Shown here: positions 1-64,000 of the stretch, in pieces
Layout: every line of letters starts with the position of its first letter
How positions within the stretch are numbered: the first letter of the stretch is position 1
IMG/VR virus record: IMGVR_UViG_3300023235_000014
Strand: one strand, 5' to 3'
Source of the DNA: a virus
Length of the DNA stretch: 64,000 bases
The notes under the pieces: generated by a model
The model's input: the letters and a program-made list of their open reading frames with translations, nothing else
Told to the model about the DNA's origin: nothing
Databases searched by the model: none
Translations under genes and position numbers: made by a program

Positions 1-1
1 G

Positions 2-883
2 ATTGAGCAAACTTCGGCTGACATTACTAGCCGTGGCATTAATCAATTCTCTGGACCGCTTGCAATCAAGCGTCGTCTTGAAAAAGGCGACCGTGACTAT
101 CAGAACTTGATCAATAAAATGGGCTTCAAGCACCTGTCGGAAGTTCCATCTACCAGAAGAGACACGGGTGAGTTGGCTAACCAGATTGAGGTTACCCAAG
201 GTGGACTTCTGGAAACACGAGTCTCCTCAAACAACATGTGGGAGATTATTACGATTCCACAGCCTCAATTTTTCACTGCAACTTATGAAGTTATCTTCTG
301 GACGAGTTTTACGCAGCACATGAACTACTTGATTGAAACATTCATGTCCTCTTTCCTGCCAAATGACAGGATTCACAAGTTAGTAACAGACAAGGGTTAT
401 TGGTTCCTTGCTTATACTGAAGACCAGTATCCAAACCAAGAAAACATTGACGACTTCACGGAAGACGAGCGTATCCTTCGATATTCTATGACCGTGAAGG
501 TAAAGGGATACGTGTTGGCTCCGCAACATCCAACCAACGCTGTTCCCGTCAGACGCTGGGTCTCTGCACCCAACGTTACGTTTGATATAAGAAGCTACAA
601 TACCGAAGTGGTAGAAGCAAAGCACATGAACAGACCTCCTCAGAAAAATTCTGACAATCCTGGCACATTTGCTCTTACAGATATTGAACGAGACCCAAAC
701 ACAAAGCAAACTCCTACCACGGATGAACGATACCTGGTAAGGAAGGATGTTATCGATGCTCGCACAGGAAACAAGAGGCCACGTTATGTGTCCATTCTTG
801 AGTCAAATGAGAAAAAAGGCGAGACTGTTTACAGGGCATCAGATATAGAAACACTAGAGCAATTTATTAAGACGCTCAAATAA
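2..883 (+). CDS. gp15-like tail sheath stabilizer / tail completion protein. The 5' end lies outside the window: the frame is open from position 2
   Basis: Frame open upstream of the first ATG (107) to the window edge. Segments 'ATYEVIFWTSFTQHMNYLIETFMSSF' and 'ERILRYSMTVKVKGYVLAP' match T4 gp15 ('MIYELSIFTRYEDDMFQIVEQILPYF', 'RRRIEWSLTFEVNGWMYPP'). Lies directly upstream of the sheath gene, as in T4. Confidence 0.55.
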   Translation: MEQTSADITSRGINQFSGPLAIKRRLEKGDRDYQNLINKMGFKHLSEVPSTRRDTGELANQIEVTQGGLLETRVSSNNMWEIITIPQPQFFTATYEVIFWTSFTQHMNYLIETFMSSFLPNDRIHKLVTDKGYWFLAYTEDQYPNQENIDDFTEDERILRYSMTVKVKGYVLAPQHPTNAVPVRRWVSAPNVTFDIRSYNTEVVEAKHMNRPPQKNSDNPGTFALTDIERDPNTKQTPTTDERYLVRKDVIDARTGNKRPRYVSILESNEKKGETVYRASDIETLEQFIKTLK

Positions 884-953
884 TGAGATTTCTAAGAATC
901 AATGTCCTAATTAGTTAGGGACTACCTGCACTTTTCAGGCAAAGGAACAAAAC

Positions 954-3900
954 ATGGCCAGCCAGATTTTCAATTTTCCAGGTTTCTTCGACAGAGAAAT
1001 CGATCTTTCAGCACGGGAGGAAAGCCCTACGGGCACTCCAGCTGGCGTGATCGGTGGCTCCGAAAGAGGCCCAGCATTCGTACCATACACCGTTGGTTCA
1101 TTTGCTGACTACAGAACAATTTTCGGTGATCTTAACACAAGATACGCTGCTCCGTATGCGGCAGATAAATTTTTGGCGAATCGTTCAGCTCTGACTTTCA
1201 TCAGAATTTTGAACGCTGGCGCAAACGAGACTAGCACAGATATTGACACGACCCGTACACAAGGCACTGTCAAGAATGCTGGTTTTATAATCAGTGGTGC
1301 AGCTGAAGTTCCAGGTAACGAGGCCGTAGCTCAGGGCGTAGTCCAGTTTATCGTAGCAAATCATTACGTATCTGGCAATGAAGCCTATGGCTTGCCCATG
1401 TTTACCGATAATGACTCTTTTGCCACTGGGTCTGACGGTGCTTGGAACGGTTATGCCAATCTTGTGCGTGGCGTGATCTTTTGTGCAAGCGGAACCCGTA
1501 TGCAAATCCTTAGTCACGATCAGTACTACAGTGAAACTTCTGACGACGCTGCTACTCCTAGCGACACCACTCGTTACTTCAAGATTGCAATTTCTTCTTC
1601 CCTAGGCACTTCGTTTGGTAACGATGAGGGATTTGATGGTGTTAGAATCTTTACGGCTTCCCTGAATCCAACCGAAGACAACTATTTCGCTAAGCTTTTG
1701 AACACAGACCCAGAGAGGTTCGCCGATGAGAGACACTTGGTTTACGCCGATTACGCAGTGGATGCTGAAATTGCAACATTGGAGTCTGGAATTGACTCAG
1801 TTGCTATCGCTAGCGGCAGCGCTTCTACTTCTTCTACCTCTGGTGATTCTTCTCTGCCTTTCCTAAATGCATTCGGCAGATTTGACACACGTTACACCGC
1901 TCCTAAGTCACCATGGTTCATCTCACAGCCATACGGTGAGACCGAACATGACCTCTTCTACATTGAAGCAATCGATGATGGTGCATATGCCAACTCACGG
2001 ATCAAGGTATCCATCCTTGATATCCAGAAATCGGCCAACCCTAAGGACAAATATGGAACCTTTAACTTGGTTGTCCGTGATTTCTTTGACACAGACGTAG
2101 AACCACGAATCCTTGAGCAGTTCAGCAACATGACGCTCAATCCAGATTCGGACAACTACATCGGTAAAGTCATCGGAGATAAGAAGGCTCGCTTTAACTT
2201 CGATGCAGCGGATGTCTCAGATCGACGTTTGCTTACCACGGGCAAGTTCGCTAATCGTTCACGCAATGTCCGAGTAGTCATCTCTGACCAGGTGGCTAAA
2301 AAGGCAGTTCCTGCTGACGCTGTCCCATTCGGCTTCCGTGGTGTTGAAGTTCTTAACACCAACAGCGCTCTTGTAGACACCACAGGCTCAGCTGCTACTG
2401 ATCGCCTGTACCTCAGAAGTACTGGAACTCTTGATACGCATGGACGACTTCTAGGTGCCATTGTTCCTCCGATTCCACATCGATACAAGGTAACTCGTGG
2501 AGCTACTGACACCGATGGCTCACGTCTTGCAGGAGCACCAGGGACTACTGAAATCACTGATGGTCGTTACTACTGGGGTGTGAAGTTCACACGTAACAGC
2601 AATGCTCTCAACCCTAACGTCGTTGAACTAGAAAACAAGCTCATTAAATCCATGACTAAGTTCGCTGGGATTAGTAAGCTTGACATGTTGGTGACTGGCT
2701 CTCAAAAGGATACCTTCAATAACAACAAGTTTACGCTTGCCCGTGTTGCCCTGGGCAACGGAGCGTTGGCGGACATCACATCATCTGTAAACAAGCACAT
2801 GAAGGAAACAGTGTATTTCAGGAATGGTAGACCTGATGGCTTTGAGTACAAGATTATTGATCCAATGACTGATGACAGCCGCATTACTTTTGCAACTCTA
2901 TATCAGAAGGGTGCGACTGCTTCTGACTTCAACAAGTTCACCAACTTTACCAAATTCACTACGTTCCTTTATGGCGGTTTCGATGGGACTAACATCCTGG
3001 ATAAGAACGCTGCTACTTTCAACGACCGTTCAACATCTGCTGAAACACGTACGTCTGACGGTGAGATCGGAAATGCAGCAGCTACATTCACCTCACCAGG
3101 TCTCGCAAGCAATGTAAACGGCGCTGGAATCTCCAACTCCACTGTGGCCTCATACCGAGCAGCTTCCGACATCGTTACTGATGCAATCGCTTCGAACGTG
3201 AATATTGTGGCGACGCCAGGTCAGCGTGACCCACTCGTTACTGATTATGTCTCGGACGCTGTTCGTGACTTCGGCATTGCTTTCTATGTAATGGACATCC
3301 CGCTATATGACTCAGATATTGAGCGAATTTGGGATGATGAGACAAGTAAATATGTTGACGTTGAACAGACAGCAAATTCCTTTGAGCTTCGTGCTCTTGA
3401 CAATGAGTATGCTGGTGCCTACTTCCCAGATGTTGTCATTGAAGACATCGTAAACCGTCGTCGTGTGACGGTTCCTTCAACCGTCGGTGCCATTGCTGCA
3501 CTTGGCTTCAACGATAGAATCGCATATCCTTGGTTCGCCCCAGCTGGTTTCAACCGAGCTTCCCTTGACTTCGTTACGAAGACCAAGGTCAAGATCAAGC
3601 AACCAGAACGTGAGCGTCTTTTCGCAATCCACGTGAACCCAATCACAAAGTTCCCAGGCACCGCTGCCAATGTAATCTTCGCCCAAAATACACTTGAACA
3701 GGCTGAGTCAGCACTCGGCTCGATCAATGTTGTTCGAATGCTCAATGAGCTAAAGCGTCAGATTATCGATATTGGTAATCGCACAATCTGGGAGCAGATC
3801 ACCCCAACCATCTACACCGAGCTTGAGAAGTCATTCCGAAATGTTTTGAACACCATTACTTCACGTGCGGGTATCGAGCGTTACGATGTTGTTGTTGATG

Positions 3901-4034
3901 AAAGAAACAACACGAACGTTGACCGTGATAACAACAAGGTCAATGTTCGAATCGTCCTTGTACCAACCAGAGCAGTTGAGTTTATCGCTGTTGACTTCAT
4001 CATCACTCGCAGTGGAGTACAGTTCGCCAGCTAA
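954..4034 (+). CDS. Tail sheath protein, gp18-like (paralog A, 1026 aa)
   Basis: N-terminal 'GTPAGVIGGSERGPAFVP' and C-terminal 'PWFAPAGFNRASLDF' match the T4 gp18 sheath motifs ('GPAF', 'WMSPAGYNRG'). RBS AAAGGAAC 7 nt upstream of the ATG. Confidence 0.85.
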   Translation: MASQIFNFPGFFDREIDLSAREESPTGTPAGVIGGSERGPAFVPYTVGSFADYRTIFGDLNTRYAAPYAADKFLANRSALTFIRILNAGANETSTDIDTTRTQGTVKNAGFIISGAAEVPGNEAVAQGVVQFIVANHYVSGNEAYGLPMFTDNDSFATGSDGAWNGYANLVRGVIFCASGTRMQILSHDQYYSETSDDAATPSDTTRYFKIAISSSLGTSFGNDEGFDGVRIFTASLNPTEDNYFAKLLNTDPERFADERHLVYADYAVDAEIATLESGIDSVAIASGSASTSSTSGDSSLPFLNAFGRFDTRYTAPKSPWFISQPYGETEHDLFYIEAIDDGAYANSRIKVSILDIQKSANPKDKYGTFNLVVRDFFDTDVEPRILEQFSNMTLNPDSDNYIGKVIGDKKARFNFDAADVSDRRLLTTGKFANRSRNVRVVISDQVAKKAVPADAVPFGFRGVEVLNTNSALVDTTGSAATDRLYLRSTGTLDTHGRLLGAIVPPIPHRYKVTRGATDTDGSRLAGAPGTTEITDGRYYWGVKFTRNSNALNPNVVELENKLIKSMTKFAGISKLDMLVTGSQKDTFNNNKFTLARVALGNGALADITSSVNKHMKETVYFRNGRPDGFEYKIIDPMTDDSRITFATLYQKGATASDFNKFTNFTKFTTFLYGGFDGTNILDKNAATFNDRSTSAETRTSDGEIGNAAATFTSPGLASNVNGAGISNSTVASYRAASDIVTDAIASNVNIVATPGQRDPLVTDYVSDAVRDFGIAFYVMDIPLYDSDIERIWDDETSKYVDVEQTANSFELRALDNEYAGAYFPDVVIEDIVNRRRVTVPSTVGAIAALGFNDRIAYPWFAPAGFNRASLDFVTKTKVKIKQPERERLFAIHVNPITKFPGTAANVIFAQNTLEQAESALGSINVVRMLNELKRQIIDIGNRTIWEQITPTIYTELEKSFRNVLNTITSRAGIERYDVVVDERNNTNVDRDNNKVNVRIVLVPTRAVEFIAVDFIITRSGVQFAS

Positions 4035-4075
4035 CGCAAAACGGTACCTGTGTCATATACTAACTCTATGCCCAA

Positions 4076-5068
4076 ATGTGGTTAACAATGGAGTTAGAAA
4101 TGAAGAAAGAGTTCAAGGGGCACGCCAATGAAGGTGGCGTGTACCAAATCACAAATATAATCAACGGAAAAAAGTACGTTGGTTCTGCTAAAACATTCAA
4201 GACTAGAGCAGCTGGCCACGCCAGCTCGTTAAAGAACGGCAAACACCAAAACAAGCATCTGCAAGCAAGCTTCGACAAGCATGGCGCAGATGCTTTTTTG
4301 TTTGAGGTAATTGAAGTTGTTCCTGGCGACAGAGTCGCCAGGACAACAAGGGAGCAAGAGTTAATTGACGAACAACTTGGGAGTTGGGAGTCGTGCTTCA
4401 ATTTCAAAAAGAAAACGGTCTGCAAGGAAGGCCCGTGGTCAAAAACTCCGACGGAAACTCGGAAGAAAATATCCGAGTCAAGTAGGAAGATGTGGCAAAA
4501 CGATATTTTCAAAAAAAGAACCAGTAAGGCAATTAGCAAAGCTTTGCAAACACCAGAATCTAAAAAGTGTCGTTCAGAGAATTCCAAGGAAATGTGGCGC
4601 AAGCCTTCACACAGACAAAAACTTGCAAAAGTAATGAGAAAACATTCGACCAAACAAAAACTGACCTTGGCTAAGCATAGAAAAACAGCAACTGCAAATT
4701 CACGCAAAAAACGTGTAAAACATTATGGAAAAATTCTTGATCCGCTGGGCAGGATTCACGACGTAACAAACCTGGAAGAGTTTGCACGGAAGCACAATCT
4801 CGACCGATGCAACTTGCAGAAGGTATTTGAAGGCAGACATCCGTCATGCAAGGGTTGGCGAAAGTACGCTTTAGAACTTTGTGGGCTGCCGTACATACGG
4901 AACTTGAGCCATCAGGCAAAAGACTTTTTGATTGTCGACCCTCGTGGAAACACACACAAAGAAACAAACATCGCCCGCTTCGCCGCAAAACATGGGCTCA
5001 ATAAAGAAAATTTGGCAGCGGTAATAAGAGGCACTCGCAAGTCCCACAAAGGATGGACGCATGTTTAA
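4076..5068 (+). CDS. GIY-YIG homing endonuclease with NUMOD3-like repeats. The likely true start is the ATG at 4100, which is preceded by GGAG
   Basis: 'GGVYQITNIINGKKYVGSAKTFKTRAAGH...FEVIEVV' is a GIY-YIG core with conserved Arg/His/Glu. It is followed by repeated 'K.ISES.RK.WQN'-type basic helices. Inserted between the two sheath paralogs. Confidence 0.8.
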   Translation: MWLTMELEMKKEFKGHANEGGVYQITNIINGKKYVGSAKTFKTRAAGHASSLKNGKHQNKHLQASFDKHGADAFLFEVIEVVPGDRVARTTREQELIDEQLGSWESCFNFKKKTVCKEGPWSKTPTETRKKISESSRKMWQNDIFKKRTSKAISKALQTPESKKCRSENSKEMWRKPSHRQKLAKVMRKHSTKQKLTLAKHRKTATANSRKKRVKHYGKILDPLGRIHDVTNLEEFARKHNLDRCNLQKVFEGRHPSCKGWRKYALELCGLPYIRNLSHQAKDFLIVDPRGNTHKETNIARFAAKHGLNKENLAAVIRGTRKSHKGWTHV

Positions 5069-5165
5069 CAACACAGTTCTACCTATTTACTCGTTGTGTA
5101 GGATATAAGATGAGACGACCCAATAGTTACTTATCAGAGATTAGCAACCTAATCGGAGAGAATTC

Positions 5166-8100
5166 ATGACTACCATCAATTTCAAAAGCGCAGGTGTATC
5201 TGCCCGTGTTATTAACCTGACTGGCCCAACCGCCGTTCAACCAGTCGGTATTCCAGCTGGCGTTATTGGAACATCAGTAAAGGGACCTGCGTTTGTACCA
5301 ACTACTGTTGCAACCACTCAGGACTTTACCGTGGTCTTTGGAGCGCCAGCTGACGGTGCTGTCAACGGACCATTGGCGGTAGGTGAGTGGCTTCGTAATC
5401 AACAGGCCGCAACCTTCCTGCGTGTTCTTGGTGTAGGCCAGGCTAGACGTCGAGAGACTTCGGGCGATAACCAAGGTCGAGTTGTTGGTGCGGGTTTTGT
5501 CGTTGGTGGCAGGCAGCCATCTACTGATGGCGCCTTGGTTGATAATGCTTACGCAAACACAGGTGGACCCGAAGGACGTCTTTACTTTCTGAATGCATTT
5601 ATGTCCGAGGCAAACAGCTCTGGGCTTCTTACTTCTGCTGGCCTTTCAAGTGACGGCGTTCCGCTTGTTCGTGCTGTCCTAATGGCAGCTTCTGGAGTAA
5701 TTCTTCGACTTTCCTCTTCGATAACTGGAGTTGCCTCGACCGCTCCTGCTGCATCATTAGTCTCAACTGAGGCTACCGTTACTGGTACCATGCTAGGTGC
5801 AATAAATTTAAATGGCGGTCGTCAAGAATTTGTCCTTTTCCTAAATGGTCACAAGGGCTCGGATGTACTATACCCTCGTGTTATCACGGCATCTCTTGAC
5901 ATCGAAGCACCAAACTACCTTGGCCGTGTGCTAAACACCGACCCTCTCCTTATGGAGAAGGCGGGCCACGTACTTTACGCAGATTGGTCTGTCCACTCCA
6001 ACCTTGCAGTTGTGACTTCTTCAAATGCAGTATCAACTTTTGCAAGTGGCGTAAATCCAAGCATCGCTGTTGGTGTTGAGCCAGCTATTTTCCTTGCGAC
6101 TGGCTCTAATGCCAGAAACTCGGGTTCGGTCGTGGCCCCAAGTTTCGAAAACTTTGAAGACCGCTTCAAGACGCCCAAGTCTCCCTGGATCGTGTCACAG
6201 AAGTTTGGTGGCAAGCCTAAGAACCTTATCCGTATCCATACACTGAGCGATGGTGCCTACGAGAATGAACAAATCAAGTGGTCTATCGAGAACTTGACTC
6301 CATCCGTTTCAGACGCACAGCCTTACGGTACATTTGACCTACTTGTTCGTCGTTTCGACGACACTGACAAAAGGCGTGAAGTAACCGAAGCCTGGAGGAA
6401 CCTGTCTCTTAACCCAAGCTCAGACAACTATGTTGCACGAGTTATTGGTGACACACACGTGTTCTACAACTTCGAATCTGCCGAGGGTTCACAGAAGATT
6501 ACAGAAAATGGCGAATACCCTAACCGTTCTAGCCTGATCCGTGTTGAAGTCTCTAACCTTGTAGACAACCAAGAGGTTGATGACTCAGCCCTTCCAATGG
6601 GTTTCCGTGGAATCCCCCACTTGGTTACTTCGGGTACAACAGCCCTAGCACCACTTACTAGCGCCACCGCTTTTGATGGTATCTTTAGCTCTAGCGCTGA
6701 GCCTGCATACAACGTAGTGCAGATGCCAGTTCAGTTCCGTGACAACCTAAACATAGGCTCGTCGGCAGCCCAACGACCAGACAAGGGATTGTACTGGGGC
6801 ATTCAGTTTGAGCGCAAACTTACTGTGGCTGAGTCTAACTCGACCACCGAACCCGAGCGAAGCATCGCCGCCTTTACACGTTACTTCCCAGACTTCCAAA
6901 CAGCCTGGCAGAGTGTGCTCGTTTCTAATAACGAGGGTGTGGCTGACGTTTCAGGTTCGGTTTTGGATGCTGACCGCTTCAACAACAATCTGTTTACTCT
7001 TGAGAACGTCAGGATTGTTCAGACAGCTGCTGGTTTGGCTGACACTGTGTCTCTTGTTAGTTGGAGCTACATGAGACAAGGGAATATCACCACCAACAGC
7101 ACCTGGAGACCGCTCGCTTCGTCCGACCTTACAGACGCATCTGTACGTCAGGTAGCTAAGTTTAGTGGCATTATTCAAGGTGGTTTCGACGGTGTGCGTA
7201 TCTTTGATGAAGATACCTCTGATATTACCAACAAGGCAATCACCGAAGAGATGAACAACTCAAATCGTGGTACATCTGACGGTCCATCTGTCAAGTCTTA
7301 CGCAACTGCTCTTGAGATTATGTCTGATGATACAGAAACTGACATTCAGCTTCTTGCTATCCCAGGCATCCGTCACCCAATCATTACAGATAACGCTACT
7401 CTCAAGACTGAAGACCGCTTTGATGCCATGTACCTCATGGACATTGAGGAGTATGACACGCTCAATGCTCCATTTACAGGTTCAAGTGAACAAGACTTGT
7501 CGGTTCGTTTCACCGCAAACAACCATAGTGCTCGTGGCCTGAACTCTTCATTCGCTGCTGCGTACTTCCCTGACCTCATCGTACGAGACGCATTCAACAA
7601 CACTATCCGTCAGGTTCCACCGTCGGTAGCTGTTCTCGGTGCATTTGCACTCAATGATTCCATTGGATTCCCATGGTACGCACCAGCAGGTTTCGCCCGT
7701 GGCGCCCTACAGACAACTGAAGAGGCTTTCATCCCGCTTAACCGTGACAACATGAATGCCTTGCAGGATGTCAAAGTCAACCCGCTTGTTTCCTTTGCAG
7801 GTTCAGAAGGTGTAGTTGTCTGGGGTCAGCGCACTCTCCTCGGCAAGGACTCAGCTCTTGAGCGTGTAAATGTTCGTAGACTGCTTATCAGCCTTCGTCG
7901 ACAAGTCCGCCAGGTCGCCCGTCGCTTCATCTTCGAGCCAGGCCGTGAAGAAACCCTTGCAAGGTTTTCACAGCTTGTAAATCCAATCATGAAGAGGGTC
8001 CAAGACCAGAAGGGTGTTGAGCGCTTCTTGGTGAGAATCGATACCACAACCACCACTCAAACGGACGTTGAAAACCGTACCATTCGTGGTCAGATTTTCC

Positions 8101-8180
8101 TTGTCCCAACCAAGACCCTTGAGTTCTTGTCCATTGATTTCGTTGTAACCAACCAGGGTAACTTCGTCACCAGCGTATAG
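5166..8180 (+). CDS. Tail sheath protein, gp18-like (paralog B, 1004 aa)
   Basis: 'GIPAGVIGTSVKGPAFVP' and 'PWYAPAGFARGALQ' match sheath motifs. Collinear similarity to paralog A throughout, e.g. 'FKTPKSPWIVSQ' vs 'YTAPKSPWFISQ'. RBS GGAGAG. Confidence 0.85.
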   Translation: MTTINFKSAGVSARVINLTGPTAVQPVGIPAGVIGTSVKGPAFVPTTVATTQDFTVVFGAPADGAVNGPLAVGEWLRNQQAATFLRVLGVGQARRRETSGDNQGRVVGAGFVVGGRQPSTDGALVDNAYANTGGPEGRLYFLNAFMSEANSSGLLTSAGLSSDGVPLVRAVLMAASGVILRLSSSITGVASTAPAASLVSTEATVTGTMLGAINLNGGRQEFVLFLNGHKGSDVLYPRVITASLDIEAPNYLGRVLNTDPLLMEKAGHVLYADWSVHSNLAVVTSSNAVSTFASGVNPSIAVGVEPAIFLATGSNARNSGSVVAPSFENFEDRFKTPKSPWIVSQKFGGKPKNLIRIHTLSDGAYENEQIKWSIENLTPSVSDAQPYGTFDLLVRRFDDTDKRREVTEAWRNLSLNPSSDNYVARVIGDTHVFYNFESAEGSQKITENGEYPNRSSLIRVEVSNLVDNQEVDDSALPMGFRGIPHLVTSGTTALAPLTSATAFDGIFSSSAEPAYNVVQMPVQFRDNLNIGSSAAQRPDKGLYWGIQFERKLTVAESNSTTEPERSIAAFTRYFPDFQTAWQSVLVSNNEGVADVSGSVLDADRFNNNLFTLENVRIVQTAAGLADTVSLVSWSYMRQGNITTNSTWRPLASSDLTDASVRQVAKFSGIIQGGFDGVRIFDEDTSDITNKAITEEMNNSNRGTSDGPSVKSYATALEIMSDDTETDIQLLAIPGIRHPIITDNATLKTEDRFDAMYLMDIEEYDTLNAPFTGSSEQDLSVRFTANNHSARGLNSSFAAAYFPDLIVRDAFNNTIRQVPPSVAVLGAFALNDSIGFPWYAPAGFARGALQTTEEAFIPLNRDNMNALQDVKVNPLVSFAGSEGVVVWGQRTLLGKDSALERVNVRRLLISLRRQVRQVARRFIFEPGREETLARFSQLVNPIMKRVQDQKGVERFLVRIDTTTTTQTDVENRTIRGQIFLVPTKTLEFLSIDFVVTNQGNFVTSV

Positions 8181-8201
8181 GTCCAAACCTAAAGGAAATC
8201 C

Positions 8202-9455
8202 GTGAAGCTCACGAAAGTTCAACTAAAAGAGATGATTCGTCAGGCTGTTAGGCAACAGCTTGGCGAGTCGCCAATTGAAGAAACAGTATATATTGGTTCA
8301 ATCAAAAAGGGCATGGCGGCTGGAAAGGCTGCTGCGAACCGTGTTGATAGTCCTTCATACCGTTCTTCAAAAGGCGAAACCTGGGAAGAAGAGCTTGGCC
8401 GCATAGACAAGCAAGCTAAACTTAAAAGGGACATGGAACGACGATTTGCCTCCGCAGGTAAGTACTGGAAGAAGGTATTTGGTGAGGAGGCTAATGTTTA
8501 CTACATGCAAGCCCAAATTGATGTCGGCGGCCCATTTAGGGTGAATATCAAACTAGAAGAACGTGATTCTTTTGCCGAACAAATCTTTGTAGTGAGCCTA
8601 CTGAAAACAACCCAGACACTTGAAACGAAAGACTTCGGCATCGGCATCGGGGCCAAAGAAAATATCGCCCGCTACGTCAAGAAAATGAAGAAGAAGTTTC
8701 AACAGGGTGGACTAAGCGAAGGTCATATGGCTAAAAGCCTAAGGCTTATACTTAGAGAAAATGAAAACAGACCTATGAAAGTTAACAAAAGACAGTTACA
8801 AGAGATGGTTCGTTTGGCTATCCGCAAGCAGCTAAACGAGCGCCACGGCGTTTATTCCCCTGATGGCGGAATGTCTCAGAATGATATCGCAATCCACTTG
8901 GAAAAAGAACGTGAAAAGAAGCGTAAAAGTGATGACGTCAACAAGAAACGCCAGGCTACCAAGAAATCTGCTCGGGGCATGGAACTTGAATGCGGTCCAG
9001 ACATGGACCGTAGGCCCGACAGGAATAAAGAACCACGTAAGCTATCGGATTTATTTGCAGACGGCGACAGAGAGCTAGGAGAGGCCATGTACGAGCAATC
9101 TGGTGGTACCATGGATGACTTCTGTTCAGCTTATATTGAAGCAGCTCTTTGGAGCAGCACAGATGATTCAAGTGGCCAGCCTTTAGACGTGAACTACGAA
9201 TCTGCTGACATCTCCGAAGAGACTCTTAGAAAAATGCAATCTGATTGCGACAAGTTTCAGGAGCTTGCAGGTGAAATGATTGATGGGCGTGAAGAGAGGG
9301 CTGGACACGATTTCTGGCTAACCCGCAATGGACATGGTTCTGGCTTTGCTGATGGACAGTGGCCTGAATACGAAAAAGAGTTAACAGAACTTTCAAAAAA
9401 GTTTGGTGAGACATGGCTCATCGTTGGCGATAATAATGAAATTGAAGGAATGTAA
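8202..9455 (+). CDS. Putative internal head/packaged protein with two tandem modules, each beginning with the type-A propeptide (GTG start)
   Basis: N-terminal 'MKLTKVQLKEMIRQAVRQQLGE' and internal 'MKVNKRQLQEMVRLAIRKQLNE' (near nt 8777). RBS AAAGGAAA before the GTG. Confidence 0.6.
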   Translation: MKLTKVQLKEMIRQAVRQQLGESPIEETVYIGSIKKGMAAGKAAANRVDSPSYRSSKGETWEEELGRIDKQAKLKRDMERRFASAGKYWKKVFGEEANVYYMQAQIDVGGPFRVNIKLEERDSFAEQIFVVSLLKTTQTLETKDFGIGIGAKENIARYVKKMKKKFQQGGLSEGHMAKSLRLILRENENRPMKVNKRQLQEMVRLAIRKQLNERHGVYSPDGGMSQNDIAIHLEKEREKKRKSDDVNKKRQATKKSARGMELECGPDMDRRPDRNKEPRKLSDLFADGDRELGEAMYEQSGGTMDDFCSAYIEAALWSSTDDSSGQPLDVNYESADISEETLRKMQSDCDKFQELAGEMIDGREERAGHDFWLTRNGHGSGFADGQWPEYEKELTELSKKFGETWLIVGDNNEIEGM

Positions 9456-9457
9456 AA

Positions 9458-10125
9458 TGAATTTTGAACTAATATTGAAAGAGGGATTTGACACTGATGA
9501 TTCGGTTGTCAGGGAGCTGAAGATCTTCATCGACAATGATGGTGAGCTTTACCGTCAGCGCACAATGCCCATTATGAAGAACCTCGCACGAAAAATGCGA
9601 AAGGGCAACTACGATCCAAGCAAGGCAACCAAACTCTGGATGTACCTTGTAAATGATGGTGCCAAAAAATACGCCAAGGAATTTGGCGGCGATCCTAAGG
9701 GCTGGCATGAAATGTTCCCAAAGGCAATTCGTATGGCTGTAGCTCAAGAACTAGCTGATGAATTTCAAAGTGAGGTTGACGCTGGCGGGTACGATGTTGA
9801 GGAACTCTCAATGAGGGAAAACAAAGTTGTTCGTGTCTCAAAAAGTCAACTAAGAGAAATGGTCCGCAAGACTATCCGCAAACAGCTCAATGAGGCTGCT
9901 GGGTCCCGTGAGTGGGACTTACTTGAGAAAATTCGTGATGGTGGTGCAGATGACACCTCCATCCTTGAGGAACTCATGAGAGCCATGTCTTCAGTCGAAG
10001 CTACTCAAAACCTTGAGTGGATTGCACAAATGTGGGATGTCGAACTTGAGGGTGATGATGATGGCGAAGATGAAGCTTGGATGGAAGACGACGACCTTGA
10101 TGAGATCGTTGCTCCAGATTGGTAG
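9458..10125 (+). CDS. Putative packaged protein with an internal type-A propeptide; acidic C-terminus
   Basis: ATG at 9458 preceded by GAAGGAA. The ORF finder's start at 9403 overlaps the upstream gene. Internal 'VRVSKSQLREMVRKTIRKQLNEA'. Confidence 0.5.
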
Positions 10126-10131
10126 GAAAAT

Positions 10132-10566
10132 ATGAAAGTTGCTAAAAATCAACTTATACGAATGATTCGTGAGGCAGTTCGAGAGCAGCTAGACCCAAAC
10201 GATTCAGATGACAGGGGCGCTGTCCTGGCCAACTTACGCAGACGGCTTGATGGAGGTTCGAAGCTGCATGCTATCGGAGACGGGACATCGGACAACATTT
10301 ACGGGCTTGTGAAGGCCAACTCCTCTGATGAGGCTAGGACAGTAGCTCGTGAGGCTGGACTTGATGATTATGCAGTTGACGAGGTCAACAGCAACGTAGT
10401 CAGACGTCTTGAGAAGCAAGCTGCAAGCTATGCCAGGCGTCGCCAAGAGAGAAAAGCTGCCAAGTATACCAAAGATGCCAAATTAATTCAGGGGTTCTTG
10501 GATTCTGACAAAAACACCATTGACCTCGGCAACAGACCAATCATGACGGTTGACCTTGATCTCTGA
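10132..10566 (+). CDS. Putative packaged protein with type-A N-terminal propeptide
   Basis: 'MKVAKNQLIRMIREAVREQLDP'. Confidence 0.55.
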   Translation: MKVAKNQLIRMIREAVREQLDPNDSDDRGAVLANLRRRLDGGSKLHAIGDGTSDNIYGLVKANSSDEARTVAREAGLDDYAVDEVNSNVVRRLEKQAASYARRRQERKAAKYTKDAKLIQGFLDSDKNTIDLGNRPIMTVDLDL

Positions 10567-10574
10567 GATTTAAT

Positions 10575-10802
10575 GTGAAACTCACTAAAACACAATTGAA
10601 AGAGATGATCAAAGAGGCTGTGCAGAGTCAGCTTGATGAATCGGGAATTCTTGAACGTCGTGTTATGAAGCTTGATCGGTTTCGTAGTGAAGTAAATCTC
10701 TCTTCATATGAGCTTCTGGAGGATATCGTTGAAATGCTTGATGAGGACATGTGGCGTCAGGTAGTTATTGGTTTAAAAGACAAGTACGGATACAAGATCT
10801 GA
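10575..10802 (+). CDS. Small putative packaged protein with type-A propeptide (GTG start)
   Basis: 'MKLTKTQLKEMIKEAVQSQLDE'. Confidence 0.5.
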   Translation: MKLTKTQLKEMIKEAVQSQLDESGILERRVMKLDRFRSEVNLSSYELLEDIVEMLDEDMWRQVVIGLKDKYGYKI

Positions 10803-10859
10803 AAACGCCTTTTAGGTCCCTAATTTACTATAGGGGAAGTCGTTGCAACCAGGAATAAG

Positions 10860-11366
10860 ATGAAACTCAACAAAACACAACTCAAAAAAATCCTCAAAGA
10901 GGTAGTACGTGAACTAGTAGACGAGGGTGCGTTTGATAACGTTATTAAAGAAAGTGTTAGTCCAAGAGCTAATGTTGCCCGTCGACCTGCTGCAAATGAC
11001 TTTGCTGCCTCGTACGGACAAAGAAGTGAACCGATGAGCAATGATCATAGTGAGAGACAACAGGATAGTCTACGTGGTCAGGGCAGCAAGAATACACGAC
11101 TCCAAGAGTTAACCCGCCGAGCAGCAGCAGAAGCATCTGGTGGTGACCCACAACAAGCTAAAATGATGGAAGCGATTTTCGCTGACACAGCCGCCAGTAC
11201 ACTTCAGCGGCAATTAGGTTACGAAAGCCATGGCTCAGCGGGGCTTTATAGCGGAGAACCAGACCCAGAGCAAGAACGCCAAGACATGGCAGCTTTGGAC
11301 GTACTTAGTGGTGGAAAAGGCGCACAACATTGGGCTGCATTAGCATTTGGTAAGTACAATCAGTAG
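10860..11366 (+). CDS. Putative packaged protein with type-A propeptide
   Basis: 'MKLNKTQLKKILKEVVRELVDE'. RBS AGGAATAAG. Confidence 0.55.
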   Translation: MKLNKTQLKKILKEVVRELVDEGAFDNVIKESVSPRANVARRPAANDFAASYGQRSEPMSNDHSERQQDSLRGQGSKNTRLQELTRRAAAEASGGDPQQAKMMEAIFADTAASTLQRQLGYESHGSAGLYSGEPDPEQERQDMAALDVLSGGKGAQHWAALAFGKYNQ

Positions 11367-11413
11367 GAACTCAATAGTTCTACATATTTACTACCAAGAA
11401 GGAAGGTTCAATA

Positions 11414-11911
11414 ATGCCAACACACAAACAACTAGTAGTAGAAGTACCAAGCACCACACGTGCTAACGGTTCTTCTGACACAGAAGCACGCAAGACTTCA
11501 TACCCAGGGTCCCCACTTTACAACAATCTGGGCGGCGCTCCGTCATACCTAACAGACGCAGCAGTCGAGACGTTCTTTGAGGGCGAGGTTATCGAAGGCG
11601 TGGTAGATGATGGCGGTCACACCTTTGGAACATTCAATCGTGATTACGCTGACGCACCAAATCTTGAAGAAGTTGTAACTGGTGGTGGTGGACTTCCTGG
11701 CTCCCCATACGCCCCTAACGTTGCGTCTCCACCCGAGGGACAAAACCCAGCAGACATCCCAGCTGAGGGTGCTGCCGTAACTGTGGCTGCACGAGGCGGC
11801 GGCGGACCTTTCCAGGGAAGCACGCTTACAAGCCCACACGAGACATCCGTGAATGTTGCTCGCCAGAAGATTGGCACGCTCATGTTCGGTAACTCAGAAC
11901 CAACAGCCTAA
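11414..11911 (+). CDS. Hypothetical Gly/Pro-rich protein
   Basis: ORF with RBS GAAGGAAGG. No recognisable domain. Confidence 0.4.
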   Translation: MPTHKQLVVEVPSTTRANGSSDTEARKTSYPGSPLYNNLGGAPSYLTDAAVETFFEGEVIEGVVDDGGHTFGTFNRDYADAPNLEEVVTGGGGLPGSPYAPNVASPPEGQNPADIPAEGAAVTVAARGGGGPFQGSTLTSPHETSVNVARQKIGTLMFGNSEPTA

Positions 11912-11930
11912 ACCTAATAAGGAATAACAA

Positions 11931-14135
11931 ATGACAGACCTGTTTACAGAAGCGCTGAAAGACGCACAAAAGATCCGTGAGATTGCTGAGAAGGACGCCA
12001 AAAACCGTCTTGTAGAGGCTCTTACGCCTTACATCAAGAAGGTGATCGCTAAGGAATCAGTTGGTGACAGTGACTTCTACTTTGAGCAGGTTGAGGACGA
12101 TGAGCTTGACCTAGAAGCACAGCAACCTGCGCCTGCGGCTCAGCCAGCCCCAGCCCAAGGTGCACCAGCACCAGCACCAACCACAGCTCCAACCGCAACT
12201 GTTCCAACTGCCGACCCAGCTCCTATCGAGGACCCTGGGGCGCTTGGGGATGTTGGTGTGGACGCAAGTATGCCTGATGAAGAGGGTAAAATCGTTGTTG
12301 ACTTCGATGACCTTTTCGTTGATGCAGATACCGATCAAGTAACCATTACACCACCAGGTGCTGGTGGTGAAGAAATGGGTGCGGCGCCCGTGGCAGCAAC
12401 TGGCGAAGAGCCTATGCTTGACCTCGCACCAGAAGGCTCTGAGCTTGCTCCTGCCCCAGCAGGCGAAGCAGTTCCTGTCGAAGGTGAAGAGGAAGACCCA
12501 CTTGACCTTTCAACAGAAGCAATTACTTTCAAGGAGTATCAGAGAGTTCTATCAGATCTTTCTGAACGAGTTGATAGAGCACTTTATTCCAATCACGTGA
12601 CAGATATTACACGTGAATCGCTTAAACAAAGACTTTTCGACCTATTGGAGGCCATTGATGGCATGCGTGGTCGTGGAAGCATTTCAAACAAACAAGCTCG
12701 TCTCAACGAAAACAAGTTGGAATTTTTGTTCTTAAAACTGAAAGAGGCGAGTTTGCACAATAGTTACTCATTGAGTAGCGAAACAAAAGGTACCAACAAC
12801 ATGAAGACTCTCAAAGAATATGCAGCACAGCTTTTCGAGGAAGACGAAAACCTCGCAAAAGATTCGGCCAGCACTGGCGACAGCGGCATGCCAGTAGATG
12901 ACGAATACTCTGAGCATGCAGCTGACGTCTCTGGTGTTGATCCAAAACTTGGAAAACCAGAAGACATCAGGGTCCACCAGGACCGACACACTCAAGAGGC
13001 AGATGCCCTTGAGGACACTGACAATCCCGAGGAAATGCCCTGGGATGAAGGTGAGCCTGGCTTAAAAGAAAATAGTGCAGACGCAGACACCGATGCAAAC
13101 GATGACGTAGCAGAGGGTGCAGCTGGATTTGGTGACACAAGAGAAGAACCAACAGCTGAGTTTGAAGTCGACGACGCAGAACTTGCGGAAGCAGTACGCT
13201 CCATCCGCAAAGATAGTATCAAGAAGAAATTGGCCGCTCTCCGTGAGGCAGAGGACAAGGACAAGGCATTCGAAGTTGATGCATCAGAAGATTACCCAGA
13301 TCCTGGCCCAGAAGGCGGTGAGGATCCTTCACATGAGCACCTAAAGGAGGGCGCAGGAATGATGGAAATGGACATGGACGGCGATGAAGAGCTTGAAGTA
13401 GTTGACGACATGGCACTTGACAGTGACCTAGACGATGCAGCTGACCTCGTACTTTCCGTAGACCTCCCACCTGAGGTGGAAGCAGAACTAGCTGAACTTG
13501 GTCTTGATGACCTTGATGTTGATGTCACCCTCAACGTTAGCTCCGATGATGAGCTTGATGATGAGCTTGATGATGAGCTTGATGATGAGCTTGATGATGA
13601 GCTTGATGATGAGCTTGATGATGAGCTTGATGATGAGGAGGACGAAGTTCTCCAGGATGACATGGAAGAAATGGCAATGGAGAGTAAGAGATCAGCACAC
13701 AGAGCACGCTTTCTTGAAAAGAAGCTTCGTCGTGCCAAAAAGATTCTTGAGGCCAAGAACAGAGAACTAGCATCCGTGAAGGGCCAGTTGGTAGAGACCA
13801 ACCTCTTCACCAGCAAGGCTGTGTACTACAGCAAGTTCCTTCACAGGGCTCTAAACGAAAGTGCTCTTACCAAGAAGGCTCTACAGCAAATTGTTGAGCA
13901 CCTTGATAGGGGTCGTACGGTTGCCGAAACAAAGGCAATCTACAAAAAGATTGAGCGCAAGCTCAACGAACACAATAACAAAGCTTCCCGCAAATTGGGC
14001 GGATCATCCTCGACGGTTACTCGACCAGGGAGCGCAAGCTTGAATGAGAGCAAGAACTCTTCTTCAGGCGAACATCCAGAAACTCAAACAGCTTCTCGTT
14101 GGCAGGTACTTGCTGGCATTAAAAAGGGCGAGTAA
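11931..14135 (+). CDS. Prohead scaffold/core-like protein (gp22-like by position). Very acidic, with a Pro/Ala-rich linker and an (ELDD)n repeat
   Basis: 734 aa, extremely acidic and helical, with an 'APAPAQ' low-complexity stretch and eight ELDD repeats. Lies immediately upstream of the gp23-like MCP, matching the T4 gene 22 to 23 order. Confidence 0.5.
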   Translation: MTDLFTEALKDAQKIREIAEKDAKNRLVEALTPYIKKVIAKESVGDSDFYFEQVEDDELDLEAQQPAPAAQPAPAQGAPAPAPTTAPTATVPTADPAPIEDPGALGDVGVDASMPDEEGKIVVDFDDLFVDADTDQVTITPPGAGGEEMGAAPVAATGEEPMLDLAPEGSELAPAPAGEAVPVEGEEEDPLDLSTEAITFKEYQRVLSDLSERVDRALYSNHVTDITRESLKQRLFDLLEAIDGMRGRGSISNKQARLNENKLEFLFLKLKEASLHNSYSLSSETKGTNNMKTLKEYAAQLFEEDENLAKDSASTGDSGMPVDDEYSEHAADVSGVDPKLGKPEDIRVHQDRHTQEADALEDTDNPEEMPWDEGEPGLKENSADADTDANDDVAEGAAGFGDTREEPTAEFEVDDAELAEAVRSIRKDSIKKKLAALREAEDKDKAFEVDASEDYPDPGPEGGEDPSHEHLKEGAGMMEMDMDGDEELEVVDDMALDSDLDDAADLVLSVDLPPEVEAELAELGLDDLDVDVTLNVSSDDELDDELDDELDDELDDELDDELDDELDDEEDEVLQDDMEEMAMESKRSAHRARFLEKKLRRAKKILEAKNRELASVKGQLVETNLFTSKAVYYSKFLHRALNESALTKKALQQIVEHLDRGRTVAETKAIYKKIERKLNEHNNKASRKLGGSSSTVTRPGSASLNESKNSSSGEHPETQTASRWQVLAGIKKGE
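13545..13652 (+). repeat. Coding tandem repeat: 8 copies of the 12-nt unit gatgatgagctt, plus one degenerate unit
   Basis: Perfect 12-nt tandem units visible directly. They encode (DDEL)n inside the scaffold-like gene. Confidence 0.9.
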
Positions 14136-14188
14136 CGGAAAATAGCTTTTAGCAAAATACTTAGAAAAGATTTGAGGAGAAAAATCAA

Positions 14189-16111
14189 ATGAAGACTTTC
14201 ACACTGTCACAGCTCGCAGAGGGCGTAAAAAGACGTTCCCTTGGCGCAGACTCACCACGTCTGTCCAAGAAATGGAACGCCACAGGACTCCTAGAGGGCC
14301 TAAAGGGAATGAACCGAGATAACATGTCTCGTCTACTTGAGAACCAGGCAGCTGAGTTGCTCAAGGAGACAAACGCATTGTCCCTCGGAGGAGCTTCCCT
14401 AACCTCTAGCGGAAAAATCGCTGGTTTCACCAACGTCGCTTTCCCAATCGTACGCCGTGTATTCGCAGGCTTGATTGCAAATGAAGTTGTATCGGTTCAG
14501 CCAATGAGCCTACCAACTGGTTTGCTTTTCTACCTCGATTACACTTATGGTTCATCGGTTGGTGGAGACGCAGGTACATCAGCGAACCAGTTCTCAACCA
14601 CATCCGTGGTTAGCCCATCAACTTACACGAGTCAGGACTCCGTATACAACAACCCACGTGGTGTTGGCGTACGTTCAGGTTCTCTCGCAACTGGTGGCCA
14701 GTACGACCTTGCAGGTCATGGCTACTCGAAGGTGCACAAGCAGAGCCGTTGGCTCTCAGGTTCCGCAGCATCTGTCGGCTACTGGGCAACTGGTTCCGTA
14801 TGGACCGCAGGCGCAGCCGTAGCTACTTCCGCAGACTTCACAGGCTTCAATGCTCGTTACGCAATGTACGATGCAAACGTTGAACGTGATCTCGCAGATA
14901 ACCTTTTGGACTACTCGTTCGCATTCGTGCCAACATCTGAGTTCACTGGCAAAATCACTGGTACCGACCTTACCAACGTCAACCAAATCAGTATAACTGG
15001 TTTCGGTAGTGTTACCAACTCCGCAGTGGAGTGGGGCGAGAAGTACCAGGGTGGACGTGGCGTCCTCAACCTACGCAAGCTAACGCAGCGTGGTGATTGG
15101 GATGTTGCCAATGGTGTCTTTACACCAAGCCCACTCGGTGGTTCACACCTTATGTTCGTTGTGCGTCTTGGTAACGCAGGTACCCCACCAGCTCCAGATG
15201 GCACTGTGGGTAACGCAGTAACTGCTTCCGCAGCTATCGCTGACGCACTTTCGGTCAACACTGACGGTTCAACCCTTACCATCCCAAGCTTCGAGTCTGA
15301 CTTCGCAGTCGATTCTAGCCCACGAATCCCAGAGGTTGATATCCGAATCGAATCCACCAGCGTAACGGCTCAGACCCGTAAGCTGCGTGCTCGTTGGTCG
15401 CCAGAAATGGCTCAGGACCTTACGGCCTTCTACTCAATCGATGTAGAAGTCGAGCTTACGAACATTCTCTCTGAGATGATCACACTCGACATTGACCGTG
15501 AGATTTTGAACGACCTTCTCACACAGGCAGGTGCTGCTAACCTCTTCTGGAGCCGTGCTCCAGGTAAGATTGTGAACAAGTTCACAGGCGCAGAGGCTCT
15601 ACAGTCCAGCACCCTATCCCCAGGCCCAATGGCATTCGTAAACATCCAGGAGTGGTACCAGACTCTGCTTGAGACCATCACTGATGCTGCGAACACCATC
15701 CACCGTAAGACACTCCGTGGTTCAGGTAACTTCATGGTTACCAGCCCAGATGTCTGCACCATCCTTGAGCACCTAGTTGCATACAAGCCTTCCTACAGAG
15801 TAGACGCTGACGGACAGGTTCGTGACAACATGGTAATCGGCGCCGAGGCAGTTGGTACCCTTAACAACCGTTACACGGTTTACAAGGACCCTTACTTCCC
15901 AAGCAACAAGGTTCTAGTTGGCCTAAAGGGCAACACCTTCCTTGAATCAGGATACATCTACGCTCCGTACGTACCACTTATCCTTACTCCTGTCATCTAT
16001 GCACAGGAAGATTTCACGCCACGTAAGGGTGTCATGACTCGTTACGGCAAGAAGATGGTTAGAAATGACTTTTATGCAACCGTGACAGTTCTAGACATGG
16101 GTCTCATCTGA
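14189..16111 (+). CDS. Major capsid protein, T4 gp23-like, with an N-terminal propeptide
   Basis: 'FPIVRRVFAGLIANEVVSVQPMSLPTGLLFYLDYTYG' vs T4 'AVMGMVRRAIPNLIAFDICGVQPMNSPTGQVFALRAVYG'. 'TRKLRARWSPEMAQDL' vs 'SRQLKAAYSIELAQDL'. C-terminal 'YIYAPYVPL' vs 'GIYYAPYVAL'. RBS GAGGAG. Confidence 0.9.
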   Translation: MKTFTLSQLAEGVKRRSLGADSPRLSKKWNATGLLEGLKGMNRDNMSRLLENQAAELLKETNALSLGGASLTSSGKIAGFTNVAFPIVRRVFAGLIANEVVSVQPMSLPTGLLFYLDYTYGSSVGGDAGTSANQFSTTSVVSPSTYTSQDSVYNNPRGVGVRSGSLATGGQYDLAGHGYSKVHKQSRWLSGSAASVGYWATGSVWTAGAAVATSADFTGFNARYAMYDANVERDLADNLLDYSFAFVPTSEFTGKITGTDLTNVNQISITGFGSVTNSAVEWGEKYQGGRGVLNLRKLTQRGDWDVANGVFTPSPLGGSHLMFVVRLGNAGTPPAPDGTVGNAVTASAAIADALSVNTDGSTLTIPSFESDFAVDSSPRIPEVDIRIESTSVTAQTRKLRARWSPEMAQDLTAFYSIDVEVELTNILSEMITLDIDREILNDLLTQAGAANLFWSRAPGKIVNKFTGAEALQSSTLSPGPMAFVNIQEWYQTLLETITDAANTIHRKTLRGSGNFMVTSPDVCTILEHLVAYKPSYRVDADGQVRDNMVIGAEAVGTLNNRYTVYKDPYFPSNKVLVGLKGNTFLESGYIYAPYVPLILTPVIYAQEDFTPRKGVMTRYGKKMVRNDFYATVTVLDMGLI

Positions 16112-16140
16112 CCTGATTAGCTAACAGCTAAAACACACGA

Positions 16141-16172
16141 GAAAGCCGCCTTTTTGGCGGCTTTTCTCTTTT
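16141..16172 (+). terminator. Rho-independent terminator after the MCP gene
   Basis: Hairpin AAAGCCGCC-TTTTT-GGCGGCTTT followed by a T-run. Confidence 0.75.
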
Positions 16173-16310
16173 AACTGGTGAACACCGCCAACAGAGTGTG
16201 CCATACTATTTGTATGGTCGAGCTGTTGAGGGTGAACAGATTTCAAAAAGAAGTATTGGTGTTATCATACCCTTGCATGACTTTGGCGACTCAAGTAAGG
16301 GTGTAATGAC

Positions 16311-17768
16311 ATGCGCTGTCAAGTCTGCAATAAGGATTTTGAATCCAAGAGAAGGTTAGCGAGCCATCTACAAAAAAAGCATAGCATGGATTCATGTACG
16401 TACACATCAAAATATTTGTGTGAGAATTCCCGAACACCTGTTTGTGCCTTTGAGGACTGCAAACAAGAACCCAGATACGTTTCTTTTACGTTCAAAAGAT
16501 TTTGCAAGGAGCATTCCAAACATGCAATGAAAAGTGGGGGGCGCCGTGGGGGGCAAGCTCAGGCTTGGAATAAAGGGAAAACAAAATTCGACGACAAAAG
16601 AATACTCAAGCAAGCAATCTCAATGTTAGGAAACGGGAATCACTTTTATGGCCAACAACACTCTAACCAAACGATTGAAACACTAAAGATTAGTTCGAAA
16701 ATTACCCAGGGTGAATTCAAAGCCAGGCTAAAGGCTAGAGAGTCGGATTTCATCATCTCAACAAATTTTTCATACGAAGAATATGAATCTAGGCAATACC
16801 AAAAATTGCCAGTTGAGTGTACCAGGTGTCACCGCACCTCCTACAAAACGCTTCAGTCCCTAGAGCGTGGAACCCTTTGTAAGTTTTGCTACCCTTTCAC
16901 AGTCTCAAGAGGCGAACTAGAACTTGGCAATTACGTTGAGTCTAAAATTGACCATGACGTTGTTAGAAACGATCGGACTGTCATTGCACCTTATGAGCTG
17001 GATATTTATGTCCCTAAATTGCACTTGGCAATTGAATACCACGGAGTTTATTGGCATATGGACAAAGGCCAGCCTGGGTTTGACAAGAAGCTCCACTACA
17101 AGAAGCACCTGCACGCTAAAAACAAAGGAATCAAACTTCTTCAATTTTACTCTAATCAATGGGAGCAACAATCCGAGCTTGTAAAGTCAATGATTGATAA
17201 CCAACTGGGACTTAATGCGAAAAAGGTGGGAGCCAGGACCTTGCAAATAACAATGCTTGATTCGAAAGCAGCAAAAGCTTTTTTCACTAAAAATCATTTA
17301 CACGGATGGTGCAGAGCAAAAGCCACGTTTGCCCTAACTGACAAAGAAACAAACGAAGTACTTTCTGCGCTGTCGCTACGAAGCCCGATGCATAAGGTCT
17401 ACAAAGATTCTTTGGAAATTGCCAGGTTCGCTACTAGGATGAACACTACGGTAGTAGGAGGCTTTAGTAAACTACTGTCATGTGTCAAAAAGTATACTAA
17501 GAGTCAACAGCTCCATACTATCATCTCGTACGCAGACTTATTACATGGGACAGGCCGAGTTTACGATTTAGCCGGCTTTGACTATGTCAAACACACGGGT
17601 ATCAATTATTGGTACACAGACGGCGTTCAGCTCTTCAACCGTTTCAGGTATAAAGCCGAGGCAAACAAGAGTGAGAAGGAAGTTGCTAAAGCACAGAACG
17701 TCCAGCGTATATACGGATGTGGTAACTCACTTTACAAACTAGCTCTAAAGGTAGAAGACGATGCATGA
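16311..17768 (+). CDS. Homing-endonuclease-like protein: N-terminal C2H2 zinc finger(s), NUMOD-like segment, and a Vsr-like PD-(D/E)xK nuclease domain
   Basis: 'CQVCNKDFESKRRLASHLQKKH' (C2H2). 'YELDIYVPKLHLAIEYHGVYWH' resembles the Vsr 'PD...AIFVDGCFWH' catalytic motif. Confidence 0.5.
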   Translation: MRCQVCNKDFESKRRLASHLQKKHSMDSCTYTSKYLCENSRTPVCAFEDCKQEPRYVSFTFKRFCKEHSKHAMKSGGRRGGQAQAWNKGKTKFDDKRILKQAISMLGNGNHFYGQQHSNQTIETLKISSKITQGEFKARLKARESDFIISTNFSYEEYESRQYQKLPVECTRCHRTSYKTLQSLERGTLCKFCYPFTVSRGELELGNYVESKIDHDVVRNDRTVIAPYELDIYVPKLHLAIEYHGVYWHMDKGQPGFDKKLHYKKHLHAKNKGIKLLQFYSNQWEQQSELVKSMIDNQLGLNAKKVGARTLQITMLDSKAAKAFFTKNHLHGWCRAKATFALTDKETNEVLSALSLRSPMHKVYKDSLEIARFATRMNTTVVGGFSKLLSCVKKYTKSQQLHTIISYADLLHGTGRVYDLAGFDYVKHTGINYWYTDGVQLFNRFRYKAEANKSEKEVAKAQNVQRIYGCGNSLYKLALKVEDDA

Positions 17769-19806
17769 TGAAATTCTAGTCAACACCCCATTTAACAAAC
17801 ACGTATATCTGACGGGAGATAAGAAAGTTGTCTGCCGACTTTGTGAAATTCAGGCTGTCCTCTCCAACTCCAAACGATCAATTGGTAGTCACTTCGGATT
17901 TCACCACAAAGAAATTGTTGAATCCACTCGGAAAGTAATTGTGTTCACAGTTAAATGCTTGGAGTGTAAGGAGCTAGTGGCAAACTCCAACAACGTTCTT
18001 GGGAGACACGTTCGCAAAGAACATGGTATGTCTTTTGAAGATTACGAGATTAAATGGTTGTTTCAGGGCGTACGACCAAAGTGTTCAGCCTGTGAGCTGC
18101 CCCTCAAGAGGCGCAAAGGCGGCTTCCCAACCTTCTGCTCAATCAAATGTGGTGCTATCGGTATCAACAACCCAATGTGGGGCAAGAAAGGTGCAGACAG
18201 CCCAAACACCGGCAAAGTCCGCTCACAAGAGCATCGTGAGAATTATAGCAAGGCGGCCCATAAGCGGTACAAGGAGAATCCAGAGCTTATCAACCAGCGT
18301 CGCAAAGAAACTATCGCCAGGCTTGAACGGGGTGAGTTCAATCGCAGTGGAAGTTTTGTTACAACCAACCCAATTACTGGCAAGCAAGAACGTTTTGACA
18401 GCACCTGGGAACATCAGTTTGTCATACTCCATAGAGACAACTACAGCGATCTTACTAAGACACATAAGATCCGCATTCCCTACACGTCGACTTTAGATGG
18501 CCGTGAACATGTTTACATCCCTGACTTTGTTTCCGAAAACAAAAAAGAGGTTGTAGAAATTAAAGGGAGGTTCAAAGAAAAAACTGCGGACAAGATTGAT
18601 GCAGCGAAAGAGTGGTCGAAAGCAAACGGATATGTCTATCGTGTGTTCACTTGTGGCTCAAGCAAAACATTGTTTGAGGTTGATGTCTCGGGTATGCTTT
18701 ACGGAGATACAGGCGCAGTTCCATACGGCGGAACTAAAATGTTGCGCTGGCAAGACCGAAACCTCTCTTCAGCCTTAGTTGAGAAGATGCCCGTCGAAGA
18801 AAAAGAAGAGGTGGCCAAGAATGTGTTTGCCTTCTACAAAGAGAACGGCTTTCCTTATATCCTTCATGAAGAGCAAACCCTAAAAAAGGAATGGGCAAAA
18901 CTACAAAAAGAAACTCTTGTTCCCAAACAAGAAGAAGGGTTTACTTTTTTACCCAATAAGCAGACGGCTGGCAACAAGCTTACACAACATTTCAATTCCA
19001 GACAATTCTACACTGTGAAAGACAATGGTAGGAATAGCAAATCTATGATTGAAGCTTTCAGCGATGATGACATTTTGCTAAAAGTCATTAGAAACCGTTT
19101 GAATATTACCTATAAGGAAACCTTCAATATACATGGGGCAATGCTTAGACAGGGCTTCAGGTCCACTAGGATGGCTGCTGTGACCTCTACTTTCAACTGC
19201 CTTGTGGCCAAACACATCTACACAGAACTGACTCCAAACGATGGCATTGTATTTGATTTCTCAGCTGGCTTCGGTCACCGAATGCTTGGAGCACTCGCAA
19301 GTTCAAATAACCTGAAGTATGTTGCTTGTGATCCATGGACAGAGGTAGTGGAAAACAACAAGCGAATGGCAAAGTTCATTGGTGCAAAAGACCGAGCAAA
19401 GATTTGGAACGTCGGGTCAGAAGTGTGGGTCCCGCCCAAAGCTCTTTTGGGAACGGTAGACCTAGCCTTCTCCAGTCCTCCCTATTTCGACAAAGAAGTG
19501 TATGACAACGGGGAAAATGGTCAGGCATACGGGAATAGGACATTTGAGGAATTCACTAGTGAATGGTGGAAGCCGACTCTCAGAACCATTATAACCCTAT
19601 TGAAGCCCGAAGGAAAACTCGCAATCAACATGGTTGAGCCAATGATAGACGATTTGCTGAAGATTGCCCAGGAAATGGGGTTCAAAGAGTCACACAGATA
19701 CCATCTACAAATGAGTAGAAGTCATTTTGAAAAAGCTAAAAAGCTTGGTGATAGAGCCAAAGGCTCATTCAAGGCTGAGCCAATTATTGTTCTTCATAGG
19801 AGATAA
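17761..19806 (+). CDS. Fusion protein: N-terminal Zn-finger plus nuclease-like domain, and a C-terminal DNA (N6-adenine/N4-cytosine) methyltransferase
   Basis: 'CRLCEIQ...GSHFGFHHKE' (Zn finger). 'HVYIPDFVSENKKEVVEIKGRF' (PD-(D/E)xK-like). MTase motif I 'FDFSAGFGHRMLG' and motif IV 'SPPY'. Confidence 0.6.
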   Translation: MHDEILVNTPFNKHVYLTGDKKVVCRLCEIQAVLSNSKRSIGSHFGFHHKEIVESTRKVIVFTVKCLECKELVANSNNVLGRHVRKEHGMSFEDYEIKWLFQGVRPKCSACELPLKRRKGGFPTFCSIKCGAIGINNPMWGKKGADSPNTGKVRSQEHRENYSKAAHKRYKENPELINQRRKETIARLERGEFNRSGSFVTTNPITGKQERFDSTWEHQFVILHRDNYSDLTKTHKIRIPYTSTLDGREHVYIPDFVSENKKEVVEIKGRFKEKTADKIDAAKEWSKANGYVYRVFTCGSSKTLFEVDVSGMLYGDTGAVPYGGTKMLRWQDRNLSSALVEKMPVEEKEEVAKNVFAFYKENGFPYILHEEQTLKKEWAKLQKETLVPKQEEGFTFLPNKQTAGNKLTQHFNSRQFYTVKDNGRNSKSMIEAFSDDDILLKVIRNRLNITYKETFNIHGAMLRQGFRSTRMAAVTSTFNCLVAKHIYTELTPNDGIVFDFSAGFGHRMLGALASSNNLKYVACDPWTEVVENNKRMAKFIGAKDRAKIWNVGSEVWVPPKALLGTVDLAFSSPPYFDKEVYDNGENGQAYGNRTFEEFTSEWWKPTLRTIITLLKPEGKLAINMVEPMIDDLLKIAQEMGFKESHRYHLQMSRSHFEKAKKLGDRAKGSFKAEPIIVLHRR

Positions 19807-19812
19807 CAAATC

Positions 19813-20106
19813 ATGTATAAACCTTTTGAAATAGGTGAGCTTGCACAGGTAACAAATTCCAACGTAATGCATAATGAAGTGCAGGACTTTCTCGTCTTAG
19901 TTTTAGACCGCTTGTTAGTTGAAAGTTCGATGTCAATCCCAGCTTCTTGGTCTGACCGCTTGCAGATAAATTTGGATATTGTCCAACCTCAGTTTTATAA
20001 AACTGATGCTGGTGATTGGTTTTATCTGGTTCTTGGAAGAAGCTTCAGTAACTCAAATATACGGATACGCATGTTTCATCAGTACTGGTTAGCCCCAGTT
20101 GGCTAA
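19813..20106 (+). CDS. Hypothetical protein
   Basis: 97-aa ORF with no recognisable domain. Confidence 0.3.
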   Translation: MYKPFEIGELAQVTNSNVMHNEVQDFLVLVLDRLLVESSMSIPASWSDRLQINLDIVQPQFYKTDAGDWFYLVLGRSFSNSNIRIRMFHQYWLAPVG

Positions 20107-20177
20107 AACCAAAGCCTTGCCGAGAACTTTAAGCAAATACTGGACGTGCCTACTCCCATTGGCTGCTAATTAAGTGC

Positions 20178-29234: not shown

Positions 29235-29375
29235 TAGCTGTCTGACAACCAGGTGTTTTCAATACGACAGATGCTGTTGGCCGAGCAAGCCGAGCAGGAG
29301 CACAGGATGAGGTTGACAGCCTTATGAGGCTGAGGTCTGCGGTCTGGGCCGCTATGCACAGAACATCGAATTAGT

Positions 29376-29426
29376 TCATTATGGGGTTCACTTGTGGGCC
29401 CTATTGTGCTATAATTGGAGAATGGA
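29376..29426 (+). promoter_or_regulatory. Hairpin plus extended -10 promoter-like element (copy 1): ATGGGGT..GGGCCCTAT then TGCTATAATTGGAGAAT
   Basis: TGnTATAAT extended -10, followed by GGAG, then an ATG 5 nt later. Near-duplicate at 29936..29985. Confidence 0.35.
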
Positions 29427-29553
29427 TGAAATGGAAGAAACGGTTTGCTGCAAGTTCTGTAACGAAGAGTGTGATGTCTCCGAAGCACATGTGCATCAAG
29501 AGGAATATGTGGGGGAGTGCTGCTGGGATGAGCGTCTGCGAATGACAGATTAG
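29425..29553 (+). CDS. Very small Cys-rich ORF (43 aa) downstream of promoter-like element copy 1
   Basis: 'MDEMEETVCCKFCNEECDVSEAHVHQEEYVGECCWDERLRMTD'. Below the ORF-track length cutoff, so speculative. Confidence 0.2.
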   Translation, partial: DEMEETVCCKFCNEECDVSEAHVHQEEYVGECCWDERLRMTD

Positions 29554-29931
29554 CTATCTGAATGCATGAACTAGTTCCGCAGATACACTGGAATTCCCGA
29601 CATAAATCCACTCACGTTCCTGGAGGGAATTTGAAGGGTCGATAGGTTTGACGATCCAAGTAACCTTGTGCCTGGCTAACGCCTGTCGAACCTCTTGCAA
29701 CTCATACCAATCTAATTCACCAACGACATCCCCTGCGTCAGGCACACCGAGTTGACCCAACTGTTTAGCGAGATCTAGATCGTCGGATGCAACTAGCTTT
29801 TTCCCCGAAGGATTTTCAACCTTGAAGATGTGTCGGCCCGAACCATACATACGTGCAACTTCAATATCTTCAGCCCAATAGGAGCCGTAGCCGAGCCAAG
29901 GGTCAAGTGTCTGCACCATTCTGAAAAGCAT
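29554..29931 (-). CDS. Hypothetical protein
   Basis: 125-aa ORF. Confidence 0.35.
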   Translation of the reverse strand: MLFRMVQTLDPWLGYGSYWAEDIEVARMYGSGRHIFKVENPSGKKLVASDDLDLAKQLGQLGVPDAGDVVGELDWYELQEVRQALARHKVTWIVKPIDPSNSLQEREWIYVGNSSVSAELVHAFR

Positions 29932-30331
29932 GATCGTAAGTATGGGGTTCCCTTGTAGACCCCATTATGTTATAATTGGAGAATAGAGAAAGAAGACGAG
30001 GTTCCTGATGCCAGGCACGAAAAGCAAGCCGAATCCCGACAAAATCCTGAGCAAGGCGTTCACCCTCAAGGAAGAACTGGAAGATGCCCTTTGTATCGTT
30101 GTCAAGCTCATTGAGATGGCTAACGAGGTCAACATTGAAGAGTGGGGCCAAGAGGTCTGGGAAGAGGAACATCAAACCCTCGTTGGGCCCTGGAGGAGTT
30201 TCCTGGTGTTGATATCCACTTGCGTGGTCCTTAGGTTCACGGAGAACCTTAAGTTGTAACGATTTGCCGTTGATTAGGACGTTCCAGTGTGAGTTAGCCA
30301 TGTTTGTAATTAGGAACTTGCATAACGCCAA
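29903..30331 (-). CDS. DUF192 family protein (paralog of 27649..28008). Its C-terminal tail overlaps copy 2 of the promoter-like repeat
   Basis: 'HWNVLINGKSLQLKVLREPKDHASGYQHQETPPGPNEGLMFLF' aligns to 'HWHIVLNGEPLRVQVLRTPKEHAQGYQHHKMGPGPHSGMLFLW'. Confidence 0.5.
   Translation of the reverse strand: MALCKFLITNMANSHWNVLINGKSLQLKVLREPKDHASGYQHQETPPGPNEGLMFLFPDLLAPLFNVDLVSHLNELDNDTKGIFQFFLEGERLAQDFVGIRLAFRAWHQEPRLLSLFSNYNIMGSTREPHTYDHAFQNGADT
29936..29985 (+). repeat. Hairpin plus extended -10 element (copy 2): ATGGGGTtcccttgtagACCCCAT then TGTTATAATTGGAGAAT
   Basis: About 80% identical to 29376..29426. Perfect 7-bp inverted repeat. Confidence 0.4.
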
Positions 30332-31257
30332 ACAAAGCCACCAGCAGTTTTCCTGTTACCATGACAACATGCAGAAATGTTTGTCCTACTCGTGCCCGTG
30401 CGTTTTTCAGCTTCAATCGTACTTGAAAACGTGTTGATCGTTTCTCCTGTGTCGCAAGACACTTGTAACAGCGTCACATTTTTTCTTTTTTGAGAATAGA
30501 CATACGGTTGAATCTTACTTTTATTGACGTCATACGACCACATAAACCCACCAGCAGATTTACGATTTCCTAGTGCGCAACTTCTAATGCCAGAAATTTT
30601 TGTTTGTCTAGAAGCCTCTGAGGCGCTTTCGTAGGTTTTTATTACGTTGCCGTTTAAATCATACTGGGAAACTTTTTTGGCCAATTTACGGTTTGGAACT
30701 CCTTTAGAAGATAAACTCATTTTTCTTTTCGACTCTTCTGTGTGCTTTCTCCCGTACATGTGGTGGTCTTTCCCAATGCCCCACTGAGGATTGCCTTTGC
30801 CAGATTTGAAATGCAAGTGTGTCTGTTTCTTTTTTGCTTCAGATATCTTTTTGCAGGTTTCTTGTGAGACAACTTTACCCATGTGTGCTTGGCTCATTTT
30901 TCTCTTAGTGTCTTCTGAATGACTTCGGCCCAATGCACTTCCCGCTGTTGGGCATATGTTGTAGCACAACGTCTGATCGTCGTATGACTTGTCAAGATAT
31001 CCCTGTTCCACTAAAACCAAATTTGTCAATTTATCCACACGCTCAACAAGAACCGCACGAAGCACTGCTGTACCATGTTTGTTGACTACGTGTTGCAAGT
31101 ATTGGTTAGGGTGTTTGTTGCGCCTGAGCTTACTCAGATGATCGTTAAAGCGCTTTCGAATACACTTGGCGCTACCAATGTAGAACTTCCCATTCGCTAT
31201 GTTCTCAATGCGATAAATACCTCTGATTCCAAAAACTACTTTTGCCGGGTCATACAT
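30310..31257 (-). CDS. GIY-YIG homing endonuclease with NUMOD3-like repeats
   Basis: 'GIYRIENIANGKFYIGSAKCIRKRFNDH...VLVE'. Repeated 'HTEESKRKMS' basic helices. Confidence 0.8.
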   Translation of the reverse strand: MYDPAKVVFGIRGIYRIENIANGKFYIGSAKCIRKRFNDHLSKLRRNKHPNQYLQHVVNKHGTAVLRAVLVERVDKLTNLVLVEQGYLDKSYDDQTLCYNICPTAGSALGRSHSEDTKRKMSQAHMGKVVSQETCKKISEAKKKQTHLHFKSGKGNPQWGIGKDHHMYGRKHTEESKRKMSLSSKGVPNRKLAKKVSQYDLNGNVIKTYESASEASRQTKISGIRSCALGNRKSAGGFMWSYDVNKSKIQPYVYSQKRKNVTLLQVSCDTGETINTFSSTIEAEKRTGTSRTNISACCHGNRKTAGGFVWRYASS

Positions 31258-31354
31258 ATCTAACAGTATACCCGCTTGCAGTAACTTTTTAAACAGATGG
31301 CTGTGGAAACTGCCAGCAGCACATATTTACTAATAAGAAATCAAGGGCAACAAG

Positions 31355-31846
31355 ATGGCAGATACACTCTCGGTAACAGATATGTTGCCAACTAAATTTG
31401 AACCGATTACCAAGCGACGCTTCCTGCTCGCTATCGAGGGCATTGACTCATTCATCGTTAAGAGTGCTGCTCGTCCCACCTACAACACCGAAGAAGTCAC
31501 CATCAACTGGATCAACTCAACTCGCTACGTTGCTGGCAAGACTACCTTCAACACCATCTCGGTGACGCTGCACGATCCAATCGCACCAGCTGGCGCACAG
31601 CAGGTCATGGAATGGATTCGTCTTTGCTTCGAGTCCGTCTCAGGTCGTGGCGGTTACGCTGACTTCTACAAGCGTGACATCCAACTCAAGATGCTAGACC
31701 CCGTTGGTACAGTCGTTCAACTCTGGGACATCAAAGGTGCCTTCATCACAGAAGCTAACTTCAATGATGTCTCCTATGACTCAACCGCTGACCTCGCAGA
31801 AATCGCATTGACTATAAGATTCGATAACGCAGTTTTACAATATTGA
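31355..31846 (+). CDS. Tail tube protein, T4 gp19-like
   Basis: 'KSAARPTYNTEEVTINWINSTRYVAGKTTFNTISVTLHDP' vs gp19 'KATALPAGIVEKIPVGFMNRKINVAGDRTFDDWTVTVMND'. Confidence 0.6.
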   Translation: MADTLSVTDMLPTKFEPITKRRFLLAIEGIDSFIVKSAARPTYNTEEVTINWINSTRYVAGKTTFNTISVTLHDPIAPAGAQQVMEWIRLCFESVSGRGGYADFYKRDIQLKMLDPVGTVVQLWDIKGAFITEANFNDVSYDSTADLAEIALTIRFDNAVLQY

Positions 31847-31943
31847 TCAAGTTGCTACCATTTGGTTGCTGTCCAACTAACGCTTTATCAAAATACATCC
31901 TTAGACATCCGAGCTATACTCTAATAGAAAGAGAGTGTGGCTC

Positions 31944-32792
31944 ATGTCATTTAAGTGCCCAAATTGTGTCAAGCAGTACGATACCTTGCAGTCCTTAATT
32001 CGTCATTGGACGAGAGGCCACAAGGAAAAATCAGAGACCCTTTACCAAATCTTGAATGGGCTTGATGGTCCACAAGTATGTGCTTGCGGCTGCGGGGAGG
32101 AAACCAAGTTCCTTGATGCAGGCCGTGGTTACTCTGAATATAGATGGGGTCATAAAGCCAAGGTAAAAGGCCAAAACAATTTTCAGAAGAATGGCGGCTT
32201 CAAAAAATCACTTGAAACTCGTCGCAAGATGTTTGTCGAAGGCGAACTCCAAATTTGGAATAAAGGCGAAACCAAAGAAACACATTCATCTGTAGCCCAA
32301 TATGGAAAAAATGGCTCTAAAACCATCAAAGGAAATCCCAAAGAATTGAAACGTCGTAGTGAACGTTTACACAAAGGTAGACTTAATGGAACAGTGCGTA
32401 GTCTATATGGTCCAGAGCATTCACAGTGGAATGGTGGTACATCTACATTGCGAGGCCTGTTGATAGGAAGCACAAAGCTTTACCATGCATGGAAGTTTCC
32501 TAAACTATCTGCTGCCAATTTTACCTGTGAGGAATGCGACGCAAAAAATGTTTCATTGCATGTTCACCATGACACTACAACAATGAGTGAAATTCTTAAA
32601 ATTGTAGCAGACAACAACAAACTAAGTGAAATGTTTAACAAACCAACTTCTGCTGTTCCTAAAAAGGTGTTGGCAATAAAGTCTAAGTTAATCGATGAAG
32701 TGACAGACTACCATGTTCAGAACAACGTTTCTGGCGTTGTCTTATGCAAGGACTGTCACGGCAAAGAGCACGGCAATCTTAATTTCAAGTAA
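31944..32792 (+). CDS. HNH homing endonuclease with N-terminal C2H2 zinc finger and NUMOD-like repeats
   Basis: 'FKCPNCVKQYDTLQSLIRHWTRGH' (C2H2). 'LHVHHD...VVLCKDCHGKEHGNL' (HNH). The ATG at 31944 is preceded by AGAAAGAGAG. Confidence 0.7.
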   Translation: MSFKCPNCVKQYDTLQSLIRHWTRGHKEKSETLYQILNGLDGPQVCACGCGEETKFLDAGRGYSEYRWGHKAKVKGQNNFQKNGGFKKSLETRRKMFVEGELQIWNKGETKETHSSVAQYGKNGSKTIKGNPKELKRRSERLHKGRLNGTVRSLYGPEHSQWNGGTSTLRGLLIGSTKLYHAWKFPKLSAANFTCEECDAKNVSLHVHHDTTTMSEILKIVADNNKLSEMFNKPTSAVPKKVLAIKSKLIDEVTDYHVQNNVSGVVLCKDCHGKEHGNLNFK

Positions 32793-32963
32793 CGCCCTAT
32801 TGCAGCGGTTTGTAATACAAGCTAATATTTACGATTATGTCCACCATCACACAAGAACGAAACATTGTTAAGGGCTTACTTCTAAAGGCGATCAAAACAT
32901 TGTCAAAAGTCTCAATGGCTCAACTTTGCTCAATTACAAATAACTTCGCTATTTAAGCATGCT

Positions 32964-34337
32964 ATGGTAGGTCTGGGCCCATTTTATCACGGAACCAATT
33001 CGAAGTTCGACTTTAAGAAAGATTTCGATTTCGCAAAGGGTGTTGGTGCCATTTACATGTTCGCCAACAGGAACATCGAAGGCGGGGCCGCTTACGCACG
33101 TTACGTGGGCAAGGATTTTGGGCAAGACAATGCCTATCTCTACGAGGTATTTCTCAAGCCATCAACGAAGATAGTTGACCTTACTCAGTGGAATGAGGAA
33201 ACACAGGAGTTGGCAGCCCTTCTGGACTCTGATGAGGAACTCGGTCGCCTGGCTGGTGGTGGTATTGGGGAACATCGCTATCAAAACAAAGAGCGTTGGA
33301 AAGCATTTGCCCACTGCACTGATGAGTTTGACATGCCTTGCGTGTTTGACGTGTTAGATTACAACGAAGGACTATTTGAAGCCTTGCGTGCGCTGGGTGT
33401 CGACGGGCTATACTTTGTTGATGGATTAGACGAAATCAAAAAAGACATTCCAGATTCCAACGTTCCTGCTGTAGCTTTATTCAGTACGGATGTCATTGAC
33501 AGAGTTGAGGTTTATGAAGTTGAGACGTATGGAGACAGCATCAAGAAGATCTCTGAGGCATCGAATCTTCATAGACTAGTTGAGTCCGTACTTGCAGAAG
33601 TTTTTGATGAGTTTGTTCTTGAGCAGGATTTTTTCACTAAAGAACAGCAGGAGATCAAATTTAAGATTCACGAGCAAAGTCCTAAGGAAAACGACCAGCT
33701 AGGTAGAGGTTGGGTTGTTCATTTGATTGAGGCGTTTGTTGATGGTGAAGTAGTTGGGTCTATCAAGATAAGTTATATTCCAGAAGAGAGATTCTTCAAT
33801 GAGTATCCAAGCATCCTTCATTACATTGACAAGATTGACGGAAGCATTCTTCCGAATGTCGATCCCAGTTTGCCTGGTCCAGATAATTTCAAGAAGCTTT
33901 CACTGAAAAATCAGATTCTTGTACTTGATAGTCTGTCGTCGGGTGGATATAGGTATTATGGCTCACGTGAATCCGAAAAACTTGATACGATGTCTGACGA
34001 TGAGTTAAAGGACTTGCGTAAAAATTTCCTCAAGGCAATAACGTCCAAATATCGTGACAGGTTTAAAGATTTCAAGGAATTTCATGTTGACAAGCCTCTC
34101 GTTGATTACATCCATGTTGAAGAAGATTACCAAAGAAAGCGCATAGGAGCTGCTTTATACGAGAAGGCTGCACGTTGGCTCGGTGAAACCAAGGGATTGA
34201 AGTTGTACGCTTCAGGAATTCAATCAACGCAAGCCAAAGGGGCTTGGAAGTGGCTTCAGCAAAATAAGGGTGCCAACATTGGCTCTGAACAATACGAAAA
34301 TCGGGACCGAATTTTCCTAACTTTCGTAGGGAACTAA
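32964..34337 (+). CDS. 'YHGT'-family (H-Y-E ART-like) domain fused to a C-terminal GNAT acetyltransferase domain
   Basis: 'FYHGTNSKFDFKKDFDFAKGVGAIYMFAN...AYLYEVFL'. C-terminal 'VDYIHVEEDYQRKRIGAALYEKAARWL' is GNAT motif A. Confidence 0.4.
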   Translation: MVGLGPFYHGTNSKFDFKKDFDFAKGVGAIYMFANRNIEGGAAYARYVGKDFGQDNAYLYEVFLKPSTKIVDLTQWNEETQELAALLDSDEELGRLAGGGIGEHRYQNKERWKAFAHCTDEFDMPCVFDVLDYNEGLFEALRALGVDGLYFVDGLDEIKKDIPDSNVPAVALFSTDVIDRVEVYEVETYGDSIKKISEASNLHRLVESVLAEVFDEFVLEQDFFTKEQQEIKFKIHEQSPKENDQLGRGWVVHLIEAFVDGEVVGSIKISYIPEERFFNEYPSILHYIDKIDGSILPNVDPSLPGPDNFKKLSLKNQILVLDSLSSGGYRYYGSRESEKLDTMSDDELKDLRKNFLKAITSKYRDRFKDFKEFHVDKPLVDYIHVEEDYQRKRIGAALYEKAARWLGETKGLKLYASGIQSTQAKGAWKWLQQNKGANIGSEQYENRDRIFLTFVGN

Positions 34338-34342
34338 AATAC

Positions 34343-34837
34343 ATGAGTATTGAATTAGACATAGAGATTGGTGACATTGTCCTAACGGGCAAGTTTAAAA
34401 ACAAGCGAACGACAGTCAAATCCATTGGGAAAGACGAGCTTGGGCAACCAACTATCAACGGGAAGCCGCTACTTAAACTTCGTATTGAGAAGCTTCTACC
34501 GAAAGAAAAGCAGAGCAAGGAAACAAGAGGGCAAATGAAAGAGTTTAGCAGTAAGAGATTCAAGGAATTGGCAGGATTAATAACTGAGAGCAAATATGCT
34601 ATTGGTCCAGCGAACAATTCTTCCAGGTGGTTTAAAGGCGAGATGCAGCAAGTCGCAGCTGAAAGGGTTGCAGATGCTGTTCGTGAGTTGCTTGAAAGCC
34701 TTGAAGACGCCTTTGAGGATGGTGTTCTTGGGCGGTCAGATGCAGATTCACTGAAGAAGTATTTATCTCAGACAACTATTCAAATTGATATGATTGACAA
34801 CATGATTGATGCTGTAGCCGAAGAGCAGGGCTTCTAA
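34343..34837 (+). CDS. Hypothetical protein with an internal type-B motif (aa 69-82 'SKRFKELAGLITE') after a 68-aa N-terminal module
   Basis: Motif seen directly. A possible internal start at the 'MKEFSSKRF' ATG. Confidence 0.4.
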   Translation: MSIELDIEIGDIVLTGKFKNKRTTVKSIGKDELGQPTINGKPLLKLRIEKLLPKEKQSKETRGQMKEFSSKRFKELAGLITESKYAIGPANNSSRWFKGEMQQVAAERVADAVRELLESLEDAFEDGVLGRSDADSLKKYLSQTTIQIDMIDNMIDAVAEEQGF

Positions 34838-34848
34838 ACCATTAAGCT

Positions 34849-35598
34849 ATGTCCAACCTCACTAAATTGATTCAATCGATACTCACGGAAGTGCTAAAGG
34901 AACTTGCTCCAGAGGCTCCAGAGGATGCACCATTCGGGCAGTACCTCTTTGCACCTGACCGTAAGGACTTAGCAGGCGAGGAGAAAAAAGAATCCAACAC
35001 GGATGCTGAGATGCATTTTAGAGACGCCTTATTCGACCACTATCTAGGCGACTCTTATTTGCTTGGCACACTCGCCCAAAAAGTGAAAGCCATGGTTGAC
35101 AAGGGTTGGTACACCAAAATCCTTGCAGCACCCGAGACGACTGTTTATCGATGGATCTCGGATGTAAGCATGGAGGCCGCCGCCAACATGCTAAAGACGT
35201 CTGTGGAAGACCTAGAAGAGTCAGCTGGGCGAGCGACAAAGTATGGGCCTGGGGTGATGGTACCAGGAGGTATTATTGGTGCCGATTCTAAAATCCATTC
35301 ATGGACGACGAAGCTAGACGAAGAGTGGATTTTGGCCGACTTGCAGCCGCCGCCATTGCAGCCAGGTCAAACTGCTATGATTCTTGTGGCGAGGACGTCT
35401 AGGAGGAACTTCTTCATCAACCCAAAGGGCATCGCAGACGTTGAGAGAATGCCAAGGTATGCGTACTATCAGGATGAGGTCATCTCCCATGGTCCGATTG
35501 AATTTGAAACAGCTTGTGTTCTAAGCAACAGTAAGCACAGCAAAGAGAGAATCAAAGGCAACGACGCTCTCTACCAGTTGATAGAATCGATGGAATAG
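34849..35598 (+). CDS. Putative R-S-E ART-like protein ('APxDAPFG' family member 2)
   Basis: N-terminal 'LIQSILTEVLKELAPEAPEDAPFGQYLFAP' parallels the 28038 gene. Candidate R ('TVYRWIS'), S-x-T ('HSWTTK') and ExE ('IEFETACVL'). Confidence 0.35.
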   Translation: MSNLTKLIQSILTEVLKELAPEAPEDAPFGQYLFAPDRKDLAGEEKKESNTDAEMHFRDALFDHYLGDSYLLGTLAQKVKAMVDKGWYTKILAAPETTVYRWISDVSMEAAANMLKTSVEDLEESAGRATKYGPGVMVPGGIIGADSKIHSWTTKLDEEWILADLQPPPLQPGQTAMILVARTSRRNFFINPKGIADVERMPRYAYYQDEVISHGPIEFETACVLSNSKHSKERIKGNDALYQLIESME

Positions 35599-35687
35599 CT
35601 GCTACACTGTGACTAGTCCTCGGTCTGTGGGTATTATCTCTACTGTGTCCTGGTTGAAACTCATGCAGTCCTCAAAGGCCAAATTAG

Positions 35688-35780
35688 TGAAGCTGTGGCC
35701 GAACATCATGTTGCAAATAAGGTTTCAGGCAAAGTGTTGTGTGTGAAGTGTCACGATAAAGAACATCACCACCTCAAGGT
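35688..35780 (+). pseudogene. Remnant 3' end of an HNH endonuclease gene: a duplicate of the end of the 31944..32792 gene
   Basis: Encodes '...EHHVANKVSGKVLCVKCHDKEHHHLKV' vs 'DYHVQNNVSGVVLCKDCHGKEHGNLNFK'. The DNA similarity continues through 'atatttacgactatg' to the next start codon. Confidence 0.6.
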
Positions 35781-35807
35781 TTGCAGTACAAGCCCATATT
35801 TACGACT

Positions 35808-36233
35808 ATGACTGGCTTTACAAGCAAACGATTCAAAGAACTTGCAGGTTTACTCACTGAAGCTGATGCACACGAAGAGTCAATGCCAGAAAAGATCACT
35901 CTCTATCACGGGACCACTCCTGAGAGTGCTGAAAGTTTGATGAGCAACGGCTGGGAACCTGGGAGTGGATACACAGGTGGCCAAATGGGGCAGACACGAT
36001 ATTTGTACCTCACCTCGTTCCCAGAGAACGCATCTTGGTATGCTGAAGAGAAGGGTTCTAGCACGGTGTTGGCTGTTGAAGTAAGCAAGTCAGATTTGAT
36101 TGTTGACCCAGAGGATGGTGTTGGTGATACTTTGGATGATGAGTGGATAAACATGACTCAGTATAAGATGCCAGCAAACTTTGCCTTGAAGAGACCATTG
36201 CCTGGCTCAGCTTTCACGTTGCACAACTCATGA
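35808..36233 (+). CDS. 'YHGT'-family ART-like protein with a type-B N-terminal propeptide
   Basis: 'MTGFTSKRFKELAGLLTEADAHEE' then 'ITLYHGTTPESAESLMSNGW', 'RYLYLTSFPENASWYA', 'LAVEV'. Confidence 0.45.
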   Translation: MTGFTSKRFKELAGLLTEADAHEESMPEKITLYHGTTPESAESLMSNGWEPGSGYTGGQMGQTRYLYLTSFPENASWYAEEKGSSTVLAVEVSKSDLIVDPEDGVGDTLDDEWINMTQYKMPANFALKRPLPGSAFTLHNS

Positions 36234-36296
36234 GTCATTCGGTTCCTACTTTGCAATCAAGCCTGGCTATTCGTCAGGCTTTTGCTATTTAAGTCT

Positions 36297-36888
36297 ATGA
36301 AGTTATACCACGGTACTTCAAGTAAACGACTTGAAGATTTCGAAAACTCCTGAAGAAGCCTATCAAGAAAGCTATGATGAGTGGTTTGAGAAAATCCGAA
36401 TGAGTTATGAAGCCAGCGGCAAGGATTTTTCGGAAGAGGAAGTTTCTGAAATAGCAGGCTCGTTGGCAGTAGGAAGTCGTAAGCACCAAGAAGGTGCCTT
36501 AGGTAAGCCACGTAAGTTAGCTGAAAAGCGTTTTGAAAGTATGGCTGACCGTGCACGAAGCAATTCAATGTTCAAAACCATGACACAGTCAGATGGTGAA
36601 GTGATCTACCGTATCACCAGGGAGCTGTCTGATACTTCTAGAGCTTGGTCAATTTTGTTGTCAAAAATGGGGTATGATGGCGTGTACGATGATGGAACTG
36701 CCAGCATCTATTACGGTCAAGAAGCCGATCAGCTCGTACTGTTTAGAACACGTCCTATTCAAGAGCTGGGCACCTTTTCTAGCGCTACAAGGCCCAAGAA
36801 CAAGAGCCTGGAAAAAAACCTGGGCAGGGTCTTGCGTGCGGAGGCAAGTAGTAAGTCAAAATACAGTCTTGCCAAGCTTTTCGGCTAA
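36297..36888 (+). pseudogene. 'YHGT'-family gene with a +1 frameshift after codon 17 at the 'gaaaact' A-run; the downstream part carries a 'GYDGVYDDG' motif
   Basis: 'MKLYHGTSSKRLEDFENS*'. Removing one A gives a continuous '...EDFETPEEAYQESYDEW...' The ORF track's 36331 ORF is the continuation. Confidence 0.45.
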
Positions 36889-37016
36889 CAAGCCCAGGTT
36901 GCCTTGTGCGGCCTTTGTTTTTTTCGGCTACTAGGCTCCGTTTTTCTTTTCAAAAGCTCACAGGAATACTCTAAAAACGTTTGGTCTGTGTTTTCAGGCA
37001 GGAGAACTGAACTGGT

Positions 37017-37568
37017 GTGTTTGGAAGCCAAGAGCTACTTATTCCCATGAGGATGCCATCAAAGAAGCTTGCACGTATTACAGGCAACACCATAGGAGTC
37101 GACTGGGACAAGATCGATATTGATGAATTCCGTGCTGGCTTAAAAGTTGAGTTAGAACACGGGTCAAAACTTGGGTCTAAAACCAATGTTACAAAGGATG
37201 ACCTGGTTACGACAGGTAGGATTGCTCTGGCGCACCTTGAAGAGATTCCCGACTATTATTCACGGCTCAAGGACATGGAGTCACAGGCTCGCAAAGAAAA
37301 CCAGCTTAAAGAAGGCGAGGTCACTGATCTCGCTGCCTTTCGGAAGCAAAAGCAAGATGACGAGGACTATTACAACATTGTTATCGTTTCACATAATGGC
37401 AAGTACGTATTCGATGTAGGAGAAGTTGTTATTGCCGAACTAACCCACCGTGACCAAGCAGACGCCTTGGCTGACGGCAACTTGGATGCAGCCGTTAGAC
37501 GTGGTGCCGAGGTATTGCCTATTTCAACCACCCTCTTTGAGAAATATCGGAAGTGGCAGAAGGAATAA
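37017..37568 (+). CDS. Hypothetical protein
   Basis: 183-aa ORF. 'VDWDKIDIDEFRAGLKVELEHG'. Confidence 0.4.
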   Translation: MFGSQELLIPMRMPSKKLARITGNTIGVDWDKIDIDEFRAGLKVELEHGSKLGSKTNVTKDDLVTTGRIALAHLEEIPDYYSRLKDMESQARKENQLKEGEVTDLAAFRKQKQDDEDYYNIVIVSHNGKYVFDVGEVVIAELTHRDQADALADGNLDAAVRRGAEVLPISTTLFEKYRKWQKE

Positions 37569-37589
37569 TTTTCTAAGCCTACAAAAAAG

Positions 37590-37618
37590 AAAAGCCGCTC
37601 TAAGGTGGCTTTTTCAAT
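37590..37618. terminator. Bidirectional hairpin terminator between convergent genes
   Basis: AAAGCCGCtctaagGTGGCTTTTT, with T/A runs on both sides. Confidence 0.5.
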
Positions 37619-37634
37619 TTGGAATTTGTGACCG

Positions 37635-38066
37635 TCAGTCAGCAGTCTCCTCTTCACTTGGTGCTCGACACTCCTCAAATGTGCCCACAGAACGATCGAG
37701 TCTCGGGAAACAACCGTCAGCGCATGTCCAACATCCTGTATCCTCGGCCAAGCCATTGTCATCTTCCACCCAAAGAAGAGTATTGCACTGACTTACTGTG
37801 CCACAGGTATCGTAAGTGGCAAGTGCACTTCTAAAACACATGGAGTTGCATGCGATTTCTTCACCACGAGCACGAACATCACACATTGTCTCCACTACGT
37901 CCCCACGGATTACTGTGGTATCAGCATCAAACCAACAGCCTCCGACTGCGTCATAGTTGTATGGTCCTCGGGTTACCCAGTCATAGGTAACTTGGTCTTC
38001 ACCTTCCATACATCCAACTAGTGGCATGGCGGTTAGCAGGGCAAAAATAGCAATTGTCTTTTTCAT
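37635..38066 (-). CDS. Secreted Cys-rich lipoprotein
   Basis: 'MKKTIAIFALLTAMPLVGC' is a signal peptide with an L-V-G-C lipobox. About 12 Cys in the mature part. Confidence 0.6.
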   Translation of the reverse strand: MKKTIAIFALLTAMPLVGCMEGEDQVTYDWVTRGPYNYDAVGGCWFDADTTVIRGDVVETMCDVRARGEEIACNSMCFRSALATYDTCGTVSQCNTLLWVEDDNGLAEDTGCWTCADGCFPRLDRSVGTFEECRAPSEEETAD

Positions 38067-38117
38067 CTGTTCCTCAGTCTTCCTTTCTATCCTATATGAC
38101 GTTACAAGCTTTGTTTA

Positions 38118-38160
38118 ACCTTTTCTTAAAGGACAAAAGCCGCCTTTTAGGCGGCTTTTG
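38118..38160 (-). terminator. Rho-independent terminator downstream of the MVP-like gene
   Basis: AAAGCCGCC-TTTTA-GGCGGCTTTT. Essentially the same hairpin as at 16141. A T-rich tract follows on the minus strand. Confidence 0.7.
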
Positions 38161-38183
38161 TCGGTTAGGCTATAACTTCCTTA

Positions 38184-47537: not shown

Positions 47538-47894
47538 TTATTTTCTCTCCTTGAGATTCTTCAGTTTAGAGACTGAAGCTCCTATACCACTATCTTGTGA
47601 CACTGTTTTCTTTCCTAAGCTCTTATGTTTCGATGTGAATGAATCTGTGCTGACATCTGTAACAAACTTACTCTCATCAATATTGATAGTCCTTGTTGGT
47701 TTGTGTTGCTTCACAGAGCTTACCTTCCATTCAGATACACGCCCTGTTTTGTCTAAACGCTGTAGGTCGTTAGGTCTTTGCAAGTTTCTTTGCAGTAAGT
47801 TGAGTCGACCAAGGATATAACCAACGATAAAAAGTATGATCCCAATTACAATTTCTAGTATGAGCATGACTGTGTTATTGAAAGAAAGATGCAC
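47538..47894 (-). CDS. Membrane-anchored protein (N-terminal TM helix), upstream of the actin-like gene
   Basis: 'VMLILEIVIGIILFIVGYILG'. Confidence 0.4.
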   Translation of the reverse strand: MHLSFNNTVMLILEIVIGIILFIVGYILGRLNLLQRNLQRPNDLQRLDKTGRVSEWKVSSVKQHKPTRTINIDESKFVTDVSTDSFTSKHKSLGKKTVSQDSGIGASVSKLKNLKERK

Positions 47895-47989
47895 TGCATC
47901 TTTCTTTGTTAGTATACTTTTTCTAAGCGTACATTTCTAAATTCCATTGCGTTTTTCTAAATCTGTCGCATGGCCTGTCAGCCAAGCTT

Positions 47990-48418
47990 ATGAAATGCCT
48001 ACTTAAAGGCATGCATCACTCAGACCCAATGCATTATAGCATGGAACAACTTGTTCGTGCTCTGGCTGCCGAGACTCTCTCGGAAATTTCCTATGACGAC
48101 GCTACTGTCGAAGAGGAAGGCTCCACAAATGGTGGAATGTGGGACCACATTGCTTCGGTTCTCCTGGATGAGATTGATTCGACTTACGAGGGCGAAGAAG
48201 TACAGCCATATGGTTATCACGCTGATGAATGCATCATAGGCCTTCGACCACTTGTGCAACCGTACTCGGTCTTTCCAGCTGCATCAAATATGCTGTCAGC
48301 GCTTGAACAACTAACCCTCGGTAAGGGAGACCCACGTGCATACACTACACTGGTTGTCCGTGCGATGGGTACAGCTGAAGCTGATAGATGGCAAAGCGAA
48401 GAGAGACTATACCGATGA
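47990..48418 (+). CDS. Hypothetical acidic protein
   Basis: 142-aa ORF. Confidence 0.35.
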   Translation: MKCLLKGMHHSDPMHYSMEQLVRALAAETLSEISYDDATVEEEGSTNGGMWDHIASVLLDEIDSTYEGEEVQPYGYHADECIIGLRPLVQPYSVFPAASNMLSALEQLTLGKGDPRAYTTLVVRAMGTAEADRWQSEERLYR

Positions 48419-49125
48419 AACTGCAATCAATTATCAACAATTTAGTCAAAGAAGCTCTGGAGGAAGCGTCTAGAGCTTCGCTTAATGAAATCTGGCTCGA
48501 TGAAGCTGAATACCCAGAATCCTTCTCATTCGAGGAGTTAAAAGGCTATCGTGGTATGGCTGGAAAAACTCGCTACCTCCAACGACACTTCGGTAAAAAA
48601 CTTGGCAAAGGTTCAGCACGAATCGTGTTTCCTGTCGATGGTGACACGGTTCTTAAGGTAGCGCTCAATGAAAAAGGCGTAGCACAAAACGACGTTGAGA
48701 TAGATGCTGGAAAAATTGGCTATGAGCACATCGCTAAAGTTTACGACTTCGACGACGATAGCACATGGCTTGAAATGGAGAGAGCTGAGCGGCTCAAAAA
48801 AACAAGCTTATGGCCAAAGTTAACTGGTATCCAGATTAGCTTCTTTGACTGGTATGACGTTCTCACATTTCAAATTCGGAAACGTCTTAGGGGTGGACGA
48901 ACTCACCCTAGCATAGAACCAAACGTAAGCAAAGAAATTCTTGAGCAAGTCTACGAAAGTGAAATGTTCAATGACATCATGGGGATGATTGCTAACCACG
49001 ACATGTCAGCTGGGGATATGGGTCGGCCGAGTTCCTGGGGTGTGGTCAGTCGAGGTGGGAAACAAATACCAGTTTTGATCGACTACGGGATCACTCCCGA
49101 TGTATTAAGAAAGCACTACTCATAG
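48415..49125 (+). CDS. Protein-kinase-like fold protein with a type-A-like N-terminal peptide
   Basis: Gly-rich loop 'LGKGSARIVF', 'VLKVAL' (Lys), 'NHDMSAGDMG', 'VLIDYGIT' (DxG). N-terminal 'MKLQSIINNLVKEALEEASRASLNE'. Confidence 0.35.
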   Translation: MKLQSIINNLVKEALEEASRASLNEIWLDEAEYPESFSFEELKGYRGMAGKTRYLQRHFGKKLGKGSARIVFPVDGDTVLKVALNEKGVAQNDVEIDAGKIGYEHIAKVYDFDDDSTWLEMERAERLKKTSLWPKLTGIQISFFDWYDVLTFQIRKRLRGGRTHPSIEPNVSKEILEQVYESEMFNDIMGMIANHDMSAGDMGRPSSWGVVSRGGKQIPVLIDYGITPDVLRKHYS

Positions 49126-49136
49126 TAGGTAACAAT

Positions 49137-49538
49137 ATGAAAATAACAAGCAAACAACTCAAAGAGATGATTCGCAAGGCTGTCCGTGAGCAACTAAGCG
49201 AACAGGCACCTGTGTGGGGCTCACAAAATACACCAAAAGGCCTGGCGGGCTTCGCTGGGAAGACAAGCACACAGACTTTTCAGTCCAATGCAGAAAAAGC
49301 TAAAAAGACTGCCGCACAAAAGGCAGCTGAAAAACAAGCAGGTACTGGTGAGGACTTTGGATCGGACAAGACTTTACCTAAGGGTAAGGTTGGGGCTGCC
49401 AATCGCAAAAAGCTTGAGCAATCCAAGAAGTTGCAAAATTTAAAGAAACAAGTGTACTATGAAATTGATCAAGCTAGCACAGACCCTGAGAAGTTGCAGG
49501 CAGTACTTGATTACCTCCGAAAGGACCAGGCCAACTAA
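49137..49538 (+). CDS. Lys-rich protein with type-A propeptide
   Basis: 'MKITSKQLKEMIRKAVREQLSE'. Confidence 0.55.
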   Translation: MKITSKQLKEMIRKAVREQLSEQAPVWGSQNTPKGLAGFAGKTSTQTFQSNAEKAKKTAAQKAAEKQAGTGEDFGSDKTLPKGKVGAANRKKLEQSKKLQNLKKQVYYEIDQASTDPEKLQAVLDYLRKDQAN

Positions 49539-49720
49539 TGGTAGACCGAGATAAAGAACAAACCGAAGAATACAAAGACGCCAACAAGAAGACAGTTGAT
49601 GTCGGCGGCAAAAAGAAACTACTGCTCATGGATGATGAAGATGTGAGTGGCGAAGAGGAGCTTCAAGAAATGATTATGGCTCTCATAGAAGAAGCTCTCG
49701 CTGGGATCGACCTCGACTAA
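49538..49720 (+). CDS. Small acidic ORF
   Basis: 60 aa, ATGG overlap with the upstream gene. Confidence 0.3.
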   Translation: MVDRDKEQTEEYKDANKKTVDVGGKKKLLLMDDEDVSGEEELQEMIMALIEEALAGIDLD

Positions 49721-49986
49721 AGTTCTTCGATACGGACCCTAAGCGCATCAGCGAGATACTCGGCTCCAGCATACCAAGCTTCATCAGCCGTCTCACTTAA
49801 AACTTCTGCAAGCACTGCTGTTAGTTCTTCAAGGATTTGTTTCTTGGGCATGACATCTTGTTGTGGGCCTTCAGGCGGTCCAATGTTTGGCAGTTTATCT
49901 GCATCGATCAAACTTGGGACTCCCAGACTGCCCTCATTCAAGAGTCCAGCTAATCTTCTCCAGCGTTCCTTGGAAAACCTAGTCAT
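49717..49986 (-). CDS. Small protein with type-B propeptide
   Basis: 'MTRFSKERWRRLAGLLNE'. Confidence 0.5.
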   Translation of the reverse strand: MTRFSKERWRRLAGLLNEGSLGVPSLIDADKLPNIGPPEGPQQDVMPKKQILEELTAVLAEVLSETADEAWYAGAEYLADALRVRIEEL

Positions 49987-52039
49987 TGTTCATCTTCTTT
50001 TTGAAGGCTGCTAAAATCTCTGGCCTGTCTTCTTTAAATCTAAACCTGCTGGAGTTGATCATCTTGATCAGCGCCTCATATGAGTTTACATCCGACCAAG
50101 TAATACCAGGACCAAAGAACTCTTGCACAAGTCCATCAGGACTAGTGGTTACGATTTCATCCTCTAGTGTTACCTTCTTGTCTTTTTTGCGGCGACCGCT
50201 TGGTGGAATGATTTGGAACTTTCTTTTCTTTAATCCGCTACGGAAATCCATGATGTATCTGTTCCAAACATCATCTGGGTCTCCTGGTTCTTTCCAGCGA
50301 ACGACGGTGGCAATGGCGTAGTAAAGCAAATTTCGCCAAACAGCCTTCTTTTTACTTGATTCAGGGGCACCCGAGTTGATGTCTTTCATCCAGTTGAGGT
50401 TGCCAACGAAGACATCGATCTGGATCATGCCTGGTTCATCTGTACGATCGCCTTCGGCGGTGAAAGCATTCATCTGCTCGCCTGAGGAATCAACCAACGG
50501 TGCCAGGAGGTGAAACTGCTTCAAGCCTTTTATGATAGAAAAGCTTTCGACAGTCGAGTTTGCTAGGTGGCCATCAAGCACGCTCCAAAACTCATGTATA
50601 TCTGTTAGCTCGGACATGCCCAAATAGTCAGCCAACTTGTCTAGACTCACTGCTATGTCGATATCATTGAAGAACTTTTTGCTTTTATTGCCAACGATTT
50701 CGTATTCTAGGCCATCAAAGCCAGCTAGGCTCAATGCATTACTGATGCTAGGCTCCAATAAAGGCTTGGGCACCACGGAGTTCATACCATCAAATACGTT
50801 TCCACCTTCTTGGATAGCAGACTCATTGAGTGCTGCTCTAAGGTCTTTCCTGACTACACCCTCTGGAACAATCTTCTTGTCGACAAAAAGCTCGATGACC
50901 TCGTCCAGTGGCATTTCCTCAGCCAGGCGACGCAGTTTTGCTATTAGAGCTTTCTGGTAATCAATTCGCTCTCGTGTTTCCCGTTGCTTCCTTTTAATGG
51001 TAACCATCTCGTGGCCGTTCTCTTCGAACTCACGTTCGACTTCATCCACTTCGTCTTGGTGCTGCTCTAGACCGACATCCCATGAATCTGGGTCAGCCTT
51101 GAGCGCTTTCCTGAATCTGTTTTCGGAATCAAAAATCCTGCCCAGATAATGCCAATTTCTTTGACCAACCTCAGTAAACTTTTCGGTGTCTACAATTTTG
51201 ATAAGCTTTCCGTCTGGTCCAGAAATGACAACACCTTCTACGTCTTTGCCAAATTTGCCTGAGACATCATGTCCAAGGGCTTGGTTTTTTGCCTGGAGAC
51301 CGATCTCTTTAACCCGTTGCAAGAGCTTGGCTTTAAGTTCTTTCGCTGCGGGCGTACGAGCTGGCTTTCTCAGGAAATTTCCGTGCTTCTCTACCAGGTC
51401 TTCAAGGGATACAACAATGTCGTTGTCAAACTCCAACCCTGAGATATCCATCTCAGGGACCTGGAAGAACTTGATCGTACTGTACTTGTTCGCTTCCTCT
51501 GCGAGGTCTTTCCACATCTCTGGGAGCGTTAGCCGTCCTGTTTTGTCCTTCTTGCCCAAACCTGTCTTGGTGTTGAAGATAACAAAAATTCCGTCGCCGA
51601 TCTTAGCCTCATCATACATGACGATGTTATGGTCCCAAGAGGGAATGGCTTCGCCTTCGATTTCCAAGTTTCCGTCATACTCGAAACCATGTTTGGCTGC
51701 CAGTTTTGTGACAATGCTATCCCAGGGGACACTTTGGAGTTTGTCGAAGTAGGATTTGAAATCAGACAGGAACGAGGCATCAGAAATGTCTTCCAACGAG
51801 TGAAAGACCATGTTCTTGCTACGCATGTAGAACTTGCCATTCTCAACTCCAAGTATCATGGCGACTCCATCCATTTTTTCTGTCACGTGAAATTTAGCCT
51901 TGTCGAGATTCCAAGCCTTGAGGAAGTCGAGCATGTCATGCCACTTGAGTTTATCCAGGTGTACGATCCCCTCCCCAAGCAGACTAATAGCCTCTTCGAC
52001 TTCACGCTCAATAAGAAGCCTTAAAGCACTGTCAGTCAT
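49979..52039 (-). CDS. ATP-dependent polynucleotide (RNA/DNA) ligase-like nucleotidyltransferase with a C-terminal extension
   Basis: Motif I 'VTEKMDGVAM' (KxDG). Motif IV 'DVEGVVIS'. Motif V 'GKLIKIVD'. N-terminal 'MTDSALRLLIEREVEEAISLLGE' resembles a type-A peptide. Confidence 0.55.
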   Translation of the reverse strand: MTDSALRLLIEREVEEAISLLGEGIVHLDKLKWHDMLDFLKAWNLDKAKFHVTEKMDGVAMILGVENGKFYMRSKNMVFHSLEDISDASFLSDFKSYFDKLQSVPWDSIVTKLAAKHGFEYDGNLEIEGEAIPSWDHNIVMYDEAKIGDGIFVIFNTKTGLGKKDKTGRLTLPEMWKDLAEEANKYSTIKFFQVPEMDISGLEFDNDIVVSLEDLVEKHGNFLRKPARTPAAKELKAKLLQRVKEIGLQAKNQALGHDVSGKFGKDVEGVVISGPDGKLIKIVDTEKFTEVGQRNWHYLGRIFDSENRFRKALKADPDSWDVGLEQHQDEVDEVEREFEENGHEMVTIKRKQRETRERIDYQKALIAKLRRLAEEMPLDEVIELFVDKKIVPEGVVRKDLRAALNESAIQEGGNVFDGMNSVVPKPLLEPSISNALSLAGFDGLEYEIVGNKSKKFFNDIDIAVSLDKLADYLGMSELTDIHEFWSVLDGHLANSTVESFSIIKGLKQFHLLAPLVDSSGEQMNAFTAEGDRTDEPGMIQIDVFVGNLNWMKDINSGAPESSKKKAVWRNLLYYAIATVVRWKEPGDPDDVWNRYIMDFRSGLKKRKFQIIPPSGRRKKDKKVTLEDEIVTTSPDGLVQEFFGPGITWSDVNSYEALIKMINSSRFRFKEDRPEILAAFKKKMNND

Positions 52040-52566
52040 TTTTTACCTTCTTTGTCTTTGTTATCCAGGATGCGTTTATACATGGCGTCTTCATCAGTCA
52101 TCCATTCTTCTTCGGTCTCAGCGACTTCATCAATCATCTCTGCAAGCTTAATGAGCTGTGCATTGGATTTCTCTAGTCGCTCCATGTATTTTGAAAGGAT
52201 AGGTCCCATAATGGCATGCTCATTTGGTTTGTTGTGAACATCTTTATAGAGATCGCCAAATAAAATATAGGCATTCTTGCGGTCGCTTACAGCGTTCTCA
52301 TAGATCTGACGCCAGAGAAGTTTCTTCTTTTCTTCGAGTGAAGAAAGCGTATCAAGCAGGGCGCTAAAGTCAAGCAGCTGGCGATTTGTTCGTGTATCCA
52401 AATCTTTAATGTCTGGTGCCTCAAACTTCCATTCAGGGACTTGCGGGTTAAATGACTGAGGCACGTACTCGTAATTCTCTGCATTTTCTTCAAGCCCAGC
52501 AGCAAATTCGTCTTCAAGTAGTTCGCCTAGTTCTTCTTCAGGGGTTTTTGGATTATCTGTCGCCAT
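52036..52566 (-). CDS. Hypothetical acidic protein
   Basis: ORF. The first ATG gives 'MATDNPKTPEE'. Confidence 0.35.
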   Translation of the reverse strand: MATDNPKTPEEELGELLEDEFAAGLEENAENYEYVPQSFNPQVPEWKFEAPDIKDLDTRTNRQLLDFSALLDTLSSLEEKKKLLWRQIYENAVSDRKNAYILFGDLYKDVHNKPNEHAIMGPILSKYMERLEKSNAQLIKLAEMIDEVAETEEEWMTDEDAMYKRILDNKDKEGKK

Positions 52567-52601
52567 GTCGGTAATTATCAACAACAGGCGAGAAACAACC
52601 A

Positions 52602-53162
52602 ATGAGTAGACGATATATCCACTTTACCAATCAGAAGGATGCTATGGCCATTCAGGAGTCACAAGAATTGTGGCAATCGAGCTATGGCCCAGCTGGTTCT
52701 GTATTTGCCGTTGCCGAAGGGGCAAAACATGTTCCAGGAGTTCAACAGTCCTCAATGGGCAGGGCCAAAGTCCGTTCCGCTGCTGTAATATTTGAAACAG
52801 CTCTTCTTCCAGATGTTGCATTCCCTGAAGAGGTGATGTGGCACGTGGAAAAACTACCAATTAGAAATGTTGAAGTCGTGTCTCCATCTGAAGCTATCAA
52901 ATTGCTGGATGGTTCAATCCCAGTAAGTGAAAGCGACCAACTTAAAATTCCTTTACACCCTGCTTTCAATATATTTGGCGATTGGACTAGGATGCCTGAA
53001 GATTTTGAACCCTGGATTCCTGGGCAGGGCGATGAGACTTATATGGCAGCCAATCAGCTCTGGCACGAGGATCAAGATGTTGAACTCATGCGGAGCATTT
53101 GGAATGACAGTGAGCTGGCCGAAGCTTTCTCACCAGAACTTCTAGCTTTATTGGACGACTAA
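52602..53162 (+). CDS. Hypothetical protein
   Basis: 186-aa ORF, divergent from 52036..52566. Confidence 0.4.
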   Translation: MSRRYIHFTNQKDAMAIQESQELWQSSYGPAGSVFAVAEGAKHVPGVQQSSMGRAKVRSAAVIFETALLPDVAFPEEVMWHVEKLPIRNVEVVSPSEAIKLLDGSIPVSESDQLKIPLHPAFNIFGDWTRMPEDFEPWIPGQGDETYMAANQLWHEDQDVELMRSIWNDSELAEAFSPELLALLDD

Positions 53163-53243
53163 CATTTACAGAAATGAAAGTTACCTTAGTCTATAATCTC
53201 ATAGCCAATTTCTTGTAATCTTGTCTAGTATATACCTACACCT

Positions 53244-54995
53244 ATGGCAAGAAGAACAGGATCACCAGCAACCAGAAGTATCGTTGGCGGCTCAGCCGCC
53301 AATCGTATTGGTGGTGCAATACAAGGTGCGCAAACACAAGCTGCTGCGCCAACTCTCCAAAGAGCGATCGTCGTTGATGTTATCATGGATCCAAACATCC
53401 TGACGGTCGAGCAAATTGAGCAGATAAAAGGAGTCGTCAATAACCCAAGGTGGGCTGACATTATGCCTGTTAACTCAATTGTCGCTCGCATTGTTAGCAA
53501 CGAGGGTGGTCGAGCTGCGAGAACCAACACCATACTATTCCCATTCTTCTCCTCACACTTTCAATTGCCAATTCAAGCTGGCGAAAGCGTCGAAGTGATC
53601 TATGAGGATTATTCGTATGGCGGGCAACAAGTCGGTTATTGGATGACTCGTACAAGTTCAACAAGGACCGTAGAAGATGTCAACTACACACATCAAGATA
53701 GGATTTTGCTGCCCTCAAGAAACCCAAGCAACTTTTCCTCCGAAGAACGCCAGGCTCGCAAAGTAGACCAACCTGACCCTGGTTTCCCTAATGGTGCCAA
53801 CACACCATCAACATTTGTGTTAGCTCAAAGTGGTTCAACTGATAATGCCTACGACAGAATACTCCTAAACGCAACTAGTCACAAGGGTGGGGATGCGGAT
53901 GCTATACCTCTCCAAACCTTTGAATCAGTTCCTCGTTGGCGTAAACGACCACAGGAGCTAGTGTTTCAAGGTGCCAACAACACACTTATCTGCCTCGGAG
54001 AGGACAGAAAAGGAGACGTACTTGGCGTTCGAGCAGAAGAAAACCCAGATGCATCTGGGCAAGCAGGCTCAATAGACATTGTCGTGGGACGTGGGAGAAT
54101 CTTGCCAGAACCCAACGTAGACCCAGGCGACGCTTTCGAAGGTAATACAGCGCCTTGGGTGGTGGGCAACACCCGAAATGTAAATGAAACAGACAAGGCT
54201 CGCTACCTTAGGGTGCCAGGCACTAACCAACTTTCAGACAATCTTGTTGAGGGCGACCCAGACCTTGTGCGTGATGCTGCCAGGATATATGTCACGATGC
54301 AATCAGAGGTGGACGTGAACTACGGCCTTACAGAGATTGAATACACTGAGAACACCCTGCCAGCAGGGGACAACTTAAATGAGTTGGTACAACCTAGGGC
54401 AGGTGAACAAGGGACTCTCAATAAGAGTTATGTGGTTCAGAAGGCTGACCATCTTAGGATGATCGCCCGCAAAGACACTGACAACGAAATTGAAGGAACT
54501 ATTCTTTTGCTCCGTGAAGGAGCTGCCGAGACAGATTTAGATGTAATCTATATGTCCAAAGAAGGCGTACATATTGACGGACCCAAGATTGTTCTCGGCA
54601 GAGGCCTGGCAGAAGTAGCAGGAGCTGGTGGTGACCCAACACCTGGTGGTGAGCCATATATCAGGTGGTCCAAGTTCAGAGACACAGTTGATCACCTACA
54701 GACGGAGATTGAAGCACTAAAAGATGCGCTTGTGGCGCAGGACACAAAGACGCATGAAAAGTTTGATCAACTCACGACACTATTGCAGTCGGCGTTTGCG
54801 GGGGCGATTGCCATACCTTATAGTCCAATCGCTGCGCTATCGGCAATTGCTGTAAATATAGGGTTGCTAGGAACTCAACTGCAAGTTGACCTACAACAAA
54901 ATTCCCAAGAAGCAACCCAGGCACACTCGGACGGCAAAAGCAACACTGATAGTTCAGTAGAGGCTGCGGCCAGTGAAAAGATCTTCGGGGAATAA
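53244..54995 (+). CDS. Baseplate central spike/hub protein (gp5/gpV/VgrG-type N-terminal OB-fold)
   Basis: 'RAIVVDVIMDPN...RWADIMPVNS...FQLPIQAGESVEVIYEDYSYGGQQVGYWM' fits the Phage_base_V / gp5 OB-domain pattern. It is followed by gp25- and gp6-like genes. Confidence 0.5.
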   Translation: MARRTGSPATRSIVGGSAANRIGGAIQGAQTQAAAPTLQRAIVVDVIMDPNILTVEQIEQIKGVVNNPRWADIMPVNSIVARIVSNEGGRAARTNTILFPFFSSHFQLPIQAGESVEVIYEDYSYGGQQVGYWMTRTSSTRTVEDVNYTHQDRILLPSRNPSNFSSEERQARKVDQPDPGFPNGANTPSTFVLAQSGSTDNAYDRILLNATSHKGGDADAIPLQTFESVPRWRKRPQELVFQGANNTLICLGEDRKGDVLGVRAEENPDASGQAGSIDIVVGRGRILPEPNVDPGDAFEGNTAPWVVGNTRNVNETDKARYLRVPGTNQLSDNLVEGDPDLVRDAARIYVTMQSEVDVNYGLTEIEYTENTLPAGDNLNELVQPRAGEQGTLNKSYVVQKADHLRMIARKDTDNEIEGTILLLREGAAETDLDVIYMSKEGVHIDGPKIVLGRGLAEVAGAGGDPTPGGEPYIRWSKFRDTVDHLQTEIEALKDALVAQDTKTHEKFDQLTTLLQSAFAGAIAIPYSPIAALSAIAVNIGLLGTQLQVDLQQNSQEATQAHSDGKSNTDSSVEAAASEKIFGE

Positions 54996-55050
54996 TTGAG
55001 GTTAGCCAACCTGGTTTTGCCAGAAAAATAATTGGATACATGGAGAAAAT

Positions 55051-55380
55051 ATGCCCTCACCAAATGAAAAAGAAAGATTAATTGGCTTGCTCGAACAAGC
55101 CTGGCTTGAATCAACTTCCACAATCAATGATTCCGTTGAAAGAAAGATTGCTGAGGCTCGGACAGCAAATTCATCAGAAGGTTCTGAGGTTTCGGAATCG
55201 GAGCGTACGGATATTACAACTTTAGGAGGAGAAACTGAAGCCAGGGAGCGTGCTAGGGCAATCACCGATACGGTTATTAGTGAGCTTCTTGAAAAAATCA
55301 AAACACTTGAAGGTGTTGTGGTGGATGTCAGGAATCGTGTTGAAGCTCTTGAATTAGTAACTGGAATAGCCTCTTTGTAA
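55051..55380 (+). CDS. Small coiled-coil protein (baseplate-associated?)
   Basis: 109-aa ORF. Confidence 0.35.
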   Translation: MPSPNEKERLIGLLEQAWLESTSTINDSVERKIAEARTANSSEGSEVSESERTDITTLGGETEARERARAITDTVISELLEKIKTLEGVVVDVRNRVEALELVTGIASL

Positions 55381-55413
55381 ACACGTATTGTCCCTGGCTA
55401 ATACTTACCTCTG

Positions 55414-55887
55414 ATGATTAGAAGAAGCTTCAAGGATGTTGGCGTAAGAAACGAGGTTATTCGTAATAACCCGCTCATTGCAAATCGCTCACGATTGCCA
55501 ATTGGTATTAAAACCCCTCTTGAACTTGTGGGCGGTTCCAGCATGTTTCAAACCCATGATAACATCGCAGATCAAATCGAAGACAACCTTCGCAACCTTC
55601 TTCTTACCAATTGGGGAGAGCGAATTGCTCTTTACAATTTTGGGGCCAATTTACGTCCCTTGCTTACCGAATACAGCAACAAAGACGATTTTGACACTGA
55701 GGCAATGGTTCGAATCAATACGGCAATCACCAAGTGGATTCCTTTTGTCACTCCCTTGGGATTCGAAAGCTTTCCAGATTTGGAAGAAAACCAGTTCACG
55801 GGCCGAGTCCGTATTTTTCTTTCCTACGCAGTTCCACGACTCAATATCAATGACAAAAACATGGAACTGGAACTCTACATTATTTAA
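55414..55887 (+). CDS. Baseplate wedge protein, gp25/GPW-like
   Basis: 'LLLTNWGERIALYNFGANLRPLLTEYSN...AITKWIPFV' fits the gp25 (IraD/Gp25) family. Confidence 0.6.
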   Translation: MIRRSFKDVGVRNEVIRNNPLIANRSRLPIGIKTPLELVGGSSMFQTHDNIADQIEDNLRNLLLTNWGERIALYNFGANLRPLLTEYSNKDDFDTEAMVRINTAITKWIPFVTPLGFESFPDLEENQFTGRVRIFLSYAVPRLNINDKNMELELYII

Positions 55888-55898
55888 GGTAACCTAAC

Positions 55899-57746
55899 GT
55901 GCCAGTAAGCAGCAAAAAAAGACTACTCAAACAGATCAAACAGCGCAAGTACCTGAACAAGGACTTCGATTCGCTGAAAGGTGACCTGCTTGAATACGCC
56001 AGGACTAACTTCCCAGACCAGATTCGGGATTTTTCCGAGGCCAGCCTTGGAGGAATGCTGTTGGATCTTGCAGCCTACACAGGCGATGTAACTTCATTCT
56101 ATTTGGATCACCAATTTCACGAGATGTCAATTGATACAGCTGTAGAAACTGTCAACATTGAACGTCATATAAAAAATGCAGGTGTTCCAATCGTCGGTGC
56201 GTCTCCAGCTGTCCTAAATTGTTCTTTCATAATCGAAGTGCCAGCAACTGGAACTCCAGCGGAGCCTAACACTGAGGCTTTGCCAATTATCCACGAAGGT
56301 ACTGTAGTACGTGCTCAAAACGGAACACAATTTGAACTAGTAGAAGACATTGACTTCAGGGAAACAGACAACGCTGGTGAACTTGAAGCGTCTGTTACAG
56401 TTGGTAACCGTGACAGCAGCAACAACCCAACCACATTCATACTCACAAGAGAAGCCGTAGCCATCTCAGGTTTCCGTCAGGTGGAATCCTTTTCGGTCGG
56501 TGGGTTTCAAGCTTTCAAAAAACACACCCTGTCTAAGGAGAACGTTACTGAGATCATCCGAGTCACAGATAACCAGGGCAACAAGTACTACGAGGTTGAT
56601 TACCTGACACAGGACACAATATTTGAGGCAATCCCAAACATTACAAACGATTCTGACTTAGTGCAAGAAGCCATTGTCCCTATCCCAGCCCCCTATCGTT
56701 TTACAGCTGGCACAGGCCTACAAACACGGCTAACGACGCTAACTTTTGGTGGTGGAAGTGCACAGAGCCTAAATGACGACATTATCCCAGATCCTTCCGA
56801 GTTTGCTGTTCCCCTTTACGGTAAGAAAACATTCTCCAGGTTCACGCTCAACCCAGGCAATCTGCTGCAAACTACTACTTTTGGAGTCTTGGCACCGAAC
56901 AGTACACTGACGATTGAGTATCGCTACGGTGGCGGACTGAATCACAACATTGGTAGGAGATCTATTCGTGGCCTAACCAACCTTGTCATCAGTTTCCCTG
57001 GGCGGCCCACACCCGAAGTTTCCCAGTTTGTGCGTCAGTCAATTGATGCCCAGAACTTTGAGTCTGCCGCAGGTGGCGAGGATGCTCCCACGGTTGATGA
57101 ACTCAAGCAAAGGGTTCCTGCTGTTAAGGCTTCACAGGGCCGTATTGTAACCAAGGAAGATTTGCTTGCCCGTGTATATACGATGCCGTCTAACTTCGGC
57201 CGAGTATTCCGAGCATCAATCCAGCCAAACCCGAACAACCCGCTCGCTGCTCAGTTGTTCATCATCTCAAGGGACAACGAACAACGACTCACAATGTCTC
57301 CAGACAGCCTAAAGTTGAACCTGCGACGTTTTCTCAATGAGTACCGACTCATCTCAGATGCTATTGACATTCTAGATGCACAAGTGATCAACCTTAAGAT
57401 TGATTTTTCCATTGTCGTCGACCCAAACTTCAACTCTACGCTAGTGCTTCAGAACGTTATCGCCAGGCTCAATAAGTTCTTCAATATCAAAAATTACGAG
57501 ATTGACCAGCCGATCATTATCGCTGAGATCCAGAATGTCATTTTCAATAACCCAGGTGTCCTAACTGTTAACTCAATCGACATCAAAAACCAAACTGGAA
57601 CAGTTGGCAACTCTAACCCCAGGCAATATTCAGATATACAGTTTGACGTAGAGGCAAACACGGATAGGGGAATTGTTATTGGACCTCCAGGATCCATGTT
57701 CGAAATTCGCTATAAGAGTTACGACATAATCGGAAGCACGGTATAA
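55899..57746 (+). CDS. Baseplate_J-like protein (T4 gp6 / P2 gpJ)
   Basis: 'KDFDSLKGDLLEYARTNFPDQIRDFSEASLGGMLLDLAAYTGDVTSFYLD' is the Baseplate_J N-terminal signature. GTG start with RBS AAGGTAA. Confidence 0.55.
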   Translation: MPVSSKKRLLKQIKQRKYLNKDFDSLKGDLLEYARTNFPDQIRDFSEASLGGMLLDLAAYTGDVTSFYLDHQFHEMSIDTAVETVNIERHIKNAGVPIVGASPAVLNCSFIIEVPATGTPAEPNTEALPIIHEGTVVRAQNGTQFELVEDIDFRETDNAGELEASVTVGNRDSSNNPTTFILTREAVAISGFRQVESFSVGGFQAFKKHTLSKENVTEIIRVTDNQGNKYYEVDYLTQDTIFEAIPNITNDSDLVQEAIVPIPAPYRFTAGTGLQTRLTTLTFGGGSAQSLNDDIIPDPSEFAVPLYGKKTFSRFTLNPGNLLQTTTFGVLAPNSTLTIEYRYGGGLNHNIGRRSIRGLTNLVISFPGRPTPEVSQFVRQSIDAQNFESAAGGEDAPTVDELKQRVPAVKASQGRIVTKEDLLARVYTMPSNFGRVFRASIQPNPNNPLAAQLFIISRDNEQRLTMSPDSLKLNLRRFLNEYRLISDAIDILDAQVINLKIDFSIVVDPNFNSTLVLQNVIARLNKFFNIKNYEIDQPIIIAEIQNVIFNNPGVLTVNSIDIKNQTGTVGNSNPRQYSDIQFDVEANTDRGIVIGPPGSMFEIRYKSYDIIGSTV

Positions 57747-57750
57747 CAAC

Positions 57751-64000: not shown

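Follow-up and report, generated by a model that had tools for sequence, protein, structure and literature searches.

Contractile sheaths of phages are usually treated as homopolymers. A 2022 survey briefly remarks that two sheath copies occur in some phage genomes, and the Pseudomonas jumbo phage PaBG is described as having a two-component sheath made of gp76 and gp213 (Kurochkina et al. 2018, as cited in PMC7412058), an arrangement called "unique" to this phage. Both PaBG sheath proteins were detected in virions, and their duplication was placed after the Mieseafarmvirus/Lupandier split (PMC7412058). In the bacterial tailocin-like device AFP, the sheath is made of Afp2, Afp3, and Afp4 (PMC12961389), and the helical sheath entries 6RBN and 6RC8, found among the PDB matches, contain both Afp2 and Afp3 chains; these three proteins, as well as Pvc2, Pvc3, and Pvc4 of PVC, are adjacent tandem sheath paralogs within one contractile sheath (PMC12961389, PMC6899500). 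No sheath paralogs were encountered in the phiKZ and Goslar structure papers, while a literature search for prior descriptions of the paired sheath genes reported here returned only PaBG and the generic two-copy remark. Within the scope of this search, PaBG and its relatives stand alone among phages in having both sheath proteins identified in virions. Expression in E. coli followed by negative-stain or cryo-EM of polysheaths is the approach by which the T4, phiKZ, and PaBG sheaths have been studied.

The stretch of DNA analyzed here (the window, 64,000 nucleotides) originates from an uncultured T4-like jumbo phage of ~285 kb that carries a gp23-type capsid gene; its source samples have the accessions ERZ27315719 and ERZ27316044 (ENA) and 3300022821 and 3300022851 (JGI). 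Two full-length ORFs on the + strand encode tail sheath paralogs A (954..4034, 1026 aa) and B (5166..8180, 1004 aa). The initial annotation had described tandem ~1000-aa sheath genes separated by a GIY-YIG gene, both much longer than T4 gp18, and this layout is borne out by the ORFs and by matches to PHROG 23 and Pfam GIY-YIG; T4 gp18 has 659 aa. Like the source phage, PaBG is a jumbo myovirus with two duplication-derived sheath paralogs for which a shared fold is predicted; however, its sheath genes lie apart and encode proteins of ~58 kDa, whereas those of the window are in tandem and encode ~1000 aa each, and the PaBG proteins were seen in virions, whereas for A and B a place in the virion is a prediction. 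Tandem adjacency and a homologous C-terminal sheath domain are features shared with AFP and PVC, but the latter have sheath proteins of 350-450 aa and two tube paralogs, in contrast to a phage with a gp23-type capsid, one tube gene found, and ~1000-aa sheath proteins equal in length. The closest cultured homologs are the sheaths of T4 (gp18), Microcystis phage Mel-JY01, Flavobacterium phage immuto, and Rhodothermus phage RM378. These phages share the sheath-then-tube gene order with the ancestral order of the clade to which the window belongs, yet they have a single sheath gene of 659-812 aa, whereas the clade has two (three in one sublineage) of ~1000 aa each.

Sheath identity of the two paralogs

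By sequence and predicted fold, A and B are identified as contractile tail sheath proteins of the T4 gp18 type. Each has a match to the PHROG 23 family, "tail sheath" (E 3e-34 for A and 4e-46 for B), and profile searches match them to T4 gp18 from the PDB (E 3e-32 and 2.5e-33, respectively). Single-sequence Pfam matches fall under the gathering score (21.3 bits for A and 19.4 bits for B vs 26.9), and PF17482 or PF04984 matches are precomputed for many orthologs of the two proteins. The AlphaFold models (pLDDT 82.5 for A and 71.9 for B) match the T4 gp18, KP1, phiKZ, pyocin, AFP, and PVC sheaths with a Foldseek probability of 1.0; the top matches are the T4 and KP1 sheaths for the A model and T4 gp18 for the B model.

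In solved sheaths, the N-terminal arm and the C-terminal core make an inter-subunit mesh. Both paralogs keep P.G.PAGVIG...GPAFVPVTV as an N-terminal motif and VPT..EF..DF as C-terminal strands, and the complete sheath architecture, including a putative N-terminal arm and the C-terminal core, appears to be retained by A and B. Their N-termini are unstructured in the predicted monomer models, which is what exchanged arms would give. Public records label both genes "hypothetical protein", and some contigs were binned into Patescibacteria/Paceibacterota genome bins; the labels and the binning are now correctable.

Similarity between A and B is far above chance at the sequence level (29% identity over 1080 columns, E 8e-121, in BLASTP; 31% in hhalign), although the initial estimate of about 40% was too high. 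Across the clade, A-B identity over conserved columns ranges from 28% to 41%. The two proteins are colinear across 927 columns with no domain gain or loss (hhalign). Conserved columns shared by the paralogs (162) cluster at residues 1-100 and 750-950, and another 27 columns are conserved within each paralog but differ between them. No nucleotide similarity between the two genes was detected by blastn. The possibility that the paralogs undergo gene conversion or evolve in concert was tested and rejected, given this lack of blastn similarity and an A-B distance within the genome (1.29) that is close to the distance between genomes (1.32).

Directly before A lies the 3' part of a conserved gene (1..883, + strand), whose start is upstream of the window and whose length of 405 aa was taken from calls on parent contigs. 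A homolog occurs immediately 5' of sheath A in nearly every related locus; the protein has weak similarity to Mel-JY01 WWT39321.

Age and retention of the duplication

Related IMG/VR loci were retrieved independently by A-derived and B-derived patterns. Synteny in relatives, suggested initially as a check, turned out to be uniform: A precedes B at 96 of the 96 A-B junctions on related contigs, and the spacer is at most 138 nt at 87 of these, with a median of ~54 nt. Among related loci with enough DNA none lacks A or B, and both are intact ORFs in every related locus that spans the whole gene. Identity among orthologs is at least 45% for A and at least 42% for B, while A-B identity is at most 41%. 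In neighbor-joining (i.e., distance-based) phylogenies, which did not include PaBG, A and B are each monophyletic in 200/200 bootstraps, and with T4-type gp18 as the root they are sisters in 177/200 (88%). The duplication is ancient and predates the radiation of the clade, within which orthologs are only ~45% identical. Very probably, a single tandem duplication of a T4-type sheath gene on the clade stem gave rise to A and B, which are reciprocally monophyletic. With similarly high confidence, the adjacent A-then-B pair is conserved throughout a large environmental phage clade.

The size of this clade is indicated by its protein clusters (more than 1,300 of sheath-A type and more than 2,300 of sheath-B type) and by contigs of up to ~500 kb. 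One sublineage (loci L091 and L085) has a third sheath paralog. A megablast search of 50,697 phage genomes with the 7.2-kb region as the query gave no match, and therefore there is no close cultured relative in this set; no cultured relative carrying the A-B gene pair was found. Among 185,579 species genomes, homologs of A were limited to three metagenome-assembled bins, which gave no host clue. LR756508 also carries two sheath genes (824 aa each), which were evaluated as possible A/B orthologs and rejected; in the tree they are not sisters of each other either.

On sequence grounds, the A/B duplication is independent of the one that produced PaBG gp76 and gp213, since the above trees pair A with B inside the T4-like group and the PaBG duplication is lineage-specific. 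The match of the PaBG sheaths to A is confined to its C-terminal 28% (residues 739-1025), where identity is 26%. The clade represents a second case of sheath duplication, of independent origin, which has persisted very long in a very large group of environmental phages.

Composition of the sheath

Both paralogs are very probably under strong purifying selection, with a median dN/dS of 0.10 for A (range 0.036-0.167) and 0.056 for B (range 0.037-0.161). Their distances co-vary (r = 0.90, slope 0.95), and judging from these sequences A and B co-diverge at equal rates. Codon usage was described by the effective number of codons (Nc) and by relative synonymous codon usage (RSCU), codon bias being only a proxy of expression. 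Among long genes, the bias of A (Nc 48.5) and B (Nc 45.8) is exceeded only by that of the major capsid gene, and no other long gene correlates as well in RSCU with the genes for capsid and tube (0.76 for A and 0.82 for B). The codon usage suggests that A and B are probably made at the levels of major virion proteins.

Of the two readings put forward by the initial annotation, a heteromeric sheath is the best supported, because A and B are intact, colinear, and codon-optimized genes that are always linked and evolve under purifying selection. The constraint on both copies argues that a two-protein sheath is functionally required and is not a transient redundancy. We consider it fairly probable, from the sequence evidence, that A and B co-polymerize and that each is a virion component. 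The proposed course of events starts with a tandem duplication on the clade stem, after which the A-then-B pair would have been kept ever since; A and B would co-assemble as a two-component contractile sheath that surrounds the single tube protein, possibly with alternating rings or with alternating subunits in one ring. The statement as a whole, i.e., an ancient and conserved duplication, co-assembly of A and B in the virion as a two-component sheath, and a recent arrival of the endonuclease, is favored to a comparable, moderate degree. Its broadest version, in which an abundant, uncultured, and globally distributed jumbo clade has an obligately heteromeric sheath of two (in one sublineage three) ~1000-aa paralogs ordered around a single tube protein, may or may not hold with about equal probability. 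If true, two-component sheaths would be common among large phages, as a solution that evolved independently, and the clade would offer a natural system for studying how the assembly or contraction of sheaths is tuned by heterogeneity of their subunits.

Division of labor between the paralogs is a possible but distinctly less likely explanation. One of them might form the bulk helical sheath, and the other might be confined to baseplate- or neck-proximal rings, as Afp4, Pvc3, and Pvc4 are. Position-specialized sheath paralogs indeed exist in AFP and PVC (PDB matches of A and B; PMC12961389), the third paralog in L091 and L085 indicates that the family is able to diversify further, and the 27 columns that distinguish A from B might reflect specialization; equal conservation would be compatible with one paralog in a few specialized rings. 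However, A and B share domain architecture and length, they evolve at equal rates, and both have virion-protein-like codon usage, a bias that would be unexpected for a component present at 6-12 copies, which is an indirect argument.

Co-assembly in one sheath can also be set against a use of A and B as alternative sheaths, with tails built from either protein depending on host or condition and hence two particle types. Two complete sheath genes would in principle permit such a choice, but this appears improbable. A and B are encoded 40-60 nt apart on the same strand, with no terminator, promoter, or invertible element seen between them, and are therefore almost certainly co-transcribed. Scans of positions 600-8600 for consensus sigma-70 promoters and intrinsic terminators gave no more matches than shuffled sequence, and none between genes on the + strand; the T4 late-promoter consensus TATAAATA was not found in the window, and TATAAGAT, a motif present at the A-B junction, shows no enrichment. 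A single tube gene was found in the window, where an incidental, non-systematic look also noticed no baseplate gene in duplicate.

It is very unlikely that one of the copies is a non-functional or decaying duplicate without a role in the virion. The initial annotation had raised decay of one copy as an argument against its readings; the ORF, dN/dS, and codon checks gave no evidence of it in A or B. Both are intact in all fully covered loci, have dN/dS values of 0.04-0.17, and are codon-biased, and both were kept over a very deep divergence.

The GIY-YIG insertion and the tube gene

The gene between A and B (4076..5068, + strand) has a longest ORF of 330 aa; the likely ATG start at 4100, preceded by a TGGAG ribosome-binding site, gives 322 aa, which is also the length assigned by gene callers. 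Its product contains the GIY-YIG domain PF01541 (39.7 bits vs a cutoff of 22.6, E 6e-10) with GVY...YVG...R...E motifs in the translation, and matches the homing endonuclease family PHROG 314 (E 6e-20). Residues 277-329 match PHROG 925 HTH (E 5e-8) and PHROG 2081 (E 4.5e-17), while an I-HmuI NUMOD-like tail (24.4 bits, E 2e-5) is under the cutoff of 27 and a Pfam SegE_GIY-YIG match falls under the threshold. No close sequence relative was found, the best phage match being 33% identical. The N-terminal GIY-YIG domain, with a candidate NUMOD/HTH-like region C-terminal to it, resembles the layout of the free-standing GIY-YIG endonucleases of T-even phages (Seg family, with an I-TevI-like catalytic domain), which likewise lie between two conserved essential genes and are variably present among relatives. 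The codon usage of the gene is unlike that of virion genes (RSCU r 0.08). The gene is predicted to encode a selfish free-standing homing endonuclease and is not the cause of the duplication.

The boundaries of the insertion (4027..5103, 1077 bp) are defined by alignment to the closest relative, L123, which is without the insert. Positions 3900-4026 and 5104-5299 of the window are contiguous on L123 (12938-13064 and 13065-13260, with 87% and 85% identity), where the endonuclease-free junction reads ...GGAGTACAGTTCGTATAAGATGAG... The insertion starts within the last codon of A and changes its C-terminus from ...VQFV* to ...VQFAS*. The native A-B spacer (5104..5165, + strand), kept 3' of the insertion, shares 85% identity with the spacer region between A and B of L123 (57 nt) and holds the ribosome-binding site of sheath B (GGAG). 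On entry, the cassette spared both sheath genes and this native site. The insert was found in six independent assemblies of the same phage, but not between A and B in the closest relatives L123, L124, and L125 (sheath A 81%, 74%, and 69% identical), and inserts of at least 0.9 kb occur at only 7 of the 96 A-B junctions. The GIY-YIG gene is almost certainly a recent insertion with exact junctions, restricted to this phage lineage. The locus provides a base-pair-resolved case of a free-standing homing endonuclease that entered an essential structural gene at its stop-codon region and did no damage to it.

A recent duplication generated or mediated by the endonuclease, the other reading of the initial annotation, is refuted by the deep clade and the recent insert and retains practically no probability: although the A-B interval is exactly where the GIY-YIG gene sits, and relatives often carry homing endonuclease genes near their copies, the paralogs are 29-31% identical without nucleotide similarity, the pair spans a clade diverged to ~45% with short spacers at most junctions, and the insert is absent from the closest relatives, with clean junctions.

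The tail tube gene (31355..31846, + strand, 163 aa, gp19-like) lies 23.2 kb past the stop codon of sheath B, in agreement with the initially reported distance of ~23 kb. Its product shares 48% identity with the tube protein of Mel-JY01 (Gp19-like) and has a match to PHROG 4542 "tail tube" (E 1.4e-28), whereas the Pfam gp19 match (E 6e-5) is below the threshold; tblastn with the Mel-JY01 tube protein as a query found only this one tube gene in the window. At 26 of 57 junctions in relatives, the tube gene follows B by at most 204 nt, in the order A-B-tube. The sheath-then-tube order is ancestral in the clade, and the displacement of the tube gene is a rearrangement of gene order common to the sublineage of the window and not tied to the duplication. 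Directly 5' of the tube gene lies a second GIY-YIG/NUMOD homing endonuclease gene (30310..31257, - strand), which has Pfam GIY-YIG, NUMOD1, NUMOD3, and I-HmuI NUMOD-like matches and is 33% identical to the first.

Identity and distribution of the sheath genes

Three successive plus-strand ORFs, sheath A (954-4034, 1026 aa), a middle ORF (4076-5068, 330 aa), and sheath B (5166-8180, 1004 aa), lie near the start of the window. Both paralogs match PHROG 23 'tail sheath' (E 3e-34 for A and 4e-46 for B), and profiles built from their orthologs match T4 gp18 from the PDB (E 3e-32 and 2.5e-33, respectively). With the AlphaFold models (pLDDT 82.5 for A and 71.9 for B), Foldseek retrieves the sheaths of T4, KP1, phiKZ, pyocin, AFP, and PVC at a probability of 1.0; as judged from profiles and models, A and B are sheath proteins. 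The middle ORF contains a GIY-YIG catalytic domain above the Pfam threshold and a NUMOD/HTH-like C-terminus. ORFs and domain matches thus agree with the initial annotation, which described tandem ~1000-aa sheath genes split by a GIY-YIG gene, both much longer than T4 gp18 (659 aa). Its figure of 40% identity between A and B is too high, because the full-length BLASTP alignment yields 29% (E 8e-121) and the profile-profile alignment 31% over 927 columns, with domains neither gained nor lost. Some orthologs are enlarged by insertions of about 120-190 aa, with B reaching 1138-1176 aa in three related loci (L020, L096, and L097; insert after about residue 135) and A 1172-1197 aa in two (L037 and L069), which suggests variable decoration by surface domains.

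No nucleotide-level match to the A-to-B region was found among 50,697 phage genomes. Independent assemblies from ENA, JGI, and Logan, up to 284,850 bp long, carry the identical A protein, which rules out an assembly artefact as the source of the gene arrangement. Also encoded in the window are a major capsid protein of the gp23 type (Pfam Gp23, E 1.6e-79) and a baseplate wedge protein resembling gp6. The closest cultured homologs belong to distant T4-like phages, namely Microcystis phage Mel-JY01, Flavobacterium phage immuto, and Rhodothermus phage RM378, which differ in having a single sheath gene each, followed by the tube gene. Searches of protein databases at E <= 1e-10 yielded over 1,300 clusters of the A type and over 2,300 of the B type, nearly all unannotated or labeled 'hypothetical protein', and many A and B matches come from contigs equal in length (up to 507,812 bp). 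Two such orthologs, WC761_01400 and WC761_01405 ('hypothetical protein'), lie on a 318,917-bp contig in a 'Candidatus Paceibacterota' genome bin, and another was assigned to a Patescibacteria bin (JBAYGC010000019.1). Such contigs are probably of phage origin and were wrongly binned with candidate-phyla-radiation genomes.

Age of the duplication and later rearrangements

Patterns from A-derived and B-derived peptides, used as independent retrievals, yielded 114 related IMG/VR loci. The initial annotation had proposed examining synteny in relatives: every locus with enough sequence shows the same order of a conserved upstream gene, A, and B, and the A-B spacer is at most 138 nt in 87 of 96 junctions (median ~54 nt). 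On conserved columns, identity is at least 45% for A-A, at least 42% for B-B, and at most 41% for A-B. In neighbor-joining trees A and B are reciprocally monophyletic (50/50 and 200/200 bootstraps), and rooting on T4-type gp18 places them as sister clades in 177/200 bootstraps, leaving out Mel-JY01, immuto, RM378, and both sheaths of LR756508. Taken together, synteny, identities, and tree topology therefore place a single duplication on the stem of the clade; it is ancient and fixed.

In two loci (L091:3104-13048 and L085:18-5044), three successive sheath genes (A, 1075 aa; B1, 1191 aa; B2, 1015 aa) precede the tube gene, B1 and B2 being 61% identical. The orthologs of L085 are 74-75% identical to those of L091, and the triplication has therefore been retained in two or more distinct phages. 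A 484-kb uncultured phage (LR756508.1, 202463-208426) encodes two 824-aa sheath genes ~1 kb apart that do not form a sister pair: one clusters with Mel-JY01 (190/200), and the other branches off close to the base of the A+B clade. This pair may represent a further independent acquisition or duplication.

The middle endonuclease gene is a recent passenger. In the closest relative, L123 (343-kb contig; A 81% and B 78% identical), A and B are separated by 57 nt and the endonuclease is absent, as it is in relatives at 74% and 69% identity. Alignment with L123 delimits a 1077-bp insertion (4027-5103) that begins within the last codon of A, changing ...VQFV* to ...VQFAS*, so that the stop codon of A comes from the insert; from 5104 the native 62-nt spacer resumes with the GGAG ribosome-binding site of B. 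The ATG at position 4100, with its TGGAG site, is the likely start of the endonuclease and agrees with 322-aa gene calls. Inserts of 0.9-1.3 kb occur at just seven of the 96 A-B junctions: three contain distantly related GIY-YIG genes (33-37% identical), three a 256-aa minus-strand ORF without a family match (L019, L024, and L088; e.g., L019:11582-12352), and one a 375-aa ORF whose ATPase domain is Terminase_6N-like (L086:964-2091). Inserts are more common at B-tube junctions, where 31 of 57 have 0.4-4 kb inserted, often HNH or GIY-YIG genes. Absence from the closest relatives, the bounded insert, and the rarity of A-B inserts therefore show that the endonuclease did not cause the duplication; a recent endonuclease-associated event, as envisaged in the initial annotation, is refuted by the age of the pair.

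The sole tube gene found (31355-31846; PHROG 4542, E 1.4e-28; 48% identical to the Gp19-like tube of Mel-JY01) lies 23.2 kb downstream of B, in keeping with the displacement of ~23 kb noted initially. The usual order in relatives is the capsid gene, followed further on by the upstream gene, A, B, tube, and a homolog of window ORF 31935-32792. In the window and in L123-L125, the upstream gene, A, and B are followed by head-module genes and then by the capsid gene; in the window some 15 kb separate the capsid gene from the tube gene that comes after it. The intervening 23-kb block (8181-31354) holds the head module with, among others, a 734-aa ORF and the capsid gene of the gp23 type (14189-16111); in most relatives it is located upstream of the sheath genes. 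The displaced tube is a sublineage-specific rearrangement common to the window and L123-L125, with no link in time to the sheath duplication. A second GIY-YIG/NUMOD endonuclease gene (30310-31257, minus strand) adjoins the tube gene and flanks the rearrangement in the window.

Constraint and a probable two-component sheath

Among moderately diverged ortholog pairs, dN/dS (Nei-Gojobori) ranges from 0.036 to 0.167 in A (median 0.10) and from 0.037 to 0.161 in B (median 0.056); decay of one copy, part of what the initial annotation had named as refuting, was not found and is very unlikely. A-A and B-B distances across the same genome pairs are correlated (r = 0.90, slope 0.95), and the A-B distance is about the same within (1.29) and between genomes (1.32). 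A and B also have no nucleotide similarity. Gene conversion between them is thus ruled out, and neither copy evolves faster. Conserved in both paralogs are 162 columns, clustered at residues 1-100 and 750-950, including a stretch aligning to the T4 gp18 C-terminal domain and the motifs P.G.PAGVIG...GPAFVPVTV and, in C-terminal strands, VPT..EF..DF; just 27 columns are conserved within each paralog yet different between them. Among long genes of the window, codon bias is strongest in A and B once the capsid gene is set aside (effective number of codons 48.5 for A, 45.8 for B, and 37.7 for the capsid gene). A and B also show the highest correlation in relative synonymous codon usage with the genes for capsid and tube (0.76 for A and 0.82 for B, against ~0.1 for endonuclease genes). 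By these measures both copies are evidently functional.

The tandem pair is a real, well-conserved feature. Its best reading, which we consider probable, is that A and B would co-assemble around the single tube protein into one two-component sheath, matching the 'heteromeric sheath' of the initial annotation. Such sheaths are already known in PaBG and in extracellular contractile injection systems. Two sheath proteins are present in PaBG virions; they share 38% identity and arose by a separate, lineage-specific duplication (PMC7412058). Afp2, Afp3, and Afp4 polymerise into the AFP sheath (PMC12961389), and helical sheath entries 6RBN and 6RC8 contain Afp2 and Afp3 chains. The main alternative, possible though clearly less likely, restricts one paralog to specialised rings near the baseplate or neck; the equality of A and B in architecture, rates, and codon bias speaks against it, if only indirectly. 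Use of A and B as either/or alternative sheaths is scarcely credible. New here are the independent origin, the tandem organisation, the ~1000-aa subunits, the conservation across a very large uncultured clade, and the three-sheath sublineage.

Other genes of the window

A 912-aa protein (38184-40922, minus strand) contains a Major Vault Protein shoulder domain (PF11978, E 6.7e-24; 84.6 bits, cutoff 25), with weak Vault_3 and SPFH/Band_7 matches, no sequence match in the PDB, and codon usage similar to that of the capsid and sheath genes. To our knowledge, a vault/SPFH-like protein is unusual in a phage. Another protein, of 706 aa (45392-47512, minus strand), lacks a PDB sequence match but resembles the archaeal actin-like family Volactin (PF25216, E 7.7e-58). 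An intein with domains of the Hint and LAGLIDADG types interrupts it at about aa 182-551, and the protein would thus be an intein-bearing actin homolog encoded by a phage. The structural region is rich in mobile and nuclease genes (16311-17768, 17761-19806, 22109-22882, and 30310-31257), comprising an HNH-type homing endonuclease directly 3' of the capsid gene, a fusion of a TnsA-like endonuclease with a methylase domain, an ORF resembling endonuclease VII, and the GIY-YIG/NUMOD endonuclease at the tube gene.

Follow-up and report, generated by a model that had tools for sequence, protein, structure and literature searches.

A candidate portable prohead-core leader peptide on unrelated proteins of uncultured T4-like phages

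Introduction

In bacteriophage T4, IPI-III and Alt are injected with the DNA, and gp67 and gp68 are degraded and expelled. In viruses with the HK97 fold, C-terminal capsid-binding tails are common to scaffold and protease, as in the P22 scaffold and the herpesvirus scaffold and protease. To our knowledge, only one short capsid-targeting sequence (CTS) has been characterized so far. The CTS of T4 directs cargo proteins of diverse kinds to the core, and the protease gp21 cleaves it off (PMC3012670, PMC9958956, PMC5694885). IPII and IPIII have the N-terminus MKTYQEFIAE/A in common, where the slash marks the cut. Protein sorting to the scaffolding core of T4 is still called mysterious (PMC9958956). 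In the giant phages SPN3US and phiKZ, paralogous ejection proteins (gp53/gp54) have identical N-termini or propeptides, which have been read as CTS-like and are cleaved after Glu (PMC5694885).

In this study, a recurrent peptide of 22 residues, here called the leader (type A), was analyzed in a stretch of viral DNA of 64 kb (the window) and compared with related loci, with metagenomic proteins and with the systems described above.

Results

Leader copies in the window

The leader has the consensus K-[LVI]-x-K-x-Q-L-x-x-M-[IV]-[RK]-x-A-[VI]-R-x-Q-L-x-E, and the window holds seven significant copies. When all six reading frames of the window were searched with an HMM built from these copies, exactly seven matches were obtained (E 1e-9 to 1e-13), the next-ranking match lying at E=0.3. 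A second HMM, built from 191 non-window copies only, recovered all seven again, at E 6.5e-13 to 4.5e-8. Five of the seven head an ORF and two are internal.

8202..8267, + strand: leader copy 1, VKLTKVQLKEMIRQAVRQQLGE; N-terminus of the 417-aa ORF 8202-9455, GTG start; HMM domain E 2.8e-11, independent HMM 2e-9
8775..8840, + strand: leader copy 2, MKVNKRQLQEMVRLAIRKQLNE; internal, residues 192-213 of ORF 8202-9455; found by both HMMs
9829..9894, + strand: leader copy 3, VRVSKSQLREMVRKTIRKQLNE; internal in ORF 9457-10125, which has no N-terminal copy; found by both HMMs
10132..10197, + strand: leader copy 4, MKVAKNQLIRMIREAVREQLDP; N-terminus of ORF 10132-10566, without the terminal Glu; found by both HMMs
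10575..10640, + strand: leader copy 5, VKLTKTQLKEMIKEAVQSQLDE; N-terminus of the 75-aa ORF 10575-10802; found by both HMMs
10860-10925, + strand: leader copy 6, MKLNKTQLKKILKEVVRELVDE, followed by G; N-terminus of gene 10860..11366
49137..49202, + strand: leader copy 7, MKITSKQLKEMIRKAVREQLSE; N-terminus of ORF 49137-49538, distant from the head module; found by both HMMs

In the preliminary description, five consecutive genes began with the peptide and two of them (8202 and 9458) carried a second, internal copy. Four of the five do begin with it, and ORF 8202-9455 has both an N-terminal and an internal copy; ORF 9457-10125, however, begins with MNFELILKEG and its sole copy is internal. The copy reported at the head of 49137 is significant with both HMMs, whereas 45025 aligns over its full length but without significance (E=3.4), and 48415, 28038 and 34849, also reported as copies, are not detected by the non-window HMM. 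The last two are mutual paralogs (E=3e-18) with an N-terminal motif of their own. Their assignment as Alt-like ADP-ribosyltransferases, from an R-S-E motif guessed by eye, was dropped, Pfam giving no support even at E=10. No homologs of 28038 were found among 5.8 billion proteins, and its AlphaFold2 model (pLDDT 35) was unusable.

The second half of ORF 8202-9455 is a separate leader-headed gene in the related locus L001 (5196-5831), and a diverged homolog of the whole ORF (P0125) retains both leader copies. By this comparison, leader copy 2 marks the junction of two fused leader-cargo units. Two homologs of ORF 9457-10125 (P0151 and P0180) have the same layout of domain, leader and small domain, and the 75-aa ORF has an ortholog at 6286-6537 of L001. 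In searches of the leader and its cargos, Pfam and NCBIfam gave no matches, and PHROGs gave only two families of unknown function: the C-terminal domain of the 8202 ORF matched phrog_1915, and the 75-aa ORF matched phrog_1352 weakly (E 3.9e-4).

Conservation and ending of the leader

Among the 210 codon pairs in which two leader copies encode the same residue, 105 differ synonymously; independent codon choice would give 60%. The codons are therefore near synonymous saturation and the conservation of the leader lies at the peptide level, as had been proposed. It is highly improbable, in our estimate, that the conservation reflects a nucleic-acid signal (translation initiation or a regulatory RNA) or a very recent duplication or gene conversion. 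The leader genes do have A-rich 5' ends, and the 8202 copy holds a strong 16-bp hairpin (z=-4.7); however, the other three of the four copies folded have no structure beyond that of shuffled sequences, two copies are internal to ORFs, and a protein HMM from unrelated metagenomes recovers all seven. Together, the codon, folding and independent-HMM results largely refute an origin of this kind.

Every copy was said to end in [LI]-x-E. This strict ending is present in five of the seven; the exceptions are 10132 (L-D-P) and 10860 (V-D-E), although the orthologs of 10860 end their leader with [LI]-x-E-G. The motif occurs 1.4 times per 100 aa across the window and is common in Glu/Leu-rich proteins, and because it is so frequent in these proteins its specificity as a cleavage motif is limited. 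The leader has a basic net charge in six of the seven copies (+1.5 to +4.7), and its hydrophobic moment is not significantly above that of shuffled controls.

The head module

The leader cluster lies next to head genes.

10860..11366, + strand: conserved prohead-core-type gene with three conserved parts, namely the leader, a middle IFADTA box and a C-terminal HWAALAF motif
11414..11911, + strand: conserved 165-aa 'MPTHKQL' gene between core gene 10860 and the scaffold gene; same position in relatives
11931..14135, + strand: acidic scaffold-like protein, net charge -107; C-terminal residues SRWQVLAGIKKGE (14094-14132), the 'type B' motif
14189..16111, + strand: gp23-type major capsid protein (MCP), Pfam Gp23 1.6e-79; predicted maturation site L-K-E60/T (14360-14368)
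16141..16165, + strand: intrinsic-terminator-like hairpin just 3' of the MCP gene; sole strong + strand terminator between 5200 and 17000

The proximity to scaffold and gp23-like capsid genes given in the preliminary description is thus borne out. The scaffold-like protein aligns at both termini with the protein directly upstream of the MCP in Flavobacterium phage immuto, and its C-terminal RWxxLAGI is kept in 28 of 30 relatives; the 'MPTHKQL' gene has no family match. In the MCP, the conserved LL[KR]E/xNALSxGG aligns with FLTE65/AEIGG of T4 (slashes mark the cut), and the propeptide retains [LIM]-x-E where the cleavage site of T4 gp23 aligns.

From the second sheath gene through the leader genes to the MCP gene, all genes lie on the + strand with intergenic gaps of at most 57 nt. 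They probably form one operon ended by the hairpin at 16141..16165, and the leader genes are likely to be co-transcribed with the late head genes. The T4 late promoter TATAAATA has no match in the window. The 7-mer CTATTTA is enriched upstream of five genes, none of which is in the leader cluster.

A second leader class in the window (type B, RWQxLAGI) matches the C-terminal tail of the scaffold. The scaffold C-terminus RWQxLAGIKK in turn resembles the protease C-terminus NEILGIKK, and the same motif heads other ORFs.

Gene 10860 and the prohead protease in relatives

Of 80 MCP-related loci, about 40 have a single-copy ortholog of 10860 with the leader, which precedes the MCP gene by about 3.3 kb; the leader-bearing ortholog is present in about 50 related contigs. 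In 48 loci a gp21-type protease of family S77 (Pfam PF03420), such as that at 5771-6382 of L002, ends a few bases upstream of it, and the relatives have their genes arranged as portal, 295-aa gene, protease, leader gene, MPTH gene, scaffold and MCP. The order of protease then leader gene is also found in contigs that are far more distant, their portals being near 40% identical. In an alignment of 31 orthologs, E22 and G23 of the leader are at least 90% conserved, and the C-terminal motif of the family, S[KR]WAxLAF, resembles SRWQxLAGI of the scaffold. On these comparisons, the 10860 gene is probably the ancestral source of the leader. The expansion is lineage-specific, with seven copies in the window against one in most relatives.

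The preliminary description had suggested locating the prohead protease elsewhere in the genome. A tblastn search with the immuto protease found none in the window, nor in locus L083, and no S77 call was obtained within 10 kb upstream or 10 kb downstream of the window on the 284,850-bp source contig, k141_17111 of ENA ERZ27315719, in which the window spans roughly 62.8-126.8 kb; the portal-protease block of the relatives is replaced by sheath genes at this locus. Two protease clusters (P0076 and P0074) considered as the genome's own both came from other phages with the standard gene order.

The leader might instead be a general N-terminal helix with no relation to the capsid (for nucleic-acid binding, docking elsewhere, or as a stability or expression tag), its proximity to head genes being coincidental. 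Its basic charge and the position of part of the leader genes outside head modules would fit, but the ancestral gene strictly adjoins the prohead protease, scaffold and MCP genes across deep divergence, E-G is conserved at the end of the leader, and the second leader class of the same genome matches the scaffold tail. We therefore regard such a helix as unlikely.

Distribution of the leader and its cargos

The preliminary description proposed that an HMM of the peptide be searched against phage proteomes. In metagenomic proteins, an exhaustive HMMER search gave 174 cluster representatives. With the leader masked, the cargos fall into 110 unrelated clusters. Among the best 150 of the 174 representatives, the leader lies at residues 1-4 in 125, [LIVM]-x-E occurs at fixed columns in 115 of 201 leader copies, and no Pfam domains were found. 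Tandem leader-cargo fusions are frequent, and Met precedes 41 of 76 internal copies, as expected from the fusion of leader-headed genes. Leader genes distant from head modules are represented by 49137 in the window and also by L124 and L125.

Among cultured phages, a tblastn search of the consensus against 50,697 phage records found no leader. Its sole match, at the C-terminus of a protein of Microcystis phage Mel-JY01, was rejected as being at chance level (E=6); no papers on this phage were found, and a literature search for the leader motif strings returned nothing.

The leader proteins might be extra scaffolding or core proteins like gp67 and gp68 of T4, with the N-terminus as an assembly or oligomerization segment; they would be degraded and expelled at maturation, and the host would receive none of them. 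The ancestral copy does belong to a conserved head-module gene with a scaffold-like C-terminus; three of the five cluster ORFs (8202, 9457 and 10575) show a scaffold-like richness in [LI]-x-E (2.6-9.3 per 100 aa, against 0.2-0.7 in sheath, baseplate and tail-fibre-like proteins); 60% of the cargos are acidic; and no recognizable effector domains were detected in them. However, the 110 unrelated cargo clusters and the many leader genes distant from head modules resemble the hyper-variable internal-protein repertoire of T4 more than a structural requirement, and the lineage-specific expansion also speaks against such a role, which we consider possible but doubtful.

Discussion

Proposed mechanism

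We consider it fairly probable, from sequence comparison, that the peptide of 22 residues serves as a portable leader of the prohead core, which loads cargo into the head and is then cleaved off. As the related loci show, the ancestral copy is probably the N-terminus of a conserved small head-module protein, the 10860 family, whose gene directly follows that of the S77 protease and precedes the scaffold and gp23 genes. This basic N-terminal segment may anchor the protein within the scaffolding core by contact with, for example, the very acidic scaffold or other leader segments. In the lineage of the window, the leader has been copied onto unrelated small ORFan proteins, and entire leader-cargo units have been joined in tandem to give proteins with two leaders; the leader-bearing ORFans would enter the prohead via the same contact. 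After shell assembly, the prohead protease would cut after the Glu of [LI]-x-E (E/G in the ancestor), which would free the cargo inside the head and split the fused proteins into their units. The freed cargos would be either retained and injected with the DNA, like IPI-III and Alt of T4, or degraded and expelled, like gp67 and gp68.

The earlier idea of capsid-targeting propeptides is partly supported, agreeing with the synteny in about 50 relatives, the E-G site, the L-x-E of the MCP, the roughly 110 cargos and the likely co-transcription; against it stands the failure to find the genome's own protease within the window and its 10-kb flanks. A broader reading, which we advance only tentatively, takes both leader classes as derived from the termini of essential prohead-core proteins, type A from the N-terminus of the core protein and type B from the C-terminal tail of the scaffold (and, similarly, the protease). 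Such mimicry of termini could form a portable addressing code in a very large uncultured T4-like clade, loading dozens of ORFan cargos, including polyprotein-like concatenations resolved by the protease. The two types may dock at different sites.

The leader would represent an independent and much more widespread family, whose ancestor beside the protease is clear, whose members include natural tandem fusions, and which is joined by a second class corresponding to the tail of the scaffold. If the proposed role is correct, the leader provides a sequence rule that predicts head-packaged, possibly injected, proteins of uncultured jumbo phages, as well as new packaging tags for phage capsid engineering. 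Most leader-bearing proteins are ORFans, which could act as anti-defence or host-takeover factors if packaging is confirmed.

Comparison with known systems

The closest parallel is the CTS of T4 IPII and IPIII, along with the propeptides of IPI and Alt. Both it and the leader are short N-terminal peptides on otherwise unrelated small proteins of T4-type phages, have [LI]-x-E at their end with a small residue after it, and belong to a hyper-variable set of cargos whose genes lie partly scattered through the genome; the clade of the leader also encodes a gp21-type protease. However, the leader is basic and has 22 residues, against about 10 in the T4 CTS (MKTYQEFIAE), and the leader HMM gave negative bit scores on T4 IPI, IPII, IPIII, gp22, gp67 and gp68, indicating no similarity to the T4 CTS. 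Furthermore, unlike the CTS, the leader probably derives from a conserved core gene beside the protease, has many more copies, and shares its genome with a second leader class; its family also includes tandem fusions of leader and cargo, none of which has been described for T4.

The 10860 family corresponds in position to gp67 and gp68 of T4, which are likewise encoded by small genes beside the protease and scaffold genes and occupy an equivalent niche in the block of portal, protease, scaffold and MCP. Both T4 proteins are cut by gp21, for example at FLIE/GEE in gp67. In contrast, the 10860 family follows the protease in relatives, whereas gp67 and gp68 precede it, and it has its own conserved IFADTA box and WAxLAF tail. 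An hhalign comparison using a profile of 31 orthologs indicated no homology to gp67 or gp68 (probability 0.1).

In SPN3US and phiKZ, as in the leader system, a conserved N-terminal sequence is carried by diverged head proteins of a jumbo phage. These proteins are paralogs, and their propeptides mostly exceed 100 residues and have the motif [S/A/G]-x-E (PMC5694885), whereas the leader has 22 residues, Leu at P3 and unrelated cargos. Type B resembles the tails of HK97-fold viruses in that the C-termini of scaffold and protease are alike (RWQxLAGIKK and NEILGIKK); it differs in that the motif has moved to the N-terminus of cargo proteins, and its binding to the shell is putative. Taken together, these comparisons support, but do not prove, the view that the leader family embodies the capsid-targeting principle of T4 in a new form.

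Genomic setting

The DNA derives from a giant uncultured myophage that is distantly T4-like. By exact protein matches, the window corresponds to about 62.8-126.8 kb within a metagenomic contig of 284,850 bp. No DNA-level match to it was found among public phage records. The product of the ORF at 14189-16111 is a major capsid protein of the gp23 type (1.6e-79 to Pfam Gp23). It is best matched in deposited phages by the capsid protein of a 484-kb uncultured phage (37% identity), and next by those of Flavobacterium phage immuto, Microcystis phage Mel-JY01 and Rhodothermus phage RM378.

Gene order around the leader cluster
954-4034, + strand, sheath paralog 1
4076-5068, + strand, GIY-YIG homing-endonuclease-like gene between the sheath paralogs
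5166-8180, + strand, sheath paralog 2
8202-11366, + strand, leader cluster
11414-11911, + strand, conserved 165-aa gene (MPTH gene)
11931-14135, + strand, very acidic scaffold-like gene
14189-16111, + strand, gp23-type major capsid gene

The proximity of the leader genes (8202-11366) to the scaffold and gp23-like capsid genes, as proposed in the preliminary description, is evident from this order. The sheath genes of the window lineage occupy the site of the portal-protease block of its relatives; the two tail-sheath paralogs are divergent (29% identity over the full length, E=8e-121). Directly 3' of the capsid gene (16311-19806) are a Mom-like protein and a TnsA-like endonuclease/DNA methylase fusion, which look like mobile/DNA-modification insertions in the head module. 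Within the scaffold-like gene, at least eight exact DDEL/DELD repeats (13480-13600) give rise to long mirror ORFs on the complementary strand.

Other genes of the window include one for a 912-aa protein (38184-40922, - strand) matching the major vault protein shoulder domain (PF11978, 6.7e-24), with weaker Vault_3 and SPFH/Band 7 matches, which is unusual in a phage. It adjoins a glutamine-synthetase-like gene (41012-42028, - strand; Gln-synt_C 9.7e-19). An actin-like 'Volactin' (45392-47512, - strand; PF25216, 7.2e-59) is split by an intein that carries Hint and LAGLIDADG domains.

Leader copies in the window

A profile HMM built from the window's own copies of the 22-residue leader (type A) gave seven matches in the six reading frames (E 1e-9 to 1e-13), the next being at E=0.3. 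Against circularity, an independent HMM was made from 191 leader copies, all from other metagenomes, and it returned the same seven (E 6.5e-13 to 4.5e-8). Five of these head ORFs (8202, 10132, 10575, 10860 and 49137), and two are internal, at 8775 in the 417-aa ORF and at 9829 in ORF 9457-10125. Five consecutive leader-headed genes had been described, which is correct for 8202, 10132, 10575 and 10860 and incorrect for 9457, which starts differently; the second, internal copy ascribed to both 8202 and 9457 exists in the former (8775), and the internal copy (9829) is the only one in the latter. The leader reported at 49137 was recovered by both HMMs, that at 45025 aligned end to end with the independent HMM but only reached E=3.4, and those at the starts of 48415, 28038 and 34849 were undetected by the latter. 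The strict [LI]-x-E end, previously attributed to every copy, closes five of the seven, the remaining two ending in V-D-E and L-D-P.

Conservation at the peptide level was borne out by the codons. At residues identical between copies, half of the codons differ synonymously, near the random expectation (60% if independent), and the constraint therefore acts on the peptide. When folded as RNA, three of four copies were no more structured than shuffled controls. A 16-bp perfect hairpin lies within the first copy's coding sequence, in the 8254-8269 region (within 8182-8270; MFE -30.7 kcal/mol, z=-4.7), the like of which was absent from the other copies tested.

ORFs 28038-29234 and 34849-35598 are mutual paralogs in which an N-terminal helix is followed by EAPxDAPFGxYL; no homologs of 28038 were found in 5.8 billion proteins. 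An attempt to identify the pair as Alt-like enzymes failed (fold prediction pLDDT 35). The ORF beside 34849 (32964-34337) has a GNAT match and a weak ART-PolyVal match.

The conserved leader gene of relatives

Leader genes were scored, after iteration of the HMM, in 80 IMG/VR loci with capsid proteins 53-88% identical to that of the window. Where enough upstream sequence is available, nearly all loci carry one gene lying some 3.3 kb 5' of the capsid gene; it starts MK(L/I)(T/S)+xxLKxIVKECLVEILAEG and is the ortholog of window 10860-11366. Beyond the leader, this family shares an IFADTAxTTL box in the middle and S(K/R)WAxLAF at the C-terminus, and the leader-end residues E22 and G23 are at least 90% conserved in 31 orthologs. 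In 48 loci, a gp21-type protease (located by tblastn with the annotated immuto prohead protease) ends a few bases 5' of this gene. The proteases of these relatives carry Pfam PF03420 (Peptidase S77), and the gene order is portal, a ~295-aa gene, protease, leader gene, MPTH gene, scaffold and capsid. Most relatives have a single leader; multiple copies are confined to the window, with seven, to L001, its closest relative, with four to five, and to another related locus, L007, with three. Far relatives were sought by a degenerate DNA scan of IMG/VR for QLKEMIRE, and much more distant contigs (portal identity near 40%) carry one to three small leader-headed genes directly 3' of the protease.

The leader as a portable module

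A profile made from window sequences only was run with HMMER, exhaustively, against 1.84 billion cluster representatives and yielded 174 leader proteins at a cut-off of E<=1e-3. No cultured phage carries the leader, and no curated family or paper describing it was found. Among the best 150 of the 174, the leader lies at residues 1-4 in 125, two or three copies are present in 50, and none contains a Pfam domain. In the same 150, [LIVM]-x-E falls at fixed columns in 115 of 201 copies, and internal copies directly follow Met in 41 of 76 cases and Val or Ile in 19 more. With the leader masked, the cargos of these 150 proteins sort into 110 clusters that BLASTP does not connect with one another. 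The proteins come from metagenomes only, and those contigs with context available belong to T4-like phages.

The two-leader 417-aa ORF of the window is a fusion; its second half is a separate leader-headed gene in L001, and a diverged metagenomic homolog (P0125) keeps both leader copies. The small module behind the internal leader of ORF 9457 elsewhere directly follows an N-terminal leader (P0137, P0138 and P0174).

A second leader and core-protein termini

Nine ORFs of the window bear another recurrent leader, (K/R)RWQxLAGI(L)xE, termed type B.

Type B copies
21707, 25585, 25958, 34550 (internal), 35823, 42878, 43596, 43985, 49971 (- strand)

This motif is also found at the extreme C-terminus of the window scaffold-like protein (14094-14132), which ends ...SRWQVLAGIKKGE, and it closes the scaffold of phage immuto and 28 of 30 related scaffolds. 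The proteases of relatives have a similar C-terminal tail, ...NEILGIKK. From these scaffold and protease ends and those of the 10860 family, both leader classes look like copied core-protein termini, suggesting that they mimic termini of essential core proteins. In our own reading of the T4 record, the capsid targeting sequence (CTS) of IPII/IPIII, MKTYQEFIAEA, appears to resemble the gp22 N-terminus, MLKEQLIAEA.

A small domain, GD(I/V)VLTGKFKNKRT.VK.IGKD.LGQPT.NGK (window 34343-34837), precedes the internal type B copy and also occurs in metagenomic proteins P0158, P0189 and P0251; in metagenomes it is fused before or after type A leaders.

Predicted cleavage site and proposed mechanism

The N-terminal part of the capsid protein can be aligned to the propeptide of T4 gp23. 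The T4 cut position, between FLTE65 and AEIGG, is kept clade-wide between LL(K/R)E and xNALSxGG, the window having L-K-E60 followed by T. The density of [LI]-x-E is 2.6-9.3 per 100 aa in the scaffold-like protein and cluster ORFs 8202, 9457 and 10575, and 0.2-0.7 per 100 aa in sheath, baseplate and tail-fibre-like proteins; because the tripeptide is common overall, this richness lends weak support to a T4-like protease specificity. The prohead protease, which had been expected elsewhere in the genome, was not found in the window (tblastn, immuto protease) or within 10 kb on either side.

We propose that the leader would hold proteins in the scaffolding core and that the protease would remove it after the terminal Glu, by which fused leader proteins would be split into units at the same time. 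The proposal rests on three observations: the leader, with its conserved E-G, is part of a conserved core-region gene that adjoins the protease; unrelated cargos have acquired the leader; and both a T4-type protease and a T4-type capsid cleavage site persist in the clade. We regard this targeting-plus-cleavage model as moderately probable. Given the basic character of the leader (+1.5 to +4.7 in six of seven copies) and the net charge of -107 on the scaffold-like protein, an electrostatic contact between them is plausible; leader amphipathicity was statistically not significant.

Gaps between genes from sheath paralog 2 to the capsid gene are at most 57 nt, the sole strong + strand terminator between 5200 and 17000 lies just 3' of the capsid gene, and the cluster is probably co-transcribed with the late head genes. 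Of the six occurrences of the heptamer CTATTTA in the window, five lie no more than 100 nt 5' of gene starts (5083, 32949, 36285, 42849 and 44977). It may be a promoter element; no T4 late promoter TATAAATA occurs in the window.

The cargos may stay in the head for injection, as with T4 IPI-III and Alt, or may be degraded, like T4 gp67 and gp68. Their isoelectric points are mixed (60% acidic, 29% basic). We consider ejection of the cargos less probable than the targeting-plus-cleavage model and suggest it only tentatively. The earlier interpretation as capsid-targeting propeptides is well supported by comparative genomics, short of proof; its weak points include the two leader copies with a non-canonical end and the genome's own protease, not located in the area searched.

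Comparison with known systems

The T4 CTS is an N-terminal peptide of about ten residues conserved on IPII and IPIII; it directs proteins to the core, foreign ones included, and is cut off by gp21 (PMC3012670, PMC9958956, PMC5694885). The present leader is like the CTS on all indirect criteria, although it is not related to it in sequence, and it is also unrelated to T4 gp67/gp68. It differs from the propeptides of phiKZ and SPN3US, which are long and have [S/A/G]-x-E (PMC5694885). The leader would be a new version, and a widespread one, of the T4 capsid-targeting-propeptide principle, and its evolutionary source is identifiable.

Follow-up and report, generated by a model that had tools for sequence, protein, structure and literature searches.

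In phage T4, the prohead protease gp21 removes a 65-residue N-terminal segment from the major capsid protein gp23 (PMC9958956), cleaving after L/I-X-E motifs (PMC9026906). The mature gp23 chain in the PDB has 456 residues, which equals 521 minus 65. The protease cleaves itself at the motif LLIE9|T, and it also cuts after L/I-x-E at the end of the CTS, an N-terminal propeptide of 10 to 19 residues found in IPI, IPII, and IPIII (PMC9026906). Processing in T4 is blocked by Asp at P1, and T4 IPIII has been the subject of fusion and packaging experiments (PMC9026906). In phiKZ, 201phi2-1, and SPN3US, gp21-related proteases cut head propeptides after S/A-x-E, and each propeptide contains several redundant sites (PMC9026906).

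The DNA analyzed here is a stretch of 64,000 nucleotides from IMG/VR virus record IMGVR_UViG_3300023235_000014, referred to below as the window. It corresponds to about 62.8 to 126.8 kb of the 284,850-bp source contig ena:ERZ27315719:k141_17111. Its capsid gene and the associated features are as follows.

11931..14135 (+): gene for a gp22-like scaffold protein of 734 aa with acidic repeats, immediately preceding the capsid gene
14174..14179 (+): Shine-Dalgarno sequence GAGGAG, read from the sequence, 9 nt 5' of the capsid gene ATG at 14189
14189..16111 (+): gene for a major capsid protein of 640 aa, Gp23 family, assigned by PF07068, PHROG 138, and the T4 gp23 PDB chains
14189..14368 (+): predicted propeptide, residues 1 to 60, aligned with T4 gp23 residues 1 to 65
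14213..14221 (+): site 1, L9-A10-E11, in a clade-specific N-terminal extension and absent from T4 and Mel-JY01
14288..14296 (+): site 2, L34-L35-E36, within GLLEG, homologous to T4 L16-L17-E18-G
14333..14341 (+): site 3, L49-L50-E51, within the conserved LLENQ, homologous to T4 I36-F37-E38-N-Q
14360..14368 (+): site 4, L58-K59-E60, with the predicted maturation cut E60|T61, aligned by MAFFT with T4 L63-T64-E65|A66

Judged by its sequence, the 640-residue product of this gene is a major capsid protein of the Gp23 family. It matches the Pfam Gp23 model PF07068 with 268.5 bits (cut-off, 24.4 bits; E value of 1.6e-79), PHROG 138 (major head protein) with an E value of 1.3e-73, and, in phmmer searches, the T4 gp23 structures 8t9r, 8gmo, 6uzc, and 5vf3 with E values of about 2e-28. 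The match to T4 gp23 consists of two aligned stretches, residues 72 to 123 and 351 to 621, and T72 of the query is paired with T4 Q83 in the PDB-chain alignment. The protein has more than 6,500 homologues, the best 120 of which share 71 to 100% identity with it. The GenBank phage set contains no cultured member of the clade (the best capsid match shows 36.6% identity), and a search of GenBank phages for near-identical DNA gave no match.

Positions 14189 to 14400 encode capsid residues 1 to 70, MKTFTLSQLAEGVKRRSLGADSPRLSKKWNATGLLEGLKGMNRDNMSRLLENQAAELLKETNALSLGGAS. The N terminus with the motif LLEGLKG that was quoted in a preliminary description of this DNA is present there as quoted, at the start of the plus-strand frame 14189-16111. 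Nine relatives share the start codon and have a GGAG-type site before it. From this and from the 240 synonymous versus 118 nonsynonymous codon differences in codons 1 to 60, it follows that the N-terminal region is translated and that purifying selection acts on it. Internal Met41 or Met46 as the true start is ruled out by the strong Shine-Dalgarno sequence, the conserved ATG at 14189, and the excess of synonymous over nonsynonymous differences (2:1) in codons 1 to 60.

Residues 1 to 60 hold four L-x-E tripeptides (L9-A-E11, L34-L-E36, L49-L-E51, and L58-K-E60), which use four of the five Glu residues of this segment. Their density exceeds chance. When residues 2 to 60 are shuffled, four or more L-x-E motifs appear in 0.35% of 20,000 trials (P = 0.0035), and the other 580 residues of the protein contain just two (five counting I-x-E). 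Several such sites had been noted in the preliminary description; they are indeed there, but they are not all equal. In a set of 164 distinct N-termini of relatives (53 to 93% identity), E11 is replaced by Q, A, or S in 26 sequences (16%) and E36 is replaced in 34% (LLR in 45, LLD in 7, LLK in 2, and MLN in 1). As relatives tolerate replacement of E11 and of E36, four equivalent cut sites are ruled out; L9-A-E11 and L34-L-E36 vary between lineages and would at most be redundant sites. Overall, the capsid, scaffold, and leader proteins of the window (see below for the leaders) are enriched in L-x-E, and the tail sheaths and endonucleases show no enrichment. A motif this short arises easily in helical Leu/Glu-rich segments.

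The N-terminal motifs of the capsid protein follow the order seen in T4 gp23: KW..LLEG, (L/I)(L/F)ENQ, and (L/I)-x-E at the boundary. In a MAFFT alignment of 9 proteins, T4 FLTE65|A is paired with LLKE60|T of the window, and all rows have [LIVM]-x-E in this column; the motifs LLEG and (L/I)(L/F)ENQ are also paired between the two proteins. The alignment of the T4 cut site crosses a gap, as T4 is 18 residues longer between ENQ and the cut. The suggestion of a gp23-style propeptide is thus supported by membership in the PF07068 family, by the motif-by-motif alignment with T4, and by the boundary site, which is (L/I)-x-E in 164 of the 164 distinct N-termini (162 scored by script and 2, LRE and LNE, by eye). 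These comparisons make it probable (about 0.7) that residues 1 to 60 are a T4-type N-terminal propeptide and that an S77 protease cuts it off after Glu60.

An AlphaFold2 model computed from a 42-sequence alignment (73 to 93% identity) is poor for the capsid protein as a whole (mean pLDDT of 50, pTM of 0.36), with a pLDDT of about 73 for residues 20 to 58. Within residues 1 to 60, it predicts three helices, at 6 to 17, 22 to 30, and 41 to 62. The sole structural claim drawn from this low-quality model is that residues 6 to 62 appear to be helix-prone.

Such a mostly helical propeptide would be expected to face the scaffolding core during prohead assembly, and the gp22-like product of the adjacent upstream gene would make up this core. 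After completion of the shell, a T4-type prohead protease, Peptidase_S77, whose gene would lie elsewhere in the genome, beside the portal gene, would cut at L58-K59-E60|T61. The mature subunit would start at T61 (TNALSLGGAS...), with TNALSLGGASLTSSGK as its predicted semi-specific N-terminal peptide, and the processed form would be about 6.6 kDa lighter. A second cut may fall at the invariant L49-L50-E51 and help to fragment the propeptide for exit from the shell.

The same sites bear on whether the propeptide could be removed by a cut at some other Glu, be it E51, E56, or one downstream of E60, which appears unlikely. In the clade, L49-L50-E51 equals site 4 in conservation (E51 is invariant in the 164-sequence set) and matches T4 I36-F-E38; in addition, an ungapped HMMER extrapolation from the pairing of query 72 with T4 83 puts T4 A66 at query residue 55. 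However, L149 and Microcystis phage Mel-JY01 carry Q in place of E51, while no exception occurs at the boundary site, and E56 is preceded by A-A rather than by L or I. In lineages where an insertion has turned LKE into LKG, LRG, or LKD, the mature start 'xNxLSxGG' is directly preceded by a new (F/M/V)L(N/Q/M)E, and the boundary site is the only one regenerated in this way. Such rebuilding is what selection for cleavage at this boundary would be expected to produce. Finally, the conserved block after E60 (xNxLSxGG...SSG...FPIVRR) leads straight into the part aligned with the ordered N terminus of mature T4 gp23.

A Peptidase_S77 (PF03420) gene is found upstream of the capsid gene in 46 of the 47 related IMG/VR loci whose upstream sequence spans 5.5 kb or more, as well as in 6 further relatives. 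The proteases of this lineage keep the catalytic His and Ser, match PDB entry 5JBL with an E value of 1.5e-14, and are clear members of the Peptidase_S77 family; their N-terminal motif KLLQE|L aligns with the self-cleavage motif of T4 gp21. In the subclade of the window, the portal-protease pair has moved away from the scaffold and capsid genes. No prohead protease, portal, or terminase is found in the window by phmmer with immuto, Mel-JY01, and T4 queries, by Pfam models applied to essentially all ORFs, or by a 120-sequence family HMM run with filters off, and the 10 kb upstream of the window on the source contig contain no protease. A sister phage with 93% identity keeps the gene order of the window, and its locus encoding portal, a 295-aa protein, protease, and thioredoxin is found in the same sample, away from the capsid gene. 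For both the capsid and the protease proteins of the sister phage, the longest contig listed is 343,198 bp. Three candidates for the window's own protease, P0202, P0199, and P0298, are ruled out, as they belong to other phages. A fourth, P0292, belongs to the 93% sister phage and not demonstrably to the window genome; its neighbors have no homologue in the window.

The scaffold gene is syntenic with the pre-capsid scaffold gene of 5 relatives, to whose products the encoded protein is 33 to 36% identical, and its N terminus resembles those of the pre-capsid proteins of immuto and Mel-JY01. A phmmer comparison with T4 gp22 gives no direct hit. The scaffold contains 20 L/I-x-E motifs versus 11.6 expected (P = 0.006).

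It is quite improbable that the N terminus stays uncleaved and that its L-x-E motifs are a by-product of a conserved Leu/Glu-rich helix kept in the mature capsid. The motif is short, the processing is itself predicted from sequence, and an unrelated non-head protein of the window (32964-34337) is as enriched in L/I-x-E as the scaffold. Furthermore, as conservation is strong throughout the N-terminal region, that of the tripeptides is partly hitch-hiking. Hitch-hiking, however, leaves unexplained the turnover at the boundary that keeps L-x-E before the mature start. In addition, T4 gp23 is known to lose its homologous segment (PMC9958956), and a T4-type protease is found in the head module of every well-flanked relative outside the rearranged subclade, and in the sister phage too.

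Short N-terminal leaders are a further feature of the window. Those of type A are found at the following positions.

8202..10802 (+): block of extra type-A-leader proteins, from regular-expression and HMM hits (37 to 48 bits)
10860..11366 (+): ancestral type-A-leader protein of 168 aa, with an orthologue just downstream of the protease in relatives
49137..49538 (+): type-A-leader protein of 133 aa (45 bits), remote from the head module

Type-A leaders consist of 22 residues, and 6 of the 7 copies in the window end in (L/V)-x-E at positions 20 to 22. Similarity between leader proteins falls from 54% to 7% exactly after position 22. The consensus of the clade is MK[LM]T[KR]x[EQ][FL]Kx[ML][IL]KEC[LI]xE[LI][LI]xE|G. 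Within the block at 8202..10802, the leader starts lie at 8202, 10132, and 10575, and internal copies are located near 8775 and near 9829. In BLAST comparisons, the protein encoded at 10860..11366 shows 27 to 33% identity to the product of the post-protease gene of loci L012 to L015 and L023. Leaders of types A, B, and C sit on roughly 20 accessory proteins, and one further leader protein is encoded within the 10 kb upstream of the window.

The preliminary description held that the capsid N terminus resembles the type-A leader, and profile comparisons do not bear this out. An HMM built from 8 leader copies gives the capsid N terminus 0.2 bits versus 37 to 48 bits for every true copy, with nothing in between. 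Aligned by hhalign, the leader and capsid profiles yield a probability of 0.7% (P = 0.084) over 19 columns that pair leader residues 1 to 22 with capsid residues 2 to 20. When profile alignments are anchored at the N terminus, the score of the capsid protein is equaled or surpassed by more than 40 of 288 other protein N-termini (about 15%), and the shuffle P value is 0.12. Both sequences do start with MK, have Q-L-x-E around positions 7 to 11, and continue with a basic amphipathic stretch. However, the terminal L-x-E of the leader (positions 20 to 22) faces R-S-L-G-A in the capsid protein, where S-L-G-A takes the place of the motif, and sequence conservation in the capsid protein, unlike that in the leaders, runs well past residue 22. 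The leader of relatives, MKLTRGEFKMMIKEC..., loses 'QL.E', whereas the capsid stays MKxFTLSQLAEG, which shows that the two do not co-vary. Together with the replacement of E11 in relatives, this makes it highly improbable that capsid residues 1 to about 22 are a diverged type-A leader, a targeting sequence shared with the accessory proteins.

The capsid propeptide is not a copy of the 22-residue leader, and what the two have in common is the protease motif at the C-terminal edge. The proposed tie between the leaders and the maturation protease stands in part: the shared terminal motif and the presence of Peptidase_S77 in the lineage favor it indirectly, whereas homology between leader and capsid is not supported and the protease gene is not in the window. 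As the leaders end in L-x-E, the link rests on the shared motif, not on homology. The weak MK..QL.E similarity between the capsid protein and the leaders (P of about 0.1) gives no positive support for a shared origin. A broader scheme, in which the first helix of the capsid protein (residues 1 to 20, MKxFTLSQLAEG...) and the leaders of types A, B, and C would dock on one scaffold surface, be cut by one L/I-x-E protease, and share an origin, has a low likelihood. If true, it would represent a much-expanded T4-style protein-packaging system in an uncultured phage clade with genomes of at least 250 kb.

An N-terminal propeptide ending in L/I-x-E is the ordinary, expected state for any Gp23-family capsid protein, and as a capsid finding it matters little; the set of short leaders is the more interesting feature of the window. 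The propeptide reading does provide a precise predicted mature N terminus, T61, for a large clade of huge uncultured phages and thereby defines the sequence on which structural modeling and metaproteomic searches can be based. It also calibrates the protease motif for the lineage, which supports the view that the neighboring leaders ending in L/I-x-E may be cleavable capsid-targeting propeptides. The rebuilding of the cut site after insertions is a clean evolutionary signature, which could serve for the prediction of maturation cuts in further T4-like phages that are uncultured.

T4 gp23 belongs to the same PF07068 family as the window's capsid protein, its propeptide shows the same N-terminal motif order, and this propeptide likewise contains four L/I-x-E sites (LLE18, LPE24, IFE38, and LTE65). 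As in T4, the capsid gene directly follows a gene for a gp22-like scaffold, and a Peptidase_S77 is encoded in the lineage. Unlike that of T4, the capsid protein of the window carries a 24-residue clade-specific N-terminal extension with LAE11, has 7 rather than 25 residues between ENQ and the cut, and has a mature part that is about 120 residues longer owing to a larger insertion domain. In contrast to T4, the protease and portal genes of the subclade are not beside the scaffold and capsid genes. Processing is experimentally known in T4 and predicted from sequence in the window.

The T4 CTS is a functional analogue of the type-A and type-B leaders, which are likewise short N-terminal modules of unrelated proteins and end in (L/I/V)-x-E. 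The leaders of the window differ from it in being 22 residues long, in having no sequence similarity to MKTYQEFIAE of T4, and in being far more frequent than the CTS is in T4. In phage HK97, the prohead protease removes the N-terminal delta domain of gp5, a capsid protein with the HK97 fold, after shell assembly; this domain is about 100 residues long and is itself the scaffold. Unlike HK97, the window has a separate scaffold of 734 aa and, as in T4, a short propeptide. Like the phage of the window as predicted here, phiKZ, 201phi2-1, and SPN3US are giant phages in which many head proteins are processed and propeptides hold more than one copy of the motif. They differ from it in their capsid family, in having S/A rather than L/I at P3, and in their protease, which is only distantly related to T4 gp21. 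By analogy, their redundant sites provide a precedent for E51, and perhaps also for E11 and E36, as possible secondary cuts.

The interval 14189-14400 is the 5' end of ORF 14189-16111 (+), and the N-terminal sequence quoted in the preliminary description exactly matches its translation. This 640-aa product is a Gp23-family major capsid protein: it matches Pfam family PF07068 (E 1.6e-79), is assigned to PHROG 138, and retrieves PDB chains of T4 gp23 in phmmer searches (E about 2e-28). Codons 1-60 are genuinely coding: they show 240 synonymous versus 118 nonsynonymous codon differences across 9 relatives, which also share the start codon and a GGAG-type ribosome site (here GAGGAG, 9 nt upstream of the ATG). 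The capsid N-terminus is likely (probability about 0.7) a T4-type propeptide, whose maturation cut is predicted to follow E60 (E60|T61); a secondary cut at E51 is possible. The earlier proposal of a gp23-style propeptide has held up on the family assignment, the alignment with T4, and the conserved boundary (L/I)-x-E. An AlphaFold2 capsid model built from 42 close homologues is poor (mean pLDDT, 50; pTM, 0.36); it places helices at residues 6-17, 22-30, and 41-62, with a pLDDT of about 73 for residues 20-58 that falls past residue 59.

An uncultured huge phage is the source of the window, whose genes are also present on a 284,850-bp ENA contig; no DNA-level match was found among GenBank phages. 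At the protein level, the best GenBank phage match (36.6% identity) is an unannotated metagenomic phage of 484 kb; next come Flavobacterium phage immuto, Microcystis phage Mel-JY01, and Rhodothermus phage RM378. The capsid family is large in metagenomes, with more than 6,500 homologues; the 120 best share 71-100% identity, and some members lie on contigs as long as 343 kb.

Residues 1-60 contain four L-x-E tripeptides, L9-A-E11, L34-L-E36, L49-L-E51, and L58-K-E60 (sites 1 to 4), with Leu at position -2 of 4 of the 5 Glu residues; of 20,000 shuffles of residues 2-60, 0.35% reached four sites. The remaining 580 residues hold 2 such sites, or 5 if I-x-E is counted. Comparison of 195 N-termini (164 distinct), drawn from a protein search and 79 IMG/VR loci at 53-93% identity, shows that site 4, the boundary, is (L/I)-x-E in all 164 (162 scored by script and two unparsed ones read by eye as LRE and LNE). 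In several lineages with an insertion after ENQ, the original LKE now reads LKG, LRG, or LKD, and a new FLNE, MLNE, VLQE, or VLME directly precedes the conserved xNxLSxGG block (related phage loci L114, L116-L119, L143, and L150). This turnover of the boundary site, with the motif always kept beside the mature start, is the strongest sequence evidence that the functional cut lies there. Site 3 (LLE51) likewise does not vary in the set of N-termini, but has Q in locus L149 and in Mel-JY01. The Glu of site 1 is replaced in 16% of the distinct sequences (LAQ, LAA, LAS, and others) and that of site 2 in 34%, chiefly by LLR. Thus, the several L-x-E sites described earlier are present in the window protein, but only one or two look selected as such, because sites 1 and 2 lose Glu in relatives. 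Relative to composition-preserving shuffles, L/I-x-E is over-represented in the capsid (9 versus 3.2 expected), in the gp22-like scaffold encoded directly upstream (20 versus 11.6), and in leader proteins 8202, 9403, and 10575; sheaths and endonucleases show no excess. Such protein-wide enrichment is only soft evidence, because one unrelated protein (32964-34337) is enriched as well.

The type-A leader, a 22-aa N-terminal module (MKLTKxQLKEMIxxAVxxQLxE) of accessory proteins, is found in 7 copies in the window and 1 just upstream; 6 of the 7 window copies end in (L/V)-x-E, and identity between leader proteins drops from 54% before the leader end to 7% after it. The leader is ancestral on a conserved gene that follows the protease gene, and there it ends in ...E(L/I)(L/I)xE|G across the clade. 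The resemblance of the capsid N-terminus to this leader, as proposed earlier, did not survive profile comparison: the leader HMM gives the capsid 0.2 bits versus 37-48 for true copies. Alignment by hhalign gave a probability of 0.7% (P 0.084), and, against the leader profile, the capsid is equalled or beaten by more than 40 of 288 other N-termini (about 15%; shuffle P 0.12). The two do not co-vary, as the leader of relatives drops QL.E and the capsid N-terminus retains it. By these comparisons, no membership of the capsid N-terminus in the type-A family is detectable. The suggested tie between the leaders and the maturation protease stands on the shared terminal motif and on the T4-type protease of the lineage.

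Internal copies of the type-A leader, neither preceded by a stop codon, and two further N-terminal patterns are located as follows:
8202-9455 (+), ORF with an internal leader copy at about 8775, with ATG
9403-10125 (+), ORF with an internal leader copy at about 9829, with GTT (not a start codon)
21713, 25591, 25964, 34556, 35829, 42884, 43602, 43991 (+), starts of the second motif
49965 (-), start of the second motif
28038-29234 (+), 34849-35598 (+), and 1105-1845 of related locus L008, third pattern

The two ORFs could encode precursors resembling polyproteins, with cuts at internal L-x-E sites, or contain nested genes. The second motif, (K/R)R(W/L/F)QxLAG(I/L)(I/L)xE, ends in (I/L)-x-E in eight of its nine window copies, and identity between the proteins falls from 59% to 8% right past it; the motif probably represents a further class of cleavable leader for capsid targeting. 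The third pattern is an amphipathic helix ending in L-x-E, followed by AP(E/A)DAPFGxYLWA.

Neither the window nor the 10 kb upstream of it encodes a prohead protease, portal, or terminase. Relatives have a canonical head module, made up of Portal_T4, a ~300-aa protein, Peptidase_S77, a leader protein, a ~160-aa protein, scaffold, and capsid. Of the 47 IMG/VR loci that extend 5.5 kb or more upstream, 46 carry the protease 3.5-9.8 kb upstream of the capsid gene on the same strand; the sole exception is L105, the closest relative (86% identity). Synteny BLAST shows that the window retains the leader-protein/165-aa/scaffold/capsid block, preceded by two tail-sheath genes and additional leader proteins in place of the portal and protease, an order shared by a 93%-identical sister phage. 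In the same sample, the sister phage also has a portal-295aa-Peptidase_S77-thioredoxin locus, and the longest listed contig is 343,198 bp for both its capsid and protease proteins. Proteases of the lineage match T4 gp21 (5JBL, E 1.5e-14) and retain the catalytic His (GELDH) and Ser (GISSRALGS). From the relatives, the sister locus, the gp21 match, the catalytic residues, and the N-terminal alignment with the gp21 self-cleavage motif, we therefore infer that this phage has a Peptidase_S77 protease with L/I-x-E specificity elsewhere in its genome.

Comparison of window region 954-16111 with loci L012-L015, L023, and L184 shows that the head module is rearranged in this subclade, the portal, ~300-aa protein, and protease being split from the leader-protein/scaffold/capsid block; this split, with the block placed after the sheath genes, is seen only in the closest relatives (at least 86% identity). 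The two window sheath genes are separated by a GIY-YIG homing endonuclease gene, and the sister phage likewise carries a pair of sheath genes. Other genes of note include:
954-4034 (+), tail sheath, 1026 aa (PHROG 23)
4076-5068 (+), GIY-YIG homing endonuclease
5166-8180 (+), tail-sheath paralogue, 1004 aa (PHROG 23)
16311-17768, 17761-19806, 22109-22882, and 30310-31257, homing-endonuclease-like genes crowding the capsid gene, the last with an N terminus GIY-YIG-like by eye
38184-40922 (-), 912-aa protein that scores above the cut-off for the Major Vault Protein shoulder domain (PF11978, E 6.7e-24) and weakly for a Vault_3 repeat
41012-42028 (-), glutamine-synthetase-like protein (Gln-synt_C, E 1e-18; weak Gln-synt_N)
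45392-47512 (-), 706-aa actin-like Volactin protein (PF25216, E 7e-59), split by an intein that contains a LAGLIDADG domain

A vault shoulder domain is unusual in a phage. The endonuclease-like set comprises an HNH/Mom-like gene directly downstream of the capsid gene, a TnsA-like one with a methylase domain, and an endonuclease VII-like one. Just downstream of the capsid gene of related locus L013 (12851-13516) is a 221-aa homologue of the capsid C-terminal part (39% identity over 122 aa), perhaps what remains of a vertex protein or a fragment of the capsid protein; nothing equivalent is encoded in the window.

The capsid propeptide is of low interest in itself, the surrounding leader-bearing proteins being the more unusual feature. 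T4 gp23 loses a 65-residue N-terminus to gp21 (PMC9958956), which cleaves C-terminal to Glu in L/I-X-E (PMC9026906); the PDB "mature" chain has 456 aa versus 521 in the precursor, and HMMER offsets are 65 apart. The T4 propeptide likewise holds four L/I-x-E sites, LLE18, LPE24, IFE38, and LTE65. In a MAFFT alignment of the window capsid, five clade relatives, immuto, Mel-JY01, and T4, KW..LLEG and then (L/I)(L/F)ENQ line up, and, past a variable linker, F-L-T-E65|A of T4 falls on L-L-K-E60|T of the window, with [LIVM]-x-E in every row of the boundary column. The N-terminus of the lineage proteases, KLLQE|L or KLLKE|F, aligns with the gp21 self-cleavage motif LLIE9|T (PMC9026906). The type-A leader looks like a capsid targeting sequence of the T4 kind; those of T4 are 10-19-residue propeptides cleaved after L/I-x-E (PMC9026906).
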